Origin: Phyllobates terribilis
Taxonomy: Eukaryota
Length of the DNA: 64,000 nucleotides
Assembly: GCF_046119375.1 (NCBI RefSeq)
Contig: NW_027362763.1
Span: 329,468,001 to 329,532,000 of the forward strand
Reading direction: 5' to 3'
Positions within the stretch are counted from its first letter, which is position 1. Each line of letters opens with the position of its first letter. Made by a program: the position numbers and the translations under genes. The notes beneath the pieces were generated by a model. That model searched no databases. It worked only from the letters and a program-made list of their open reading frames with translations, and was not told the DNA's origin. Below, piece after piece: positions 1 to 64,000 of this stretch.

Positions 1-359
1 AAATGCTCACAGGTGTGCAATGACATTCGGAGGAGCGCTGTCAGCATATAAACTAGCTCCTTATTCACTGGATGTATATTATTATATATGTATAGAACCA
101 GTAAACATTCTGTACAGAGAAACTGTAAAAAATCATATTTTAATTTTGGTTATATTGCTGATTTAGCAGAATCCCATAATTATATGAGCATACTAGTGAA
201 TCACCATGTTTTATAACTATATCATTTTAAGCCTTTTCTGTGGCAACTGATTTCTTTATATTTCTCTATGGCAGTTTAACAATCATTTTCTTTTCCTGCG
301 ACAAAGCTCAAAATTCTCGGCTTAGACATAGATAACCTGATAACTTGCAGCTGCCACCA

Positions 360-1005
360 GAGCTTACTAATACTACTACTACACCACTATTACTCCTCCT
401 ACTGCTATTACTTACTCCTCCTACTGCTATTACTTACTCCTCCTCCTACTACTACTCATACTCCTCCTACTACTACCATTACTCCTCCTACTACTACTAC
501 TCATACTCCTCCTACTACTACCATTACTCCTCCTACCACTACCACTACTACTGCTACTACTACCATTACTCCTCCTACTACTACTACTCATACTCCTCCT
601 ACTACTACCATTACTCCTCCTCCTACTACTACTCATACTCCTCCTACTACTACCATTACTCCTCCTACTACTACTACTCATACTCCTCCTACTACTACCA
701 TTACTCCTCCTACCACTACCACTACTGCTAGTACTCCTCCTCCTTCTACTATTTCTCCTTCTACTACTAGCTTTACTCCTCCTCCTACTACTACTACAAC
801 TGTTACTCCTCCTCCTACTACTACTACAACTATTACTCCTCCTCCTACTACTACTACTACAACTATTACTCCTCCTCCTCCTACTACTACTACAACTATT
901 ACTCCTCCTACTACTACTACTACTACAACTATTACTCCTCCTCCTCCTACTACTACAACTATTACTCCTCCTCCTAGTACTACTAGTACAACTACTTCTA
1001 CTATT
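360..1005. repeat. TAC/TCC trinucleotide-based low-complexity repeat
   Basis: Continuous (TAC)n/(TCC)n/TACTCC mosaic; it accounts for the Tyr/Ser-only ORFs at 345-731 and 430-681. Confidence 0.95.
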
Positions 1006-1454
1006 ACAGTATTCAGTAAGTTCCTATGCTCCCTCTAGTGTTGGCTGCCTATAGTCAGGGTTTTATATTTCTAATGTCCTTGCTTGAGGTTTGGAGCTCT
1101 GTATCAGAAAAATAAAATAGCAACCACTTGACAGATATAATAGGAAATAAATCAGGAAAGAATGTCAAACCTACATAACTTAATATAAAGTGGTGTTCAA
1201 TTATAGAAATTCTCCTTTTTTGAAGCTCCCGGGTAGGAGGTATTCAGAAAGCTGCTGCTCACATTGTCTCAATTTACTGTCCGTACCAGTGTAGAAAAAC
1301 CAAGGTTATATCTCTGAATAGTATGAGAAACTTCAGTGTCAAATAACTTAGTGGTGGCTAAACAGTGGCTAGCCACCCTGACCATTTAATATCACTAGCT
1401 ACAACAGCCTTTAGCAGTGCCAGGCGCATAAGTCAAAAGGATAATACCAGTCAC

Positions 1455-1509
1455 AATAGAATCATAGAATGTTAGAGCTGGACGGGACCTCCAGGGTCAT
1501 CGGGTCCAA
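1455..1509 (-). mobile_element. CR1 LINE 3' terminal fragment
   Basis: AATAGAATCATAGAATGTTAGAGCTGGACGGGACC is the reverse complement of the CR1 3' end (…GGTCCC…CCA…ATTCTATGATTCT). Confidence 0.75.
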
Positions 1510-2471
1510 TACTCACATATCAGATGGCTATATAAGATTACCAGCCACAATTACACATCCAGTACACACTTATGATCTTGAATCAAATTTCACAACACAA
1601 ACTGCATACATTAGTAAATGAATCTCGTGGATGGAAGGAGGCTGGTGTACTTAATTCAAAAATATGTATGACTGTATAAACCTTTTTTAACATTTTCCTG
1701 CCATCTAGGAAAATGAGCACATAGTTGGAGGTACAACTGAAATCATGAAATGCTCATGTCAATATCAATCTTCTCAAAAAGGAGTGTATAGCTGTTCTGA
1801 CATGGATTTTTAACATAAGTACACCAGCCTCATTTGGCCTGAGAGATCTATTTCATAACGTATGCAGTTTATATAGTGAACTCTGGAGACAGATTGTCTA
1901 CATCCATACTCCCCTACTCCATTCAGAATCTGCAAGTGGCATGTAAAGAATAAAGATCCAACCAGGGGCCAACTTCATTGCATTTTATTCTTCCTGCGCC
2001 GATCACAAAGATGGAGATGTGTAGATGGTTATTGTAGTAAGATAGCAATCTTTTCCTCAAACCGAAAAGGAGTGGGTCCTTCTCCTCCATAACCTTTCTA
2101 CCAGCCGTGGTGATAATGCATTAAACAATGTCTCTTTATACTGCTTCATAATATGATCTTCTTTGCTGCCTGGAAAATGTTATTCTGGTAATTTGACTTT
2201 ACAAAGGCATATGTAGCACCAGGAGTTTAGCCATAATCATATCTTGTATCAATTAACATCATAATAGAACAGACCACTGGAAGACATTCACCAGGACGGC
2301 CGTCCGTCACCATGTGTGGGAGATTCATTACTGTATTAGTGAGGTCAGTTATTGGAGAAGTTTAGGATTGAGAAGAAGAAGGTTTTATATGTATTCATTT
2401 GATCTTACATAATAAGGAACACATTCATTAAAGGCATGGAAAACCTGCTTACAGCCTCAATGATTGGATTT

Positions 2472-2655
2472 GCCACGTTCAGTATTTGGTCAGTATTTTA
2501 CCTCAGTATGTGTAAGTCAAAACCAGGAGAGGAACAATCAGAGGAAAAGTATAATAGAAACACGTCACCACTTCTGTATTTATAACCCACTCCTGGTTTT
2601 GGCTTACAAATACTGATGTAAAATACTGACCAAATACTGAACATGTGAACGTGGA
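2472..2655. mobile_element. small palindromic MITE (Harbinger-like)
   Basis: Inverted arms GCCACGTTCAGTATTTGGTCAGTATTTT … AAAATACTGACCAAATACTGAACATGTGAACGTGG. Confidence 0.7.
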
Positions 2656-2788
2656 CTTAACGCTAGCTCAGACTGGCGTGTAGCCAACATATAACTCGGA
2701 TGAGTGCTATCCAGTGTTATACTATGGAGCATTGCCGACTAGCATTTATTTTCTCATGCCGAGTCTGCATGCTGCAATTGGCAGCATA

Positions 2789-4433
2789 CAGTGGGTACGG
2801 AATTATTCAGACCCTTTAAATTTTTCACTCTTTGTTTCATTGCAGCCATTTGGTAAATTCTAAAAAGTTCATTTTTTTCTCATTAAAGTACACTCTGCAC
2901 CCCATCTTGACTGTAAAAAAACAAATGTAGAAATTTTTGCAAATTTATTAAAAAATAAAAATTTAAATATCACATGGTCATGAGTATTCAGTCCCTTTGC
3001 TCAATATTGAGTAGAAGCACCCTTTTGAGCTAGTACAGCCAAGAGTCTTCTTGAGAATGATGCAACAAGTTTTTCACACCTGGATTTGGGGATCCTCTGC
3101 CATTCTTCCTTGCAGATCCTCTCCAGTTCCGTCAGGTTGGATGGTGAACGTTGGTGGACAGCCATTTTCAGGTCTCCCCAGAGTCAATTGGGTTTAGGTC
3201 AGGGCTCTTGCTGGGCCAGTCAAGAATGGTCACACAGTTGTTCTGAAGCCACTCCTTTGTTATTTTAGCTGTGTGTTTAGGGCCATTGTCTTATTGGAAG
3301 GCGAACCTTTGGCCAAGTCTGAGGTCCAGAGCACTCTGGAAGAGGTTTTCATCCAGGATATCTCTGTACTTGGCCACATTCATGTTTCCTTCAATTGTAA
3401 CTAGTCGTCCTGTCCCTGCAGCTGAAAAACACCCCCATAGCATGATGCTGCCACCACCATGTTTCACTGTTGGGATTGTATTGGGCAGGTGATGAGCAGT
3501 GCCTGGTTTATTCCACACATACAGCTTAGAATTATCACCAAAAAGTTCTATCTTTGTCTCGTCAGACCAGAGAATCTTATTTCTCATAGTCTCGGAGTCC
3601 TTCATGTGTTTTTGAGCAAACTCTATGCGGGCTTTCATATGTCTTGCACTGAGGAGAGGCTTCCGTCAGGCCACTCTGCCATAAAGGCCCGACTGTTGTG
3701 TGGCTGCAGTGATAGTTACTTTGTGGAACTTTCTCCCATCTCCCTACTGCATCTCTGGAGCTCAGCACAGTGATCTTGGGGTTCTTCTTTACCTCTCTCA
3801 CCCTTCTTTATCTCTCTTCTCCCACGATTGGTCAGTTTGACTGGACGGCCAGGTCTTGGAAGACTTCTGGTGGTCCCAAACTTCTTCTATTTAAGGATTA
3901 TGGAGGCCACTGTGCTCTTAGGAACCTTGAGTAATGCAGAAATTCTTTTGGAACCTTGGCCAGATCTGTGCCTTGCCACAATTCTGTCTCTGAGCTCCTT
4001 GGGCAGTTCCTTTGAGCTCATGATTCTCATTTGGTCTGACATGCACTGTGAGCTGTGAGGTCTTATATAGACAGGTGTGTGCTTTTCCAAATCGTGCTTT
4101 TCCAAATCCAGTCCTATCAGTTTAATTAAACACAGCTGGACTCCAATGAAGGAGTAGAACCATCTCAAGGAGGATCACAAGGAAATGGACAGCATGTGAC
4201 TTAAATATGAGTGTCTGAGAAAGGGTCTGAATACTTATAACCATGTTATATTTCAGTTTTTCTTTTTTAATAAATTTGTAAAAATTTCTACATTTCTGTT
4301 TTTTTCAATCAAGATGGGGTGCAGAGTGTACTTTAATGAGAAAAAAAATGAACTTTTTAGAATTTACCAAATGGCTGCAATGAAACAAAGAGTGAAAAAT
4401 TTAAAGGGGTCTGAATACTTTCCGTACCCACTG
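2789..4433 (-). mobile_element. full-length Tc1-family DNA transposon (copy 1)
   Basis: ~210-bp TIRs beginning CAGTGGGTACGG, TA duplicated at 2787-2788 and 4434-4435, internal transposase remnants; inserted into an older MITE. Confidence 0.95.
3001..4030 (-). pseudogene. Tc1 DD34E transposase, disrupted
   Basis: Fragments [48 protein letters not shown] and C-terminal AVLAQKGASTQY* fall in different frames. Confidence 0.9.
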
Positions 4434-5970
4434 TATATCAGACGGCATGCTCCCATACATGTCTATGGGTGCGTATGAAACATCGACTACACTCTGATGT
4501 CATCCGAGTGCAGTGCAATTACCGAGGATGCCGATAATGGAGGAGATGGAGAAATTACTTTCTCCGTCTCCTCTGTACCTGTGCTGCGATCGGGAGAATC
4601 GGAGCACAGTCCACTGACACTGGGATCACGCTTGCAGCAGACTTTGAGCCGAGTGTCAGTAGCATATTGCTTCTGATGCTATACGTTAATGTGACCACGG
4701 CCTTACGGAAAGTTTTGTGACTTTCCTATTTCCTAAAACATCCTCATTCATATGGATGGAACTGGTTATCAAATACAGAAAATTCTGCAATAAAATCTTC
4801 AGAGTGTGAATTCACTCTAAATTCACACCGATCGGGGCCAAAAACTACTTGCCACACCTAGAGCATGCTGAGTTTTGATTAAAATGCAGCTGAGCCCACA
4901 TTGCAACAAATACACTGTAGCCCCGATTCATCTAGACCAGCATTCTTTACGTTGGCCTTGTTGAGGAAGCTTGGTGGAGTGCAAGGCACCTGATTCATTC
5001 CTCTTAATGACTCAGACGAGGCGTGAAGTGGCATGTGCCTCCTTGTGCTCCTCACCTCAAATCTTAGTCCACTCCCGTCATTATGCCACCGCTCATCATG
5101 AATTTGATAAACAGAGGTCGCCAGTCACTGCCTTGTCCCCATCCCTCCCCAGCTCCATTTATTGGCGAAAATAGTGTGAAAAAAACATTTTTGACTAATT
5201 TTGCTGACAAAAAGCAATGAGTGTTTGAAACTACCCCAAGTGTATGTTCACACTGCATCTTGTTCCACTGTTTTTAGGCTGATTTGCAAACAAAAAGGTG
5301 CTAACAAAATGATCAAAAGAATGGACCCATTAATTTGTATGGGACAATGCCTTGCTATTCATATATTCAGACTTTTGATCACCTTTTAAACACTTCAGGC
5401 TTTCAAAGACACCAAGCGCTTAAAAGAAGTAACATGTACATTCTTTTGTTGTTTTCTTCTAAGAAGACGCTAAATGATGCACAATAGACGTAACTGTGAA
5501 GCCCTGGCATTTTTTGAGCATTTTGTCAGCATTTTTGCTTCATTGTTTAATGGATTTTAAAAAAAGGCTGGAAAGCCACAGTAACAACTTGCTTAAATAA
5601 CGCTGAAAAATGCTCACAAAAATGCTGGCGATAAAAAACATCAAAGACGCGCCCAGAAACAACTAAAAAGATGCTTCAGGTTTAAAAAACTACAGAGAAA
5701 AGAAGCAATTCCTAAAGCATCTTCTACTTGAAAAACAAATGTTTTTGACTGCTGGAAAAAATGAACATATCCTATAGGAACATTGGTGGTCGTTTTCCTG
5801 AGTTAGCTTTGCTTGCGGCTTTGCTGTCGTTCCTGCTGGAGGCTTTCACTCTATACTATTAAGTGTAGAGAGTGGACGGCGTCATAGCGGAAGCCACCCA
5901 AGGAATGAGCAGGTCATTTCAATTAATCGCTTCAGGGTTGTTGAGCTGTGAAGCGGTTTAATAACTCTTA

Positions 5971-6174
5971 GGCCACAGCCCCACTATCAGTATTTGATCA
6001 ATATTTTTTCTCAGGAGTGGGAGACAAAACCAAAAGTGGGTGATAAATGCAGAATTGGTGCACTTTTTTCTATTATACCTTTTTTGTGATTGCTCCTCAC
6101 CTGATTTTGGCTCCAACTCCTGAGAAAAAATACTGACCGAATACTGACCAAATACTGATAGTGGGGCCGTGGCC
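5971..6174. mobile_element. palindromic MITE (Harbinger-like)
   Basis: TIRs GGCCACAGCCCCACTATCAGTATTTG … CAAATACTGATAGTGGGGCCGTGGCC, preceded by TTA. Confidence 0.8.
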
Positions 6175-6406
6175 TACGGCTATGTGCACACGCTGTCTTT
6201 TAGACACTGGTGCAGCTGCTGAATCTTCCTTGATGAAACCACTTTGGGAAAATGCCAGCATTCATTTTCATGAAGCGGCATCACTAGCAGCTTGGCCATC
6301 ATTCTTGTGGCGGCTCAGCCACCATAGTCTTTTACTTTATACTGTAAACTATAGAGAGCGGGCAGCTTCCCAGCGGAAGTTGTCTGAATAATTAGTGTGT
6401 CACTTC

Positions 6407-6950
6407 TGTGACGAAATAGCTTCTTATCTTAATCAGACAGACGTCTAGATTTGTTAAGCCAAGAGAAATACACTATTGTGTTTGTGCTGACTTGTGAATG
6501 TATGTGTATTTCTGTGGCTTGACAAGAAGGACATACTCTTATGTGTATAAGCCTGAATGTTAAATTCTCTTGGTTTTGAAACAATGATGTTTGTTACTAT
6601 TCTTATTGCATATTGTACTAAAGCCAGCTAGATGTTGATTTAAAGAGCCCTCCTGCTATACCCACTGTTTAAATTGATTAAATGCACAAACAATGAGACC
6701 TGAGCCCTGTGGAATAATATCATCCCTAATCCTTGACCTGTGGATATGTACTTGAAAGGACAACTGTAGCTATTAAAGGGCATATGCCTCTGTAGCAGTC
6801 AGAATTCAAAGACATCTTGGGTATTTGCTGGGACTGTTCCATGTGTTTATTTTCCGTTTGGTGGTTTAATAAAGGATTGCCACACTGTTTTACCCTCACC
6901 CTGTGTTGTCTGAGTAGTATTACGCCCACGGAAGACCCCGGGTCTTCACA
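6407..6950 (+). mobile_element. solo LTR (544 bp)
   Basis: TGTGACGA…TCTTCACA termini, 5-bp TSD ACTTC at 6402-6406 and 6951-6955, internal AATAAA near 6868. Confidence 0.85.
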
Positions 6951-7270
6951 ACTTCTTTTAACCACTTCAAGGTTTCCAAGCGATTAAAAAAGATGAAATA
7001 CACTGCTTGAAAGTGTGTTTTTCTATAGCTTAAGTTCACACATTGAGGTCACATTATGTTTTTTTTCCAAAATTCGCACAAGCACCATTTTTACTACAAC
7101 TAAAAAAACACACCACAGCCGCAATGTGTGAATGCAGCCTAAGCCAAAAAATCCTTTTAATTGTTATATCATCCATTTAGATGGAAATGTAACTGTTGCT
7201 AATTTGCAGTTGAGAGGTCATTAAAATACAACAAGTATGAACATATTAAGAGTACCTTAAATTATATTAA

Positions 7271-7743
7271 AAAGGACCTGTAACTTGCTCAAACAAATTG
7301 CGATAAATAGCTTATAAAAATCCCTGAGGTCCCATGGTTCGACCTCTTTTCCGGTTTGCACTGCATCACTCTATTGCAGAAATATTCTCATTTTGTTGCT
7401 TTTGGAGTGCAATATTTGAAATTCTCTGCGCTTGAAGCCCAACTGAGAGTTTCTTCAGAGTCTTCTCGTGCAGCTTCACCCCTCTCTCCTACATGCTGCC
7501 AATCACAGCTCAACAGCTGATCTGTGATTGGCAGCATGTGGGGGGAGGCTTGAAAGTGCACGCTAACAGAGAAGACTGAGGAAATGCCCAGTTCAACTAT
7601 AAGAGAGATTTCACATACTACGCTGCAAAATCAACAAATGCAAATATCTTTGCAATGGAGAGAATAAGCGGCAGAATAACGGGGGCTTAGTGATTTTATA
7701 ATGTATTTAACTCAAATTTGTTGAGCAAGTGACAAACCCTCTT
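7271..7743. mobile_element. T2/Kolobok-type MITE
   Basis: TTAA followed by AAAGGACCTGTAACTTGCTCAAACAAATT; matching right arm AATTTGTTGAGCAAGTGACAAACCCT; palindromic centre CATGCTGCCAATCACAG…CTGTGATTGGCAGCATG. Confidence 0.65.
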
Positions 7744-8735
7744 TATATCATTTAAAGGGTTTGTCTGAGCATACAGATTATTAAAACTATTACAAAGTCT
7801 CTGAAAAATAAAGAAACAAAAAACTTTATAATTTACTTGCTGTCAAGGTTCCTGCGTGTTCCTGAGCTTTCTCATGGTGATTGCTCACTTCCTGCTACAA
7901 TCCGTTCAAACCTCTCCTGCTACAATCCGTTCAATAATTCAGCTAATATAGATAACCTCAATTATAAATCAGAAGATAGTAGCAATAAGTTAAAATATCA
8001 ATGTTTTATTTGTTTCTAATAAAAACATATAGAATTATCATCCAAAAAAGTGCACTGTGAATATAAAACTTCAGACAAAAATATATGCAACCTGATTAGG
8101 AAGACAAACAATACTCCTGGATTTATACCTTTATGAGACCAAGTTATTGAGCTGACTGCACAATTTTCTATTAGTATACCCTGTTTCTTACAGGAGGCTC
8201 AAAAACGGCTTACTGATAGTCAATCATTATGCCACAACTCGAGCACTTCTATATGGGGGGTCCTTTCTCTGTATTATTTCTAATTATCAAACGCTCTCAT
8301 TATCTCACTTAATTAAGGGATCTGAGTGAGTAAATATCATACCCCCTTTATTTTTCAGTCAGATTTATACAAAAAACGGTTTGTGAGACACAAAAACACC
8401 ATAGGTCTCAATATGTCATGATTGATACCTTATCAATTATTGCACACTCCTGCTGCTTACCACATTGTCTTAGCAGCCCTCGGTTTATAGTGAAATTGAT
8501 TGATTTGGCATACTGTCAGTTTGTGAGGCACTAAGAAACTATAAACCTCAAAGTACAATGTCATAACTTATACACCATCCTGCTGCTTATCAAACTCTTA
8601 GCAGCCCACGGATTCTAGTGCAATTTGAATAGTTTGGCATAATTAAACCATTTAACCAATTTTTTATATATAGGCAGACTTATCTGTCACGAAGTCTCCT
8701 TCATTGGTGTCAGTGCAGGTTACATCATGCTTCGG

Positions 8736-8767
8736 CTCCCGACGCGTTTCCTTATTCTTCAGGGGAG
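8736..8767 (-). ncRNA. minimal type I hammerhead ribozyme motif
   Basis: Minus strand reads CTCCC-CTGAAGA-ATAAG-GAAA-CGCG-TC-GGGAG: stem I CTCCC/GGGAG, CUGANGA and GAAA cores, palindromic CGCG stem III, GUC cleavage triplet. Stem II is reduced and unpaired. Confidence 0.7.
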
Positions 8768-9534
8768 TTAGTGGATTGCATACACTTTGTATGTTAACTG
8801 CCAGACCTGCCATGTGGTGTGTATTTCCGGTACCCATGTCCCTTCAGTAGATCTCCTACTGTGCATGCATTCGCGGGCGATATTCCAGGTCACTTCCGGT
8901 TTCCCCGTGACGTATATCCCGCCCTTGGAATGCAAGCTCCGAGGTGGAACGCAACTCGTCTCAGAGTTGTTTCCCATATCTCCGGAGCCTGTCTTATCAG
9001 GGTTAGGGTCATGCCTACCACCTCACAAAGCGCACCTGAATTGCAGCATATATTAAGGGGGTTTATTATAGGGTATAGTATGCCCTTAAGATATTTCCCA
9101 ATCCCCAATATACAAAATCATATTCAAAGGTCAGAGGAGACTGTTCCTCCAAGCATGACCTTTCTTATATAAGTATATACAAGTTCCTGCCAATGGCATT
9201 AAACATACACACAAGGATATAGGACTGAAGTGAGGCTTCGGACAGACAAATCACTGAAAAATCAGATATGAATAAAATATATGAGGGTGGGGGCCCTGAG
9301 TTCGCATGTCCGACAATTATCCATGGGTTAGTTTTATACGGAGGAAAATACAGTGAGGGGAAATTTCTTAGGAAAAGATAAGAGGATCTAAACAGTCCCT
9401 TAGTAAATGTCACTTTCCTAAGCTGTCACCTGCATAACGCGGAGGTTGGCACCCTAGGGGATCTACGCAATGGCGCCCCCACTCAACGGCGGCTGTCCCT
9501 AAGATGAATCGTTCCTATTCTTTCACCTACATGC

Positions 9535-10171
9535 TCAAAGGATTGGGATGAAAGACAGTTGTTCATTAAGTCCAGTCGGGTGTACTGTTTGTAGCCAGAA
9601 AATCCATTTGGATTCTTTTTGTAGGATCATTCTATCCCAATCGCCCCTCTCTGGGGGGGGGGATCTTATCGATCCCCACAAATGTTATTTTGTCCGTATT
9701 TGCCCCATGAAAGTTGTTTAAATAGTTGGCGATCGGGGTATTTCTCTTATTCATAGTGTCGCGAATGTGTTCTCTAATTCTCTTTCGAATTTCCCTTTTC
9801 GTCTTTCCAACGTATTCAGCCCCACATTCACATGTTGCTTTATATATTATGCCTACACTTCGACAATTAATGAAATGCCTTATATCATACTCCCTTTTTG
9901 TGTTATTACTCATGAAAACTTTTGTTTGTTTCACCGACCTGCATGCCATACAATCTCCACATCTGTAACAACCCTTCATTTTTGTTTCCAACCATGATAC
10001 CTGAGGAGACTGCTTATAATGGCTATGGACCAATCTATCTCTTAATGATCGACCCTTGCGAAAGGTGATTTGGGGGATGTCATGTATACTCTCATTGATG
10101 TCCGCATCCATCAGTAGAATTGGCCAATGACGTTTGAAGATTTCTCTAATGTCATTAGCACGATTTATTTT
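9535..10171 (-). pseudogene. Penelope-like RT linker plus GIY-YIG endonuclease (C-terminal part only)
   Basis: IREIFKRHWPIL, CYRCGDCMAC linker, GIIY…YVGKT, R..RIREH; continues after a frameshift in the G10 run (9653-9662) as LQKESKWIFWLQTVHPTGLNEQLSFIPIL*. Confidence 0.9.
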
Positions 10172-10769
10172 CTAGTTTGTTATTTACAGCTGGTCTGAGG
10201 AGATCTTTTCAATCTTTTGTCAAGGAGGATTTATATGCCTCTGTCAAAATCGTTTTTTGTATAAATCTGACTGAAAAAAAAGGGGGTACGATGTTTACTC
10301 ACTCGGATCCCTTAATTAAGTGAGATAATGAGAGCGTTTGATAATTAGAAATAATACAGAGAAAGGACCCCCCATATAGAAGTGCTCGAGTTGTGGCATA
10401 ATGATTGACTATCAGTAAGCCGTTTTTGAGCCTCCTGTAAGAAACAGGGTATACTAATAGAAAATTGCGCAGTCAGCTCAATAACTTGGTCTCATAAAGG
10501 TATAAATCCAGGAGTATTGTTTGTCTTCCTAATTAGGTTGCATATATGTATATCTGAGGTTTTATATGCACAGTGCACTTTTTTGGGTGATAATTCTATA
10601 TGTTTTTATTAGAAACAAATAAAACATTGATATTTTAACTTCTTGCTACTATCTTCTTACAATCCGTTCAAACCTCAGCGTACAGAAATTTTCTGCCTCT
10701 GCTTTGGCCGGAACATAATTTGTCACTCAGGCCGATCCCAGCATATAGTAAAGTAAAGCTGTCATTACT

Positions 10770-11470
10770 GAGAAGGGCTTGCTGGATGCAGAGGAGAACG
10801 GAGCTCGCTGCTGAGAATGAGGGAATAGGATGGATGTAGAATAGAATGGTACTGGCTGCTGAGAAGGAGGGGAGGGAGGCTAGATGCAGAAGAGATCGGA
10901 GCAGGCTGCTGAGAAGGAGGGGGAGGTTTAATGCAGAGGAGATCAGAGCTTGTTGATGCTGAGGAGGGAGAGGTTGGATACAGAAGAGAACAGAGCTAGC
11001 TGGTGAGGGGGGATGCACAAGAGATCGGAGCTGGCTGCTGAGGAGGGGGAGGCTGGATGCAGAAGAGATGGGAGCAGGCTGCTGAGACGGAGGGATGGAG
11101 GCTGGATACAGTGGAGATCAGAGCTGGCTGCTGAGGAGGGGGATGCTGGATGCAGAAGAGATCAGAGCAGGCAGCTGAGGAGGGGGAGGCTGGATGCAGA
11201 GGAGGCTGCTGAGAAGGATGGAGGCAGGATGCAGAGATCAGAGCAGGCTGCTGAGAAGGATGGGGAGGTTGGATGCAGAGTAAGTCGGAGCTGGCTGCTG
11301 AAAAGGAGGCGGAAGACTGGATGCAGAGGAGATTGGAGATGGTTGCTAAGAAGGAGCGGGGAGGTTGGATGTAGAGGAGAATAGAGCTGATTGAGAAATA
11401 AGCAAAAAGCAGTTATGACAAGGAAGAGGAAGAACTGCAGAGGAGAAGAGCGACTGGTAACTGTGCTGAA
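10770..11470. repeat. GA-rich minisatellite, ~44-bp unit
   Basis: Repeated GAGCTGGCTGCTGAGGAGGGGGAGGCTGGATGCAGAAGAGATC; boundaries approximate. Confidence 0.85.
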
Positions 11471-11519
11471 GCACTGAGGGGGGGCTGTAATGGAGTTATG
11501 GTGTGGAGGAGGGTGACAG

Positions 11520-12532
11520 GGAACAGGTGGTAGTATTCAGTGCGCAGAGACATGGCCAAGGTAAGGAGACTGAAACCCAACCACCACTGAACAAGACAGA
11601 AGTTGAAATGGCATGACTGGGCCAAGAAATATCTGATGACAGATTTTTGAAAGGTTTTATGGATTGATGAGATGAGAGTGACTCTTGATGGACCAGATGG
11701 ATGGGCCTGTGGCTTGATCAGTAAATGGGCACAGACCTCCACTTCGACTCAGATGCCAGCAAGGTGGAACTGGGGTTACTGCCATGGGCTAGTATTATTA
11801 AACATGAGCTTGTTGGACCTTTTTTGGGTTAAATATGGACTCTCCAACCTTCTGCTAGCTTTTAGAAGACACTTTCTTCAAGCAGTGGTACAAGAAAGTC
11901 TGCTTTTCTTGAGGGAAAAACATGACTTTTATGCAGGACAATGCTTCATCTCATGCATGGAAGTATCACTGCTCGGCTGCCATTAAAGGTGAAAGAATAA
12001 TGTCATGGCCCCTTCCTCACCTGACCTAAACCATATTGAGAACTTATGGGCCCTTCTTAAACTGGAGATTTACGGTGAAGGAAAACAGTACACCTCTGTC
12101 AACAATGTCTGCGAGGCTGTGGATGGTTGTGCCCAAAAAGTTGATCAACAGATAAAGAAACTGACAGTCTCCATGAATGGACGGCAGCTTATAACTGTTA
12201 TTGAAAAATAAGGTGGCTATATTGATCACTGATATTTTTTTTGAAATGTCAAAAATGTATTTTTGAACATTTCGAGTTGTATAACAGTTAAAAACAAACA
12301 ATTGAGATGGGAAAATTTAAATTTTTCATTTAGTAGCATAACAATTCTGCATATAAATCGTTGCCCAATATTTATGCACTGATAGATATTTTCCTAAGAA
12401 AGACAAAACCTCACTTCTACTTTCAGAAATATTCAGGTTTATCAACCTTTTGAATTCACTGACAGAACTGTAGTTGTTCAGTAATAAAATGAATCATCAA
12501 AAATACAAATTGCCTAATAATTGTGCACACTG
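11520..12532 (+). mobile_element. 5'-truncated Tc1/Tc3-like transposon remnant (DGPDG type)
   Basis: Degenerate WIDEMRVTLDGPDGW and PSSPDLNHIENLW motifs; right end …GCCTAATAATTGTGCACACTG followed by TA. Confidence 0.8.
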
Positions 12533-12670
12533 TATAGCAGTTTGAAAAACATGGTCTGTGAGTGCAGTGGGTGGGCCACAGATCAGCAGCCAACTAGACA
12601 CAGTAGGTGGGCAGCGAAGATGGGAGATAGAGATGTGTGTGATGCAATGCATCATGGTAAATGCTTAATT

Positions 12671-12723
12671 CTAAAGTGCTGCGGAATATGTTAGTGCTAT
12701 ATCAATAAAAAATATTATTATTA
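12671..12723 (+). mobile_element. L2 LINE 3' tail
   Basis: TAAAGTGCTGCGGAATATGTTAGTGCTATATCAATAAA…(TTA)n; same motif as at 34820-34872. Confidence 0.65.
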
Positions 12724-13851
12724 CAAATGTAGTCTGGATAGTCTGAGGCAGTACTGGTAGGAAGTCCAGAGCATAAACAATCACAAGCTGCACAGATAAC
12801 TGCGGGTGGGTGAAGGAAAGCTGAAAATGTAAAATAAATGTACTCAGCCTTTTAATAATTTGCAGACCAATGAGAATCTAAACTTAAATAAAGTTGTACA
12901 GTTCGTCTAAGAAAAGATATATGTTCTAATATAAGTTTTATGTTGGCCAAGGTCCTTAATGAATAAAAGCTGTGCCAAACCTGGAAAGCATAAACAAGGC
13001 CTATGAGCTCTTGCTGACTTGCAGTGGTGGTGTGCGCCATACTTATTAAACAGCTACGGATAGGTTCACATCTGCATTAAAAATTATTATTAGAACAGAA
13101 GAATGCGATTTATGCAGGAGATGAATCCGTACAATGATGGACTGAAAATCAGCTCCCAGTAGACCTTATTGACTATAAAGGAGTCTGTCATTTTACATGC
13201 TGCACTATTATTTTCAGTAAAAATCATGGAATCTATGACTGAGCCTCCAATGCAGATGGGAATGAAGACCAAAACATTTTTTAAATTTGCTTTTATCATT
13301 AAAAGGGGTATGAGAAGTAAGTAATTCAGTTTGGTAAGGATTTTACCCATGACTTGAGAGAGAATGATTAGTTCAGAAAGACAGCAAATCATTTCAGTGA
13401 TAAAATATAGTATATTACAAAGTTTCCTATTGTCACTTGTACTATTGATTTATGAAGCTCTCGTACATATTAGAAGAAAGTGGGCTGAACCGATTTCAGA
13501 GGTACCAGAGCACCACCTGTGTATGAGAGCCTTCAAATTCTGCCCCAAAAGATGATGATGATGGAAAAGAGAAGGATCGGAAAAATGTAATTTCAATGGT
13601 CAATTCCTTTGTTTTCAAGGGCTATAAGCCTCTACTAGTGGTTTCTAGCAGTTGCTTTCTTCTCTCTCCTTGTTGAAAACATATGAATAGCTCATGTTTA
13701 TAAGGAGTCTGAAGACATAGTGGTCTGACAAATGAGCATTCATCAAACAGCTCAGCTCATTTGTATGTCCAGCTTACGTATGATTCACACACATCATATT
13801 ATAGAAATTGGCGAAAATCATAGCAAATATAATGTATCAATATATCCTTAA

Positions 13852-14292
13852 AGGGGTTGTCCACTACTTGGACAACTCCTTCTCAACCCTCATGTTGCCC
13901 CCTTGAAAAATAATACTCACCTCCAGTGCCAGTGCTGTTCCAGCAGTGTCCGCACTCGCTCTGCAGGGGATTGTGTAACATTATAACACGCGATCCCTGT
14001 GGCTAATCATGCTGGTTTCACTTTCCCAGTCTTCGTATCACATACATCCGAAGGATGTGAGAGATCAGCAGCTTTCACTCCCTCTGGATGTGTGTGATTT
14101 GTCCGAAGGACGGGAGACTGAAGTCAGCACTGATTGGCTACAGGGATTACGTGACATAACAATGCTACGTGATCCCTGGGAGAGCCAATGACGACATCAC
14201 TGAAACAGCGCTGGCACTGGAGGTGAGTATAAATGTTGTTATTTTACAAGGGGGAAACATAGGAATTCAAAAGTGGTTGTCCGAGTAGTGGA
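13852..14292. mobile_element. T2/Kolobok-type MITE
   Basis: TTAA-AGGGGTTGTCCACTACTTGGACAAC left end; partial right arm GTTGTCCGAGTAGTGGA; internal inverted arms. Confidence 0.7.
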
Positions 14293-14305
14293 ATGGAGTC
14301 ATATA

Positions 14306-15782
14306 CAGTGGGGAAAAAAGTAATTAGTCAGCCACCAATTGTGCAAGTTCTCCCACTTAAAAAGATGAGAGAAGCCTGTAATTGATATCATAGGTAGACC
14401 TCAACTATGAGATACAAAATGAGAAAACAAATCCTGAAAATCACATTGTCTGATTTGGAAAGAAATTTTTTTCAAATTTTGGTGGAAAATAAGTATTTGG
14501 TCAATTACAAAAGTTCATCTCAATACTTTGTTACATATCCTTTGTTGGCAGTGACAGAGGTCAAACGTCTTCACAAGGTTTTCTATAGGGTTTAGATCTG
14601 GAGACTGGCTAGGCCACTCTAGGACCTTGAATTGCTTCTTACGAAGCCACTCCTTCATTGCCCTGGCTGTGTGCTTGGGATCATTGTCATTCTGAAAGAC
14701 CCAGCCATGTTTCATCTTCAATGCCCTTGCTGATGGAAGGAGGTTTGCACCCAAAATCTCACGATACATGGCCCCATTCATTCTTTCATGTACACGGATC
14801 AGTCGTCCCGGTCCCTTGGCAGAGAAAAAGCCCTAAAGCATGATGTTGCCACCCCCATGCTTCACAGTAGGTATGGTGTTCTTTGGATGCAACTCAGCAT
14901 TCTCTCTCCTCCAAATATGACGAGTTGTGTTTCTACCAAACAGTTCTACTTCGGTTTCATCTGACCATATGACATTCTCCCAATACTCTTCTGGATCATC
15001 CAAATGCTCTCTAGCAAACTTCAGACGAGCCCGGACATGTAATGGCTGAAGCAGGGGGACACGTCTGGCACTGAAATATCTGAGTCCCTGGCGGCGTAGT
15101 GTGCTACTGATGGTAGCCTGTGTAACATTGGTCCCAGCTCTCTGCAGGTCATTCACTAGGTCCCCCCGTGTGGTTCTGGGATTTTTGCTCACCGTTCTTG
15201 AGATCATTTTGACCCCACGGAGTGAGATCTTGTGTGGAACCCCAGATCGAGGGAGATTATCAGTGGTCTTGTATGTCTTCCATTTTCTAATTATTGCTCC
15301 CACAGTTGATTTCTTCACACCAAGCTGCTTGCCTATTGCAGATTCAGTCTTCCCAGCCTGGTGCAGGGCTATAATTTTGTTTCTGGGGTCCTTTGACAGC
15401 AATTTGGTCTTCACCATAGTGGAGTTTGGAGTGTGACTGTTTGAGGTTGCGGACAGGTGTCTTTTATACTGATAACAAGTTCAAACAGGTGCCAGTACTA
15501 CAAGTAATGAGTGGAGGACAGAGGAGCCTCTTAAAGAAGAAGTTACAGGTCTGTGAGAGCCAGAAATCTTGCTTGTTTGTAATTGACCAAATACTTATTT
15601 TCCACCAAAATTTGAAAAAAATTTCTTTCCAAATCAGACAATGTGATTTTCAGGATTTGTTTTCTCATTTTGTCTCTCATAGTTGAGGTCTACCTATGAT
15701 GTCAATTACAGGCCTCTCTCATCTTTTTAAGTGGGAGAACTTGTACAATTGGTGGCTGGCTAAATACTTTTTTTCCCCACTG
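14306..15782 (-). mobile_element. Tc1-family DNA transposon (copy 2)
   Basis: TIRs CAGTGGGGAAAAAAGTA…, TA at 14304-14305 and 15783-15784, internal transposase. Confidence 0.95.
14515..15417 (-). pseudogene. Tc1 DD34E transposase with nonsense mutation and C-terminal deletion
   Basis: ORFs 14833-15417 and 14515-14781 are in the same frame, separated by TAG where the Trp of GGGNIML(W)G is expected; the sequence after [10 protein letters not shown] is shortened. Confidence 0.9.
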
Positions 15783-16844
15783 TATAACAGGACGTGCATG
15801 GTGCAAATGTTGTCCAGGATTTATAGCATTATAGATGAGTATGCATGTTAACTGCTATGGGGCCTACTGTAAGAAAGTTCCTAGCTCAGGTTTACCCGAT
15901 CATCTTATAGTACATGCTGTATATACTTATTTATTCAATCATCGAGTCATTAAGACAAGTGACAGAGAAAAAAACAGAGGGTCATACTTAACCATGACTC
16001 TGTGTGCACATGTTTTAACATGGAAGAGAGTGATAGCAAGGACCAACACAATCCGGGTGCCCCTTCGCTGTATGTATGAGGCATTTATTATGTGTAAGTT
16101 AACATTTTACAACATACATTTTACATGGGACCAAATGTAAACCTGTGTGTGAACCTTGCGGTTGTGCCCAGCCATGCTGCGTCTCCATTACATATATATG
16201 CTGCAGACTATGCTGTACATATCCATGGCTAGAAATACCGGCAATGTAACATATTCCTGATAGTGAAATGAGGGCTGAGGAATGAGCAGAGCAGTGGAGC
16301 CAGGTGGCTCCTATCTGCTGTCAAATGTTATGTTTCTATTAAAACCTGTTGGCTGTGCGGCAGAGCGATGCTATAATAGCCCTATGAATAAGCGGATTCC
16401 GTTCTACTATGTCAGCCGCGTGAGTCATACCTTAGTAAAGAGGGAACCTCAGGGATACTGTAGATACAACAGGTTGTCATGGTAACACTTGTTTTCTTAC
16501 TTCAGCCTGGTCTCCCGAGATATAAATTATTCACAAGCCAACCACATAAGGTCTTTCCTTTCCAACTAGAAAGGGGCCGTGCTAAGCTAAGAACGCAGTT
16601 CATGATCCTTCTCTATGTCTGCAAACAGAAAGGTCAGATCCCGTGTTGTAACACATTAAAATCATCTTTCTTCTCTAGATGGATATGGGCAATTACAGTA
16701 CAAACAACAATGACATTTCCTACAATACCTTACATCAAAATGGTTATTGAAAATCATGATTGATGGGTTGTTAATATGGAGGAGGCTGTGTTTGAATATA
16801 TAGAAGATCTAGATATGTAAACCATATAAATACAGCAATGAGAA

Positions 16845-17300
16845 ACACTAAGTACACCCTCTTGAATTCTATGAATTTGTTATAGACTTATTAATTTTAT
16901 GGTCTATAGAATTATCTTGACATATTAAAAAAATAAACATCTGGTCCTTCGCATGTAATGATTTGGGCTGGTTTTGCAGCCACAGGACCTGGGCACCTTG
17001 CATTCACTGATCAAACATGAACTTCTCTATATACCAAAGTATTCTAGAGTCAAATGTGAGGTCATGTATCCAAAAGCAAAAGTTTTGCCGAAACTGGGTC
17101 ATGCAACAGGAGAATGATCCCGAGTACACCATCAAATCTACATTAGAAGTGCTGAAAAAGAAAACAATCAGGGTATTACAATGGCCGAGTCAAAGTCCAG
17201 ACTTTGGCCCAATTAAAATGCTCTTCTGGGACCTTAAGAGTTCTGTGCATAAACTAATGCCCACAAGCTTCAGTGAACTTCAATGGATATTCTCATGTTA
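16845..17300 (+). mobile_element. Tc1 transposase remnant
   Basis: Degenerate MQQENDPEYT and QWPSQSPDFGPIK motifs; boundaries approximate. Confidence 0.75.
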
Positions 17301-18054
17301 TTAAATTGCTTTAGTTAGACAGCATGAAAATAAGCAAGTTTTCAATTGCCTTGCTTTTTCTATCTGCTTTCATTCTCCTGCTGTGAAAGCTTTTTTCTTA
17401 CATAGTGTAGAGCTTTTTTTCCATGGAACTCGGCCACCAGAGCCTGGCTGATTCTGCACGGTAGCTACATTCTAGGAGATCCCAACTGCTAACATCCAAG
17501 CCGCCTATCTCTAGTCCATACATTTCTATTCAGCAGTTATCTGCTCAGCTTCCTTACCTCCCCTCCCTCTCAGCTTCTGAGATGTTATCAATCCTGCAAA
17601 ATTACCAGCCTCCAGCATCCGCAACTTCTAAATCCGTTCTGCTAATAATGGCTCTCACTTTCTTGAGCCATGTTCTTGTTCGAATGCTCTGTTATATGTG
17701 TAGACTCAGAACACACACTGACAGACCATTAATGCAGGATGAAGTTCTTGGATCACAATTCAAGGATGAGCAACCGCCTTGAAGCAACATGGAAGTAAGG
17801 AGACTGCTTAGCTCTGAGCTGCTCAAGAGATGACTTAAGTATATACCTTTAAACTAAGAGTGAGACAAAATTCCTCTGGAACGATGTGAGAGACTGATAG
17901 ATTCATACAGAAAGCAAAGTTATTGCTATTGAAGGTGGTTCTAAAAGCCATTGGCGTTTACTTCTGTATTTGACCTAGTTTTTATTAAATAAACAATGAG
18001 CTGATATAATTTGTCATGTGTTATTCATCCGAGGCTGTATTTACATAATTTTAA

Positions 18055-18920
18055 GGCTGTGTTCACACGATGCGTATTTCATGCGTTTCCGCGGCGTTTT
18101 TGCAGTTGCGTAAACGCCGCGGAAACGCATGAAAAACGCATGGTAGAAGGGCAGCAATGTTCCCCAATGGAAATCCGCATGTGCTGTGCCCACGATGCGG
18201 ATTTTTCCGCAGCGTTAACGCTGCGGTCAAAAATCCGCAGCATGTCAATTAATTTTGCGGAAACGCGGCGATTTCGCCGCCATTGACTTGCATTAGAACG
18301 CGCCAATTCCGCAAGACAGCATTTGTACTTGCGTAATTGGTGCGTTCTAATGTGCGGATGGTACCCGGGTGTGGAGGAGAGGAGAGTCTCATCCACACCC
18401 AGGTACCATTAAAAAAGCTGTAAAAAGAAGAATAAAATAAAAAATAAATGTATTCTTACCTTCTGTCGGCCCGCGCAGCGCTCCCGCTTGGTTCCCGGCA
18501 CTTGCAGTGAGTTGTAGGACCTGCGGTGACGTCAGAGTCATGTGACGGGTCACGTGACGCTGACGTCGGCAGGTCTTTCAATTCAAAGTTGCCGGCAGCC
18601 GGGAGAACGGAGTGAGCAGGACAGCGCGGGCCATCGGAGGTAAGTATATACACTCTCTCGGGTCACACTATATAAATCCATGCTGTTTGCATGGATTTAT
18701 ATAGTGTGACCTAGTTATCAAGCACTTTCCAGGTGATGCTAAAATCGCCTGGAAAGCGCTTGTCAATCTGCATGCGGAAACGCATGTGAATCTGCATGTG
18801 GATCCGCATGTATTCTGCAGGAAAAACGCATGCACAATCTGCATGCGTTTTTTCTGCCAGGGAGATGCAGAAATGATGCAGAAATTTTCTGCTTCATTTC
18901 TGCATCGTGTGCACATACCC
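18055..18920. mobile_element. Harbinger-type MITE
   Basis: TAA-GGCTGTGTTCACACGATGC … GCATCGTGTGCACATACCC-TAA; 3-bp TAA TSD. Confidence 0.8.
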
Positions 18921-20501
18921 TAAGACTTTCTAAGAACCATATCTTTTTTTTAAGTCCTGATGTGTAAAATCATTAAAATGTACTTATGACTGTAGATATA
19001 TATGAGAAACACCTGCAGAAATTTCACCTTTTGAAGCTGTATAGTAGCTGATTGATTATGTTAATGACACTCCGATCAAACTCTGATCCGAATTTAATCA
19101 GAGTGTCAGAGTAGTGTGATCCGATTATCCTGGATGAGAGAATCGGAGGACACTGTCAGGAGAAGATGGAGGATAAAATTCACACTGTGACTCCGTGGAA
19201 ATCTGACTGCACGCGGATTTCATCCGAACACAGTCCGATGTTTTCTATGCACCCATAGACTTGAATGGGTGAGTGGCATCCAGTTTGCTCTACAAATCGC
19301 AGCATGCTGTGATTTGTTTTCTTATGCTGAATTCGTATTAGATAAAAAAAAACACTTATCAGCAATGCCCCATAGATAACATTGGTCCAAGCGCTATCCG
19401 ATAAAACGTGCCAGAGTGTGGAATAATCTCATTGCTCATACAGTAGAGAATCTGCATCTGTGATGATGAATAAACCTTCTTTCCTCTAGATGTAGAGGAT
19501 GTCCTCTTATCATTATTGCAGGTCCAGGTGTAGAGAGATCATTAGAAAGATCTCTGAAGTGTCCCCTCATATACTTGTACAGTCTAATTAGACCGCCCCT
19601 AAGCCTTCATTTTTTATAAACTGAATCACCCAAGTTTGATAATTATCAAAAAGCGCCCTATGAATAGCGGATCACCTCTATCCATAGGGTGCTTTTTATG
19701 ATCTCAGGTCATTCATTTTTTCTACAGCAATTTGTCCATCAGATGAAGGTCAAGGATTTGGCCGAAACGTAATGCATTTACTGTGGATTGCACCTGATAA
19801 ATAAAGCATCTTGACTTACATTTTCCTACGAGTGCCAAGTTCTTCATTACTTTATCTACCATAGTACCTTGTTCTAACATATAATTTATAACAAGCACAG
19901 ACAGCCCTGGTGAAGTACGGAAAACTTTGATGGTCAATTTATAAACTTTGATGGGCAATCTATGACTGTGCAATAACATATAAACTATATATGGACACAC
20001 ACCTTTTTGGACCGAGTGCTGTCAATTAAAAAATTGGACAGCACTCAGACCAATGTTATTCAATGGGGTAGTGTAGATGAGCGATTTTTTTCACTGACCA
20101 AATCTGCATGTGTAAAAATTGCAGCATGCTATAGTTTCTTTTGTAAATCGGATGAGACTCGTGCATTTAAGTCTATGGGTGCTCAAAAAAATCTAATACC
20201 GTAGAGAGATAAAGTTAAACATCCGATCTTTACGGACACATTGCAATTCTGTAACATAGGAAACTGTAAATGGTCTGTAAATTATTAATAACTGCTGAGT
20301 AAAAAAACGGATTGTATACGGACAGCACACGGATGACAAGTGAGAGGAAAATTGTCCCACTTTTCTAGATGAAACTCTGAATGTTTTTTTATACGCTCGT
20401 GTGAACCTACCCTAAGACAGAGCAAGCATAGATTGGAAGTTGCCTTGATGGATCGTTTGTACTAATATTGTGTACCGTTATATTTATACTATTGATTTTA
20501 A

Positions 20502-21709
20502 CCCCTTTACGACCTTGGACGTATAGGTACATCCAAGGTCGCCTCCCCCTGATTGATACGGGCTCCGGCGATGAGCCAACAGCTTTTCCGGCACATGACA
20601 GCTGATCTGATCAGCTATCATGTGCCCCTAACAGCCACGGGTGAAAATGTCGCTGTCAAACTCCAATGGTGGCATTTAACATGGCCATGCCGGAAGCGTA
20701 TCATAAGACCCGCCAATCGGAGCGCCCGTCACATGATCGCGGGTTGCCTATGGGTTGGCATGACAACCCAGGGTCTGCCGGAGACCCCTGTGGTTGTCAT
20801 AGCCAATGGGCTATGAGCGCCGCACAGCGGTCAGCGCTCATAATAGATGAGCATTTCTGCAATACATAGCACAGCTGAAGCCCAGCCATATGTAACACAG
20901 GCAATCAGAAGATCACAGCTTATAGTCTCCCATAGAGGCTATTGAAGCCAGTGAAAAGTTAAAAAAATGTTTTTAAAAATATTACAAAAAAAAAAGTATA
21001 ATAGTTCAAATCACCCCCCCTTTTGCCCCATTCAAATTAAAACAATAAAAAAAATACACATATTTGGCATCGCCGCTTTCAGAATAGCCTGATGTAGCAA
21101 TATATAAAAAGAATTAATCCGATCGGTAAACGGCGTAATGAGAAAAAAATCAAAACACCAGAATTACATTTTTTTGGTCGCCGCAACATTGAAATAAAAT
21201 GCAATAACAGGCGATCAAAACATTGTATCTACCCCAAAATGGTATCAATAAAAATGTCAGCTCGGCACGCAAAAAATAAGCCCTCACCCAGCTTCAGATC
21301 CCGATAAATGGAGACGCTACGGGTTGCGGAAAATGGCGCCTTTTTTTTGTTGACAAACTTTGGATTTTTTTTTCACCACTTAAATAAAAAAGATTCTATA
21401 CATATTTGGTATCTGCGAACTCGCAATGACCTGGGATTCATAATGGCAGGTCAGTTTTAGCATTTAGTGAACATTGTAAAAAAAAAAAACTATTGTGGAA
21501 TTGCACTTTTTTTGCAATTTCACTGCACTTGGAATTTTTTTCCTGTTTTCCAGTACATGGTATGGTAAAGCCAACTGTGTCGTTCAAAAGTACAACTCGT
21601 CCCTCAAAAAACAAGCCCTCACATTGACTGAAAAATAAAAAAGGTATGGCTCTGGGAAAAAGAGGAGCAAAAAACGAAGACGCAAAAACGGAAAAAGGTG
21701 GTAAAAGAG
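20502..21709. mobile_element. non-autonomous piggyBac-type element
   Basis: TTAA-CCCCTTTACGACC left end and degenerate …GTAAAAGAG-TTAA right end; no coding capacity seen. Confidence 0.65.
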
Positions 21710-21972
21710 TTAAAGGAGTATTCTCAAGTTTGAAAGTTATATCCTATCTATAGAATAGGGAATAACTTCTCGATTGCTGGGGTTCCAACCGTTGGGAATC
21801 CCACAGATCCTAAAATCCAGGGGTCTGAAGAAGCCCATGTGAATGCAGGAATGGTTAAACATGCACACTGCCTCTCCATTCATTGTTGATGGAACTGCCG
21901 GAGATAGCAGAGTGTTGCACTTGGCTGGTCTTCGGCACTCCCATAAGATTGAATGGAGCAGCAGTGTGCATG

Positions 21973-23181
21973 TGTAGCACCCCGAGGGTTCGGTTGCTAC
22001 AGAGGTATTGCATCTCACCCAGATGTGCGATATCTCACTTCCAGGTAAGGATGGAGTGTGGCTCAGGACCCTAACACCCACATGCACTACACCACATTTC
22101 CGGGGGACAGCTCGACGGTGCTCCCATTAGTTATGCAGGCACGAGTGAGCATGTCCCTGGCTGGAGTGGGGGGAGGGAACACCTAGAGAAGGGAACCCGG
22201 TAGTGTGTGCGTGGGGGAAGTAGATCCTGGGTGCACTCTGTACAGGAGTATAAAGGGAGGCACCATCTTGGAAAGGGAGTGAGTTGAAAGAGGAGAAGAC
22301 AGGGAGCAGAGCTGCTTTATGGGCTCTGCTCCACAGGCAGGCCCTGTCAGGAGGCCTGAGCCTGGAGGAGGAAGAGGAGCAGACTGGGCTCCAGGAAGGA
22401 CAGAGGGGACCCCAGGGGTGTGGACTGGCTGGTAGCCACCACACGCCCGCCGCTACCTGAGTAGGGGGGTCAGGTCAAGAAGATGGGAACCGGATCCCAA
22501 ATTAGTGGAGGAGAGAAACTACCCTCAACTAAGAACCGGAGGCTGCGACATTACATGTGGAGCAGCCCCTCACCACACCCGCTAGAAAGGCACCACATAG
22601 GACCTGGGAAACGCAGGCCAACGTTTGCCCACCAAGAAGGTCCGAGGCAGCTGGACATAAGCGTGGTCACTAGTGGGGTTGAAGACCAGAGACAGGGGAC
22701 ATAAAGGGGGTCCTGCAAAGCACTCCAGAAAGACCTGGGAGTTAACCGAGCCCCTCACCTGGTGAGCACAGCGCGACACAGGCGGCCACCTCTGCAGCGG
22801 TGGCCTGGAGCAGTAACCGAGTAACCGTGAGTAAAGACCCTGAACTGCACCACCAAGACTCCGAGTTGTCTTTGTTGCGCTCGTGTACCACCATCACCCC
22901 CATCATCTATCCCTGCTGCCCTGAGGCCATACCCCTCCCGTTGGGGGTTATAACATCATCGCTGCACCCATACCACCGGCCTCAGCGGACTGTTCTGCAG
23001 CGGCGGCTGCAAAGCCGCACTCAACGGGTGGCGTAGTCGACATCCAAATTAACATCTACTGCCATAGACTGCCACTTAGTTTGACACCCTGGGCACGGAC
23101 CGGGTCACCGCCACAAGGACTACTACCCCTATCCAGATCCGGCTCCGGGTATCCCCTGAATATGGCCCAGGGGGCGCGTCA
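21973..23181 (+). repeat. 5' LTR
   Basis: Direct repeat of 24773-25981 (offset 2800); TATAAA at 22249-22254, AGTAAA at 22830-22835. Confidence 0.92.
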
Positions 23182-23186
23182 ACTTT

Positions 23187-23204
23187 TGGCGTAGTCGGCA
23201 GGAT
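23187..23204 (+). promoter_or_regulatory. primer-binding site complementary to tRNA-Ser
   Basis: TGGCGTAGTCGGCAGGAT is the 18-nt complement of the vertebrate tRNA-Ser 3' end …ATCCTGCCGACTACGCCA. Confidence 0.88.
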
Positions 23205-24763
23205 CTCGTGCCCGCAACCACCGGGTACTGCGTGCCTGAAAAAGAGACTTTTAAAACTTACCATCCGTGAAGTTTTCCCGCCATCCGGCGCCATCTTCAG
23301 CCTTCTTCCCGCCATCCGTGAAGATTCCCGCCATCCGGCGCCATCTTCAGCCTTCTTCCCGCCATCCGGCGCCATCTTCAGCCTTCTTCCCACCATCTGT
23401 GGAGTTTTCCCGCCATTGGGCGCCATCTTGAGGACGCCGCGCGGGAAGAAGAGGGGCGTGGACTCCGAAAGCGCGCGAGAACTGAAGCCCCGCCTCACGT
23501 CCGGACGTTGCGTAAGGTCCTGGAAGGAGCCCAGCAGACGCCGACGTCACTGGAGCGCGACGGAAGGTCCTCGACCCTGATGATCAACTGCGGAGCCGCG
23601 GCCTACGGAAGAGGATCATCGCCAGGTAGGCCACGGTCCACCAGGGGGGAGGAGGACACCAGGAACGGACAGCAAGATGGCGGACCGGCAGCAGACTAAG
23701 CTGCCCAGCATCGGCAGCGCCCCAGCCGTCGCGGGCCCCGACCAGCACCAGGAGAAGACGCGTGACGCAGGAGCGGTCGCAGGAGCAGGTAAGAGGAGTC
23801 TCCCTGTCCCGGACGCTGCCAGCGTCAGCCTGCTCCCGGGCCACCCGGTGGAGCCGCCGATCCCGGGCGCTGCAGACGCAGACCTGCTCCGGACCCCGCA
23901 ACAAGCCCTGCAGCCGAGCCCTCCAGACCTGGGCACTGCCACCACCAGCCCGCGCCCAGGCCCAAAGTCGCACCCCCTGACCCCGGCCGTCATTAACAGT
24001 ACCACTCAGACCCCGAGTACCAAGAGGGCCCGGACGGGTCTGAACCTGAGAAAGAGAAAGGAGCGTGTGGAGCACACCGTTAATCGTAAACGGTAAAAGA
24101 GGAGATGTAAATAGTTACCCGACCGGGTATAAGGACTGTTGTGGGACTGTTTCTACTAAGAGTGTGGTCCCCGTTGGGACAGAAAGAGAACTGTTTCCCT
24201 TACCCCCTACCTGGCTGGGGACTGAGAACAGCCACCCCTTTTTCCCTCTAACTGGCTGGGGACTGAGAACAGCCACCCCTACCTGGCCGAGGACTGAGAG
24301 CGGCCATATCCTGTAAATAATTATGTGTTTCTAGTAATGTATAGGAGTCCTTGGTGGATTTACCGGGAATCCTTTGTACAGTTAGTGGAGCATAACCCAG
24401 GATGGACTAAAAGACTGTTAAGGACTCGGGGCAGGACAGACCCCTACCTGGTTACGTCTCCCTGTTTTAGGAAAATGGACACCTGGTTGCAGAATAAACT
24501 GTGACCTGTTATAAAGAGACTTCTTCGTGGATCTGCTGCTAGAAATGTTTTATATGAAAAATTTATATGCTAGAATGTGTTACTATGAAAAAGAGTTCCA
24601 GAACAGTACACATGCACTTATACCGTTTAAGAGAGAGCCGTTCCCATAAAGGGAAACTGAATGTTGATACCTGTTATACTTGTTGTTTATGAAAAATTTG
24701 CATGTTCTAATGTATACCCTGTCTTTTGCTCAGTTCCAGCCCGCGGACGTGCTGGGTTTTGCC

Positions 24764-24770
24764 AGGGGGG
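24764..24770 (+). promoter_or_regulatory. polypurine tract
   Basis: AGGGGGG ending two bases before the 3' LTR. Confidence 0.6.
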
Positions 24771-24772
24771 CA

Positions 24773-25981
24773 TGTAGCACCCCGAGGGTTCGGTTGCTAC
24801 AGAGGTATTGCATCTCACCCAGATGTGCGATATCTCACTTCCAGGTAAGGATGGAGTGTGGCTCAGGACCCTAACACCCACATGCACTACACCACATTTC
24901 CGGGGGACAGCTCGACGGTGCTCCCATTAGTTATGCAGGCACGAGTGAGCATGTCCCTGGCTGGAGTGGGGGGAGGGAACACCTAGAGAAGGGAACCCGG
25001 TAGTGTGTGCGTGGGGGAAGTAGATCCTGGGTGCACTCTGTACAGGAGTATAAAGGGAGGCACCATCTTGGAAAGGGAGTGAGTTGAAAGAGGAGAAGAC
25101 AGGGAGCAGAGCTGCTTTATGGGCTCTGCTCCACAGGCAGGCCCTGTCAGGAGGCCTGAGCCTGGAGGAGGAAGAGGAGCAGACTGGGCTCCAGGAAGGA
25201 CAGAGGGGACCCCAGGGGTGTGGACTGGCTGGTAGCCACCACACGCCCGCCGCTACCTGAGTAGGGGGGTCAGGTCAAGAAGATGGGAACCGGATCCCAA
25301 ATTAGTGGAGGAGAGAAACTACCCTCAACTAAGAACCGGAGGCTGCGACATTACATGTGGAGCAGCCCCTCACCACACCCGCTAGAAAGGCACCACATAG
25401 GACCTGGGAAACGCAGGCCAACGTTTGCCCACCAAGAAGGTCCGAGGCAGCTGGACATAAGCGTGGTCACTAGTGGGGTTGAAGACCAGAGACAGGGGAC
25501 ATAAAGGGGGTCCTGCAAAGCACTCCAGAAAGACCTGGGAGTTAACCGAGCCCCTCACCTGGTGAGCACAGCGCGACACAGGCGGCCACCTCTGCAGCGG
25601 TGGCCTGGAGCAGTAACCGAGTAACCGTGAGTAAAGACCCTGAACTGCACCACCAAGACTCCGAGTTGTCTTTGTTGCGCTCGTGTACCACCATCACCCC
25701 CATCATCTATCCCTGCTGCCCTGAGGCCATACCCCTCCCGTTGGGGGTTATAACATCATCGCTGCACCCATACCACCGGCCTCAGCGGACTGTTCTGCAG
25801 CGGCGGCTGCAAAGCCGCACTCAACGGGTGGCGTAGTCGACATCCAAGTTAACATCTACTGCCATAGACTGCCACTTTGTTTGACACCCTGGGCACGGAC
25901 CGGGTCACCGCCACAAGGACTACTACCCCTATCCAGATCCGGCTCCGGGTATCCCCTGAATATGGCCCAGGGGGCGCGTCA
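24773..25981 (+). repeat. 3' LTR
   Basis: Near-identical to 21973-23181; I saw mismatches only at 23047/25847 and 23078/25878. Confidence 0.92.
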
Positions 25982-26963
25982 CATGATATCTTCAGAGTCC
26001 TGGCTCTTGGGTTTGGTAGGGTCCCAGTGGTCGGAACCCCAACAATTATGAGGTTATTTCCTATCCTACATGTAGGGGATAACTTTGTAACTTGAGTATA
26101 CCCTTTTCAGTTCCTTTCACCATAATAAATGTCTAGTGCTAACTACTTAACTCCTGAGAAAATAAGTGGTCCATTGTATAACACCCACCTGTATTCCTAG
26201 ACAATGAAACACTATGCAGTTATCTAGTCATATGTGCGCTGCACAGGAAAAGGAAATCAATGCAATAAACTAGCATGTTAGCCTTAATGTGATGAGTCTA
26301 ATATCGACATTTTACATCTATTCACGTGTTAAAGTGCAGTGAAAAGGCCTGTAAGAACAACACTGAGACTCTGCTGGGAATATGGGAGCTGTTACTAAAA
26401 CTGTATGGAACCACCCACAGGCCACGGCCATGACTCATGCTTGTTATGTATTCCGGCTTTCATGGCTCTTCTCTGAATACCACACAGAGTTAAAGCTGTT
26501 GAGCAGCACTTTACCCATTCAGGCTGCATTCAATGAATGCCAACGACTAAATTGATTTTTTATTCAAGAGGTTCTGCTCCTCACTACCTGCAGTCTATCT
26601 CTGTGCAGGAAAGCCTCTGTCTATTTTTATTGGTATTGTTTATTGGGAAATATACTGTTTATATACTTATAGTCAATAAACCGGTATAATACATATGTAT
26701 CACTAAGGGTGTGTATATTCATTTATGACATTTAATTGTACTTGTTTCTTTTTTTCTTTTATTTCTGCACATTTTTTGTATTTTTTTATGATTTTATAAT
26801 GTATTAATTATTAATTAACGCGTAAGGAAGCCAATTTTTTCATTTTCCATTCCTTCTTCATCTCATTCCAAGAGCCATAACTTCTTTTATTTTTTCCATC
26901 TATGTAGCCGTATAAAGGCTTAATTTTTTTTGGCAGGATAAACTGTACTTTTTATTGACACCA

Positions 26964-28290
26964 TCTAATATATATAATTGTCTTATCCCGTCTGTCTGTC
27001 TGTCTGTCTGTCCAGGAAATCCCGTGTCGCTGATTGGTCCGGCCGCGGCCAATCAGCGACGCGGCATTTCAGAAAAAGATGGCAGCCGTTAGCGCACGGA
27101 GGTCAGCCTCCGACCGGAGGCGCCGCTGACCTCCATGCGGCTACCGTCGGGAGATCAGCGTCTACAGCCGCTTTTCTCCCGACGGCAAGTGTGACGCCCC
27201 TCCCGTCCCCTCTCCTCCCCTCCCCTCCTCTCCTCTTCCCTCTCCTCTCCTCCCGTCCCTCCTCCCGCTCGCTCAGGACCCCGGCACCCGGCGCCATACT
27301 TACCCCTCCCCGTGCCTCCGCAGCAGGTCCTGCATCTTCCGCTGCTGCTCTGTGACGTCTCAGGTCAGAGGGCGCGGTGACGTCTTTACACCGCGCTCTC
27401 TCCTGAGCGGTCACAGCGCAGAGCGGGAAGATGCCGGCTACGCTGGAGTCCAGAGCAGCAGCTGAGAAGTGAGGTGAGTATTGGATTTTTTTTTTTTATT
27501 GAATGGGGGCATAGGGCATTAAATGGTGGGGTGGGGGTGTGTGACATCGTGGAGGGGCTATTATAAGCCAGGGGGCATGTGACATCCTGCATGGGGCACT
27601 ATGGGGGGGATGTGACATCCTGCATGGGGCATTATAAGGGAAGGGGGGGATGTGACTTCCTGCATGGGGCATTATAAGGGAAGGGGGGATGTGACATCCT
27701 GCATGGGGCATTATATGGGGGGGATGTGACATCCTGCATGGGGCATTATAAGGGAGGGGAGGATGTGACATCCTGCAGTGACTTTCTGCATGAGGCATTA
27801 TAAGGGAGGGGGGTGTTTGACATCCTGCATGGGGCATTATAAGGGAGGGGGAGATGTGACATCCTGCATGGGGCATTATAAGGGAGGGGGGTGTGACATC
27901 CTGCAGTGACTTTCTGCATGGGGCATTATAAGGGAGGGGGGTATGTGACATCCTGCATGGGGCATTGTAAGGGAGGGGGTGTGTGACATCCTGCAGTGAC
28001 TTTCTGCATGGGGCATTATAAGGGAGGGGGGTGTGTGACATCCTGCATGGGGCATTGTAAGGGAGGGGGGGATGTGACATCCTGCATGGGGCATTATAAG
28101 GGAGGGGGGATGTGACCTCCTGCATGGGGCATTATAAGGGAGGGGGGGATGTGTCCTCCTGCATGGGGCATTATAAGGGAGGGGGGGATGTGACCTCCTG
28201 CATGGGGCATTATAAGGGAGGGGGGAAGTGACATCCTGCATGGGGCATATTCTAGAATACCCGATGCATTAGAATTGGGCCACCATCTAG
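26964..28290 (+). mobile_element. non-autonomous Helitron
   Basis: A|TC start (TCTAATATATATAATTG), CTAG|T end, subterminal hairpin CCCGATGC…ATTGGG at 28260-28279, no TSD. Confidence 0.75.
27530..28250. repeat. ~37-bp minisatellite inside the Helitron
   Basis: GTGACATCCTGCATGGGGCATTATAAGGGAGGGGGG units. Confidence 0.92.
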
Positions 28291-28404
28291 TTCTTTTAAT
28301 AATTTTGCAATTCTGACATTATTTTTGGTGTTTCATTTTTACCAGATTAGTACAATCATGACGATACAAAACAAGTATGTTTTTTCTTATTTTTTTAGTA
28401 GTTT

Positions 28405-29286
28405 AAGGCGCCACTCCAGCAGGTTTTTTATATTGCAGTGCTTTAATGGTGCTGTGAATCTAAGTTCCCTACACCCAGTACTATACTTACCTGCCACCAT
28501 CTTCATCTTTTATCGGCACCACTCTGGCCATCTTCTGGAGGTTGTGTTTGCTGGGTGATTCGGAAGTCACAACTCAATGTAAGTCTACAAGAGCCAGAAC
28601 GAGGCCATAACAAGGCTCTCATACTCTTATATTGAGACAATGTGACCGATACCTCTCAGTTCTGGTCAGTTAGAAGTTGCACTCACAAGATGGCGGCGTG
28701 GGAATAGAGTGGCGCTGATATCAGCTGAAGACAGCAGCTGGTAAGTGTAATACTAGGATTCGGGAACTTAGATCAGTAGCATCATTCTAGCGCTTAAAGG
28801 GGTTTTCCCACGAACTAATTAATTTTAATCAATAGATATTGGAGTAATAATAATTTCCACTATTGGATGTATTTAAATAAAATGCTCCTGTGCTGAGATA
28901 ATCTTATAAATGTGCCCCTGCTGTATACTGTGTAATGGCTGTGTCTGACTATGCTGGAACAAGGTCTGATCATACCACAGCTCCTGGGCGGGGGTGGGTG
29001 GGTGGAAAGCATACAGATATTACAGCAGGGGATCACAGCTGCTACTTTCTGTGAGGTAAAACATTTCCCTGCCTGTTTTTTAACAATGTTTTACTTCAAA
29101 GAAAGAATCAGCTGTGATCCCCTGCTGTAATGTCTGAATACTCTCTTTTGCTTCCTCCCCTGCCCAGGAGCTGTGGTATGATCAGACCATGTTCCGTACA
29201 TGGCCAGACACAGCTGTTGTTTAAAATTAACTTTTGTTCATGGGAATACCCCTGTAAGTAAAAAACAAAAACGCTGGAGTGGGGCT
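28405..29286. mobile_element. T2-type MITE containing a nested T2-type MITE (28798-29253)
   Basis: Outer ends TTAAGGCGCCACTCCAGC … GCTGGAGTGGGGCT-TTAA; inner ends TTAA-AGGGGTTTTCCCACGAAC … GTTCATGGGAATACCCCT. Confidence 0.7.
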
Positions 29287-29511
29287 TTAAAAAAATCCAG
29301 AAGTTTGCAAAAAAATTAGATTTTTCGTTGTTGGGTTGTACAAGGACGTGTATTTTGTATGATGAGCTGTAATTTTTAATGGTACCATTCACAAAAAAGA
29401 AATATTCAGCTCACCCGATAAAAAAAAAGCTTTGAAGTCTCACAATATGCACTGACACTGAATCCCAGTTGGAAGGATGATTGAACACGTGAAAAAAAAG
29501 GTAATCTTGTC

Positions 29512-29777
29512 CAGCACTCAATCTCCCAACTCCCAAGTTCAAAAAAGAGCTTTATTGATCCTTTAAAAACAGGTCAGCCTGAGAAAAAAATCCTACGTGT
29601 TTCGAACCTAAAAATATGTATGGTTCTTAGCCATCACTAAGAACCATACATATTTCTAGGTTAGAAACGCGTAGGATTTTTCTCAGGATGTCCTGTTTTT
29701 AAACTTGTGTGTTTTCACATCTTTTTAGTGGATCAATAAAGCTCTTTTTTACTTTGAAATTTGGAGATTGAGTGCTG
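29512..29777. repeat. fold-back (inverted) repeat, probably a Penelope-like tail-to-tail remnant
   Basis: Arms CAGCACTCAATCTCC…TTCTTAG and CTAAGAA…GGAGATTGAGTGCTG; each arm carries GAAAC(G/A)CGTAGGAT. Confidence 0.6.
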
Positions 29778-31194
29778 TTATTGAGTTACTGTATTTTTTT
29801 GGAGAGGTGCAGTAACTGAAAAAATAGGAGTATTTTTTATTTACAGTATTTACCTTATTGGTTAAATAATTGAATATTTTGATAGATCAGACTTATTGAT
29901 GCAGCTATCGTAAATATGATTTTTTTTTAATCTATATTTAAAAGGGGAATATGTGGATGATTAGAATTGTTAGATTTTTTCATTTTCTTATTTTTTTTTT
30001 ACTTTTTATTTTACTTTTAACTGTATTTTTTTAGTCCACATAAGACACTTGATTTGATTATTTGTACTATGTATTATAATATTTTAGTATTGCAGTATAT
30101 AGTGAAAATTACAGTCTCCTATGAAGCTCAGTTAATGGCTTGGCTTCACAGGACTACCAAGATGGTGGCAATGGGGCCTTCGGCAGGCTCTTCACTCTTA
30201 TGGCAACCTATTGGCACCCTGTGGGCACTTGAACGTTCTCCCTGCTAAATTCACCCCAGTTAAATGTAGCTATGTTGCAGTCGGAGATAGCCTGTAACAT
30301 TTAAGTAGTTAGACAACAGCATTCAGTTAGTTCTGAACACTGCTGCTAGAGACAGGTGCTGGTTGTATAGCACAGCCGGCACCTGCCCTTTGTGGAGCAG
30401 AGTCAGTCTGCTCCATCTACTTGAAAATTCTCTATGATATAATCTTACGTAATGGGGCGAGAAATGGTTAAATAGTATCAGAGGGGGATTGTTACATTAA
30501 AAATGCAGTTCAATCTACAGGCAACATGTTACAGAGCAGGATGAGCAGAGAAGAAGGATAGTTTTATGGGAAAAGATTTAGCCGAACTTATTCATTTAAA
30601 TCACTGCTTATCCTGGGTTTTAAGTATAGTGGGCAGTACTAGTCAGTAAATGACAGCTGTCTCTATATGTACAAGGAAGGCTGTCAGTCACTGAATAGGA
30701 CCACCCACTGAAATGAAAAGTCCCGAATGAGCAGAAATATAAATAGCCTATGTAATTTGTATTGGATTGTAATCATTGAAGTAGTCACAGAGTGGCTAGC
30801 ACCAAGTTTCTCTGAGGTAGCCTTTTTGAGCTGAAAACCTCAAACAGACTCAACAAAAAACTCAAGAAATAAAGTTTGCAAGTTTTAAATTAGGTCCTGG
30901 AATTTTACCATTTTTTTCACTATAATAATCTGCCAGCTTCTATGTGCCCTCTCTGCATGGCACAAGGTTGTGGCCAAGTGTCTTGACTGATGGAGACGGA
31001 TACTGTCAGCAAAAACATCCAGCATCATGCCGTCAGCAGCGGATAGAAACACAATTGATTGTATGTAGAGAGCAACAACTGGTTAGGAGAACTACTGTTA
31101 TAATACCCATGGCACTCTGCGGCCTCTCTGCCTGTATCTCTGCTTCTTGTCCAGGAAGACCTTCATGTCAATCAAAGATATGGTGATCAACTAT

Positions 31195-31650
31195 ATACAG
31201 TAATATATTATATAGTAGGCAGTAGATTACCCCACATAAATAATATCTTATATAGTAATCAGTATATTACCCCATATAAATAATACCTTATATAGTAATC
31301 AGTATATTGCTCCATATGAAAATATCTTATATAGTAGGCAGTATAATAAATAATATCTTATCTAGTAGGCAGTATATTACCCCATATAATAATATCTTAT
31401 ACAGTAAGTACATTACCCTATATAAATAATATCTTATATTATAGGCACTATATTATCCCATATAAATAATATATTCTATATCAGGCAGTATTTTACCCCA
31501 TAGAATAATATCTTATACAGTACGTACATTACCCCATATAAATAATATCTATATAGTAAGTGGCATATTATTCTATTTAATAATATAATATATAGTAGGC
31601 ATATATTACCCCATATAAACAATGTATTGTATAGTAGGCAGCCCATATAT
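31195..31650. repeat. AT-rich ~40-bp minisatellite
   Basis: TATATTACCCCATATAAATAATATCTTATATAGTAGGCAG units. Confidence 0.88.
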
Positions 31651-32696
31651 AGCAATATTATTAACGCATTCCTTTTTACCCTTGAAGAGGAACGAGTCTG
31701 GAGAAACTGTGATGAAACAATTACTTTTAGTAACAGTATGATGAAAATACAAGCCTAGGATATATTTAACTTCATTGGAATAAATATATCTGCCAGCTTT
31801 TCATCTAAAAATAGTATTTAGAAAATGAAATGTGCCTGGAGAGAACAGACATGCAGAAGGAGACATGATTAGGGGTGGAATAAATTCAGGCTGATTAACT
31901 TCATTCTGGCCTTTTCTCTTTTCATATTGGCCCAATATCAATTGCTTGGTTGCAAAGTGAAGTAAACAACAACTGCTTCAGATACTTGTATAGAAAAACA
32001 ATAACCTAGAAGAATAATTCAGCATCACTCAGGATTCAGGCAGTGGGGATACTGTGTGCGCTTAAAGGTAATGTGTCAGCTGAGTAGACAAAGTCTGTGG
32101 AAAGTTTTTAAGGGTAACTAAACTTTGAAATAATTTTTGATGTGTTATAGCCCCTGTTCAGTACTGTGAATCAAGCGGTCCTGAGGTCTGCACTGATCGC
32201 TAAATCCAAGGGCCAGAAGCACTCAGCCGGCGAGTAGAGAGGAGTACAGGCTCAATAGAAGTCTATAGGTTCACACGCAGCTCTGCATTTGCTCTAGCCA
32301 AGCTGAGGGCTTTTGTTCCTTTGTCTCAGTGAACAACGCCAGTCTTGATGAGGGGGTGTGCTTGTTGTGCGTTTGCCTCTTCATGAATCAGGGACGTTGG
32401 ATAAGTGGCATACACCTTATTGTGCGCCTCACCAGAAATCCTACTCTAGTCCGTGCTGGAGTAAAATTTCTGGCACAGCAAACGCCTCTGCTCCTCAAGA
32501 ATTGGACGAGTGGCGGCCGCCACACCTCAGCCTGACTTTGCCCACTTTGTCGGAGCTGTGTGAAAATGGCGTAGAATGGCAAAAGTTGCAACATTTGATC
32601 GCAGACACGAGTTACACCAAAATTATCTGACTTTTCAAAGCTTTTTACGCTAGCTTAAAACCTTGATAAGTCGGGCTCTATGTCTTTGTCATTTAA

Positions 32697-34150
32697 CCCC
32701 CTAACGCACTATGACCAATATATCCGTCATAGAGTGTGCCAGGGACTTTGGTGCAGGCTTACAAGCAGAGCCCGCTCCACACAGGGCAGATTCTGGCTAT
32801 ATTTTATAGCTGGCATCTGCTTGTAACAGCAGCGATCAGTGCGTCCGCCTATCGCTGCTACAAACAGCTTAAATGCCATTTTCAATTCATGACAATGGTA
32901 TTTAAGCGCCGGACGTTAGTTCGGACGGCCATCGACTTCCCTGTGACACGATCGCAGGGAACTGATGGGTTGCTCTGACAGCTGGGGGCCAGTTGAATGC
33001 CCCCCGTGCCTCTCATATGATCTGTTCTATGACGTCCAGCCAGTGACTGGGCGTCATAAAAGACAGTGCTTTTTTACTACATACAGCAATATTGCAGTAT
33101 TGCTGTATATAGTAGAAGTGATCAGATGATCGCAGGTTCAATTCCCTTGAGAAGACTAACTAATAAAGTAAAAAGATTTTAAAAATATTAACAAAATGAA
33201 AAAAGATATACAAAATTGAATCCCCCTTCCTTTTCAAAAGTTAAAGTGATATTCTCATCTCCGAGATCCCATCCCAATATTTAGTAGGTGTAATAATAAT
33301 AATATTAGCAAATACCTCCAATTAGAAATGTAGTATAGTTCTTCCGATTCGCTATGTCACTTACCCTATGTGCAGGGCATTATAGTAGCTAAGGCATCCA
33401 TGGTTACGACCACTGGATAGTGGAGATATTATGGGATAGGATCTTGGAGATGGGAGTACACCTTCAACAATAAAGAAATGTAAAAAAATAAAAAAAAACA
33501 CATATTTAATATCAAGACGTCCAATAAACTCTGATCTATCTAAATATTAAATGAATTAAGACGATCTTTAAAAACTGTAATGTGAAAAAAAATCTAAATG
33601 TCAGAATTGCGGGTTTTTGGTTATCATAACTTCACAAAAAAATGCAGCAAGAAGTAATCAAGCATCGCATCTACCCCAAAGTAGTATCAATAAATCATCA
33701 GATCACTATGCAAAAAACAAGCTCTCTCACGGCTCCATTGACTTGAAAATAAAAATGTTTTGGAAAATGGCGACTCAAGCTAAATTTTTTTCTTTTTACT
33801 AATTTGTGAAATTTTTTTTCACCCCTAAAATAAAAATAAATATACGGAAGTTTGGTATTGTCATGATCGTACTGACCTGGAAGACCATATTTTTACAGCA
33901 AAATTGACGCCAAAAAAATAAAACGTAAAAAACTATTGTGGATTTGCGTTTTTTCGCATTTCCACTTCATTTGGGATTTTCTTTTCCCATTTTCTGCTAA
34001 ACCATATGATAAAATAGATGTCATTTAAAAGTATAATAAATCTCACAAAAAACAAGCCCTCTTTTGGCTTTGTCAGCTGGTTAAATAAAAAACTTATGGC
34101 TCTTGGAAGAAGGGAAGGGAAAAATGAAAGTGTAAGAATGAAGGATTGTT
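32697..34150. mobile_element. piggyBac-type non-autonomous fragment with nested T2 MITE (~33244-33466)
   Basis: TTAA-CCCCC left end; internal segments resemble 20502-21709; right boundary approximate. Confidence 0.5.
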
Positions 34151-34284
34151 CGGTCCTGAATAGGAATATTTTGGAAAATATTTCAATATTGTTTTTCATT
34201 TGGAGGAAGGAGATGGCAGGTCTTGTTGGGTCAGCAGCCATTATGAGAACGTGAAGACTGTGCAATCTGTGAGGAAAACGTTAC

Positions 34285-34872
34285 TAATAAGCGCTCCATG
34301 CTTCAGTACCCCCCTACATCTCCTCCCTTGTCTCAGTCTACCACCCTACACATGCCCTCCATTCTGCCAATGACTTAAAACTAAAATCCTCCATAATCCG
34401 AACTTCCCACTCTCGCCTCCAAGATTTCTTGCGTGCTGCACCAATTCTTTAGAATGCACTACCCAGGACAGTTCGATTAATTCCCAATACCCACAGTTTC
34501 AAGCAGACCCTAAAAACCCATTTCTCTAGACTGGCCTATCACCTCAACACACTTATCTAACTGTCCCAGTTTGGCCCATATTAAAATCTTCTTCAATTTC
34601 AGATTCATATCATCCATGCACTTAATAGCCTCGGTCAGGACTGTACACATACTGGCAAGCGATCAGTCCATGTATTATTATTTATCCTATTGAGTATATC
34701 AAGGCTGCATTATACAATATATGTACATTTTACCTTTAGTGTCGCCCCCATTTCCTCACTCCTTTTGATTTGAGATATGCTTATTCTTGTATGGTTTGTA
34801 TAAGTCCCCCCCTAAAATTGTAAAGTGCACAGAATATGTTGGCGCTATAAAAATAAAAATTATTATTATTAA
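34285..34872 (+). mobile_element. L2 LINE 3' fragment
   Basis: Degenerate ORF2 C-terminus (YHPT..L.SAND…SHSRLQDF…AAPIL.NALP…LKTHF) and tail GTAAAGTGCACAGAATATGTTGGCGCTATAAAAATAAA(ATT)n. Confidence 0.8.
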
Positions 34873-36569
34873 TAAGTGCAGGAGGAGAACCTGAAATACT
34901 CATAAATTAGCAAGTGCCTCAAAATCATGTCTCCAACACATCTGATAAAATAAAGTGCCAACCTCTTTAACCCCTTTACGATATCCGTCGTACATGTACA
35001 GCACTGCGTGAGGTGCGTTCCCACAAACCACCGTACATGTACAGCGTGATGATCACACGGGCTCACTCTGAATGCTGGCGTGATCAAAAGCGGGTGTCGG
35101 CACTATGCGAGAGCTGACACCCTGCAGCAATGCCCACGATCAGTGCTAGCATCAATAGTGACAGCGACATCGATTGGCATAGTAGAGGAAGGCAGCTCCC
35201 TCACTGCTCCGATCGGCACAACGCGATTGTGATAGTGTTGTGCCAATGGTCTGCATGGTGAGCCCGGGCCGAAAGATGTCCGCAGAGTCACCCATGTACG
35301 GTGGCCTTTAAGTTCCTACTCAGAACAGGAGCTGACACACCTCCTGTCAGTGTCTGATTCACTGATCTAATGCCCTGAAATGCATAAACATTTCAGAGTA
35401 TTAGATCAGCGACCAGGGCAAGGAAAGGTAAAAAAAAAGTAAAACAAACTTTTTAAAAATATTTGAAAAAAAAAATCACAAAATAAAGACCAAAAAAATC
35501 TATGTTAATCAAATAAATACATATACTTATGTAAAAACAAAAATAAACAAAGTACACATATTTGGTATCGCCTCTTCCAGAGTGACCTGACCTATAAATC
35601 CTGCGCTCTTACACCGGGGTTTCTGTGTAAACCTCCGAAATATGTGATTCAGGCGGACATAATCTGGTATTGCTGTAATCGCACCGACCCCAAGAATAAA
35701 GTCGTCTAATCACTGTACATCACGAGGAACAGCGTAAAAAATAAATAAAACCAATTCTTCACCTCCTGCTGATTTATCCATTCTGCCTCCCAAAGATCGC
35801 AGTATGGCTCGGCTCACATTTATCTGAGCGCTTACACCGTGGCTTCCATGTAAATCTCTGAAATATGTGATTCAGACGGAACCCCCAGCAGAAGATTCCC
35901 TATAATGAGGCACATTGAGGTACTGTGGATGCCATCTGGCCTATGAATCGGCGGTGTCCTTTTTTTAAGCATGCAAAAAAGTGCATGTTTTGCAGTTTTA
36001 TGCACCTCTGAAAGGACACCGCTGAAGAAAGGCCAAACGGAGTCCAGAGTAACTCTGCTGCCTCATTATAGTGAATGGATCCCTCGGGGGTTCATCTGAA
36101 TTATGTCACTCAGATTTAGATGGAAACACTGATGTAAGTGCTCAGCATAGAGCACAGGATAAATGTGATCCCAAACATGTAAAATGTTCCCAATAAAAGC
36201 TTCAATTCAATCCACAAAAAAAGCAAGTAACCACTCAGGTCCATCGTATGTCAATGGAAATGTAAGGGGCTTCCACATTACTGGTAGTACAAAGGCTCTA
36301 GAAAAGCAAAATGGCTTTTCACCCCCCAAAAGAAAGTCAGCAAATTCTGTGCTCCCAAATCCAAATGCCCCTCTCACTTCTGAGCCCCACAGTGTGCCTA
36401 AACTGCAGTTAGCATCCACATTTGGCATTTCAGTATCAAAGAGAGCCCGTTTGATTTATGGGGTCCATGTCTCCAGAAGCACGAGCAGTGCACTATGTAT
36501 GGGTACTACAATGTATGGCCACAACGTACTGGGCACTACAATGGCAGGTTTGCAATTTTCACTCAGCAA

Positions 36570-36880
36570 TAGTGATGCACGAGCGTGCTTGTTTAACCCT
36601 TTCACCGAGCATGCTCTTGTGCTTACCGAGTAGCTTCGGCGTGCTCGTATATTATGTCTGAGTCCCTGCATCTGCATGATTTACGGCTGTAAGACAGCTT
36701 CAACACATGCAGGGATTGCTTGTTTGTTAGCGAATCTTCACATGTGTTGAGACTGTCTTACAGCCGTAAATCATGCGGACGCCGGGACTAGGACACAATA
36801 TACGAGCACGCCGAAGCAACTCGATAAGCACCCGAGCATGTTTGGTGAAAGGGTTAAACGAGCATGCTCGCGCATCACTA
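36570..36880. mobile_element. fold-back MITE
   Basis: TAGTGATGCACGAGC … GCTCGCGCATCACTA with long internal inverted arms. Confidence 0.75.
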
Positions 36881-38836
36881 CTCAGCAAAATTCACTGCTG
36901 CTTGTTTCCGGCACACAACTGTGCAGTCAAAATCGGCACTACACCTGTAGATTAATTTCCAGTGGGATATACAAAATAAAATGTATACTTTTTATTATAT
37001 GTGTATTTATTTCCATGGTGGTCATTCACTCCTTATATGTAGACTTATGACTTTTTTGTGATTACTCACTCAGATTAAGTAATGGTTATACTTATTTACT
37101 TAGTTGTGTATTTCTAATTCCCAGAGCAGTGTAATTTCCAAAATGGGGACACTTGAGGGTGGATTCTGCTCTTCTGGCACTTAGGTGCTCTATATATGGA
37201 GCTCGCAAACTATTCTACGATTATTTGTTCTCCAAGAATCAAATAGTGCTCCATCCCTTCCGAGTCTCGCCGTGTGGCTAAGCAGTATGTACTGTACAGC
37301 CACATATGGGGTATTGCCATGTTCAGCAGAAATTGTGTGACAAATTTTGGTGCCATTTTTACCCATTTCTCCGTATGACAATGTAAAATTTGGGGCTACA
37401 ACAAAATTTTTGTGGTAAAAATGTAATTATTTTTTCTTCACCGCTCAATGGTATAAAATTCTGTGACATACCACACCCATGGTATCAATATGATCACTTC
37501 ACCCCTAGATCGATTCATTGAGAGGTGTAGTTTGTAAAATGAGGTCACTTATGTGGGGGCTCTGCTATTCTGGTACCTCTGGGGTTCTGCCACTGTGACA
37601 TGGCACTCTCAAACCAGACCAGCCAAATCTGCACTACCATATCATTCTCCTTCTGAGCTTTGCACTGTGGTATGAGGTATTAGCGTACTCAGGATAGATT
37701 GCGTAACATATTTTGTGGTCCAAATTCTTCTATTATTCCTTTTGAAAATTGAAAACTTGGGGCCAAAGTAACATTTTAGTGGAAAAAATGGTAATTTTCC
37801 ATTGACCTAGCCCAATGTTATACAATTCTGTGAATCGCTTGGGGGTTAAAAATGCTGACTACACAGTTAGATTAATTCTTCAAGAGGTGTAGTTTCCAAA
37901 ATGGGGTCACTTGTCGAGGTTTCTGCTGTTCTGGCATGTGAGGAGCTCTTCAAATGTGACATGTTATTCACAATCTATTCCAGTTAAAATTTCACTCCAG
38001 AATTCAATTGGCGCTTCTTCCCTTCCAAGACCTGCCGTGGGGAAATTGCACAACAAATTGTATGTTCCATTTTTTCCTATTACTCCTGTGAAAATGAAAA
38101 ATTTGGGGCTGAAGCAACATTTTTGCGGGAAAAATTTATTTTTTCATTTTCACGGCTCAACATTATAAAATTCTGTGAAGTGCTCACTACATTTCTATAT
38201 GTTTCTCGAGAGGTATAGTGTTCAAAATGGTGTCACTTATGAGAGGTTTCCACTATTTAGGCACATCAGGGCCTCTGCAAACACGACATGACGTCCTCTA
38301 TCTATTCCAGCCAAAAAGTCAAATGGCGCTCCTTCCATTCCAATCCCTGCTGTGCGCCCAAACTGTAGTTTTCCACCACATTTCCTGTTACCCTTGTGAA
38401 AATTAAATATTTGGGGCAAAAGGAACACGTTTGTGGGAAAAATGTATTTTTTCCTTTTTACAGCTCAACATTCTGAAATTCTGTGAAGCAACTGTGGGTT
38501 CAATATGTTCTCCACACCTCTAGATAAATTCCTCGAGGGCTGCAGTTTCCAAAATAGGGTCACTTGTAGGGGGTTTTCTCTGTTTCGGCCCATCAGGGGC
38601 TCTGCAAATGCGACATGGTGTTCCCTATCTATTTGAAATTTTCAAAATGAAAATTGTGAATTTTTTGCCAAAATTCCAATATTTTCACAAATAAATGCAT
38701 GAAATTTAAACCTAAATTTACCACTACATACAGTAAAGTACAATGTGTCACGAAAAAACAATCTCAGAATCACTGTTATTCATTGAACCATTCCAGAGTT
38801 ATTACCATATAAAATGACACTGGTCAGAACTGCTCA

Positions 38837-39263
38837 TGACCGTGTACGGCCAACCCGGGTTCCATAGTTCCGTAAGACCCCTCCCCATCTTACCGACCTC
38901 AAGTACCTTAACAAATAAAAACACTGCACCTGTAATTTCTTTGGATAAATTTGGCCACAGCGGCCATTTTATTAACCAACAACATTAACATATAAACATT
39001 ATTATTCAAATAAATAAGAAGGGAGGGTTCTTGGAGTTAAAAATTAGATCTGGCATAACTAAACCGAAATCGAACCACCGTATTACCCTCAGCCGTCCAT
39101 CACCAGCTCAAGGGCACCAAACAGCTCCCAGGGTAAAACCCCATCCAGAGCCCCAAAAACCAAATGCCAGATCACCCCGGTTAATCAAGCCACTGCCTGT
39201 AAATTTCCAATAACTTTCCCACCGACACTTCTGTGCCAACTCCAAGAACCCCACCCCCCGCCA
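38837..39263 (-). repeat. Ngaro repeat B2
   Basis: 427-bp direct repeat of 39647-40073 (offset 810); 3 mismatches seen. Confidence 0.92.
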
Positions 39264-39432
39264 AGCCACTGCGACATACCTTCTTACACAACTTTACATA
39301 ACACTTTTAATATAACCCAGTATAATGCACAACATCAAATAACCCTTTAATTCTTTCACGATAAACAACCACCCTTTTACCATTAATCACAAAATATACC
39401 AATGGAAAACAAAAAAGAGGGTGGGTGGGTGG

Positions 39433-39646
39433 GAACTTCTCTCAATGACTTCTTCCCTGGACTGCCCGTTTTCCCGCACTTTTCCCTATTATACCTCTTC
39501 CCCTCTTTACCCCACCCCCATCCAAATGCCAGCCCCTCCAAGCCTATATCCAATCCCGACCATTGGGATTTAAAAATTGCACCCTCCTGGCCAATCCCGG
39601 TCATGTGGGGCTTCCTTCTAGGTTCCCATGCCTCCAGCCCCCTTCT
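39433..39646 (-). repeat. Ngaro repeat A2
   Basis: 214-bp direct repeat of 45430-45643 (offset 5997); abuts B1; 3 mismatches seen. Confidence 0.92.
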
Positions 39647-40073
39647 TGACCGTGTACGGCCAACCCGGGTTCCATAGTTCCGTAAGACCCCTCCCCATCT
39701 TACCGACCTCAAGTACCTTAACAAATAAAAACACTGTACCTGTAATTTCTTTGGATAAATTTGGCCACAGCGGCCATTTAATTAACCAACAACATTAACA
39801 TATAAACATTATTATTCAAATAAATAAGAAGGGAGGGTTCTTGGAGTTAAAAATTAGATCTGGCATAACTAAACCGAAATCGAACCACCGTATTACACTC
39901 AGCCGTCCATCACCAGCTCAAGGGCACCAAACAGCTCCCAGGGTAAAACCCCATCCAGAGCCCCAAAAACCAAATGCCAGATCACCCCGGTTAATCAAGC
40001 CACTGCCTGTAAATTTCCAATAACTTTCCCACCGACACTTCTGTGCCAACTCCAAGAACCCCACCCCCCGCCA
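39647..40073 (-). repeat. Ngaro repeat B1
   Basis: Copy of B2, immediately downstream of the SGNH ORF in element orientation. Confidence 0.92.
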
Positions 40074-40095
40074 CAAACGAACAGCCCTGACCACC

Positions 40096-40691
40096 TCAGG
40101 CTCGTGAGCGCCCCAACACTGCCAAAGCCCTCTCAATCCCCTCCTGTATAGATAATGCCCATAAATCAATCCCAATATCGTTCAGGTTCACCCCATCCTT
40201 TGCCCAAAAATCACCAACCCCTGCCTCAAGATCAAGATGCCGAACACTTACACCCCCATTTCTACCAACAAAAGCTGCTATGGCTCTATTCAACTTTACT
40301 CGTGCCCTATTAATGCCCTTCACTGATCTGGCCTCCCTCCAATTTTTTCTCGGCACAATGTCAGACCAAACCGTCAACACCCCAGGAAAAGATGTCCATA
40401 ACCTTAAAAAATCAATTCGAATATCCCTCATCAATTCCCTAACTGGCCGAACCCCCAAATCATTCCCCCCCATATGCACCACCAAAATGTCCGGCGCCCG
40501 GTCCAAACGAGCCGCCTTATGGAATTCAGGCAGCACCCTTCTCCATACCATCCCTCTAAAACCCAGCCACCGGACCACCACTTGCTCTCTGCTAAAACCC
40601 AGTTGCCTACCGTTTGGCCTCATATCCGCCCGCAGCGCCCCCCAATGAACGAAAGAGTGTCCAAGAATCCAGACTAATAACGGGACGTCAC
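40096..40691 (-). CDS. SGNH/GDSL hydrolase domain of the Ngaro element
   Basis: Open frame extends upstream of the first ATG (40623): VWILGHSFVHW (block I), VVHMGGNDLG (block III), DGVNL (block V, His replaced by Asn). Confidence 0.85.
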
Positions 40692-40760
40692 CTGCAATAA
40701 GACAACCAAAAAGGGGGGGTATTCACTTCTGGACAAAATAAAAACCACCATTCCGCATAC

Positions 40761-41810
40761 CTAATGCCGTACATAGGACAGATAACGATCTGAACTCCAC
40801 CTCCCGATGCGTTTTATCACATCCTTTCCTAAACCCAAACCGTCCGCTTCTGACGCCGCACCGATTCTGAAAGAATGCGACCCGTACACCTCAGGACTAA
40901 GGCCCAATTCCCGGATCCCTTTTTTAAATACTGCAATAAATTGAAAACGTGACAAAAACTCTCCGTTTTTATGACACAATAATGGGCCCTTACGTCCCGA
41001 CCAAACCTGCCAGTAAGCCATTAAACATCTCCTAGGACAAATAAAAGATCCATTAACCTCACCCAATACCACTAGCTTGCCTCTGCCCAATTGATCCATC
41101 TTCGCCCTCCTAATCCAAAATTCGATGCCCCCTTTCCGACCGCTCACATCCTCAGCAAACAAACCCCCAACCTTATTCCTACTTGGTGCCACCAACTCAC
41201 CTAATCTTAGTGCGCCAAAGAACGCCAATGAAAAAGCCAATCTAAACAGTGTGGCTTCAAAAACCGAACAACAGATCTTATCCAACACTAAACCCAACCG
41301 CTCTAAAATACTAAAAGTCACCGGTCTTCGTTTATCTAACACTTTACTTCCTCTCCTAAAGCCCCTAAGTGCTTGCTTCACTAAAAACGATTTTGTAACA
41401 TCTTTTAACCCCTGTAATCTAAAACCGAATGCCAATCCTGCAACAAATTTACCAACTTTTGACACAGACCATCCAATCTCTGCTGCCCTTCCCACAAGAA
41501 ACAACACCGCCATCTCTCTATCTCCTTCACCTTCCACCACACCCCACTCCAGAATCCAACTTTGCCATACTCGCCACGATGCCTCGTATGATGCCCAGGT
41601 CTGCCTCGTAATGGACTCCCTTATTAACCGTCCGGCTCCTCCATAACCAGTTGCCACAAATGCGAAGGGCATTCTTGACCCACGTCCCCTGCCTCTGGTG
41701 CTAGCGCCCGAAAACGGTCCCACTGAAAACAAGATAAGGCATCTGCTATAGAATTTTGTACACCTGGAACATGTACCGCTGTAATCCAAGCGTTCAAATT
41801 GAGACAACAA
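40761..41810 (-). CDS. tyrosine recombinase/integrase
   Basis: ALRLGELV, RRAKMDQ, SHSFRIGAA, GRWSSDRYLSYVR (R-H-R-Y tetrad); uninterrupted frame; first ATG at 41672. Confidence 0.93.
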   Translation of the reverse strand: MLSQFERLDYSGTCSRCTKFYSRCLILFSVGPFSGASTRGRGRGSRMPFAFVATGYGGAGRLIRESITRQTWASYEASWRVWQSWILEWGVVEGEGDREMAVLFLVGRAAEIGWSVSKVGKFVAGLAFGFRLQGLKDVTKSFLVKQALRGFRRGSKVLDKRRPVTFSILERLGLVLDKICCSVFEATLFRLAFSLAFFGALRLGELVAPSRNKVGGLFAEDVSGRKGGIEFWIRRAKMDQLGRGKLVVLGEVNGSFICPRRCLMAYWQVWSGRKGPLLCHKNGEFLSRFQFIAVFKKGIRELGLSPEVYGSHSFRIGAASEADGLGLGKDVIKRIGRWSSDRYLSYVRH

Positions 41811-43471
41811 AGAACTAGTTCCCTGAGCAGCCTAATAACCGGTGGGGACGAGGCCGACAAGCTGTTGATGACAGACACCACTCCCATGTTATCGCAATGA
41901 AACCGAATTCTCCTGTTGGCAAAACACTCCCCCCAAATAGTAACCGCAACAACAATAGGGAACAATTCCAAAAACGCCAGGTTCCTCGTAAGTCCCCTCT
42001 CCGTCCACCCAATCGGCCATGCCCCAACACTCCACCGCCCTTTCCAGTAGGCCCCGTATCCAGCACCTCCCGCAGCATCTGTAAAAATCTCACAATCAAA
42101 ACTGCTTACAAACTCCTGCTGGATTAATGACCTGCCATTATAGCTTTCCAAAAACAACTTCCAAACCCTCAGGTCCTCCTTGTGTTCCTTATTTAGGCGG
42201 ATAAAATGATGAGCCCCACGCACTCCTGCTGTGGCGCTTGACAACCTGCGACAAAATATTCTGCCCATTGGCATAATCCTGCATGCAAAATTTAAGCGCC
42301 CCAACAGCGATTGTAGCTCCCTCAGGGTCACCTTGCGCAACCTCCCGACTCTATCGACCTCCTGCTTGAGCAGACACAATTTATCTTCAGGTAACCGGCA
42401 CTCCATCCTTTCTGTATCAATAACAATGCCCAAAAAACTTAGGATTGTGCAAGGGCCTTCCGTCTTTTCTTTTGCCAATGGTACGCCAAAATGCTCCGCT
42501 ACCCACACCATAGTACCTAACAAATTCCTACACAATAACGATTGCGGAGGGCCTATAAACAAAAAATCATCCAAATAATGAATGACTGAATTAACTGATG
42601 CCAGGTCCTTCACCACCCATTCCAAAAAGGTACTAAACGTTTCAAACAAAGAACACGAAATTGCACAACCCATTGGCAAACACCTATCCATGTAATATGC
42701 CCCATTCCAAAAACAACCTAACAACTGGATGCTATCCGGGTGAACTGGCAGCAACCGAAAAGCCGACTCGATATCCGTCTTGGCTAACAACGATCCTGAC
42801 CCATATCGCCGTACCCATCGCACCGCCGCATCAAATGATGTATATTCAACTGAACATAATTCCTGTGCAATGCCATCATTCACCGAGAGCCCCTTCGGGT
42901 ACGACAAATGCTGAATCAAACGAAACTTATTCAGCTCTTTTTTGGGCACAACCCCCAGTGGCGAGATAATCACCCTGCTGCTAGGTAATACCCGAAGCGG
43001 TCCCGCCATCCTTCCCAATTCCACCTCCTTAGCCAACTTCACGCTAACCACATCCGGATGAAGGGAAGCCGACGTCAAATTTTTTAGTGAAAAGGGGACC
43101 TCGTGCTCAGGAGGAGGGATTCTAAAACCTTCCAAAAACCCATCCGAAATGACCTTAGCCTTCGACTGATCCGGATACCTACTTAGAAAGGGGGCCATCG
43201 CGTGCACCCTCACCGGAGTCAACCCTTTGACCGGTACCCACTGTAGGCTTTCCCTTACCCTTCTTAAAGCATTTTGATACTCCGTGTGAGCTTCCATTAC
43301 AATGGGAGCACACGTGTTTGAATTTACAGGAGGTCCCGTACTTGCATTGGCCGTCATTAAATTGCCAGCAAGTTCCCACTTCCTTCTTAGTGCTTTGTGC
43401 CCCTTGGTTACCTCCCCCTTGTCCTGCTGATTGGTTACCACTACTGCTGCTCCCGTGAAAGGACTGCCCAT
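41624..43471 (-). CDS. reverse transcriptase plus RNase H
   Basis: KTDIESAFR, LPMG, YLDDFL; RNase H motifs FTDA, LELF, HCDN, IADALS; 615 aa uninterrupted. Confidence 0.95.
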   Translation of the reverse strand: MGSPFTGAAVVVTNQQDKGEVTKGHKALRRKWELAGNLMTANASTGPPVNSNTCAPIVMEAHTEYQNALRRVRESLQWVPVKGLTPVRVHAMAPFLSRYPDQSKAKVISDGFLEGFRIPPPEHEVPFSLKNLTSASLHPDVVSVKLAKEVELGRMAGPLRVLPSSRVIISPLGVVPKKELNKFRLIQHLSYPKGLSVNDGIAQELCSVEYTSFDAAVRWVRRYGSGSLLAKTDIESAFRLLPVHPDSIQLLGCFWNGAYYMDRCLPMGCAISCSLFETFSTFLEWVVKDLASVNSVIHYLDDFLFIGPPQSLLCRNLLGTMVWVAEHFGVPLAKEKTEGPCTILSFLGIVIDTERMECRLPEDKLCLLKQEVDRVGRLRKVTLRELQSLLGRLNFACRIMPMGRIFCRRLSSATAGVRGAHHFIRLNKEHKEDLRVWKLFLESYNGRSLIQQEFVSSFDCEIFTDAAGGAGYGAYWKGRWSVGAWPIGWTERGLTRNLAFLELFPIVVAVTIWGECFANRRIRFHCDNMGVVSVINSLSASSPPVIRLLRELVLCCLNLNAWITAVHVPGVQNSIADALSCFQWDRFRALAPEAGDVGQECPSHLWQLVMEEPDG

Positions 43472-44078
43472 ACCTCACTGGGGCCATAACCTTCAGCCAC
43501 AAACCAATGTCCTTTTGATCCCATCTGATCTCAGGGCGGACTGCCTTCCTCTGCCGAAATTGCTCGTCATATCGTAACCATGCCTGACCCCCGTAAGTCC
43601 TATGAGCCTCCCCAATAGCATCAAGGTAGCAAAACAAACCCGAACAATTATCAGGAGCTTTTTCTCCAGTAACGCTAGCCATTATTGCAAAAGCTTGCAA
43701 CCAATTGACAAACGTCTGTGGAATCAACCTCCACCTACGCTTCTCTTCTTCCTCTTTTTTACTGTCTTCCTTTTTTCCCTTATCCAGGTTAAACTTTTCC
43801 AACGGAAGAAGGGAAAAAATTTCGACATACTCGTCCCGCCAAATTTTTTCTTTAACCTCTTTTTTTAAATGCGCCCCCAATGGCCCCTCAAAGCACACGT
43901 ATACCTCCCCTTTCGCCCTATCATCCAGTTTTATACTATCCTCATTTTCCTTTTCTGTCTGCACACACACCGACACCCCAGAAGGTGTCCCAGCTGTACA
44001 CCCCGCCGACCTGGCCGACTCGCTCCCCACCTGCAACAACGCCGGTTGACTAGGTAGCCAAGCCCCCGCCGGTGACAA
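43179..44078 (-). CDS. gag-like ORF1, C-terminal half (CCCH and CCHC zinc fingers)
   Basis: CWQFNDGQCKYGTSCKFKH (C-x7-C-x5-C-x3-H) followed by CSHCNGSSHGVSKC (C-x2-C-x4-H-x4-C); no ATG at the frame start. Confidence 0.85.
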   Translation of the reverse strand: MSPAGAWLPSQPALLQVGSESARSAGCTAGTPSGVSVCVQTEKENEDSIKLDDRAKGEVYVCFEGPLGAHLKKEVKEKIWRDEYVEIFSLLPLEKFNLDKGKKEDSKKEEEEKRRWRLIPQTFVNWLQAFAIMASVTGEKAPDNCSGLFCYLDAIGEAHRTYGGQAWLRYDEQFRQRKAVRPEIRWDQKDIGLWLKVMAPVRYGQSFHGSSSSGNQSAGQGGGNQGAQSTKKEVGTCWQFNDGQCKYGTSCKFKHVCSHCNGSSHGVSKCFKKGKGKPTVGTGQRVDSGEGARDGPLSK

Positions 44079-45351
44079 CCCCCTTTGAATGGCCCCCCCC
44101 GCCGTCTATTCTCGCCAAAATGCGCGACATGCTAACCAACAAATCCCTAAACCCGCTTACATCTGACCCACTACCTCCCCTACCATTTTCCCTGCTGGGC
44201 CCAGACACCTGCCTATCACCTAACCCATCCGCTACAGACCCCGCGGGCGACAAACCATACATAGACGCATACTCACGAAGCTGCGCAGGTGCTGTGTCCC
44301 CGCCAGCCGTACTCCCCGAGTCCTGATGAGTCCTTGGTTCGTCTTGTTCTTCTCCATAATCCAGTCCGACCGACCCCTGCTGCTCAAGGCCCGCGCCCCT
44401 GGCCTCCTCGTCACCAGGGGGGACCCGAGCCCGTGCCGACCTCCCCGCCGTTCGTCCTCCAGTCCTCACCGCCGACCGTGCACCTCCGCGATTTTTAGAC
44501 CCGGACTCACCAGCCCGATCCGTGTTGGTCCGTGGATAACTGCCAGGCAACTCCGTGCTGCTGCCCGCCGCTCCATCCCTCTGCCTGGAGAAACTTGAGC
44601 CAGGCAGCAGGTCCTGGAATTGTTGCTGCCTGCCCGTGTAGCTCCGCTGCTGTCTGCGCCCTCTGGTCTGTCTGGCAGGCACCCCGACAGGAACGTCGCC
44701 AGGTGTGCCTGCCGCGCTGGTGTTCCCTCCGTTCCCCGCTGCAGGATTGCCGCCCTTTTTTCTTTTGAATAACCGGCGTCTTGAATCGCCGCTGGATCTT
44801 GGAGCGGGGGGCGTGTCCCTGCGCCCGCCGCTCATTGGCTGTGCGTCCCTTTCGTCTGTCTCCGGGGCCGGAAGTGACGTAGTCCCCATTTCCAGTGAGG
44901 CCCCGCCCCCCGGATGACGCGTCTGCGGCCCGGGCCTTGCTTCCGGCGCGGCCTGGGCTCTAGTACTGCGGCGCGCCGACGGGGGAGGCCGCACCACGAC
45001 GGACCGGGGAACTTCAGTCGCGGACCGCGACCCGATGCAGGGGGAGCCCGCAGACCGGCTGGGCGGATTCCTGCCGCGGCGGGCACGCCGGCAGGGGATT
45101 CCGCCGGCATGCTCCCCGGACACAGGGTCCCCTGAGGGGCTCCGCAGTCTGCGCCTGCTGCCCGTACCAACCATCTCCAGGGAAAGCCTCTCGGGGGGCC
45201 GCGTCCTCCTGGTACTTCTTCCCAAACCCGACGGTGATTCTTCCTCTCCGGCATTCCCCAGAAGTCCGGCCAGCTGGGCCTCAAGCCACCCTCCTTGCCT
45301 GGATCTGGCAGTCTCCCTCAGCCTGGCGATAAGGGACTCCACGGACTCCAT
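44050..45351 (-). CDS. gag-like ORF1, N-terminal half (basic, likely disordered)
   Basis: Long open frame directly after repeat A1; ATG at 45351 (MESVESLIARLRE); joins 43179-44078 if one base is removed from the C8 run at 44093-44100. Confidence 0.75.
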   Translation of the reverse strand: MESVESLIARLRETARSRQGGWLEAQLAGLLGNAGEEESPSGLGRSTRRTRPPERLSLEMVGTGSRRRLRSPSGDPVSGEHAGGIPCRRARRGRNPPSRSAGSPCIGSRSATEVPRSVVVRPPPSARRSTRAQAAPEARPGPQTRHPGGGASLEMGTTSLPAPETDERDAQPMSGGRRDTPPAPRSSGDSRRRLFKRKKGGNPAAGNGGNTSAAGTPGDVPVGVPARQTRGRRQQRSYTGRQQQFQDLLPGSSFSRQRDGAAGSSTELPGSYPRTNTDRAGESGSKNRGGARSAVRTGGRTAGRSARARVPPGDEEARGAGLEQQGSVGLDYGEEQDEPRTHQDSGSTAGGDTAPAQLREYASMYGLSPAGSVADGLGDRQVSGPSRENGRGGSGSDVSGFRDLLVSMSRILARIDGGGGHSKGVVTGGGLAT

Positions 45352-45429
45352 AATAGCGAGAAGAGTGTCCAAGCAATTAGAAAGGTAAAAATATATATAT
45401 ATATATTTTTTTTTTTGATCAGTGCTCCA

Positions 45430-45643
45430 GAACTTCTCTCAATGACTTCTTCCCTGGACTGCCCGTTTTCCCGCACTTTTCCCTATTATACCTCTTCCCC
45501 CCTTTACCCCACCCCCATCCAAATGCCAACCCCTCCAAGCCTATACCCAATCCCGACCATTGGGATTTAAAAATTGCACCCTCCTGGCCAATCCCGGTCA
45601 TGTGGGGCTTCCTTCTAGGTTCCCATGCCTCCAGCCCCCTTCT
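45430..45643 (-). repeat. Ngaro repeat A1 (5' end, promoter-like)
   Basis: Copy of A2; minus strand carries GATTGGCC and TTTTAAAT motifs. Confidence 0.9.
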
Positions 45644-48600
45644 GGAAGGTGAAAACAGGCTTCGGGTGAAGGAGTTAAACCAATAAAAAGTCCCTGTTGT
45701 GGTTACATAATATTCGCTTCATGCGTCATTACTCCACGAAAATAAAAACCACTGTTACTCACTTTTGGGTAAATTACCAGCTTTGGAAAGCATTGGTACA
45801 ATGACTAAGGATGTGAATATGTTTTAAGCGCATTGGATTTTTCACTTATATATGCTGCAGTTTAGATTTTAACTGCTGTTGAAATAAAATACCATAGTTA
45901 GGAAATTGTATCTGTGCTGACTGTATTTCTTGTTTTAAGCATTGGTAAATAGATGATTAAAAAATGGCAAATTGCCAGACCACACTGTATGAAGCCTTTG
46001 TGATTTTAACTTTGTGATGCCTACAGCAGTTCTAGGCTGTAATACAGATACTATACAGTGTACACATACATAGATTCTCAAGTATTATCAAATTAAGTGC
46101 ATATCGTTAGGATAGGCCACCAATATTGGACCAGGGGAGACCAAGAACTGGCACTCCTAGTGATCAGTAAGTGACAATTCCCCGCACAACCACTTCAAAA
46201 TGTATAATCTGGAAAACAAAGAAAGACAACTGGGGCTCACTGGATGCATGACCCATTCAATATTCTGATCAACAGTGATGCCAGCAGTCTGACCCCTACA
46301 AGTCATATATTAAGGTGGTTTTCCAGGCACAATAAGAAAAAAAATCTGGCTTTCCTTGTAGATTCACAAATCTCCTTGTTACCTTAATTTACCTATTTTA
46401 GCGCCCCTTCAGCTCACTACAGCTACATTTGTGGACTATTGTTTTTTACATTCTGATCTTCCTGCCAGCTCTCCCTATGCACCTCTAACTACATTTACCA
46501 AGAAGCAGTACTCTCTGGCTTCTCTATCAGAGCTTCATCTGTCCCACAGCTTACTCACTCCCATTCTTAGCGCCCACCCACTCAACTTTTACAGCACCAT
46601 CCTGAGACTCCTACACAGTCTCAAGATGGAAAAATCGCTGCTCAGTTTCTACCACTTAATACTTCCCAAACTTCACCTAATTCGTGCTATCCTAAGACTT
46701 CTGCAGTCAAAAATGTTACAGGAGCAGACAATGGCACCACACAAGCTCCATGTACTGTAGGGGAGCAATGAGTCATAGAATGGATTTATTTATTATATTG
46801 TAATCTAGCAATCTAGAAGCCAAGCACCTTATCCTCTGAACAATATCACTAGTTGATATGATTACTATTCTCTGTCGGCTCTGCTCTCCCTTCCTGTACA
46901 CATCCCAGTCACTCACTGACTACAATCACAGGTCACGACGTCCCCAAGACATCACGGTTCAGACAGAGCACACTGCTCTGAGAGCTATAGGCTGAGTCCC
47001 GCCTCCTGCATTGACTGACAATCTACATTCTGTTCAAAGCACAGACAGAAAATCTCTACTTTGTGCTTTGTATGGACTGTAGCAGCAAGTTAACTAGAAG
47101 TCACATGACCATAAGTGGCAGCTCAGAACAAAGCATCATTTTAACAGCAACAAAATCATGAAATTTCATAATATCACATGTGTTTTATAATGTGTTAATA
47201 ATCTGTGTGTCTGGAAAATCCATTTAATAGTTAAAGTGTAGGACTATGTAAAATACACTTTTTTCATATAATTTAATAAGACTCAAAGTTTACTATATCC
47301 TTCTAACCATATAATTAAACTGTTGAATACACCAGCACAGGCTTATCTTTTTAATATGAGTGAAGATGCTGCTCTAAAAGTGAACAGTTGAGTTATTTAA
47401 AGATGTGATAGCTACTGGTGTAGCAGAGCTGAATTTCATTCATATATCAAGAAACTAATGTAGTATGTATGCCATGTAATAGATTTAGCTACAGCTCTTT
47501 GTAAAATCATAGATAACCAAACATTATTTTGTAATATGGTGTGCAAAATGACCAATTCAACTCCATCTAATTTTTCATCTAAACAATTAGCCTTGTTATA
47601 TTTCTATTATTTCAATTGTCCTGGAAGAGGTAGTTATTTATAGTGCATTGAGAACACTTGAAATATACAGCCAGGGATTCTGGATCATTTCCTGGGAGAA
47701 GAGCGCTAGCGGACATGACATTTAGCTCTAGTACGATTCTGAAATCATATGTGTTTATGGTATGATATTTACTGCAAAGTAGAAAATCAATAGCAGCAAA
47801 TGTAAAACATGTCAGCCCCTAAGTCATCTGCATAAGAATCCATAGCAATATCAGATGAAAATAACCTTAATGTGAGAAATTAAAAGGGTCATCCACAGAA
47901 TCACATTATTTTTAATGAAGCACAGTAAATGCATACTTATTGTTAATATACAAACTAAGGCCAACATATAGTTTCTTTGTAACTTTCTGTCTTTTTTCAT
48001 CTCTATCTGCCTTTCTGTGCATCCAGCTTTACATAGCCGAATGGGCGGTCATATTCTTATTTACTAAATCTACATTTCCCAGCAGCACTTGCTTCCCCGT
48101 AGTGCTGCAGATCCCTCACTTTTTCCCCTGTGCTCTTACCTCTCTGAGGTATCATCAAACTAATGTAAGTGTAGAATTCACATGCTTCTGTTTACTCTCT
48201 GCTCCTTTGCAGTACCCTGCCTAACCAATTTTATCTTAGGCAGGGTACTGTATAGTTGCAGTGTGGTTTTAAATCATTAGTTGGTTTTAGCAGAGCAGGT
48301 TTTAGTAAAGCTCCACTCTCCTGCACTCCTCCATAATGGCAATGAAGAGCTGTGTTTGTTGGGTGCTGCAGACAGATCAATAATGTGAAACTATAAATGC
48401 TTATGCTCTATTGATACATATGACATAAAATAATCTTGTACATTATCCATCAATAAAGATAAATTTGCATTTTCACATTACTGAACTCTCAGGAGCTGAC
48501 ATCAAAACACAGCTTAACTAATCTCAGCCCCTGTGCACTGAGCCCCATATTGCAGTATATGTCTCCTCTCAACCCAATATATACAGCCCATCCAGCTGTA

Positions 48601-49428
48601 TGCCTCAACTTTCTCTCCCCTCTATCTACAGCTAATTCTGCAGTATATTTCTCTTTTCTGTCCCCTCTATGTACAACCCATCCTACAGTATATGTCTCCT
48701 TTCTGTCCTCTCTATATACAGCCCATTCTACAGTATATCTCTTGCCTTAGCTCCCTGTGTACTGTTCATCCTGCAGTATTTTGCTGTTTCTCTTAGTTAC
48801 CAGCAGACAAGCACACCGCTGCTTTCTGAAATTAGCTCTGCACTGCAATGAAGGAGTCTCCTCCCTTTTCAGTGATACCATCCCTCACAGTAGAAGCTCC
48901 ATTTTCAACTCAGCAAAGCTATGGTGGCAGGCTGTCAAGTGAGAGTAACTGTACTGTGCAGGATCAACCAGGCCCCTTAAAACAATAGGATGATTCCAGT
49001 GTCAAGTGAAGAGCAAATAGGGCCTAAACAGGCATTCTTAGGGGGTGATATGTGCAAAACAGGCCACATTTTAAAACTGGTGATAATGGTACAAATTATA
49101 AATTCCTATTGAATTGCATCTATGTTTTGTTATCACAATGCTGCATGTAAATATTTTTTAGAAGTTCTTTTATATTTATCCTATAATTTTACAGATAAGT
49201 CAAAACAGTACTGAATTTACATGTTTTGTCAGCACAATTTTGTAATGTACAGTAAAGAAATGGGTATAATGGTGCTGTAATAGAGATTAAATAAATTCCT
49301 TTGGTGAAGAAATCCACTTTGTTTTTCTTCTTTAATCACCATTTGAAGTTTTATGCTAATTAGATTTCGGTGCACAGGGGCTGGACTGAATGCTAGATTT
49401 TCTCTTCCATATCTGTGATTCCCCGGAC

Positions 49429-49860
49429 TGTCACGCACAGTGTAGGAAAGACAAAGTGCGACACGGAGGGATGAGGGGAAGGGAGCCCAGACACTAGGGA
49501 AAGGGGGAAGTGGAGACCTCCTAGGCTGATCTGCAATCACCCTGTCTCCCCCTACCGATCCTATATTGGTTCCTCACCAATCGCCGCACAGGAACCTATC
49601 CCTGTATTTCCGTAATGCTTGGCCCTGGATAGGGAAGGGGGGGGTGAGCGCTAGTCGATCCCCACTGACAATTAACTAAAGACAGCAAGGGGAGACAGAC
49701 ACGGGGGAAGTAGCTTAACTTGAGTCAACTTCAGAGAGATGGCACACACATCCTCTTAGCACCAGAGAGGAAGTAAGACTGCACTTGCTCGAAGACTTCA
49801 CAAGGGTCATGTGAATATCACCGGCACCTCTGTGTAGCAACCAGGAAGTATTTAAACATC
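49429..49860. mobile_element. probable LTR fragment
   Basis: Begins TGTCACG with purine-rich LTR-like composition; no matching end or TSD found. Confidence 0.35.
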
Positions 49861-50372
49861 AGCTCCGGGCTGGGTCGGACTGGGGTGCCTAGGGCCACCA
49901 GGGGTACCGACTCTAGGGGCCCAGACTATAGCCACCATAAAGGTTTTATTACTTGTTATGTTTTTCTATAATGTACTATAATTATATGATTGGCCGCGCT
50001 GTGGAGCACCAAGCGGCGGGACTTTGTTTGAATAGTCATTCCATACTGCCAGAGTCCCTTTAATGGTAACTTGTCACCTTGAGAAACACTATTTATTTGC
50101 AGATATGGGGTTAATCTGCAGGGTTTAAAGCCTGGTTAGACGGCTTAATGGAAAAATGTTGGCTATAGGGAGAAAATTATGTTTTATTCTCCCTGCCGCC
50201 ACTCGCTTCCTGTCATAGGGCCGGTGCAAGGAGGAAGACACTACAGTCACCGCTAACTACAAAGTGAGCGTGCTGCAATAACGTCTGGCACCTTGATTGT
50301 GACATCTTCCATGGAGCCCAACCTCAGGCTGAGTTTCATTGAATGACTAACATGGCAGCAACACATGGCAAC

Positions 50373-51138
50373 TAGTGCTGAGCGAGCGTGGTCTGATAAA
50401 GTGCTATCCCGGCATGCTTGGGTGTTATCCGAGTATCTTGTAGTACTCTTCTACTATACTCGAGTCCCCGCGGTAACATGTTTTGCTGCGGTACAGACAC
50501 AACACATGCAGCAATTGGCTGTTTATTAGGTAATCACTGCATGTGTTGCTTCTATCTACCGCCGCAAAACATGCTACCACAGGGACTCGAGCATAGTAGC
50601 AGAGCACTACAAGATACTCGGATAACACCTGAGCATGCTGAGATAACACCTTATCAGACCACACTCACTCAGAACTACTGGCAACCCATCAGCAACCTGC
50701 ACCTGCGTCACAGGGGAGCAGGTGACTGCATGCATCGGCATCATGCTATCTAAATGCCGCTGTCAGTGATTGACAAGGGTGTTGCTCGGGTGTTATCCGA
50801 GTATCTTGTAGTACTCTGCTACTATGCTCGAGTCCCCGCGGTAGCATGTTTTGCAGCGGTACATACGCAACACATGCAGCAATTGCCTGTTATCACTGCA
50901 TGTGTTGCTTCTATCTACCGCCGCAAAACATGCTACCGCAGGGACTCGAGCATAGTAGCAGAGCACTACAAGATACTCGGATAACACCTGAGCATGCTGG
51001 GATAACACCTTATCAGACCACACTCACTCAGCACTACTGGCAACCCATCAGCAACCTGCCACTGCGTCACAGGGGAGCAGGTGACTGCATGCATAGGCAT
51101 CATGCTATCTAAATGCCGCTGTCAGTGATTGACAAGGG
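50373..51138. repeat. fold-back MITE plus flank, tandemly duplicated (~359-bp period)
   Basis: GGGTGTTATCCGAGTATCTTGTAG…GATTGACAAGGG occurs twice; each copy is internally palindromic. Confidence 0.85.
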
Positions 51139-52427
51139 CACTTAAATACTCATAACAGCAGCAATCAAGGCGAGCTCTGAACACTGCTGTTACAGGCAGA
51201 CGCCGACTATGTAACACAACCTACATGTGCCCGGTATGGAGCAGGCTCAGCTCCTGAACCCTCTCCATACAAGCACATCCCTATGGTGACAGTTAAGAAA
51301 AGGTTAACAAATTTCAAATGGAATTCCCTAACACATGTGAAAGAGTCCTAATAGATTTAGTAAAGGTGCCCCAAGAATATGAATGTTATTACATACCACA
51401 ATGCACTGTTACATACACGCATCTTACAAAAATACATATTATTCCAGATACGCAGACGCGCACAAACACACAACAGACGCGCACAAACACATCAGTACAT
51501 GAATACATCATCTGTACCACCATCAATGTCAGGTCAGCCCCATATATCTTTGTATCGCATGAACCTACAACTCCCAGTATGTAATTAACAATAGAGATAC
51601 AGGGAGTTGTTGTTACCAGTCATCATCAGACTGCGGACGATACATTTACATCCAGATAACTTACCTGAGACGTCTTCTCTGATTAGAGTGGTTCGCTCTC
51701 TTTTCGTCTTCATCTTGTCCACACCCCTTGAGGAATTTTCTCATCCACAGCTCGTCTCTGCAGACTTCCATCTTCTCCGGTCTTCTGCAGCATATCCCAA
51801 CACGATGCCTTTAAAGATAGCTGTGTCATTATAATGCTCCTGAGTAAAAATATCTGCCCTACACTGAGCCCCTGAATAAACTTAAATCTTACCATGCTCC
51901 CTGCACAAAATATGACCCCCACACTACCCCTCTTATGGTACATGCTCTCCACACTGCCCCCTCCTTACCATACTGGGCCCCCTCTTCACACTTTCCTCTC
52001 ACATGGTGTCCCCCCTATACTGCCCAGTCTCTATACTGTGCACCTTCATCACACTCCCCCTCCTCAGCATATTGTTCCCTCCTTGCTGTGCCATCACAAT
52101 GTCCCCCCCATACTGCCGCATCTCTCTACCTTCCCCCACACTATCTAGTCTCTGTTCTGTGACCTCTCAAACTTATTTCCCTCCATACTGTCTCCTCACA
52201 CCATTCCCCCATTCTCCATACTGTCTCCTCATACATCACCCCTTCCCTAGTTCACCATACTGTTTCTTCACACATCTCCCCATACTGTCTCCTAAAATTT
52301 CTCTCCCATCTCTCCCCAAATATAATAAATCTTTGGAAGCGCACACAGACATGCACAAAGACACACACAAAGATGCAGAAGCGCGCTTACACACACGAAA
52401 ACAAGCGCACACACAGACACACACTAA

Positions 52428-53302
52428 GGCTTCTTTCACATGTCAGTGTTTCCGGTACGTGTGGTGACAGTTTCCACACATATCGGAGACACTTACACAC
52501 GTAGACACATTCAAATTAATGGGTCTGTGCACACCTCAGTGTGTTTTCACTTTCCACAAACCATGTGTCCGTTGGCAAAACATGTTGACATGTCTGTTTT
52601 TTACCCGCCTCACGGGCCTCAAAACGTCCCACACTGATGACACACGGATGACAGTTAGCGGTGTTCCCAAAAGCCGGTGCTGAACGCTGCCCTCATCATT
52701 GTTCCCTGTCGGCGCTGCAATCAGCACCAGCAGGGACAGTGATGAGGGTAGTAGTCTCTTGCAGTGTCCAACTGTAAAAATATGAATAAAATGAAAAAAT
52801 CCTTATACTCACCTCTCCTAAGTGTCCCCTGCTGTATTCCATGCAACCACTCACGCCGAGCAGAATGGCTCCTGCAGCGAGCGGGCCCCAGAGCTGTGCA
52901 CAGTGAATGACAGGACACCGCTTCTTGAGCGCAGCTCCGGGGCCCGCTCGCTGTATTCTCCTCGGCGTGAGCAGTCGCATGGAATACAGCAGGGGACATT
53001 TAGGACAGGTGAGCATAAGGATTTTTTTTATTTTATTCTTATTTTTACAGTTGGACACTGCGGGAGTAGACCACTACTCTCATCATTTTCCCTGCTGATG
53101 CTGATTGCAGCGCCGGCAGGGAACCATGATAAGGGCAGCATTCAGCACCCGGTGCTTGGGAACAGCGCTAACTGTTCCGCTGATTTCCAGGCACCAGTAC
53201 ATGTGCTCCTTGTGTGGCACACGTGTGCCACACAGGTGGACACGGATATCTCCGGTACTGGTTTCTCCAGTCCCATAAATATCAGGACATGTGAAAGAGC
53301 CC
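52428..53302. mobile_element. Harbinger-type MITE
   Basis: TAA-GGCTTCTTTCACATGTC … GACATGTGAAAGAGCCC-TAA. Confidence 0.82.
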
Positions 53303-53305
53303 TAA

Positions 53306-54180
53306 TATACACACACAGATACACATGCTCACAGAAATGGGGACACGTACACACGCAGGCAAGCACACACAGAAATGCACACGCAGTCATGCACAGACAC
53401 ACTCAGACAATCACACACACAAAAATGCAGACATGCAGGGAAGCACGCACACACGTGTGAAGACACATATACACACGTAGACACGCACACACAGACATGC
53501 AGGCACTCAAATACATACACAGAAACGCACACATAAACACAGACACACACAGAAATGCATATGCAGACACACACATGCAGGCATATGCACACACAAACAC
53601 ACACACATCCAGGCATATATACACACACACGCACATGCAGGCATATACACACACACACATGCAGGCATATACACACACACATGCAGGCATATGCACACAC
53701 ATGCTGGCATACACACACACATGCAGGCATATACACACACATACATGCAAGCATATTCACACACATGCAGGCATATACACACAGACATGCAGGTATATAC
53801 ACACACACATGCAGGCATATACACACACATGCAGGCATATACACGCAGGCATATACGCACACACACATGCAGGCATATACACACACATGCAGGCATATAT
53901 ATACACACATGCAGGCATATATACACACACACATGCAGGCATATACACACATGCAGGCATATACGCACACAGTCATATATACACACACATGCAGGCATAT
54001 ATACACACACACATGCAGGCATATTCACACACACATGCAGGCATATACACACACGCATGCAGGCATATACACACACGCAGGCATATACACACACACACAT
54101 GCAGTCATATACACACACATGCAGGCATATATACACGCACACACAGGCATATATACACTCAGACACACATGCAGGCATAT
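53306..54180. repeat. CA-rich minisatellite (CACACATGCAGGCATATA)
   Basis: ~20-bp units; they account for the His/Thr and Cys/Val ORFs at 53.3-54.3 kb. Confidence 0.95.
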
Positions 54181-54181
54181 A

Positions 54182-55812
<1,631 letters not shown>

Positions 55813-56439
55813 TACATAAAAACTCATACAAACACACACAAATATTACACTACCTTGGCTTGTCTCCAGTCCTGCTCATATAGTTTACAGAAGCGCTCTT
55901 AAGGCGGGAGACTGCAGTGCAGGGCGCGCTGTGACGTCACTTTTAGCAGACATGGCGGCCCTGTCTGCTAAGTGTGATGCTGCAGTGCAGCCCCTGCTCT
56001 CCTGCTCCCAGGCCCCACCCCCTACTGTCCTGGGCATCGCGGTGGTGAAAGTGAGCGTGCGCGCCCTTAAAGGGCCCGTGACCACTTTTTTTTCCCCTTC
56101 TTTTTTTTTTTTAAATTCTCCGCTGACTCCGACACTGTCTTCTCTGCAGGGGGCCCGGGGCCCACCGGGAATTCTCCCGGCACCCTGCCAGTCCTGTCCG
56201 AGCCTGGCTCCGGACCCCCCACCCAAGCTCACAAATTCAACTGTATTGACTGGTTGCCGATACAGTTGAAAGCAATGTTGAGTGAGGGAGCGTGACGCTC
56301 CCATCTATCCCCCTCTGCATCTGATGTCACTGATGCAGACACTGACAGCGGGCGCAATGACGTCACTACATGGAGCCCACTGTGCTGAGATATGCAGGCG
56401 CTCACTACAGAGACCGGAGCAGCGGGAGAACAAGGAGGA

Positions 56440-57720
56440 GTGCATTCTCCTGCATGGAGTCCGATGGGGAGTTCACACTACTGTATGCAGTCCAATGGGG
56501 AGTGTATTCTTCTATATGGAGTCCGATGGGGAGTGCATTCTACTATATGGAGTCCGATAAAGAGTGCATTTTACTTTATGGAGTCCGATGGGGAGTGCAT
56601 TTTACTGTATGGAGTCCAATGGGGAGTGCATTTTACTGTATGGAGTCCGATGGTGAGTGCATTCTACTATATGGAGTCCGATGGGGAGTGCATTCTACTA
56701 TATGGAGTCCGATGGGGAGTGCATTTTACTGTATGGAGTCCGATTGGGAGTTCATTTTACTGTATGGAGTCCGATGGGTAGTGCATTCTACTGTATGGAG
56801 TCCGATGGGGAGTGCATTCTACTGTATGGAGTCCGATGGGGAGCACATTCTACGGTATGGAGTCCGATGGGGAGTTCATTCTACTGTATGAAGACCGATG
56901 GGGAGTGCATTCTACTGTATGGAGGCTGATGGGGAGTGCATTCTACTGTATGGAGGATGATGGGGAGTGCATTCTACTGTATAGAGGCCGATGGGGAGTG
57001 CATTCTGTATGGAGGCTGATGGGGAGTGCATTCTACTGTATGGAGTCCGATGGGGAGTGCATTCTACTGTATGGAGTCCGATGGGGAGCACATTCTACGG
57101 TATGGAGTCCGATGGGGAGTTCATTCTACTGTATGAAGACCGATGGGGAGTGCATTCTACTGTATGGAGGCTGATGGGGAGTGCATTCTACTGTATGGAG
57201 TCCGATAGGGAGTGCATTTTACTTTATGGAGTCCGATGGGGAGTGCATTTTACTGTATGGAGTCCGATTGGGAGTTCATTTTACTGTATGGAGTCCGATG
57301 GGTAGTGCATTCTACTGTATGGAGTCCGATGGGGAGTGCATTCTACTGTATGGAGTCCGATGGGGAGCACATTCTACGGTATGGAGTCCGATGGGGAGTT
57401 CATTCTACTGTATGAAGACCGATGGGGAGTGCATTCTACTGTATGGAGGCTGATGGGGAGTGCATTCTACTGTATGGAGGATGATGGGGAGTGCATTCTA
57501 CTGTATAGAGGCCGATGGGGAGTGCATTCTGTATGGAGGCTGATGGGGAGTGCATTCTACTGTATGGAGTCTGATGGGGAGTGCATTTTACTTTATGCAG
57601 TCCGATGGGGAGTGCATTCTACTGTATGGAGGCCGATTGGTTTTTGCATTATACTGCATGGAGGCCGATGGGGAGGGCATTATTCTGCATGGAGGCCGAT
57701 GCGGAGGGATTATACTATAT
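56440..57720. repeat. 31-bp minisatellite
   Basis: GAGTCCGATGGGGAGTGCATTCTACTGTATG units with variant blocks that recur about 524 bp apart. Confidence 0.95.
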
Positions 57721-59121
57721 GGAGTATTTTATATTTTTAGTAACAGCGCGGTCATCTGCTGAGGTTCTCCTTCATGTACTATTAGGGTTCGCCACCGTAG
57801 TTTTAGTCAGGGTTACCTGGTTAGTGGCGCACTCAGAAGTTTCACCATCCCAAACCAAAACCCTAGCTCCGCTACCGGTGACACCACTCTGTCCACTTCT
57901 ATGAGAGTAGTGGTGTAATGTGTGACCCATGCTCCATCCACCATATTACTACTCCCATAGAAGTGGACTGAGTGGGGTCACACATTATACCAATGCTCCC
58001 TTAGAAATGTGTAGCCTTGCTCTGTTCACTTCTAAGGGAGCAGGGGTGTAATAGAATAAACATCCCGTAGATATAGAATTTCACAATAATACATACTACA
58101 TATAATAAAAATGCACCCTTTAGTGCCTTTTATGTGGCACTAAAGGTTGTTTAAATTAAAAAAACAGATGTGGGGACCCCCCAATTTTTCTTAACCAGTC
58201 AAGGTAAAGCAGACAGCTATGAGCTGATATTATCAGGCTGCAAAGGTCCCTGGTTATTGGGCTTTTCCCAGGCTAAAAATACCAGCCCACAGCGGCCCTA
58301 GAATTGGCTCATCACATTAAATCGCACTTTGCCTGCCCCTTCCCAATTGCCCTGGTGCGGTGGCAATCGGTGTAATGATAGTTGGGGTTGATGTCAGCTG
58401 TGAATTGTCAAAAATCACATCTGGCGTCAAGCCCTGTGGTTAGTAATAGAGAGGGGTCTATCAGACACCCCCACTACTAACCCACTAATGAAAAAAAAAC
58501 CTGAAAAATAAATGTTATTTGAATAAAGACTCCCCAACACTTTCCCTGGTTCATCAATTTATTTCTGAAAAAAAAAACCAAGGAGGTCCACCGTAGTCTA
58601 TGACGTTCCCATGACTATCGCCAAATCCGACATCCAAAGGCTAGTTTTCAATTTAATAAAACGTTAAAGGCCTGATTCATTATTGTATTTGTGCCTGTTT
58701 TTTGTTGAGTTTTCAATATTTTGCGCCTTTTTTTGTTTGAGACTTATTAATCTTTTTTGTTTGTGCCGTATTTGGCCTTTTTAAATCTATCTTTATGTGT
58801 TGACCTGATTTGTTTTATTTCTTCCATTTTGTGCGTGGTTTAGGGTTCTCAGATGTTTTTGCCTGATTCATCATTTGCGACTTTTTGAAAAGTCGTAAAA
58901 TTTGTCACAAATTTACTTCAGTCCCAACTGGAGTAATTTTGTATGTGTCAGATATTTTGGTCACAATTATTGCACCATTTTTGCACATGTGTAATTTATT
59001 TTTGCGCTATAAAACCACACAAAAGACAAAAATAAAGACCATTTTTTACTTTGCACTATATTTATGAACCACATATGCTATTTTGAAGAATTTGGTGCAA
59101 AAACAACAATATCACATGACA

Positions 59122-59367
59122 ATAGTTACATAGTTACATAGTTACATAGTTTATAAGGCCGAAAAAAGACAAGCGTCCATCCAGTTCAGCCTATTTCTTG
59201 TGCACTGCAGCTATTCCGCTATTCCTATACCATGCGGTATAGGCCAATTTACATCATTGAGGAAAAATTCACTTCCCGACACCAATCTGGCAGTCAGATT
59301 AAATCCCTGGATTAATTAACTAAGCATAAGATGTAATTTTATTGTTCTCAAGAAAGGCGTCCAGGCA
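59122..59367 (-). mobile_element. CR1 LINE 3' fragment
   Basis: (ATAGTTAC)n terminal octamer repeats followed by AAAAAAGACAAGCGTCCATCCAGTTCAGCC. Confidence 0.75.
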
Positions 59368-59679
59368 AAGTGACTTAAAAAAAACAATAATAATGAATCA
59401 GTGCATAAAATCTGTAAGTGCAATGTAATATTTAATGGACTGTTGGTTACTACCTGATTGCCATGCTTTACTATGGTGAAGTCACTTCATAAAGAGAACC
59501 TGATACATGCTGCCCCATCCATGAGCAGCATGTGCCAGGTTTTAGAGGAGGAAAATAAAAAAAAAATAATTGAAGCAAAAAATGTGGTCATGATGCACTG
59601 TTATGGGGGAGGGGGTCTGTTGCTAACACTGTTACAGGGGTAATGTCCACCAATTCAGTACTATAATCCCCTTACGTTG

Positions 59680-61220
59680 CCCCCCCAACCATCCTGGTAT
59701 GCATGTAACCCCAGTCCCCCATCCTGGTATGCATGGCGCCCCTCATCCTGGTATGCATGGCACCCCTCATCCCTCTTCCTGGTATGCATAGCCCCCCTCA
59801 TCCTGGTATGCATGGCACCCTTCATCCTGGTATGCATGGCACCCCTAATCTCTCTTCCTGATATGCATGGCCCCCTCATCCCTCTTCCTGGTATGCATGG
59901 CCCCCCTTATCCTGGTATTCTTGGCACCACTCATGCCCATCACACTACACACAAAAAAATAAAGTATACTACTCACCTTCCTTCTCCCTGGTATGCATGG
60001 ACCCCCTCATCCCTCTTCCTGGTATGCATGGCCCCCTCATCCCTTTTCCTGGTATGCATGACCCCCTCATCCCTCTTCCTGGTATGCATGGCCCCCTCAT
60101 CCTGGTATGCATGGCACCCCTCATCCTGGTATGCATGGCACCCCTAATCTCTCTTCCTGATATGCATGGCACCCCTCATCCCTCTTCCTGGTATGTATGG
60201 CCCCCTCATCCCTCTTCCTGGTATGCATGGCCCCCTCATCCCTCTTCCTGGTATGCATGGCCCCCCTTATCCTGGTATTCTTGGCACCACTCATGCCCAT
60301 CACACTACACACAAAAAAATAAAGTATACTACTCACCTTCCTTCTCTCTGGTATGCATGGACCCCCTCATCCCTCTTCCTGGTATGCATGGCCCCCTCAT
60401 CCCTTTTCCTGGTATGCATGACCCCCTCATCCCTCTTCCTGGTATGCATGGCCCCCTCATCCTGGTATGCATGGCCCCCCTCATCTTGGTATGCATGGCA
60501 CCCCTCATCCTGGTATGCATGGCACCCCTCTTCCTGGTATGCATGGCACCCCTCTTCCTGGTATGCATGGCACCCCTCATCCCTCTTCCTGGTATGCATG
60601 GCCCCCTCATCCCTCTTCCTGGTTTGCAAGGCCCCCCTTATCCTGGTATGCTTTGCACCACTCATGCCCATCACACTACACACAAAAAAATAAACTATAC
60701 TACTCACCTTCCTTCTCCCTGGTATGCATGGATCCCCTCATCCCTCTTCCTGGTATGCATGGCCCCCTCACCCCTTTTTCTGGTATGCATGACCCCCTCA
60801 TCCCTCTTCCTGGTATGCATGGCCCCCTCATCCTGGTATGCATGGCCCCCCTCATCTTGGTATGCATGGCACCTTTCATCCTGGTATGCATGGCACCCCC
60901 CATCCTGGTATGCATGGCACTCCTCTTCCTGGTATGCATGGCACCCCTCTTCCTGGTATGCATGGCACCCCTCATCCTACTTCCTGGTATGCATGGCCCC
61001 CCTCATCCTGGTATGCATAACACCCTTCATCCTGGTATGCATGGCACCCCTCTTCCTGGTATGCATGGCACCCCTCATCCCTCTTCCTTGTATGCATGGC
61101 ACCCCTCATCCTGGTATGCATGGCACCCCTCATCCCTCTTCCTGGTATGCATGGCCTCCCTTATCCTGGTATGCTTGGCACTACTCCTGCCCATCACACT
61201 ACACACAAAAAAATAAACTA
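59680..61220. repeat. compound minisatellite with higher-order units
   Basis: CCTGGTATGCATGGCACCCCTCAT subunits interrupted four times by a ~70-bp spacer (…CCCATCACACTACACACAAAAAAATAAA…TACTCACCTTCCTTCT). Confidence 0.92.
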
Positions 61221-61875
61221 TACTACTCACCTTCCTTCTCTTTGCTCCAGCCCTGCTTCCCGTTCTGCTGCCAGCACTCATCTGACAGAGTGAGCCGCGC
61301 ATGACGACACTGCCGTGTGCCCTCACACGGTGAGATGAGCTGCCGGAATAGTCACTGCTCCCCACGCCGGGACTATGGACATGGGGAGTAGTGACTATTC
61401 ACTCACCTTAATAGCGCGCGCAGTATCAGCCCAGCCGCAGATCCTGTTGCTGCTGGGCGATCGCGTGTGGCCGCTATTAAAGAGCATGAATATTCACCCC
61501 TTTCCACTCCCATAGGCGTGGAGAGGGGTGAATAGTCATGCTCTTTAATAGCATGCACACGTGGCTGCCGAGCAGCTGCAGGAGCCGCGTCTGGGCTGAC
61601 ACTTCATGCGCTATTAAGGTGAGTGAATATTCAGTGCTCCACACGAGCATGGGCGTGGGGAGCAGTAAATATTCATTTTCTTTAGCAGCAGGGACAGTGT
61701 AGGCTGCTGCCTCCTGTGCACTGCTCTTTCGCAGCTACCGCTCCCCCCCACGCAACCACCACCACAGCAACAGAACACTATAGTACTCTTGTAGATTCAG
61801 ACTATAAGACACACCCCCCACTTTCCTCCAAAATTTGGGAGGAAAAAAGTGCGTCTTATAGTCCGAAAAATACGG
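61221..61875. mobile_element. right end of a non-autonomous TcMar (Tc2/pogo-like) element
   Basis: Ends GTGCGTCTTATAGTCCGAAAAATACGG followed by TA; internal ACTATAAGAC repeat; left end not found. Confidence 0.55.
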
Positions 61876-62617
61876 TACTTTAAAAGACCGCACTGTACAA
61901 TAGACTAGTCAGACAGACGGGTCCCCAATGGCTTCTCTCCTCCTGCTGCCCTGGAGTGACAGATTTCTACCTACATGTGCATTTATGCAGAGACCTGTCA
62001 CTCCAGGGAAGCGGGCAGGAAGAAGCCGCCGAGGACCTGTCTGTCTGACTAGCTTATAGTTTGGTCTCGGTTGCTTTTAAAGTATGCTTTTCTCCTAAAC
62101 GTTGCCGTGTTTCAGAGTCAAACCAGGGGCGGACATATCGCTGGTGCAGCCGGGGCAACTGCATCGGGGCCCGGAGGTAGAGGGGGGCCCTTGCAGGCAG
62201 GCATCAACCCACACTGCCGCTATGCAGACACTCAGTCAGGATTACGGGCGGGAGTGAAAGGGGCCTTGTGTCAAGCAGCATGGGGCCCCTCTCACTCCCG
62301 CCCGTAATCATTCTGATATCTATTACTGGGGAGAGAGCGGTACGCAGTGTGCAGGACTCAGGATTTCAAAAAGGGGGTATGTCATGCAGGGAGAGAGATG
62401 CTGGCCAATGAACACTTTCCCCACCAGACTGGTGAGAGTGCTCACTGGCTTCAGCCTCTAACCTCCTGCACAGCATGTCCCTATGGTGAGTACTCACCTG
62501 TAGTCAGGGGCTTGGCCGCCCACTGGGGACAATAGTGGAGGAAGAGCAGGAGTGACTGTGCATTCTCTGCTCCCTCCACTGTTCCTTCCAGCAGCATCTC
62601 ACACAGAGAAGCATCTC

Positions 62618-62762
62618 ACATTTCTGTTTTTTTTCAGTCAAGATGGGGTGCAGAGTGTACTTTAATGAGAAAAAAAATGAACTTATCAGAATTTACCAAA
62701 TTGCTGCAATGAAACAAAGAGTGACAAATTTAAAGGGGTCTGAATACTTTCCTTACCCACTG
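62618..62762. mobile_element. solo TIR fragment of the Tc1 copy 1 family
   Basis: Near-identical to 4290-4433 and ends …CCCACTG followed by TA. Confidence 0.9.
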
Positions 62763-63618
62763 TATATACACACACAGTGTATATCTCTCCATCTCAGTGA
62801 AAAAATATAAATAATTTTAAGAGATGTGGGGAGGCCCAAATAGAACTTTTGCTATGGGGCCTCTGCTTTCTATGTACACCCCTGCTTGCAGGGCGGTAAT
62901 GAGGGCAACCTGGTCTATTGCACGTAGCTAGTCGAAGGTTCCGGGGGTCCCATTGCCAGATTGCCCTAATCATAAGCAGCGTGCCGGGAAGATAGGGGGG
63001 CCCAGACACATTTATTGCACAGGGGCCCCAAGCTGTCAGTGTCTGCCCCTGAGTCAAACATATCTGGCTGTGCTAATACAGCCAGTACCTGATACATGCT
63101 GCCCATTGATTGGGCAGCATGTATCAGGTTCACTTTAAAGGGAATCTCTCAGCAGCTTTTTGCTATATAAACTGAGGACAGCATGAAGTAGGGGTTAAAA
63201 CACAAATTTCAATGATGTGTTACATATCATGTTGTGTGCTGTTGTTTACTTACAATGAAAGTTTTATCACCTGGTGATTATCATTGTCTGGACTACAGCA
63301 GCTACAACAGCGCCTGCAAGCTAGTACGACCACGCCCCGTCCTGTGATAAGCAGCCCACTGTCTATAGACAGTGTACATACAGAGTCTGGAGTGGGTGGG
63401 GTTAGCTTTCTCATCTCTGCTGCGTGCCAAATCTACAAATTTTGATTATGTCAGAACGGCTGCACCCAGGGTCTCTTTGCCTACATCATACTGCTCTCAG
63501 ATTTGGGAGCAAAAACCTGCTGACAGATTCACTTTAATGCTGTATTTGTGTTAAAAACTTGAAAGGGGTTGGAGACAGTCCTAGGAGACTTCTGTCTGTG
63601 TTACATTCATCTTTCCAG

Positions 63619-63852
63619 AGCAATTGGAAGCTTTGCAATATTGTTATTCGCAGGGAAATTGTTTGGAAAAACTTGTTAAACCTGGCGCATTTGAATTTCC
63701 AAAGATTCAATCNNNNNNNNNNNNNNNNNNNNNNNNNNNNNNNNNNNNNNNNNNNNNNNNNNNNNNNNNNNNNNNNNNNNNNNNNNNNNNNNNNNNNNNN
63801 NNNNNNNNNNNNNNNNNNNNNNNNNNNNNNNNNNNNNNNNNNNNNNNNNNNN
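63619..63852 (+). CDS. candidate host coding exon spanning the N-gap (product unknown)
   Basis: Acceptor TTACATTCATCTTTCCAG, open frame QLEALQYCYSQGNCLEKLVKPGAFEFPKIQ, and (N)TAAGT right after the gap fits a GTAAGT donor. Confidence 0.45.
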
Positions 63853-63853
63853 N
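63713..63853. other. run of 141 N (gap or masked segment)
   Basis: Directly visible. Confidence 0.99.
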
Positions 63854-64000
63854 TAAGTTCTTTTTAAACGTTGTACTGTAGTATTAAGTGGGACAGCAAT
63901 GTCTACTTTTTTTTTGTTCGATTTCAGTTATATTTAGAAACCAGGTCACATTATAAGAGCTTCTAGTAACAAACAGACTGTGTCGAAAACGGCTCCAAAC

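Follow-up and report, generated by a model that had tools for sequence, protein, structure and literature searches.

A recent, non-autonomous frog Ngaro retrotransposon whose family probably splices one gag donor to two alternative acceptors

Architecture and coding content of the element

The window, the whole stretch of 64,000 nucleotides of Phyllobates terribilis DNA analysed here, carries a retrotransposon of Ngaro architecture on its minus strand (38,837-45,643; 6,807 bp), the strand on which all the features of the element given below are also located. The order is A1-ORFs-B1-A2-spacer-B2, with the repeats A1 (45,430-45,643) and A2 (39,433-39,646) of 214 bp each, the repeats B1 (39,647-40,073) and B2 (38,837-39,263) of 427 bp each, and a spacer of 169 bp between A2 and B2 (39,264-39,432). 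The A pair and the B pair differ by 3 mismatches each. The outer boundaries of the element, the architecture A1-gag-RT/RH-YR-SGNH-B1-A2-spacer-B2 and the figure of about three mismatches per repeat pair had been given by a first-pass annotation and were confirmed, the boundaries exactly. The B1/A2 junction (39,647/39,646), a putative recombination site, is found inside an imperfect inverted repeat. The repeat-pair matches have E-values of 0 and 8e-105 and 19 other copies with 97-99% identity are present in the genome (whole-element search, 20 of 3,822 first-look candidates being scored), which excludes chance for the element. The genome, of 10.6 Gb, contains 570 exact matches to a 19-base B-end motif and 0 to the control; with 19 copies at 97-99% identity, this check of copy number and identity showed that the copies are not all diverged. 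The nearest protein homologues are all frog proteins. For the comparison of copies 77 loci were analysed, with all three splice sites described below mapped in 60 of them, and also the gag start in 54.

The split direct repeats A1...B1-A2-B2 enclose gag-like, RT/RH and YR frames, overlapping and in the Ngaro order. The gag gene was identified by its position and a zinc finger. Its N-terminal coding part, from the ATG to a splice donor (44,277-45,351; 1,075 nt, phase 1), is the putative shared first exon; it is basic and of low complexity, and homologous N-termini head fusion models in other frogs. As readable in the window copy, gag extends over 433 aa (44,050-45,351) and is broken: the family frame is lost near residue 419 (about 44,094) and, stop to stop, gag is split over two frames of 462 and 308 aa. 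The C-terminal part with the CCCH zinc finger (43,179-44,105; Pfam zf-CCCH, E 4e-4) is severed from the ATG; in 16 of the 54 copies with a gag start it runs on unbroken from the N-terminal part. Where gag is open in sister copies, it encodes 681-728 aa, most often 723.

The pol frame (41,624-43,474), coding for RT and RNase H, was recognised from Pfam RVT_1 (E 1.1e-7) and motifs. The annotation had called it uninterrupted, which it is, with 615 aa, counted here as 616 aa stop to stop. Met93 of this frame, at 43,198, lies just ahead of the gag stop, and 32 of the 120 listed homologues begin at a Met in this place (hand count), a Met which ORF callers favour in any case. The +1 frame of pol speaks against a -1 frameshift from gag, an option that was rejected for this reason. 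Of 2,040 pol homologues, the 120 that were listed included no fusion to the gag N-terminus. The pol frame ends 39 residues beyond the point at which the RNase H ADALS motif begins, and leaves no room for a methyltransferase. Dam had no match in the window proteins (Pfam); the control for this is weak, Dam having matched only one of four DIRS1-type pols (E 0.019).

The tyrosine recombinase (YR) frame (40,761-41,831) is uninterrupted, as annotated, with 356 aa stop to stop and 319 aa from the putative acceptor, and exhibits the R-K-HxxR-W-Y motifs. The window protein alone gave no Pfam match; a profile built from 13 YR homologues matched Cre with an E-value of 2.6e-6. An in-frame Met at residue 54 might serve as a start of its own. 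After YR, as in amphibian Ngaro, comes the SGNH hydrolase, whose esterase exon of 197 aa (40,096-40,691; 208 aa stop to stop) matched Pfam Lipase_GDSL_2 with an E-value of 3.3e-5, below the cut-off, and has no Met ahead of the catalytic Ser. The predicted structure (pLDDT 82.5) retrieved GDSL lipases with Foldseek (E 2e-9); phmmer against the PDB returned chance matches only.

Classification, state and age of the copy

Definitions of Ngaro and DIRS were taken from the available portions of PMC9210276, PMC3783388, PMC8547959 and PMC6681497, and by them the window element is almost certainly a Ngaro; the assignment is one of structure (split direct repeats, no methyltransferase room, SGNH). Twelve LAP2alpha loci of the same genome, labelled by structure and not by named references, served as DIRS1-type controls, and most of them show inverted repeats and the ICR pattern. 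The same test found neither inverted terminal repeats nor an ICR in the window element. These DIRS1-like elements differ from it in having inverted terminal repeats with an ICR, a LAP2alpha gag, an RT about 30% identical to that of the window and a longer pol that could accommodate a Dam-like domain (PMC7192593, in the portion available). In an RT tree of 38 rows, from which one control without a usable frame and one of the 27 picked homologues were left out, the window RT groups with frog homologues (96/92) and is separated from 11 LAP2alpha-locus RTs by a 100/100 branch, with frog and lizard homologues on its side. Identity is 56-71% to the frog RTs and 28-31% to the control RTs. The phylogeny proposed with the annotation thus gave no grouping with the DIRS1 type, and its call of Ngaro and not DIRS1 is borne out.

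A PAT-like or DIRS1-like element would be an alternative, given that split direct repeats occur in PAT as well (PMC6681497, in part) and that the tree contains no named Ngaro reference. PAT elements carry a methylase, according to the available part of PMC7192593, whereas the window element has the split direct repeats with no methyltransferase space after RNase H; moreover, SGNH is present, inverted terminal repeats are absent, and the RT is only about 30% identical to those of the DIRS1-type elements of the same genome. This alternative is highly improbable. As an element, the Ngaro copy of the window is an ordinary new member of its family, and novelty comes from the spliced scheme alone.

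The closest described relatives are DIRS-53_XT and DIRS-54_XT of Xenopus, for which the accessible text of PMC9210276 gives the same A1-gag-RT/RH-YR-SGNH-B1-A2-B2 order with overlapping frames, likewise no methyltransferase, and recent activity. The window element differs from these Ngaro-like elements, as they are described there, by its 169-bp A2-B2 spacer and by repeats of 214 and 427 bp versus 236 and 152 bp.

The window copy is young but non-autonomous. Besides the broken gag, block V of its SGNH reads DGVNL, the catalytic His being replaced by Asn, and this His is kept in 24 of the 26 copies with a readable block V. Among the 54 copies with a gag start the frames are open in 16 (gag), 20 (pol), 25 (YR) and 27 (SGNH), all four in 8, and the window copy is outside these 8. 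The annotation was right to call it young, the sister copies being 97-99% identical; its description as complete or near-intact fails at the gag frameshift near 44,094 and at the Asn in place of the His, and with these two defects the copy is not the good template for a consensus that had been proposed. The annotation had made no claim of an open gag, yet flagged neither defect.

None of the 6 mismatches in the 641 repeat bases recurs in the other 18 paired copies, and many variants are common to both repeats of one copy, a pattern that rebuilding of the A and B pairs in each cycle would produce. The mismatches correspond to an age of about 1.5 million years with a rate of 3.1e-9 borrowed from Xenopus (PMC9210276, in the text available).

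Probable splicing from one gag donor to two acceptors

A splice donor, GTGAGT, is located in gag (44,271-44,276, phase 1) and is kept in 57 of 60 copies. A pyrimidine tract with TTGCAG (40,692-40,712, phase 1; 67 of 69 copies) forms the SGNH acceptor, in non-coding DNA, so that the gag-SGNH intron corresponds in window terms to 40,692-44,276. The candidate YR acceptor (41,723-41,740, phase 1) lies inside the RNase H 'FQ' codons, at YR residue 37, with its CAG present in 65 of 67 copies. The donor phase matches both acceptors, and 27 of the 28 copies with an open exon 1 have it in phase 1. The exon base before the donor varies (C/G/T, 46/11/3), and in 23 copies with less than 92% identity this base is 43% conserved and the six after it 96-100%; donor and YR acceptor are both within coding sequence, which confounds their conservation, that of the YR acceptor by pol coding. 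On an ad hoc splice score, devised after the candidates were known, the two acceptors rank first and second of 412 AGs and the donor falls outside the top 10 of 371 GTs. A second phase-1 GTGAGT is found in gag at 44,510.

We searched contigs of 8 public runs (X1-X8) from two studies, of guessed or unknown kind and none recorded as RNA. A gag-SGNH join at exact GT-AG boundaries was found in contigs of 5 of the 8 runs, from both studies, and belongs to a sister subfamily. Contigs of X1 and X3 join 40,677 to 44,274 with 11 letters between, and the same join appeared as a loose end in X5, X7 and X8, of the second study (among the 24 of 203 loose ends listed). The join letters match (108 matches) a subfamily with about 72% identity to the window element. 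In all 10 inspected loci of this subfamily a pyrimidine tract and TAG directly precede the join letters, and the donor is present in three of five longer loci, twice as GTGAGT and once as GTGAGA; the intron is 3,558 nt in one locus (L141). From this mapping of acceptor and donor, the join of the sister subfamily falls exactly on GT..AG in phase 1 and fuses the gag N-terminus to SGNH. No gag-SGNH join of the window's own subfamily was found in the contigs of the 8 runs, and no gag-YR join among the joints listed from them (15 of 16 and all 14). An intron-less genomic copy of the gag-SGNH join had 0 matches in the assembly with 1 mismatch allowed, which covers the variant, and that of the gag-YR join also 0.

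The presence of the join only in a diverged subfamily, five inspected copies of which are mostly broken in SGNH, might suggest that the full-length RNA is inactivated by splicing, either cryptic or as a defence of the host, with fusions that serve no purpose for the element. This is improbable: subfamilies with 72-99% identity, and different frog families, keep the sites in phase, and SGNH has no other start.

Gene models of other frogs, possibly partly ab initio and not experiments, exhibit corresponding fusions. By BLAST, a gag N-terminal start was detected in 15 of the 25 long homologues of SGNH and in 7 of the 25 of YR, and many of the SGNH fusion models join after the same 'TAP.Q[LP]' motif. 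For 13 of the 25 long YR homologues, two of which are pol-containing models, the alignment begins at YR residues 33-40; joins at or adjacent to the predicted acceptor occur in models of several frog families, and this acceptor had been proposed before the homologue search showed them. In Bufo bufo (P0001/P0155) and Eleutherodactylus coqui (P0013/P0147) one N-terminus heads both an SGNH and a YR model, with 98-99% identity over 281-332 aa within the pairs. In some fusion models the join uses a second donor, about 28 codons beyond the first, or a later position in YR; other models have pol fused to YR or SGNH. Spliced fusions would explain why such frog gene models are mis-named 'IF-2-like', 'collagen-like' or 'SRRM1-like'.

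Taken with the sites, these joins make it very likely that the family splices the gag N-terminus to SGNH. The textbook arrangement would be four separate overlapping ORFs, with YR and SGNH reached by frameshift, read-through or starts of their own and the splice-like sites incidental. Consistent with it, YR and SGNH are in one frame with a single stop between them in some copies, YR Met54 is available as a start, and overlapping or frameshifted YR frames are described in the available text of PMC3783388 and PMC9210276. However, the YR-SGNH frame relation varies between copies and subfamilies, so read-through cannot be general; the SGNH acceptor is all but invariant (67 of 69 copies) in non-coding DNA, and the exact GT-AG join was recovered from two studies. 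We regard the textbook arrangement as very unlikely.

Splicing of the gag N-terminus to YR is likely, with less confidence than that to SGNH. The esterase could be the only part spliced to the gag N-terminus, YR being expressed from its own ATG or by a frameshift from pol and the 'FQ' CAG being kept for the protein. The 8 runs without a YR join and the lack of an intron-less YR copy agree with such a restriction, as does the conservation of FQ at the protein level in pol homologues; against it, the YR acceptor phase fits the same donor, models of several frog families join at or next to residue 37, and first exons are shared between SGNH and YR models. We consider this restriction to the esterase possible and rather unlikely. 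Overall, the window probably holds a recent non-autonomous copy of a frog Ngaro family that splices one gag donor to two alternative acceptors. The four coding modules of the annotation make better sense as gag and pol plus a pair of alternative last exons (YR and SGNH) joined to the gag N-terminus, which the annotation had missed.

Proposed expression, integration and copy forms

Under this scheme the products would be full Gag, a Gag-N::esterase and, less surely, a Gag-N::recombinase. The unspliced RNA would yield full Gag and Pol, the latter perhaps started at the ATG just ahead of the gag stop, and would also be the template for reverse transcription, with the A and B repeat pairs rebuilding the element ends. 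The shared basic Gag N-terminus may bring YR and the esterase into the particle or onto the RNA, and the window copy would be mobile only with Gag supplied in trans. We lean towards a broader reading: that hydrolase-bearing Ngaro elements are expressed like simple retroviruses, with a gag donor and alternative acceptors giving Gag-N::recombinase and Gag-N::esterase, the Gag N-terminus thus being a packaging tag for the integrating enzyme and a membrane-active esterase; that the scheme is conserved across frogs; and that the esterase exon is also kept as a frog host gene.

In retroviruses, env is made from a spliced message from which pol has been removed. The LTR retrotransposon env/ORF3 messages described in the available part of PMC5408684 likewise reach a start-less downstream ORF by splicing out pol. 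Here, in contrast with retroviral env/ORF3, the first exon contributes 358 codons of Gag, and the integrating enzyme itself is one of the targets.

The esterase may act on membranes, by analogy with the ORF1p esterase of the LINE ZfL2-1 (PDB 4c1b; PMC3905857, in part), with whose SGNH fold its predicted structure compares (Foldseek E 2e-7). If the fusion is made, the likeness, going by the text available, would extend to an SGNH preceded by a basic linker and, ahead of that, a short helical N-terminus; in ZfL2-1, as described there, one ORF1 encodes the esterase directly, whereas the window family would need a splice. Other SGNH proteins outscore the ZfL2-1 esterase in Foldseek, and common origin with it is thus not established.

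For the Xenopus Ngaro-like elements, PMC9210276 lists SGNH as the fourth ORF, one 'with no proven function', and splicing is absent from its main text, so far as available; by comparison, YR and SGNH look here like alternative last exons. No Ngaro or DIRS splicing was found in the full-text literature searched, Goodwin and Poulter 2004 and Poulter and Butler 2015 being outside its coverage, and provisionally the spliced scheme is absent from print. The joins bear on the translation of the buried YR frame and the start-less hydrolase frame in YR retrotransposons, and define real proteins with which to study the hydrolase, the one left with 'no proven function' in the same excerpts of PMC9210276.

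The element is inserted in a dispersed host repeat (38,500-38,836, continuing at 45,644-45,680; no strand assigned) without target duplication. Of 24 paralogues of this repeat, both flanks are readable in 15; they indicate that the insertion neither duplicated nor removed bases at the junction; 7 bp away, 14 bases are missing. Clean empty sites, from these paralogues and from a satellite-borne insertion, likewise point to integration without target-site duplication. Distinct flanks give the target consensus 5'-T[A/C][A/T/C]^[T/A]G, with T at -3 in 50 of 63, T at +1 in 57 of 69 and G at +2 in 67 of 69. This target resembles the B/A junction of the element itself (TCA^AG), which fits a trinucleotide model cited in the available portion of PMC7192593. 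YR would recombine the junction with such a look-alike target, without target duplication. When a folded junction of the kind known from integron sites was considered, four short stems were present at the B/A junction in all 23 folded junction variants, the 5' arm being the search motif itself; the fold energy was no better than that of shuffles (z -1.15 and -0.69).

The 3' ends were classified by hand for 65 further loci, picked from the B-end matches in genome order: 27 had the two-unit form, 30 one B followed by host DNA, 6 a solo A-spacer-B and 2 B alone. The satellite-borne insertion occurs in versions with one, two or three B units (L007-L012, L016); part of the variety of copy forms, at least, therefore comes from recombination after insertion. 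Such recombination, B1 x B2 and A1 x A2, is likely to have produced the single-B, multi-B and solo A-spacer-B forms. The many single-B copies and the target preference bear on how Ngaro elements integrate and decay. On whether single-B copies become commoner with age, a hand count gave 11 single-B copies among the 24 that are at least 95% like the window copy and 19 among the other 33.

Forms of the 3' end and the B|A junction

Among the 65 loci L054-L118, counted by hand, 30 ended in a single B unit at the 3' end, and this form was already present in 11 of the 24 close copies (at least 95% like the window copy; same hand count). Recombination after insertion was shown at one site; the recombinase may also produce single-B copies during integration. 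Three B units, with an additional A-spacer-B, were carried by loci L004, L007 and L114. In the window, an imperfect inverted repeat was found at 39575-39690 with the B|A junction at the stem end; its arms were kept in diverged copies and its folding energy was not above that of shuffles. An A/TA microsatellite, differing in length from copy to copy, lay at window 45379-45421 in the leader that separates A1 from the start codon of gag.

A lone SGNH exon and misnamed gene models

A solitary SGNH exon was found at L169:325-918 (G000:C7:244970321-244970920), with 81% identity to the Ranitomeya model P0024. Element DNA, pol and YR were all absent from the 39 kb examined around this exon, and a first exon was looked for and not found. 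The gag-N::SGNH models (gag N-terminus fused to the SGNH esterase exon) P0007, P0019, P0020 and P0023-P0025, from five frog genera, shared a similar N-terminus. This group and the L169 exon are candidates for a domesticated gene. Frog proteins P0001, P0002, P0006, P0012 and P0013, named in databases IF-2-like, SRRM1-like, collagen-like, serine-rich repeat-like or ARMCX2-like, are also Ngaro gag-N::SGNH models.

Other repeats and tandem arrays

A host dispersed repeat, which we take to be a likely DNA transposon, occupied window 37100-38836 and 45644-45680, with internal units of ~326 bp and an end at TTAA; the genome search gave 7,039 first-look candidates. The inverted repeat at window 36570-36880 (140-bp arms, 88% complementary, 31 bp between) is likely a MITE. 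The same genome held a large DIRS1-type family (L146-L157) with near-identical inverted repeats and 9,720 candidates for its LAP2alpha gag type in the genome search.

One Ngaro insertion was multiplied along with a 34-bp satellite array (L007-L012, L016). At G000:C2:47.8-48.6 Mb, B-end matches were spaced about 52-113 kb, an insertion multiplied with a tandem array, and the small contigs C205, C417, C843 and C894 contained numerous matches to the sister subfamily (~72% like the window element), these insertions being multiplied with tandem arrays as well.

What the first reader, a model, noticed from the sequence alone, without database searches (positions are those of the whole stretch)
40096..45351. 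One ORF1 splice donor appears to serve two in-frame acceptors, giving ORF1-YR and ORF1-SGNH fusion proteins
Seen: on the minus strand ORF1 contains a consensus donor CTTC|GTGAGT (exon ends at 44277; 1075 nt from the ATG at 45351, so phase 1). A pyrimidine-rich acceptor CCTTATCTTGTTTTCAG|TG (exon starts 41722) is phase 1 in the YR frame. A second acceptor CCCCCCCTTTTTGGTTGTCTTATTGCAG|GT (exon starts 40691) is phase 1 in the SGNH frame. The SGNH block I (GHSF, catalytic Ser) lies upstream of that ORF's first ATG, so a complete hydrolase needs an upstream exon. Inference: alternative splicing could yield a ~678-aa ORF1-YR protein and a ~556-aa ORF1-esterase protein, the latter resembling the esterase-bearing ORF1p of some CR1/L2 LINEs. 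Both products would bypass the ORF1 frameshift. SGNH ORFs in vertebrate Ngaro elements are known; I am not aware of this expression scheme being described, but I cannot search the literature. Each phase match has a 1-in-3 chance probability, and the YR has its own ATG, so the SGNH junction is the stronger case.
Basis: partly seen in the sequence, partly recalled or inferred. Interest (0 to 1): 0.85.

Follow-up and report, generated by a model that had tools for sequence, protein, structure and literature searches.

The report
Spliced ORF1 fusions in frog Ngaro retrotransposon
A frog Ngaro-type retrotransposon very probably expresses its recombinase and its esterase from spliced messages that graft both onto the front part of its first protein, a scheme I did not find described for this class of mobile element.

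Summary
On the minus strand there is one complete Ngaro element (~45651-38834). It has ORF1 ATG 45351, donor C|GTGAGT (exon end 44277, phase 1), acceptor TTTTCAG|TG (exon start 41722, phase 1 into YR) and acceptor TTGCAG|GT (exon start 40691, phase 1 into SGNH).

In the window alone this is near chance. Relatives decide it. Gene models from about 20 frog and toad species, mostly NCBI RefSeq, encode ORF1(N-terminus)-SGNH proteins. Their junction peptide matches the one predicted here. One Bufo bufo locus carries both an ORF1-YR isoform (619 aa) and an ORF1-SGNH isoform (496 aa).

Exact exon mapping in Engystomops, Eleutherodactylus, Spea and Xenopus laevis elements finds introns at homologous acceptors. 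In three of them the donor is the homologous GTGAGT.

The ORF1-SGNH product (helical N-terminus, Arg-rich disordered linker, C-terminal esterase) has the domain order of the esterase-type ORF1p of L2/CR1 LINEs.

This copy is damaged: ORF1 is frameshifted downstream of the donor, and the esterase's catalytic His is Asn.

I saw no RNA reads. Support rests on annotation plus conservation. I found no published description; the standard review proposes frameshifting for YR.

The parts
45430..45646 (-). A1 split direct repeat (5' end of the element)
   Evidence: 98% identical to A2 at 39433-39649.
44277..45351 (-). ORF1 exon 1: ATG to donor, 1075 nt, 358 codons plus 1 nt. GC-rich and Arg/Ser/Pro-rich.
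   Evidence: The N-terminal motifs (helix; RRxRPPxRLSP; RRRxxSPxxDP; GRNP) are conserved in 14 frog proteins. The exon ends with ...AGGDTAPAQL, homologous to the exon end of the relatives.
44271..44280 (-). 5' splice donor CTTC|GTGAGT (last exon base 44277, GT at 44276-44275, phase 1)
   Evidence: GTGAGT sits at the homologous codon in the Spea, Engystomops and Eleutherodactylus elements and is the only positionally conserved GTRAGT.
44505..44514 (-). Second candidate donor CTG|GTGAGTC (last exon base 44511, also phase 1)
   Evidence: It lies in the non-alignable low-complexity part of ORF1 and has no comparative support.
44050..44276 (-). Continuation of ORF1 in the unspliced RNA, ending at a premature stop because of a frameshift between about 44110 and 44080 (G8 run at 44093-44100)
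   Evidence: The Engystomops element has an uninterrupted 583-aa ORF1 that reads through the donor.
43179..44078 (-). Gag-like C-terminal part of ORF1 with a CCCH zinc finger, in a different frame in this copy
   Evidence: Pfam zf-CCCH. 61% identical to residues 298-583 of the intact Engystomops ORF1.
41624..43471 (-). RT/RNase H ORF (615 aa); intronic in both spliced forms
   Evidence: Pfam RVT_1. 54-63% identical to the RT of the four related elements.
41723..41745 (-). Acceptor 1: pyrimidine-rich tract plus CAG, inside the RT codons for ADALSCFQ; exon starts at 41722
   Evidence: CAG|TGGGA occurs at the homologous place in all four related elements and is used in the Spea, Bufo and X. laevis models. 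The pyrimidine tract is in the top 3.6% of element positions.
40761..41722 (-). YR exon (tyrosine recombinase, 319 codons plus stop)
   Evidence: A profile of this ORF and its relatives matches Cre recombinase at E = 5e-7. Arg (R173) and the HxxR box (H283/R286) are invariant.
41641..41650 (-). Possible mini-exon donor CTG|GTTATG, 75 nt after acceptor 1 (mini-exon 41722-41648, phase kept)
   Evidence: Mini-exons of 27 aa (Bufo) and 84 nt, 28 codons (X. laevis) starting at acceptor 1 are spliced on to SGNH. The site in the window is weak, and this step is an inference.
40692..40719 (-). Acceptor 2: C7T5...TTATTGCAG in the 69-nt non-coding spacer after the YR stop; exon starts at 40691
   Evidence: A pyrimidine tract plus CAG lies 69-89 nt after the YR stop in W, L001, L002 and L003, and the X. 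laevis model uses a TTTTCAG|GT acceptor at the same place. It is used in the gene models. The tract is in the top 1.5% of element positions.
40096..40691 (-). SGNH esterase exon (197 codons plus stop). GHSF at 40662-40651; GGND present.
   Evidence: Pfam Lipase_GDSL_2, below the curated threshold. Alignment A1. Best PDB sequence match is the ZfL2-1 ORF1p esterase 4c1b.
40186..40188 (-). Asn codon where the catalytic His of block V (DGVH) should be
   Evidence: H in 11 of 11 relatives and N in the window.
39644..40073 (-). B1 split direct repeat
   Evidence: 99% identical to B2 over 430 nt.
39433..39649 (-). A2 split direct repeat
38834..39263 (-). B2 split direct repeat (3' end of the element)

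Best explanation
The region is one young but slightly damaged copy of an anuran Ngaro-type tyrosine-recombinase retrotransposon. Its order is A1, ORF1, RT/RNase H, YR, SGNH, B1, A2, B2.

Proposed mechanism, stated for the family with this copy retaining all the signals:
- The unspliced RNA is the genome and the message for full-length ORF1, which is gag-like and has a CCCH finger.
- A donor inside ORF1 (GTGAGT, phase 1, just after the conserved ...AAGGxTAPxQ peptide) is alternatively joined to one of two phase-1 acceptors.
- One acceptor lies in the RT/YR overlap (CAG|TGGGA). The other lies in the short non-coding spacer after the YR stop.
- The two subgenomic messages use the ORF1 AUG. They encode ORF1(N-terminal module)-YR and ORF1(N-terminal module)-SGNH. 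A third form passes through a 25-29-codon mini-exon that begins at the YR acceptor.
- The shared N-terminal module is a short helical hairpin followed by a long Arg-rich disordered region. It presumably supplies RNA/RNP binding or nuclear targeting to both enzymes.
- ORF1-SGNH thereby has the same domain order as the esterase-type ORF1p of L2/CR1 LINEs.

Shown: the sites and phases in the window; their conservation in four other elements; the existence of matching annotated isoforms in many species; and the folds.

Inferred: that the introns are really removed in vivo, that the fusion proteins are made, and what the N-terminal module does.

In this copy the ORF1-SGNH product would be catalytically dead (His to Asn), and full-length ORF1 is frameshifted.
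For: 1. The sites and phases are verified in the window.

2. A search with the SGNH ORF against 1.84 billion representative proteins finds dozens of 400-700-aa proteins with SGNH at the C-terminus and an N-terminus homologous to window ORF1 exon 1. Their junction peptides match the predicted one.

3. Most of these are NCBI RefSeq models, and some come from other annotation projects. The species include Bufo gargarizans, B. bufo, Engystomops, Eleutherodactylus, Hyla, Hyperolius, Dendropsophus, Rana, Aquarana, Lithobates, Rhinoderma, Spea, Xenopus tropicalis and X. laevis (RefSeq), and Pristimantis and Leptodactylus (other projects).

4. Several B. bufo loci carry both ORF1-YR (619 aa) and ORF1-SGNH (496 or 523 aa) isoforms.

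5. Exact mapping gives these introns:
- Engystomops: G|GTGAGT ... TTGCAG|G, 3510 nt.
- Eleutherodactylus: G|GTGAGT ... TTACAG|A, 3904 nt. Both are phase 1.
- Spea and X. laevis models enter at TTTCAG|TGGGA, homologous to 41722.

6. In Spea, Engystomops and Eleutherodactylus the YR frame opens only 19-34 nt upstream of acceptor 1. In Spea and Eleutherodactylus there is no ATG between the acceptor and the conserved start of the YR domain. The SGNH frame is closed 4-25 codons upstream of acceptor 2. Apart from the pyrimidine tract and CAG, I saw little similarity between the spacers on inspection.

7. No X_XXY_YYZ slippery heptamer lies in the RT/YR overlap of W, L001, L002 or L003.

8. ORF1 exon 1 is real coding sequence with conserved motifs.

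9. An AlphaFold model of the Engystomops fusion shows helices at 2-30, disorder at 34-247 and an SGNH fold with pLDDT above 90. Foldseek gives GDSL esterases and PAF-AH. The best PDB sequence hit is the ZfL2-1 ORF1p esterase 4c1b. That protein has the order coiled coil, Arg-rich motif, esterase (PMC3905857).
Against: - No RNA read, cDNA or assembled transcript that crosses a junction was seen. The Logan and ENA ORFs I could inspect are unspliced.
- Gnomon models can be guided by cross-species protein alignments, so the species are not independent witnesses.
- The Spea model contains a GC-AG intron that looks like a repair of a degenerate ORF1. It also has a YR-to-SGNH splice that removes the catalytic-Tyr region. 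Not every annotated intron need be real.
- The donor and acceptor 1 lie in coding sequence (G-E in ORF1; F/L-Q-W in RT). Part of their conservation is therefore protein constraint.
- The phase conservation of the donor and of acceptor 1 follows from frame conservation.
- The window's YR has its own ATG 17 codons after the acceptor. The Engystomops (L002) copy and many unspliced Logan and ENA contigs of relatives have an in-frame Met before GHS.
- The window's donor has a poor exon side, and a second in-phase GTGAGT exists at 44511.
- No relative closer than 69% (SGNH) was found, so the window's own family could not be examined.
Confidence: 0.75

Rival explanations
1. There is no functional splicing. 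The fusion proteins are artefacts of gene predictors chaining ORFs inside transposon copies. YR is made by programmed -1 ribosomal frameshifting from RT, as the standard review proposes. SGNH is made by re-initiation, a non-AUG start or an internal ATG.
For: - Poulter & Butler 2015, quoted in PMC13003380, propose -1 frameshifting for YR.
- YR is in the -1 frame relative to RT in W, L001, L002 and L003.
- The Spea model contains questionable introns.
- Unspliced contigs of several relatives have an in-frame Met 1-46 codons before GHS.
- No junction-crossing transcript was seen.
Against: - No canonical slippery heptamer lies in any of the four overlaps examined.
- The same junctions recur in many species and in several isoforms per locus.
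- GTGAGT is the only positionally conserved donor hexamer.
- Acceptor 2 sits in an otherwise poorly conserved spacer, with a stop just upstream and no ATG in the window or in Eleutherodactylus.
- The leading 'M' of the Logan ORFs may be an alternative start codon called by a prokaryote-style gene caller, and these leaders look like translated pyrimidine tracts.
Confidence: 0.12
2. Only the ORF1-to-SGNH splice is a real expression device. YR is translated in another way, from its own ATG on a separate or unspliced message or by frameshifting. The ORF1-YR isoforms are minor or artefactual.
For: - The window and Engystomops have an ATG shortly after acceptor 1.
- Acceptor 1 is embedded in conserved RT codons, so its conservation is less telling.
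- ORF1-SGNH models are far more numerous than ORF1-YR models among the hits, although the searches were seeded with SGNH.
Against: - ORF1-YR isoforms of 619 aa are annotated at many B. bufo and B. gargarizans loci (cluster of 16 sequences). P0191 is another example.
- Spea and Eleutherodactylus have no ATG before the YR domain, and the YR frame opens 19-34 nt before the acceptor in Spea, Engystomops and Eleutherodactylus.
- The mini-exon isoforms show that acceptor 1 is used in Bufo and Xenopus models.
Confidence: 0.2
3. Splicing occurs, but in this copy from a different donor, for instance CTG|GTGAGTC at 44511. Alternatively it is cryptic, non-adaptive splicing that merely destroys the genomic RNA.
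For: The 44511 site scores better on the exon side and is also in phase 1.
Against: - The junction peptides of all relatives end with the ...AAGGxTAPxQ motif that precedes 44277, not with anything like the sequence before 44511.
- Both junctions keep long, conserved reading frames open, which is not expected of cryptic splicing.
Confidence: 0.08

Closest known systems
Ngaro-like YR retrotransposons of amphibians with an SGNH ORF (e.g. Repbase DIRS-53_XT / DIRS-54_XT of Xenopus tropicalis; Goodwin & Poulter 2004; PMC9210276)
   Same: - Split direct repeats in the order A1 ... B1 A2 B2.
- ORF order gag-like, RT/RH, YR, SGNH.
- Overlapping frames and no methyltransferase domain (PMC9210276).
   Different: - The published descriptions I could read treat the four ORFs as separate and give SGNH 'no proven function'.
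- No splicing is mentioned, and YR is proposed to be reached by frameshifting.
- Here the evidence points to ORF1-YR and ORF1-SGNH fusion messages.
- The window's family is at most 69% identical (SGNH) to anything in the protein collections.
Esterase-type ORF1p of CR1/L2 LINEs (ZfL2-1 ORF1p, PDB 4c1a/4c1b; PMC3905857)
   Same: - Domain order: N-terminal helical module, Arg-rich segment, C-terminal SGNH esterase.
- The ZfL2-1 esterase is the best solved-structure sequence match of the Ngaro SGNH profile (E = 2.6e-5).
- Catalytic Ser, Asn and Asp-x-x-His are conserved in the relatives.
   Different: - In LINEs the protein is one contiguous ORF of a non-LTR element.
- Here it would be assembled by removing a 3.5-3.9-kb intron that contains RT and YR.
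- N-terminal dimerisation is not shown.
- This copy has Asn in place of the catalytic His.
Retroviral subgenomic splicing in which the downstream protein starts at the gag AUG (avian leukosis/sarcoma virus env; also gypsy env). Recalled from general knowledge, not tested here.
   Same: One 5' donor inside or just after the start of gag, alternative 3' acceptors in front of the 3' genes, and the unspliced RNA serving as the genome.
   Different: - About 230-360 residues of ORF1 are shared, not a handful of codons.
- The downstream products are enzymes (recombinase, esterase), not an envelope protein.
- The element is a YR retrotransposon without LTRs, protease or DDE integrase.

Membership tests
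Ngaro (YR retrotransposon, order DIRS) | Reverse transcriptase / RNase H ORF | tested here: met
   Pfam RVT_1, E = 1.1e-7, above the curated cut-off. 54-63% identical to the RT of four related frog elements.
Ngaro (YR retrotransposon, order DIRS) | Tyrosine recombinase instead of DDE integrase | tested here: met
   The single sequence gives no Pfam or PDB hit. A profile of the window ORF plus 7 relatives matches Cre recombinase at E = 5e-7. Arg (R173) and HxxR (H283/R286) are invariant, and there is a C-terminal ...RYLSYVRH.
Ngaro (YR retrotransposon, order DIRS) | Split direct repeats A1 - internal - B1 A2 B2 | tested here: met
   A1 45430-45646 matches A2 39433-39649 (98%). B1 39644-40073 matches B2 38834-39263 (99%).
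Ngaro (YR retrotransposon, order DIRS) | No methyltransferase domain; in amphibians an SGNH ORF after YR | tested here: met
   No MT hit in Pfam. SGNH lies directly after YR (PMC9210276).
SGNH/GDSL hydrolase | Block I Gly-x-Ser (nucleophile) | tested here: met
   GHS is invariant in 12 of 12 sequences, the window included.
SGNH/GDSL hydrolase | Block III Gly-x-Asn-Asp (oxyanion hole) | tested here: met
   GGND is present in the window. G75, N76 and D77 are invariant.
SGNH/GDSL hydrolase | Block V Asp-x-x-His (catalytic His) | tested here: not met
   The window has DGVN (Asn codon 40186-40188). All 11 relatives have DGVH. The family is an SGNH hydrolase, but this copy is predicted to be inactive.
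SGNH/GDSL hydrolase | Three-layer alpha/beta/alpha fold | tested here: met
   Tested on a relative (Engystomops P0011). pLDDT is above 90 over the domain. Foldseek top hits are GDSL lipases, PAF-AH and sialate O-acetylesterases, E about 1e-7, TM (target) about 0.7.
Esterase-type ORF1p of CR1/L2 LINEs | C-terminal esterase homologous to the ZfL2-1 ORF1p esterase | tested here: met
   4c1b is the best PDB match, E = 2.6e-5.
Esterase-type ORF1p of CR1/L2 LINEs | N-terminal coiled coil that dimerises, followed by an Arg-rich motif | tested here: inconclusive
   Two short helices (residues 2-16 and 20-30, pLDDT about 77) are followed by an Arg-rich disordered region. Oligomerisation cannot be tested here.
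Esterase-type ORF1p of CR1/L2 LINEs | Encoded as the first ORF of a non-LTR (APE/RT) retrotransposon | tested here: not met
   The host element is a YR retrotransposon, and the protein would need splicing. It works like this family but is not a member of it.
Retrovirus-like alternative subgenomic splicing | Donor in the 5' ORF and in-frame acceptors in front of the 3' ORFs, conserved among relatives | tested here: met
Retrovirus-like alternative subgenomic splicing | Spliced RNAs demonstrated | not testable with these tools
   Only annotated gene models were available. No junction-crossing contig was found.

The most novel reading that the evidence does not exclude
Anuran Ngaro retrotransposons run a retrovirus-like alternative-splicing programme.

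- A single N-terminal ORF1 module (helical hairpin plus Arg-rich disordered region) is grafted by splicing onto the recombinase and onto the esterase.
- The 3' ORFs that lack their own start codons are thus expressed from the ORF1 AUG.
- The element makes an analogue of the esterase-type ORF1p of LINEs.
- This would replace the frameshifting hypothesis for YR. As far as I could find, it would be the first case of functional subgenomic splicing in a tyrosine-recombinase retrotransposon.
Probability: 0.6. Interest if true: 0.7.

Novelty: new variant of a known kind. Interest (0 to 1): 0.6.

Why it matters
How DIRS and Ngaro elements express their overlapping ORFs, several of which lack start codons, has never been settled. 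The reference review suggests ribosomal frameshifting for YR, and the SGNH ORF is listed as having 'no proven function'.

A conserved donor with two acceptors gives a concrete and easily tested answer. It also predicts the real protein species: ORF1-YR and ORF1-SGNH, not bare YR and SGNH. That matters for anyone trying to reconstitute YR activity or to assay the esterase.

The result links two unrelated retroelement classes through the same protein architecture, with an Arg-rich N-terminal module followed by a C-terminal esterase. This strengthens the idea from the ZfL2-1 work that lipid or membrane chemistry has a role in retrotransposition.

On the practical side, dozens of RefSeq 'genes' in frog genomes are transposon isoforms. 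They carry names such as 'serine/arginine repetitive matrix protein 1-like', 'translation initiation factor IF-2-like', 'filaggrin-2-like' and 'EZH inhibitory protein-like'.

Tried and rejected
- **ORF1 protein search.** A word-index search with the 433-aa ORF1 found nothing. The low-complexity sequence swamps the candidate list. Homology of the N-terminus became visible only through the SGNH-anchored hits.
- **Genomic DNA for the best test cases.** None could be fetched for Bufo bufo, B. gargarizans, Hyla sarda or Hyperolius because the files are too large. P0002 and the X. tropicalis isoform P0054 are not on record because only the longest isoform of a gene is indexed. The Bufo locus with both isoforms was therefore compared at protein level only.
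- **Direct transcript evidence.** Logan and ENA members of the clusters either stop at or read through the donor, or start just upstream of GHS. None crosses a junction.
- **Same-family copies.** There is no second copy in the window and no protein more than 69% identical in the collections.
- **-1 frameshift for YR.** No X_XXY_YYZ heptamer lies in the RT frame within the overlap of any of the four elements examined.
- **YR-to-SGNH short intron, as in the Spea model.** In the window the nearest GT gives phase 2, and the joined frame would hit a stop at once. In Spea this splice deletes the catalytic-Tyr segment. I rejected it as the general route.
- **Weight-matrix scoring of splice sites.** I used an approximate matrix written from memory and a crude pyrimidine-tract filter. 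These are useful only as a rough screen. No MaxEnt-type model was available.
- **Literature.** Six full-text searches and nine look-ups by id (seven papers read; two ids not held) found no description of splicing in Ngaro or DIRS elements. Goodwin & Poulter 2004 and Poulter & Butler 2015 are not held, so I cannot exclude a remark there.

Full report
**What is there**

The minus strand of 38834-45651 holds one complete Ngaro-type tyrosine-recombinase retrotransposon.
- The split direct repeats are A1 45430-45646 and A2 39433-39649 (98% identical), and B1 39644-40073 and B2 38834-39263 (99% identical over 430 nt).
- Between them lie five coding segments:
  - a GC-rich ORF1 starting at ATG 45351;
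  - a gag-like segment with a CCCH zinc finger;
  - an RT/RNase H ORF of 615 aa (Pfam RVT_1);
  - a YR ORF;
  - an SGNH/GDSL ORF.
- The YR is too divergent for a single-sequence Pfam or PDB hit. A profile built with relatives matches Cre recombinase at E = 5e-7.
- No other copy is in the window.

**Check of the observation**

- Exon 1 runs from 45351 to 44277, 1075 nt, and ends in phase 1 before GTGAGT.
- The acceptor TTTTCAG|TG puts 41722 at codon position 2 of the YR frame.
- The acceptor TTATTGCAG|GT puts 40691 at codon position 2 of the SGNH frame.
- The joined frames give 678 and 556 residues.
- GHSF precedes the first ATG of the SGNH frame, and that frame is closed by a stop 10 codons upstream of the acceptor.

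Taken alone, this is weak evidence.
- The exon side of the donor is non-consensus.
- A second GTGAGT with last exon base 44511 is also in phase 1.
- Four GTRAGT hexamers per 6.8 kb is about the chance number.
- The pyrimidine tracts are unusual for this purine-rich strand, in the top 3.6% and 1.5% of positions, but that is not decisive.

**Evidence from relatives**

A full HMMER search with the SGNH ORF against 1.84 billion representative proteins gave 1746 hits. Many are 400-700 aa long with SGNH at the C-terminus.

Their N-termini are homologous to window ORF1 exon 1. They end in the same motif as the window's exon 1 (...AAGGxTAPxQ) and are joined directly to ...PxLVWILGHS.

Most are RefSeq models. 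Others come from independent annotation projects.
- RefSeq models come from Bufo gargarizans, B. bufo, Engystomops, Eleutherodactylus, Hyla, Hyperolius, Dendropsophus, Rana, Aquarana, Lithobates, Rhinoderma, Ranitomeya variabilis, Dendrobates, Spea, Pelobates, Xenopus tropicalis and X. laevis.
- Other projects cover Pristimantis, Leptodactylus, Anomaloglossus, Pelodytes and Ranitomeya imitator.

In B. bufo the same loci carry three kinds of isoform:
- ORF1-YR, 619 aa, with the junction ...TAPGQL-V-GAVSPAG...
- ORF1-SGNH, 496 aa.
- A 523-aa form in which a 27-residue mini-exon beginning at the YR acceptor is inserted before SGNH.

Exact mapping on genomic DNA gave two-exon solutions for two species:
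- Engystomops: G|GTGAGT ... TTGCAG|G, intron 3510 nt, phase 1.
- Eleutherodactylus: G|GTGAGT ... TTACAG|A, intron 3904 nt, phase 1.

The Spea and X. laevis models enter the YR frame at TTTCAG|TGGGA, the exact homologue of 41722.

All four loci are full elements with the same ORF order.

In W, L001, L002 and L003 the donor hexamer is GTGAGT at the same codon. Acceptor 1 is CAG|TGGGA in all five elements. A pyrimidine tract plus CAG lies 69-89 nt after the YR stop in those four, in a spacer that showed little other similarity on inspection. The X. laevis model uses a different 5' exon and donor (CAG|GTACTG) but the same two acceptors.

In the Spea, Engystomops and Eleutherodactylus elements the YR frame opens only 19-34 nt before acceptor 1. 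Two of them have no ATG before the conserved domain.

No canonical -1 slippery heptamer lies in the RT/YR overlap of W, L001, L002 or L003. The review by Poulter & Butler (2015), quoted in PMC13003380, proposes frameshifting there.

**What the products look like**

ORF1 exon 1 has these conserved features across pipid to neobatrachian frogs:
- an N-terminal helix motif;
- RRxRPPxRLSP;
- RRRxxSPxxDP;
- GRNP.

An AlphaFold model of the Engystomops fusion shows two short helices (residues 2-30), about 210 disordered Arg-rich residues and a confident SGNH fold. The fold matches GDSL esterases and PAF acetylhydrolase.

By sequence, the closest solved structure is the esterase of the zebrafish L2 LINE ORF1p, 4c1b. 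That protein has the order coiled coil, Arg-rich motif, esterase (PMC3905857). The spliced Ngaro product therefore has the architecture of an esterase-type LINE ORF1p without being one.

**State of this copy**

The Engystomops element has an uninterrupted 583-aa ORF1 that reads through the donor into the zinc-finger part. In the window the frame changes between about 44110 and 44080, where a G8 run lies.

The esterase has Asn (40186-40188) where all 11 aligned relatives have the catalytic His. The ORF1-SGNH protein of this copy would therefore be inactive.

RT and YR are open.

**Limits**

- I saw no RNA. The Logan and ENA contigs that I could inspect are unspliced.
- Gnomon models can be propagated between species by protein alignment.
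- The Spea model contains a GC-AG intron and a YR-to-SGNH splice that removes the catalytic-Tyr segment, so some annotated introns are doubtful.
- The donor and acceptor 1 are inside coding sequence, so part of their conservation is protein constraint.
- The Engystomops copy and a number of unspliced contigs of relatives have an in-frame Met before GHS.
- The window's own family is not represented in the collections; the best match is 69% (SGNH).

**Comparison with what is known, and novelty**

The element itself is an ordinary member of the amphibian Ngaro group with an SGNH ORF (PMC9210276). The expression scheme is not described in any paper I could search. Two key subscription papers could not be read.

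The scheme is implicit in RefSeq, but under misleading protein names.

I rate it a new variant of a known kind. Interest is 0.6.

Noticed in passing
window 40186-40188 (minus strand): The catalytic His of SGNH block V (DGVH) is Asn in this copy. All 11 aligned relatives keep His.
   Followed up: yes
window 44080-44110 (G8 run 44093-44100): The ORF1 frameshift is located by comparison with the intact 583-aa ORF1 of the Engystomops element.
   Followed up: yes
window 44505-44514: A second GTGAGT (CTG|GTGAGTC, last exon base 44511) is also in phase 1 and has a better exon side than the 44277 donor. It has no counterpart in the relatives.
   Followed up: partly
window 41648-41722; L003:6542-6616; L004:6795-6878: A 25-29-codon mini-exon starts at the YR acceptor and ends at an in-phase GT. 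It is used in Bufo (523-aa isoforms) and X. laevis models to reach SGNH. The window has only a weak candidate donor, CTG|GTTATG.
   Followed up: partly
L001:7747-7876 (Spea bombifrons): The annotated YR-to-SGNH intron removes the C-terminal ...RW..(Y) segment that should hold the catalytic tyrosine. The same model has a GC-AG intron inside a degenerate ORF1. Both are probably model artefacts or a non-catalytic isoform.
   Followed up: partly
proteins P0171, P0173, P0174 (Aquarana, Lithobates): In ranid families the annotated fusion keeps the ORF1 CCCH zinc fingers, in two or three copies, before SGNH. The donor there seems to lie at the end of ORF1, not in its middle.
   Followed up: no
proteins P0001, P0006, P0033, P0040, P0072 (source not looked up): Very long proteins (1867-3112 aa) carry three to six tandem SGNH domains about 25-30% identical to the Ngaro esterase.
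   Followed up: no
RefSeq names of hits: Transposon isoforms are named 'serine/arginine repetitive matrix protein 1-like', 'translation initiation factor IF-2-like', 'filaggrin-2-like', 'EZH inhibitory protein-like' and 'collagen alpha-1(I) chain-like'. The cause is the low-complexity ORF1 exon.
   Followed up: no
window 45391-45416 (minus strand, 5' leader): An A11 run followed by a (TA)n microsatellite lies between the A1 repeat and the ORF1 ATG.
   Followed up: no
window 44300-45300: ORF1 exon 1 is 63-78% G+C, against about 45-50% for the rest of the element, and both strands carry many spurious ORFs. It is CpG-island-like in composition.
   Followed up: no
window 37115-38575: Diverged repeats with a period of about 330-390 bp lie directly next to the 3' end (B2) of the element.
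   Followed up: no
window 365-1007; 10781-11380; 27533-28248; 31193-31641; 50415-51138; 53567-54158; 56437-57725; 59716-61181: The window is rich in minisatellite arrays. Examples are a 31-bp unit x 42, a 39-bp unit, 24/30-bp units nested in a 371-bp higher-order repeat, and a 359-bp unit x 2.
   Followed up: no
window 63713-63853: A run of 141 N.
   Followed up: no
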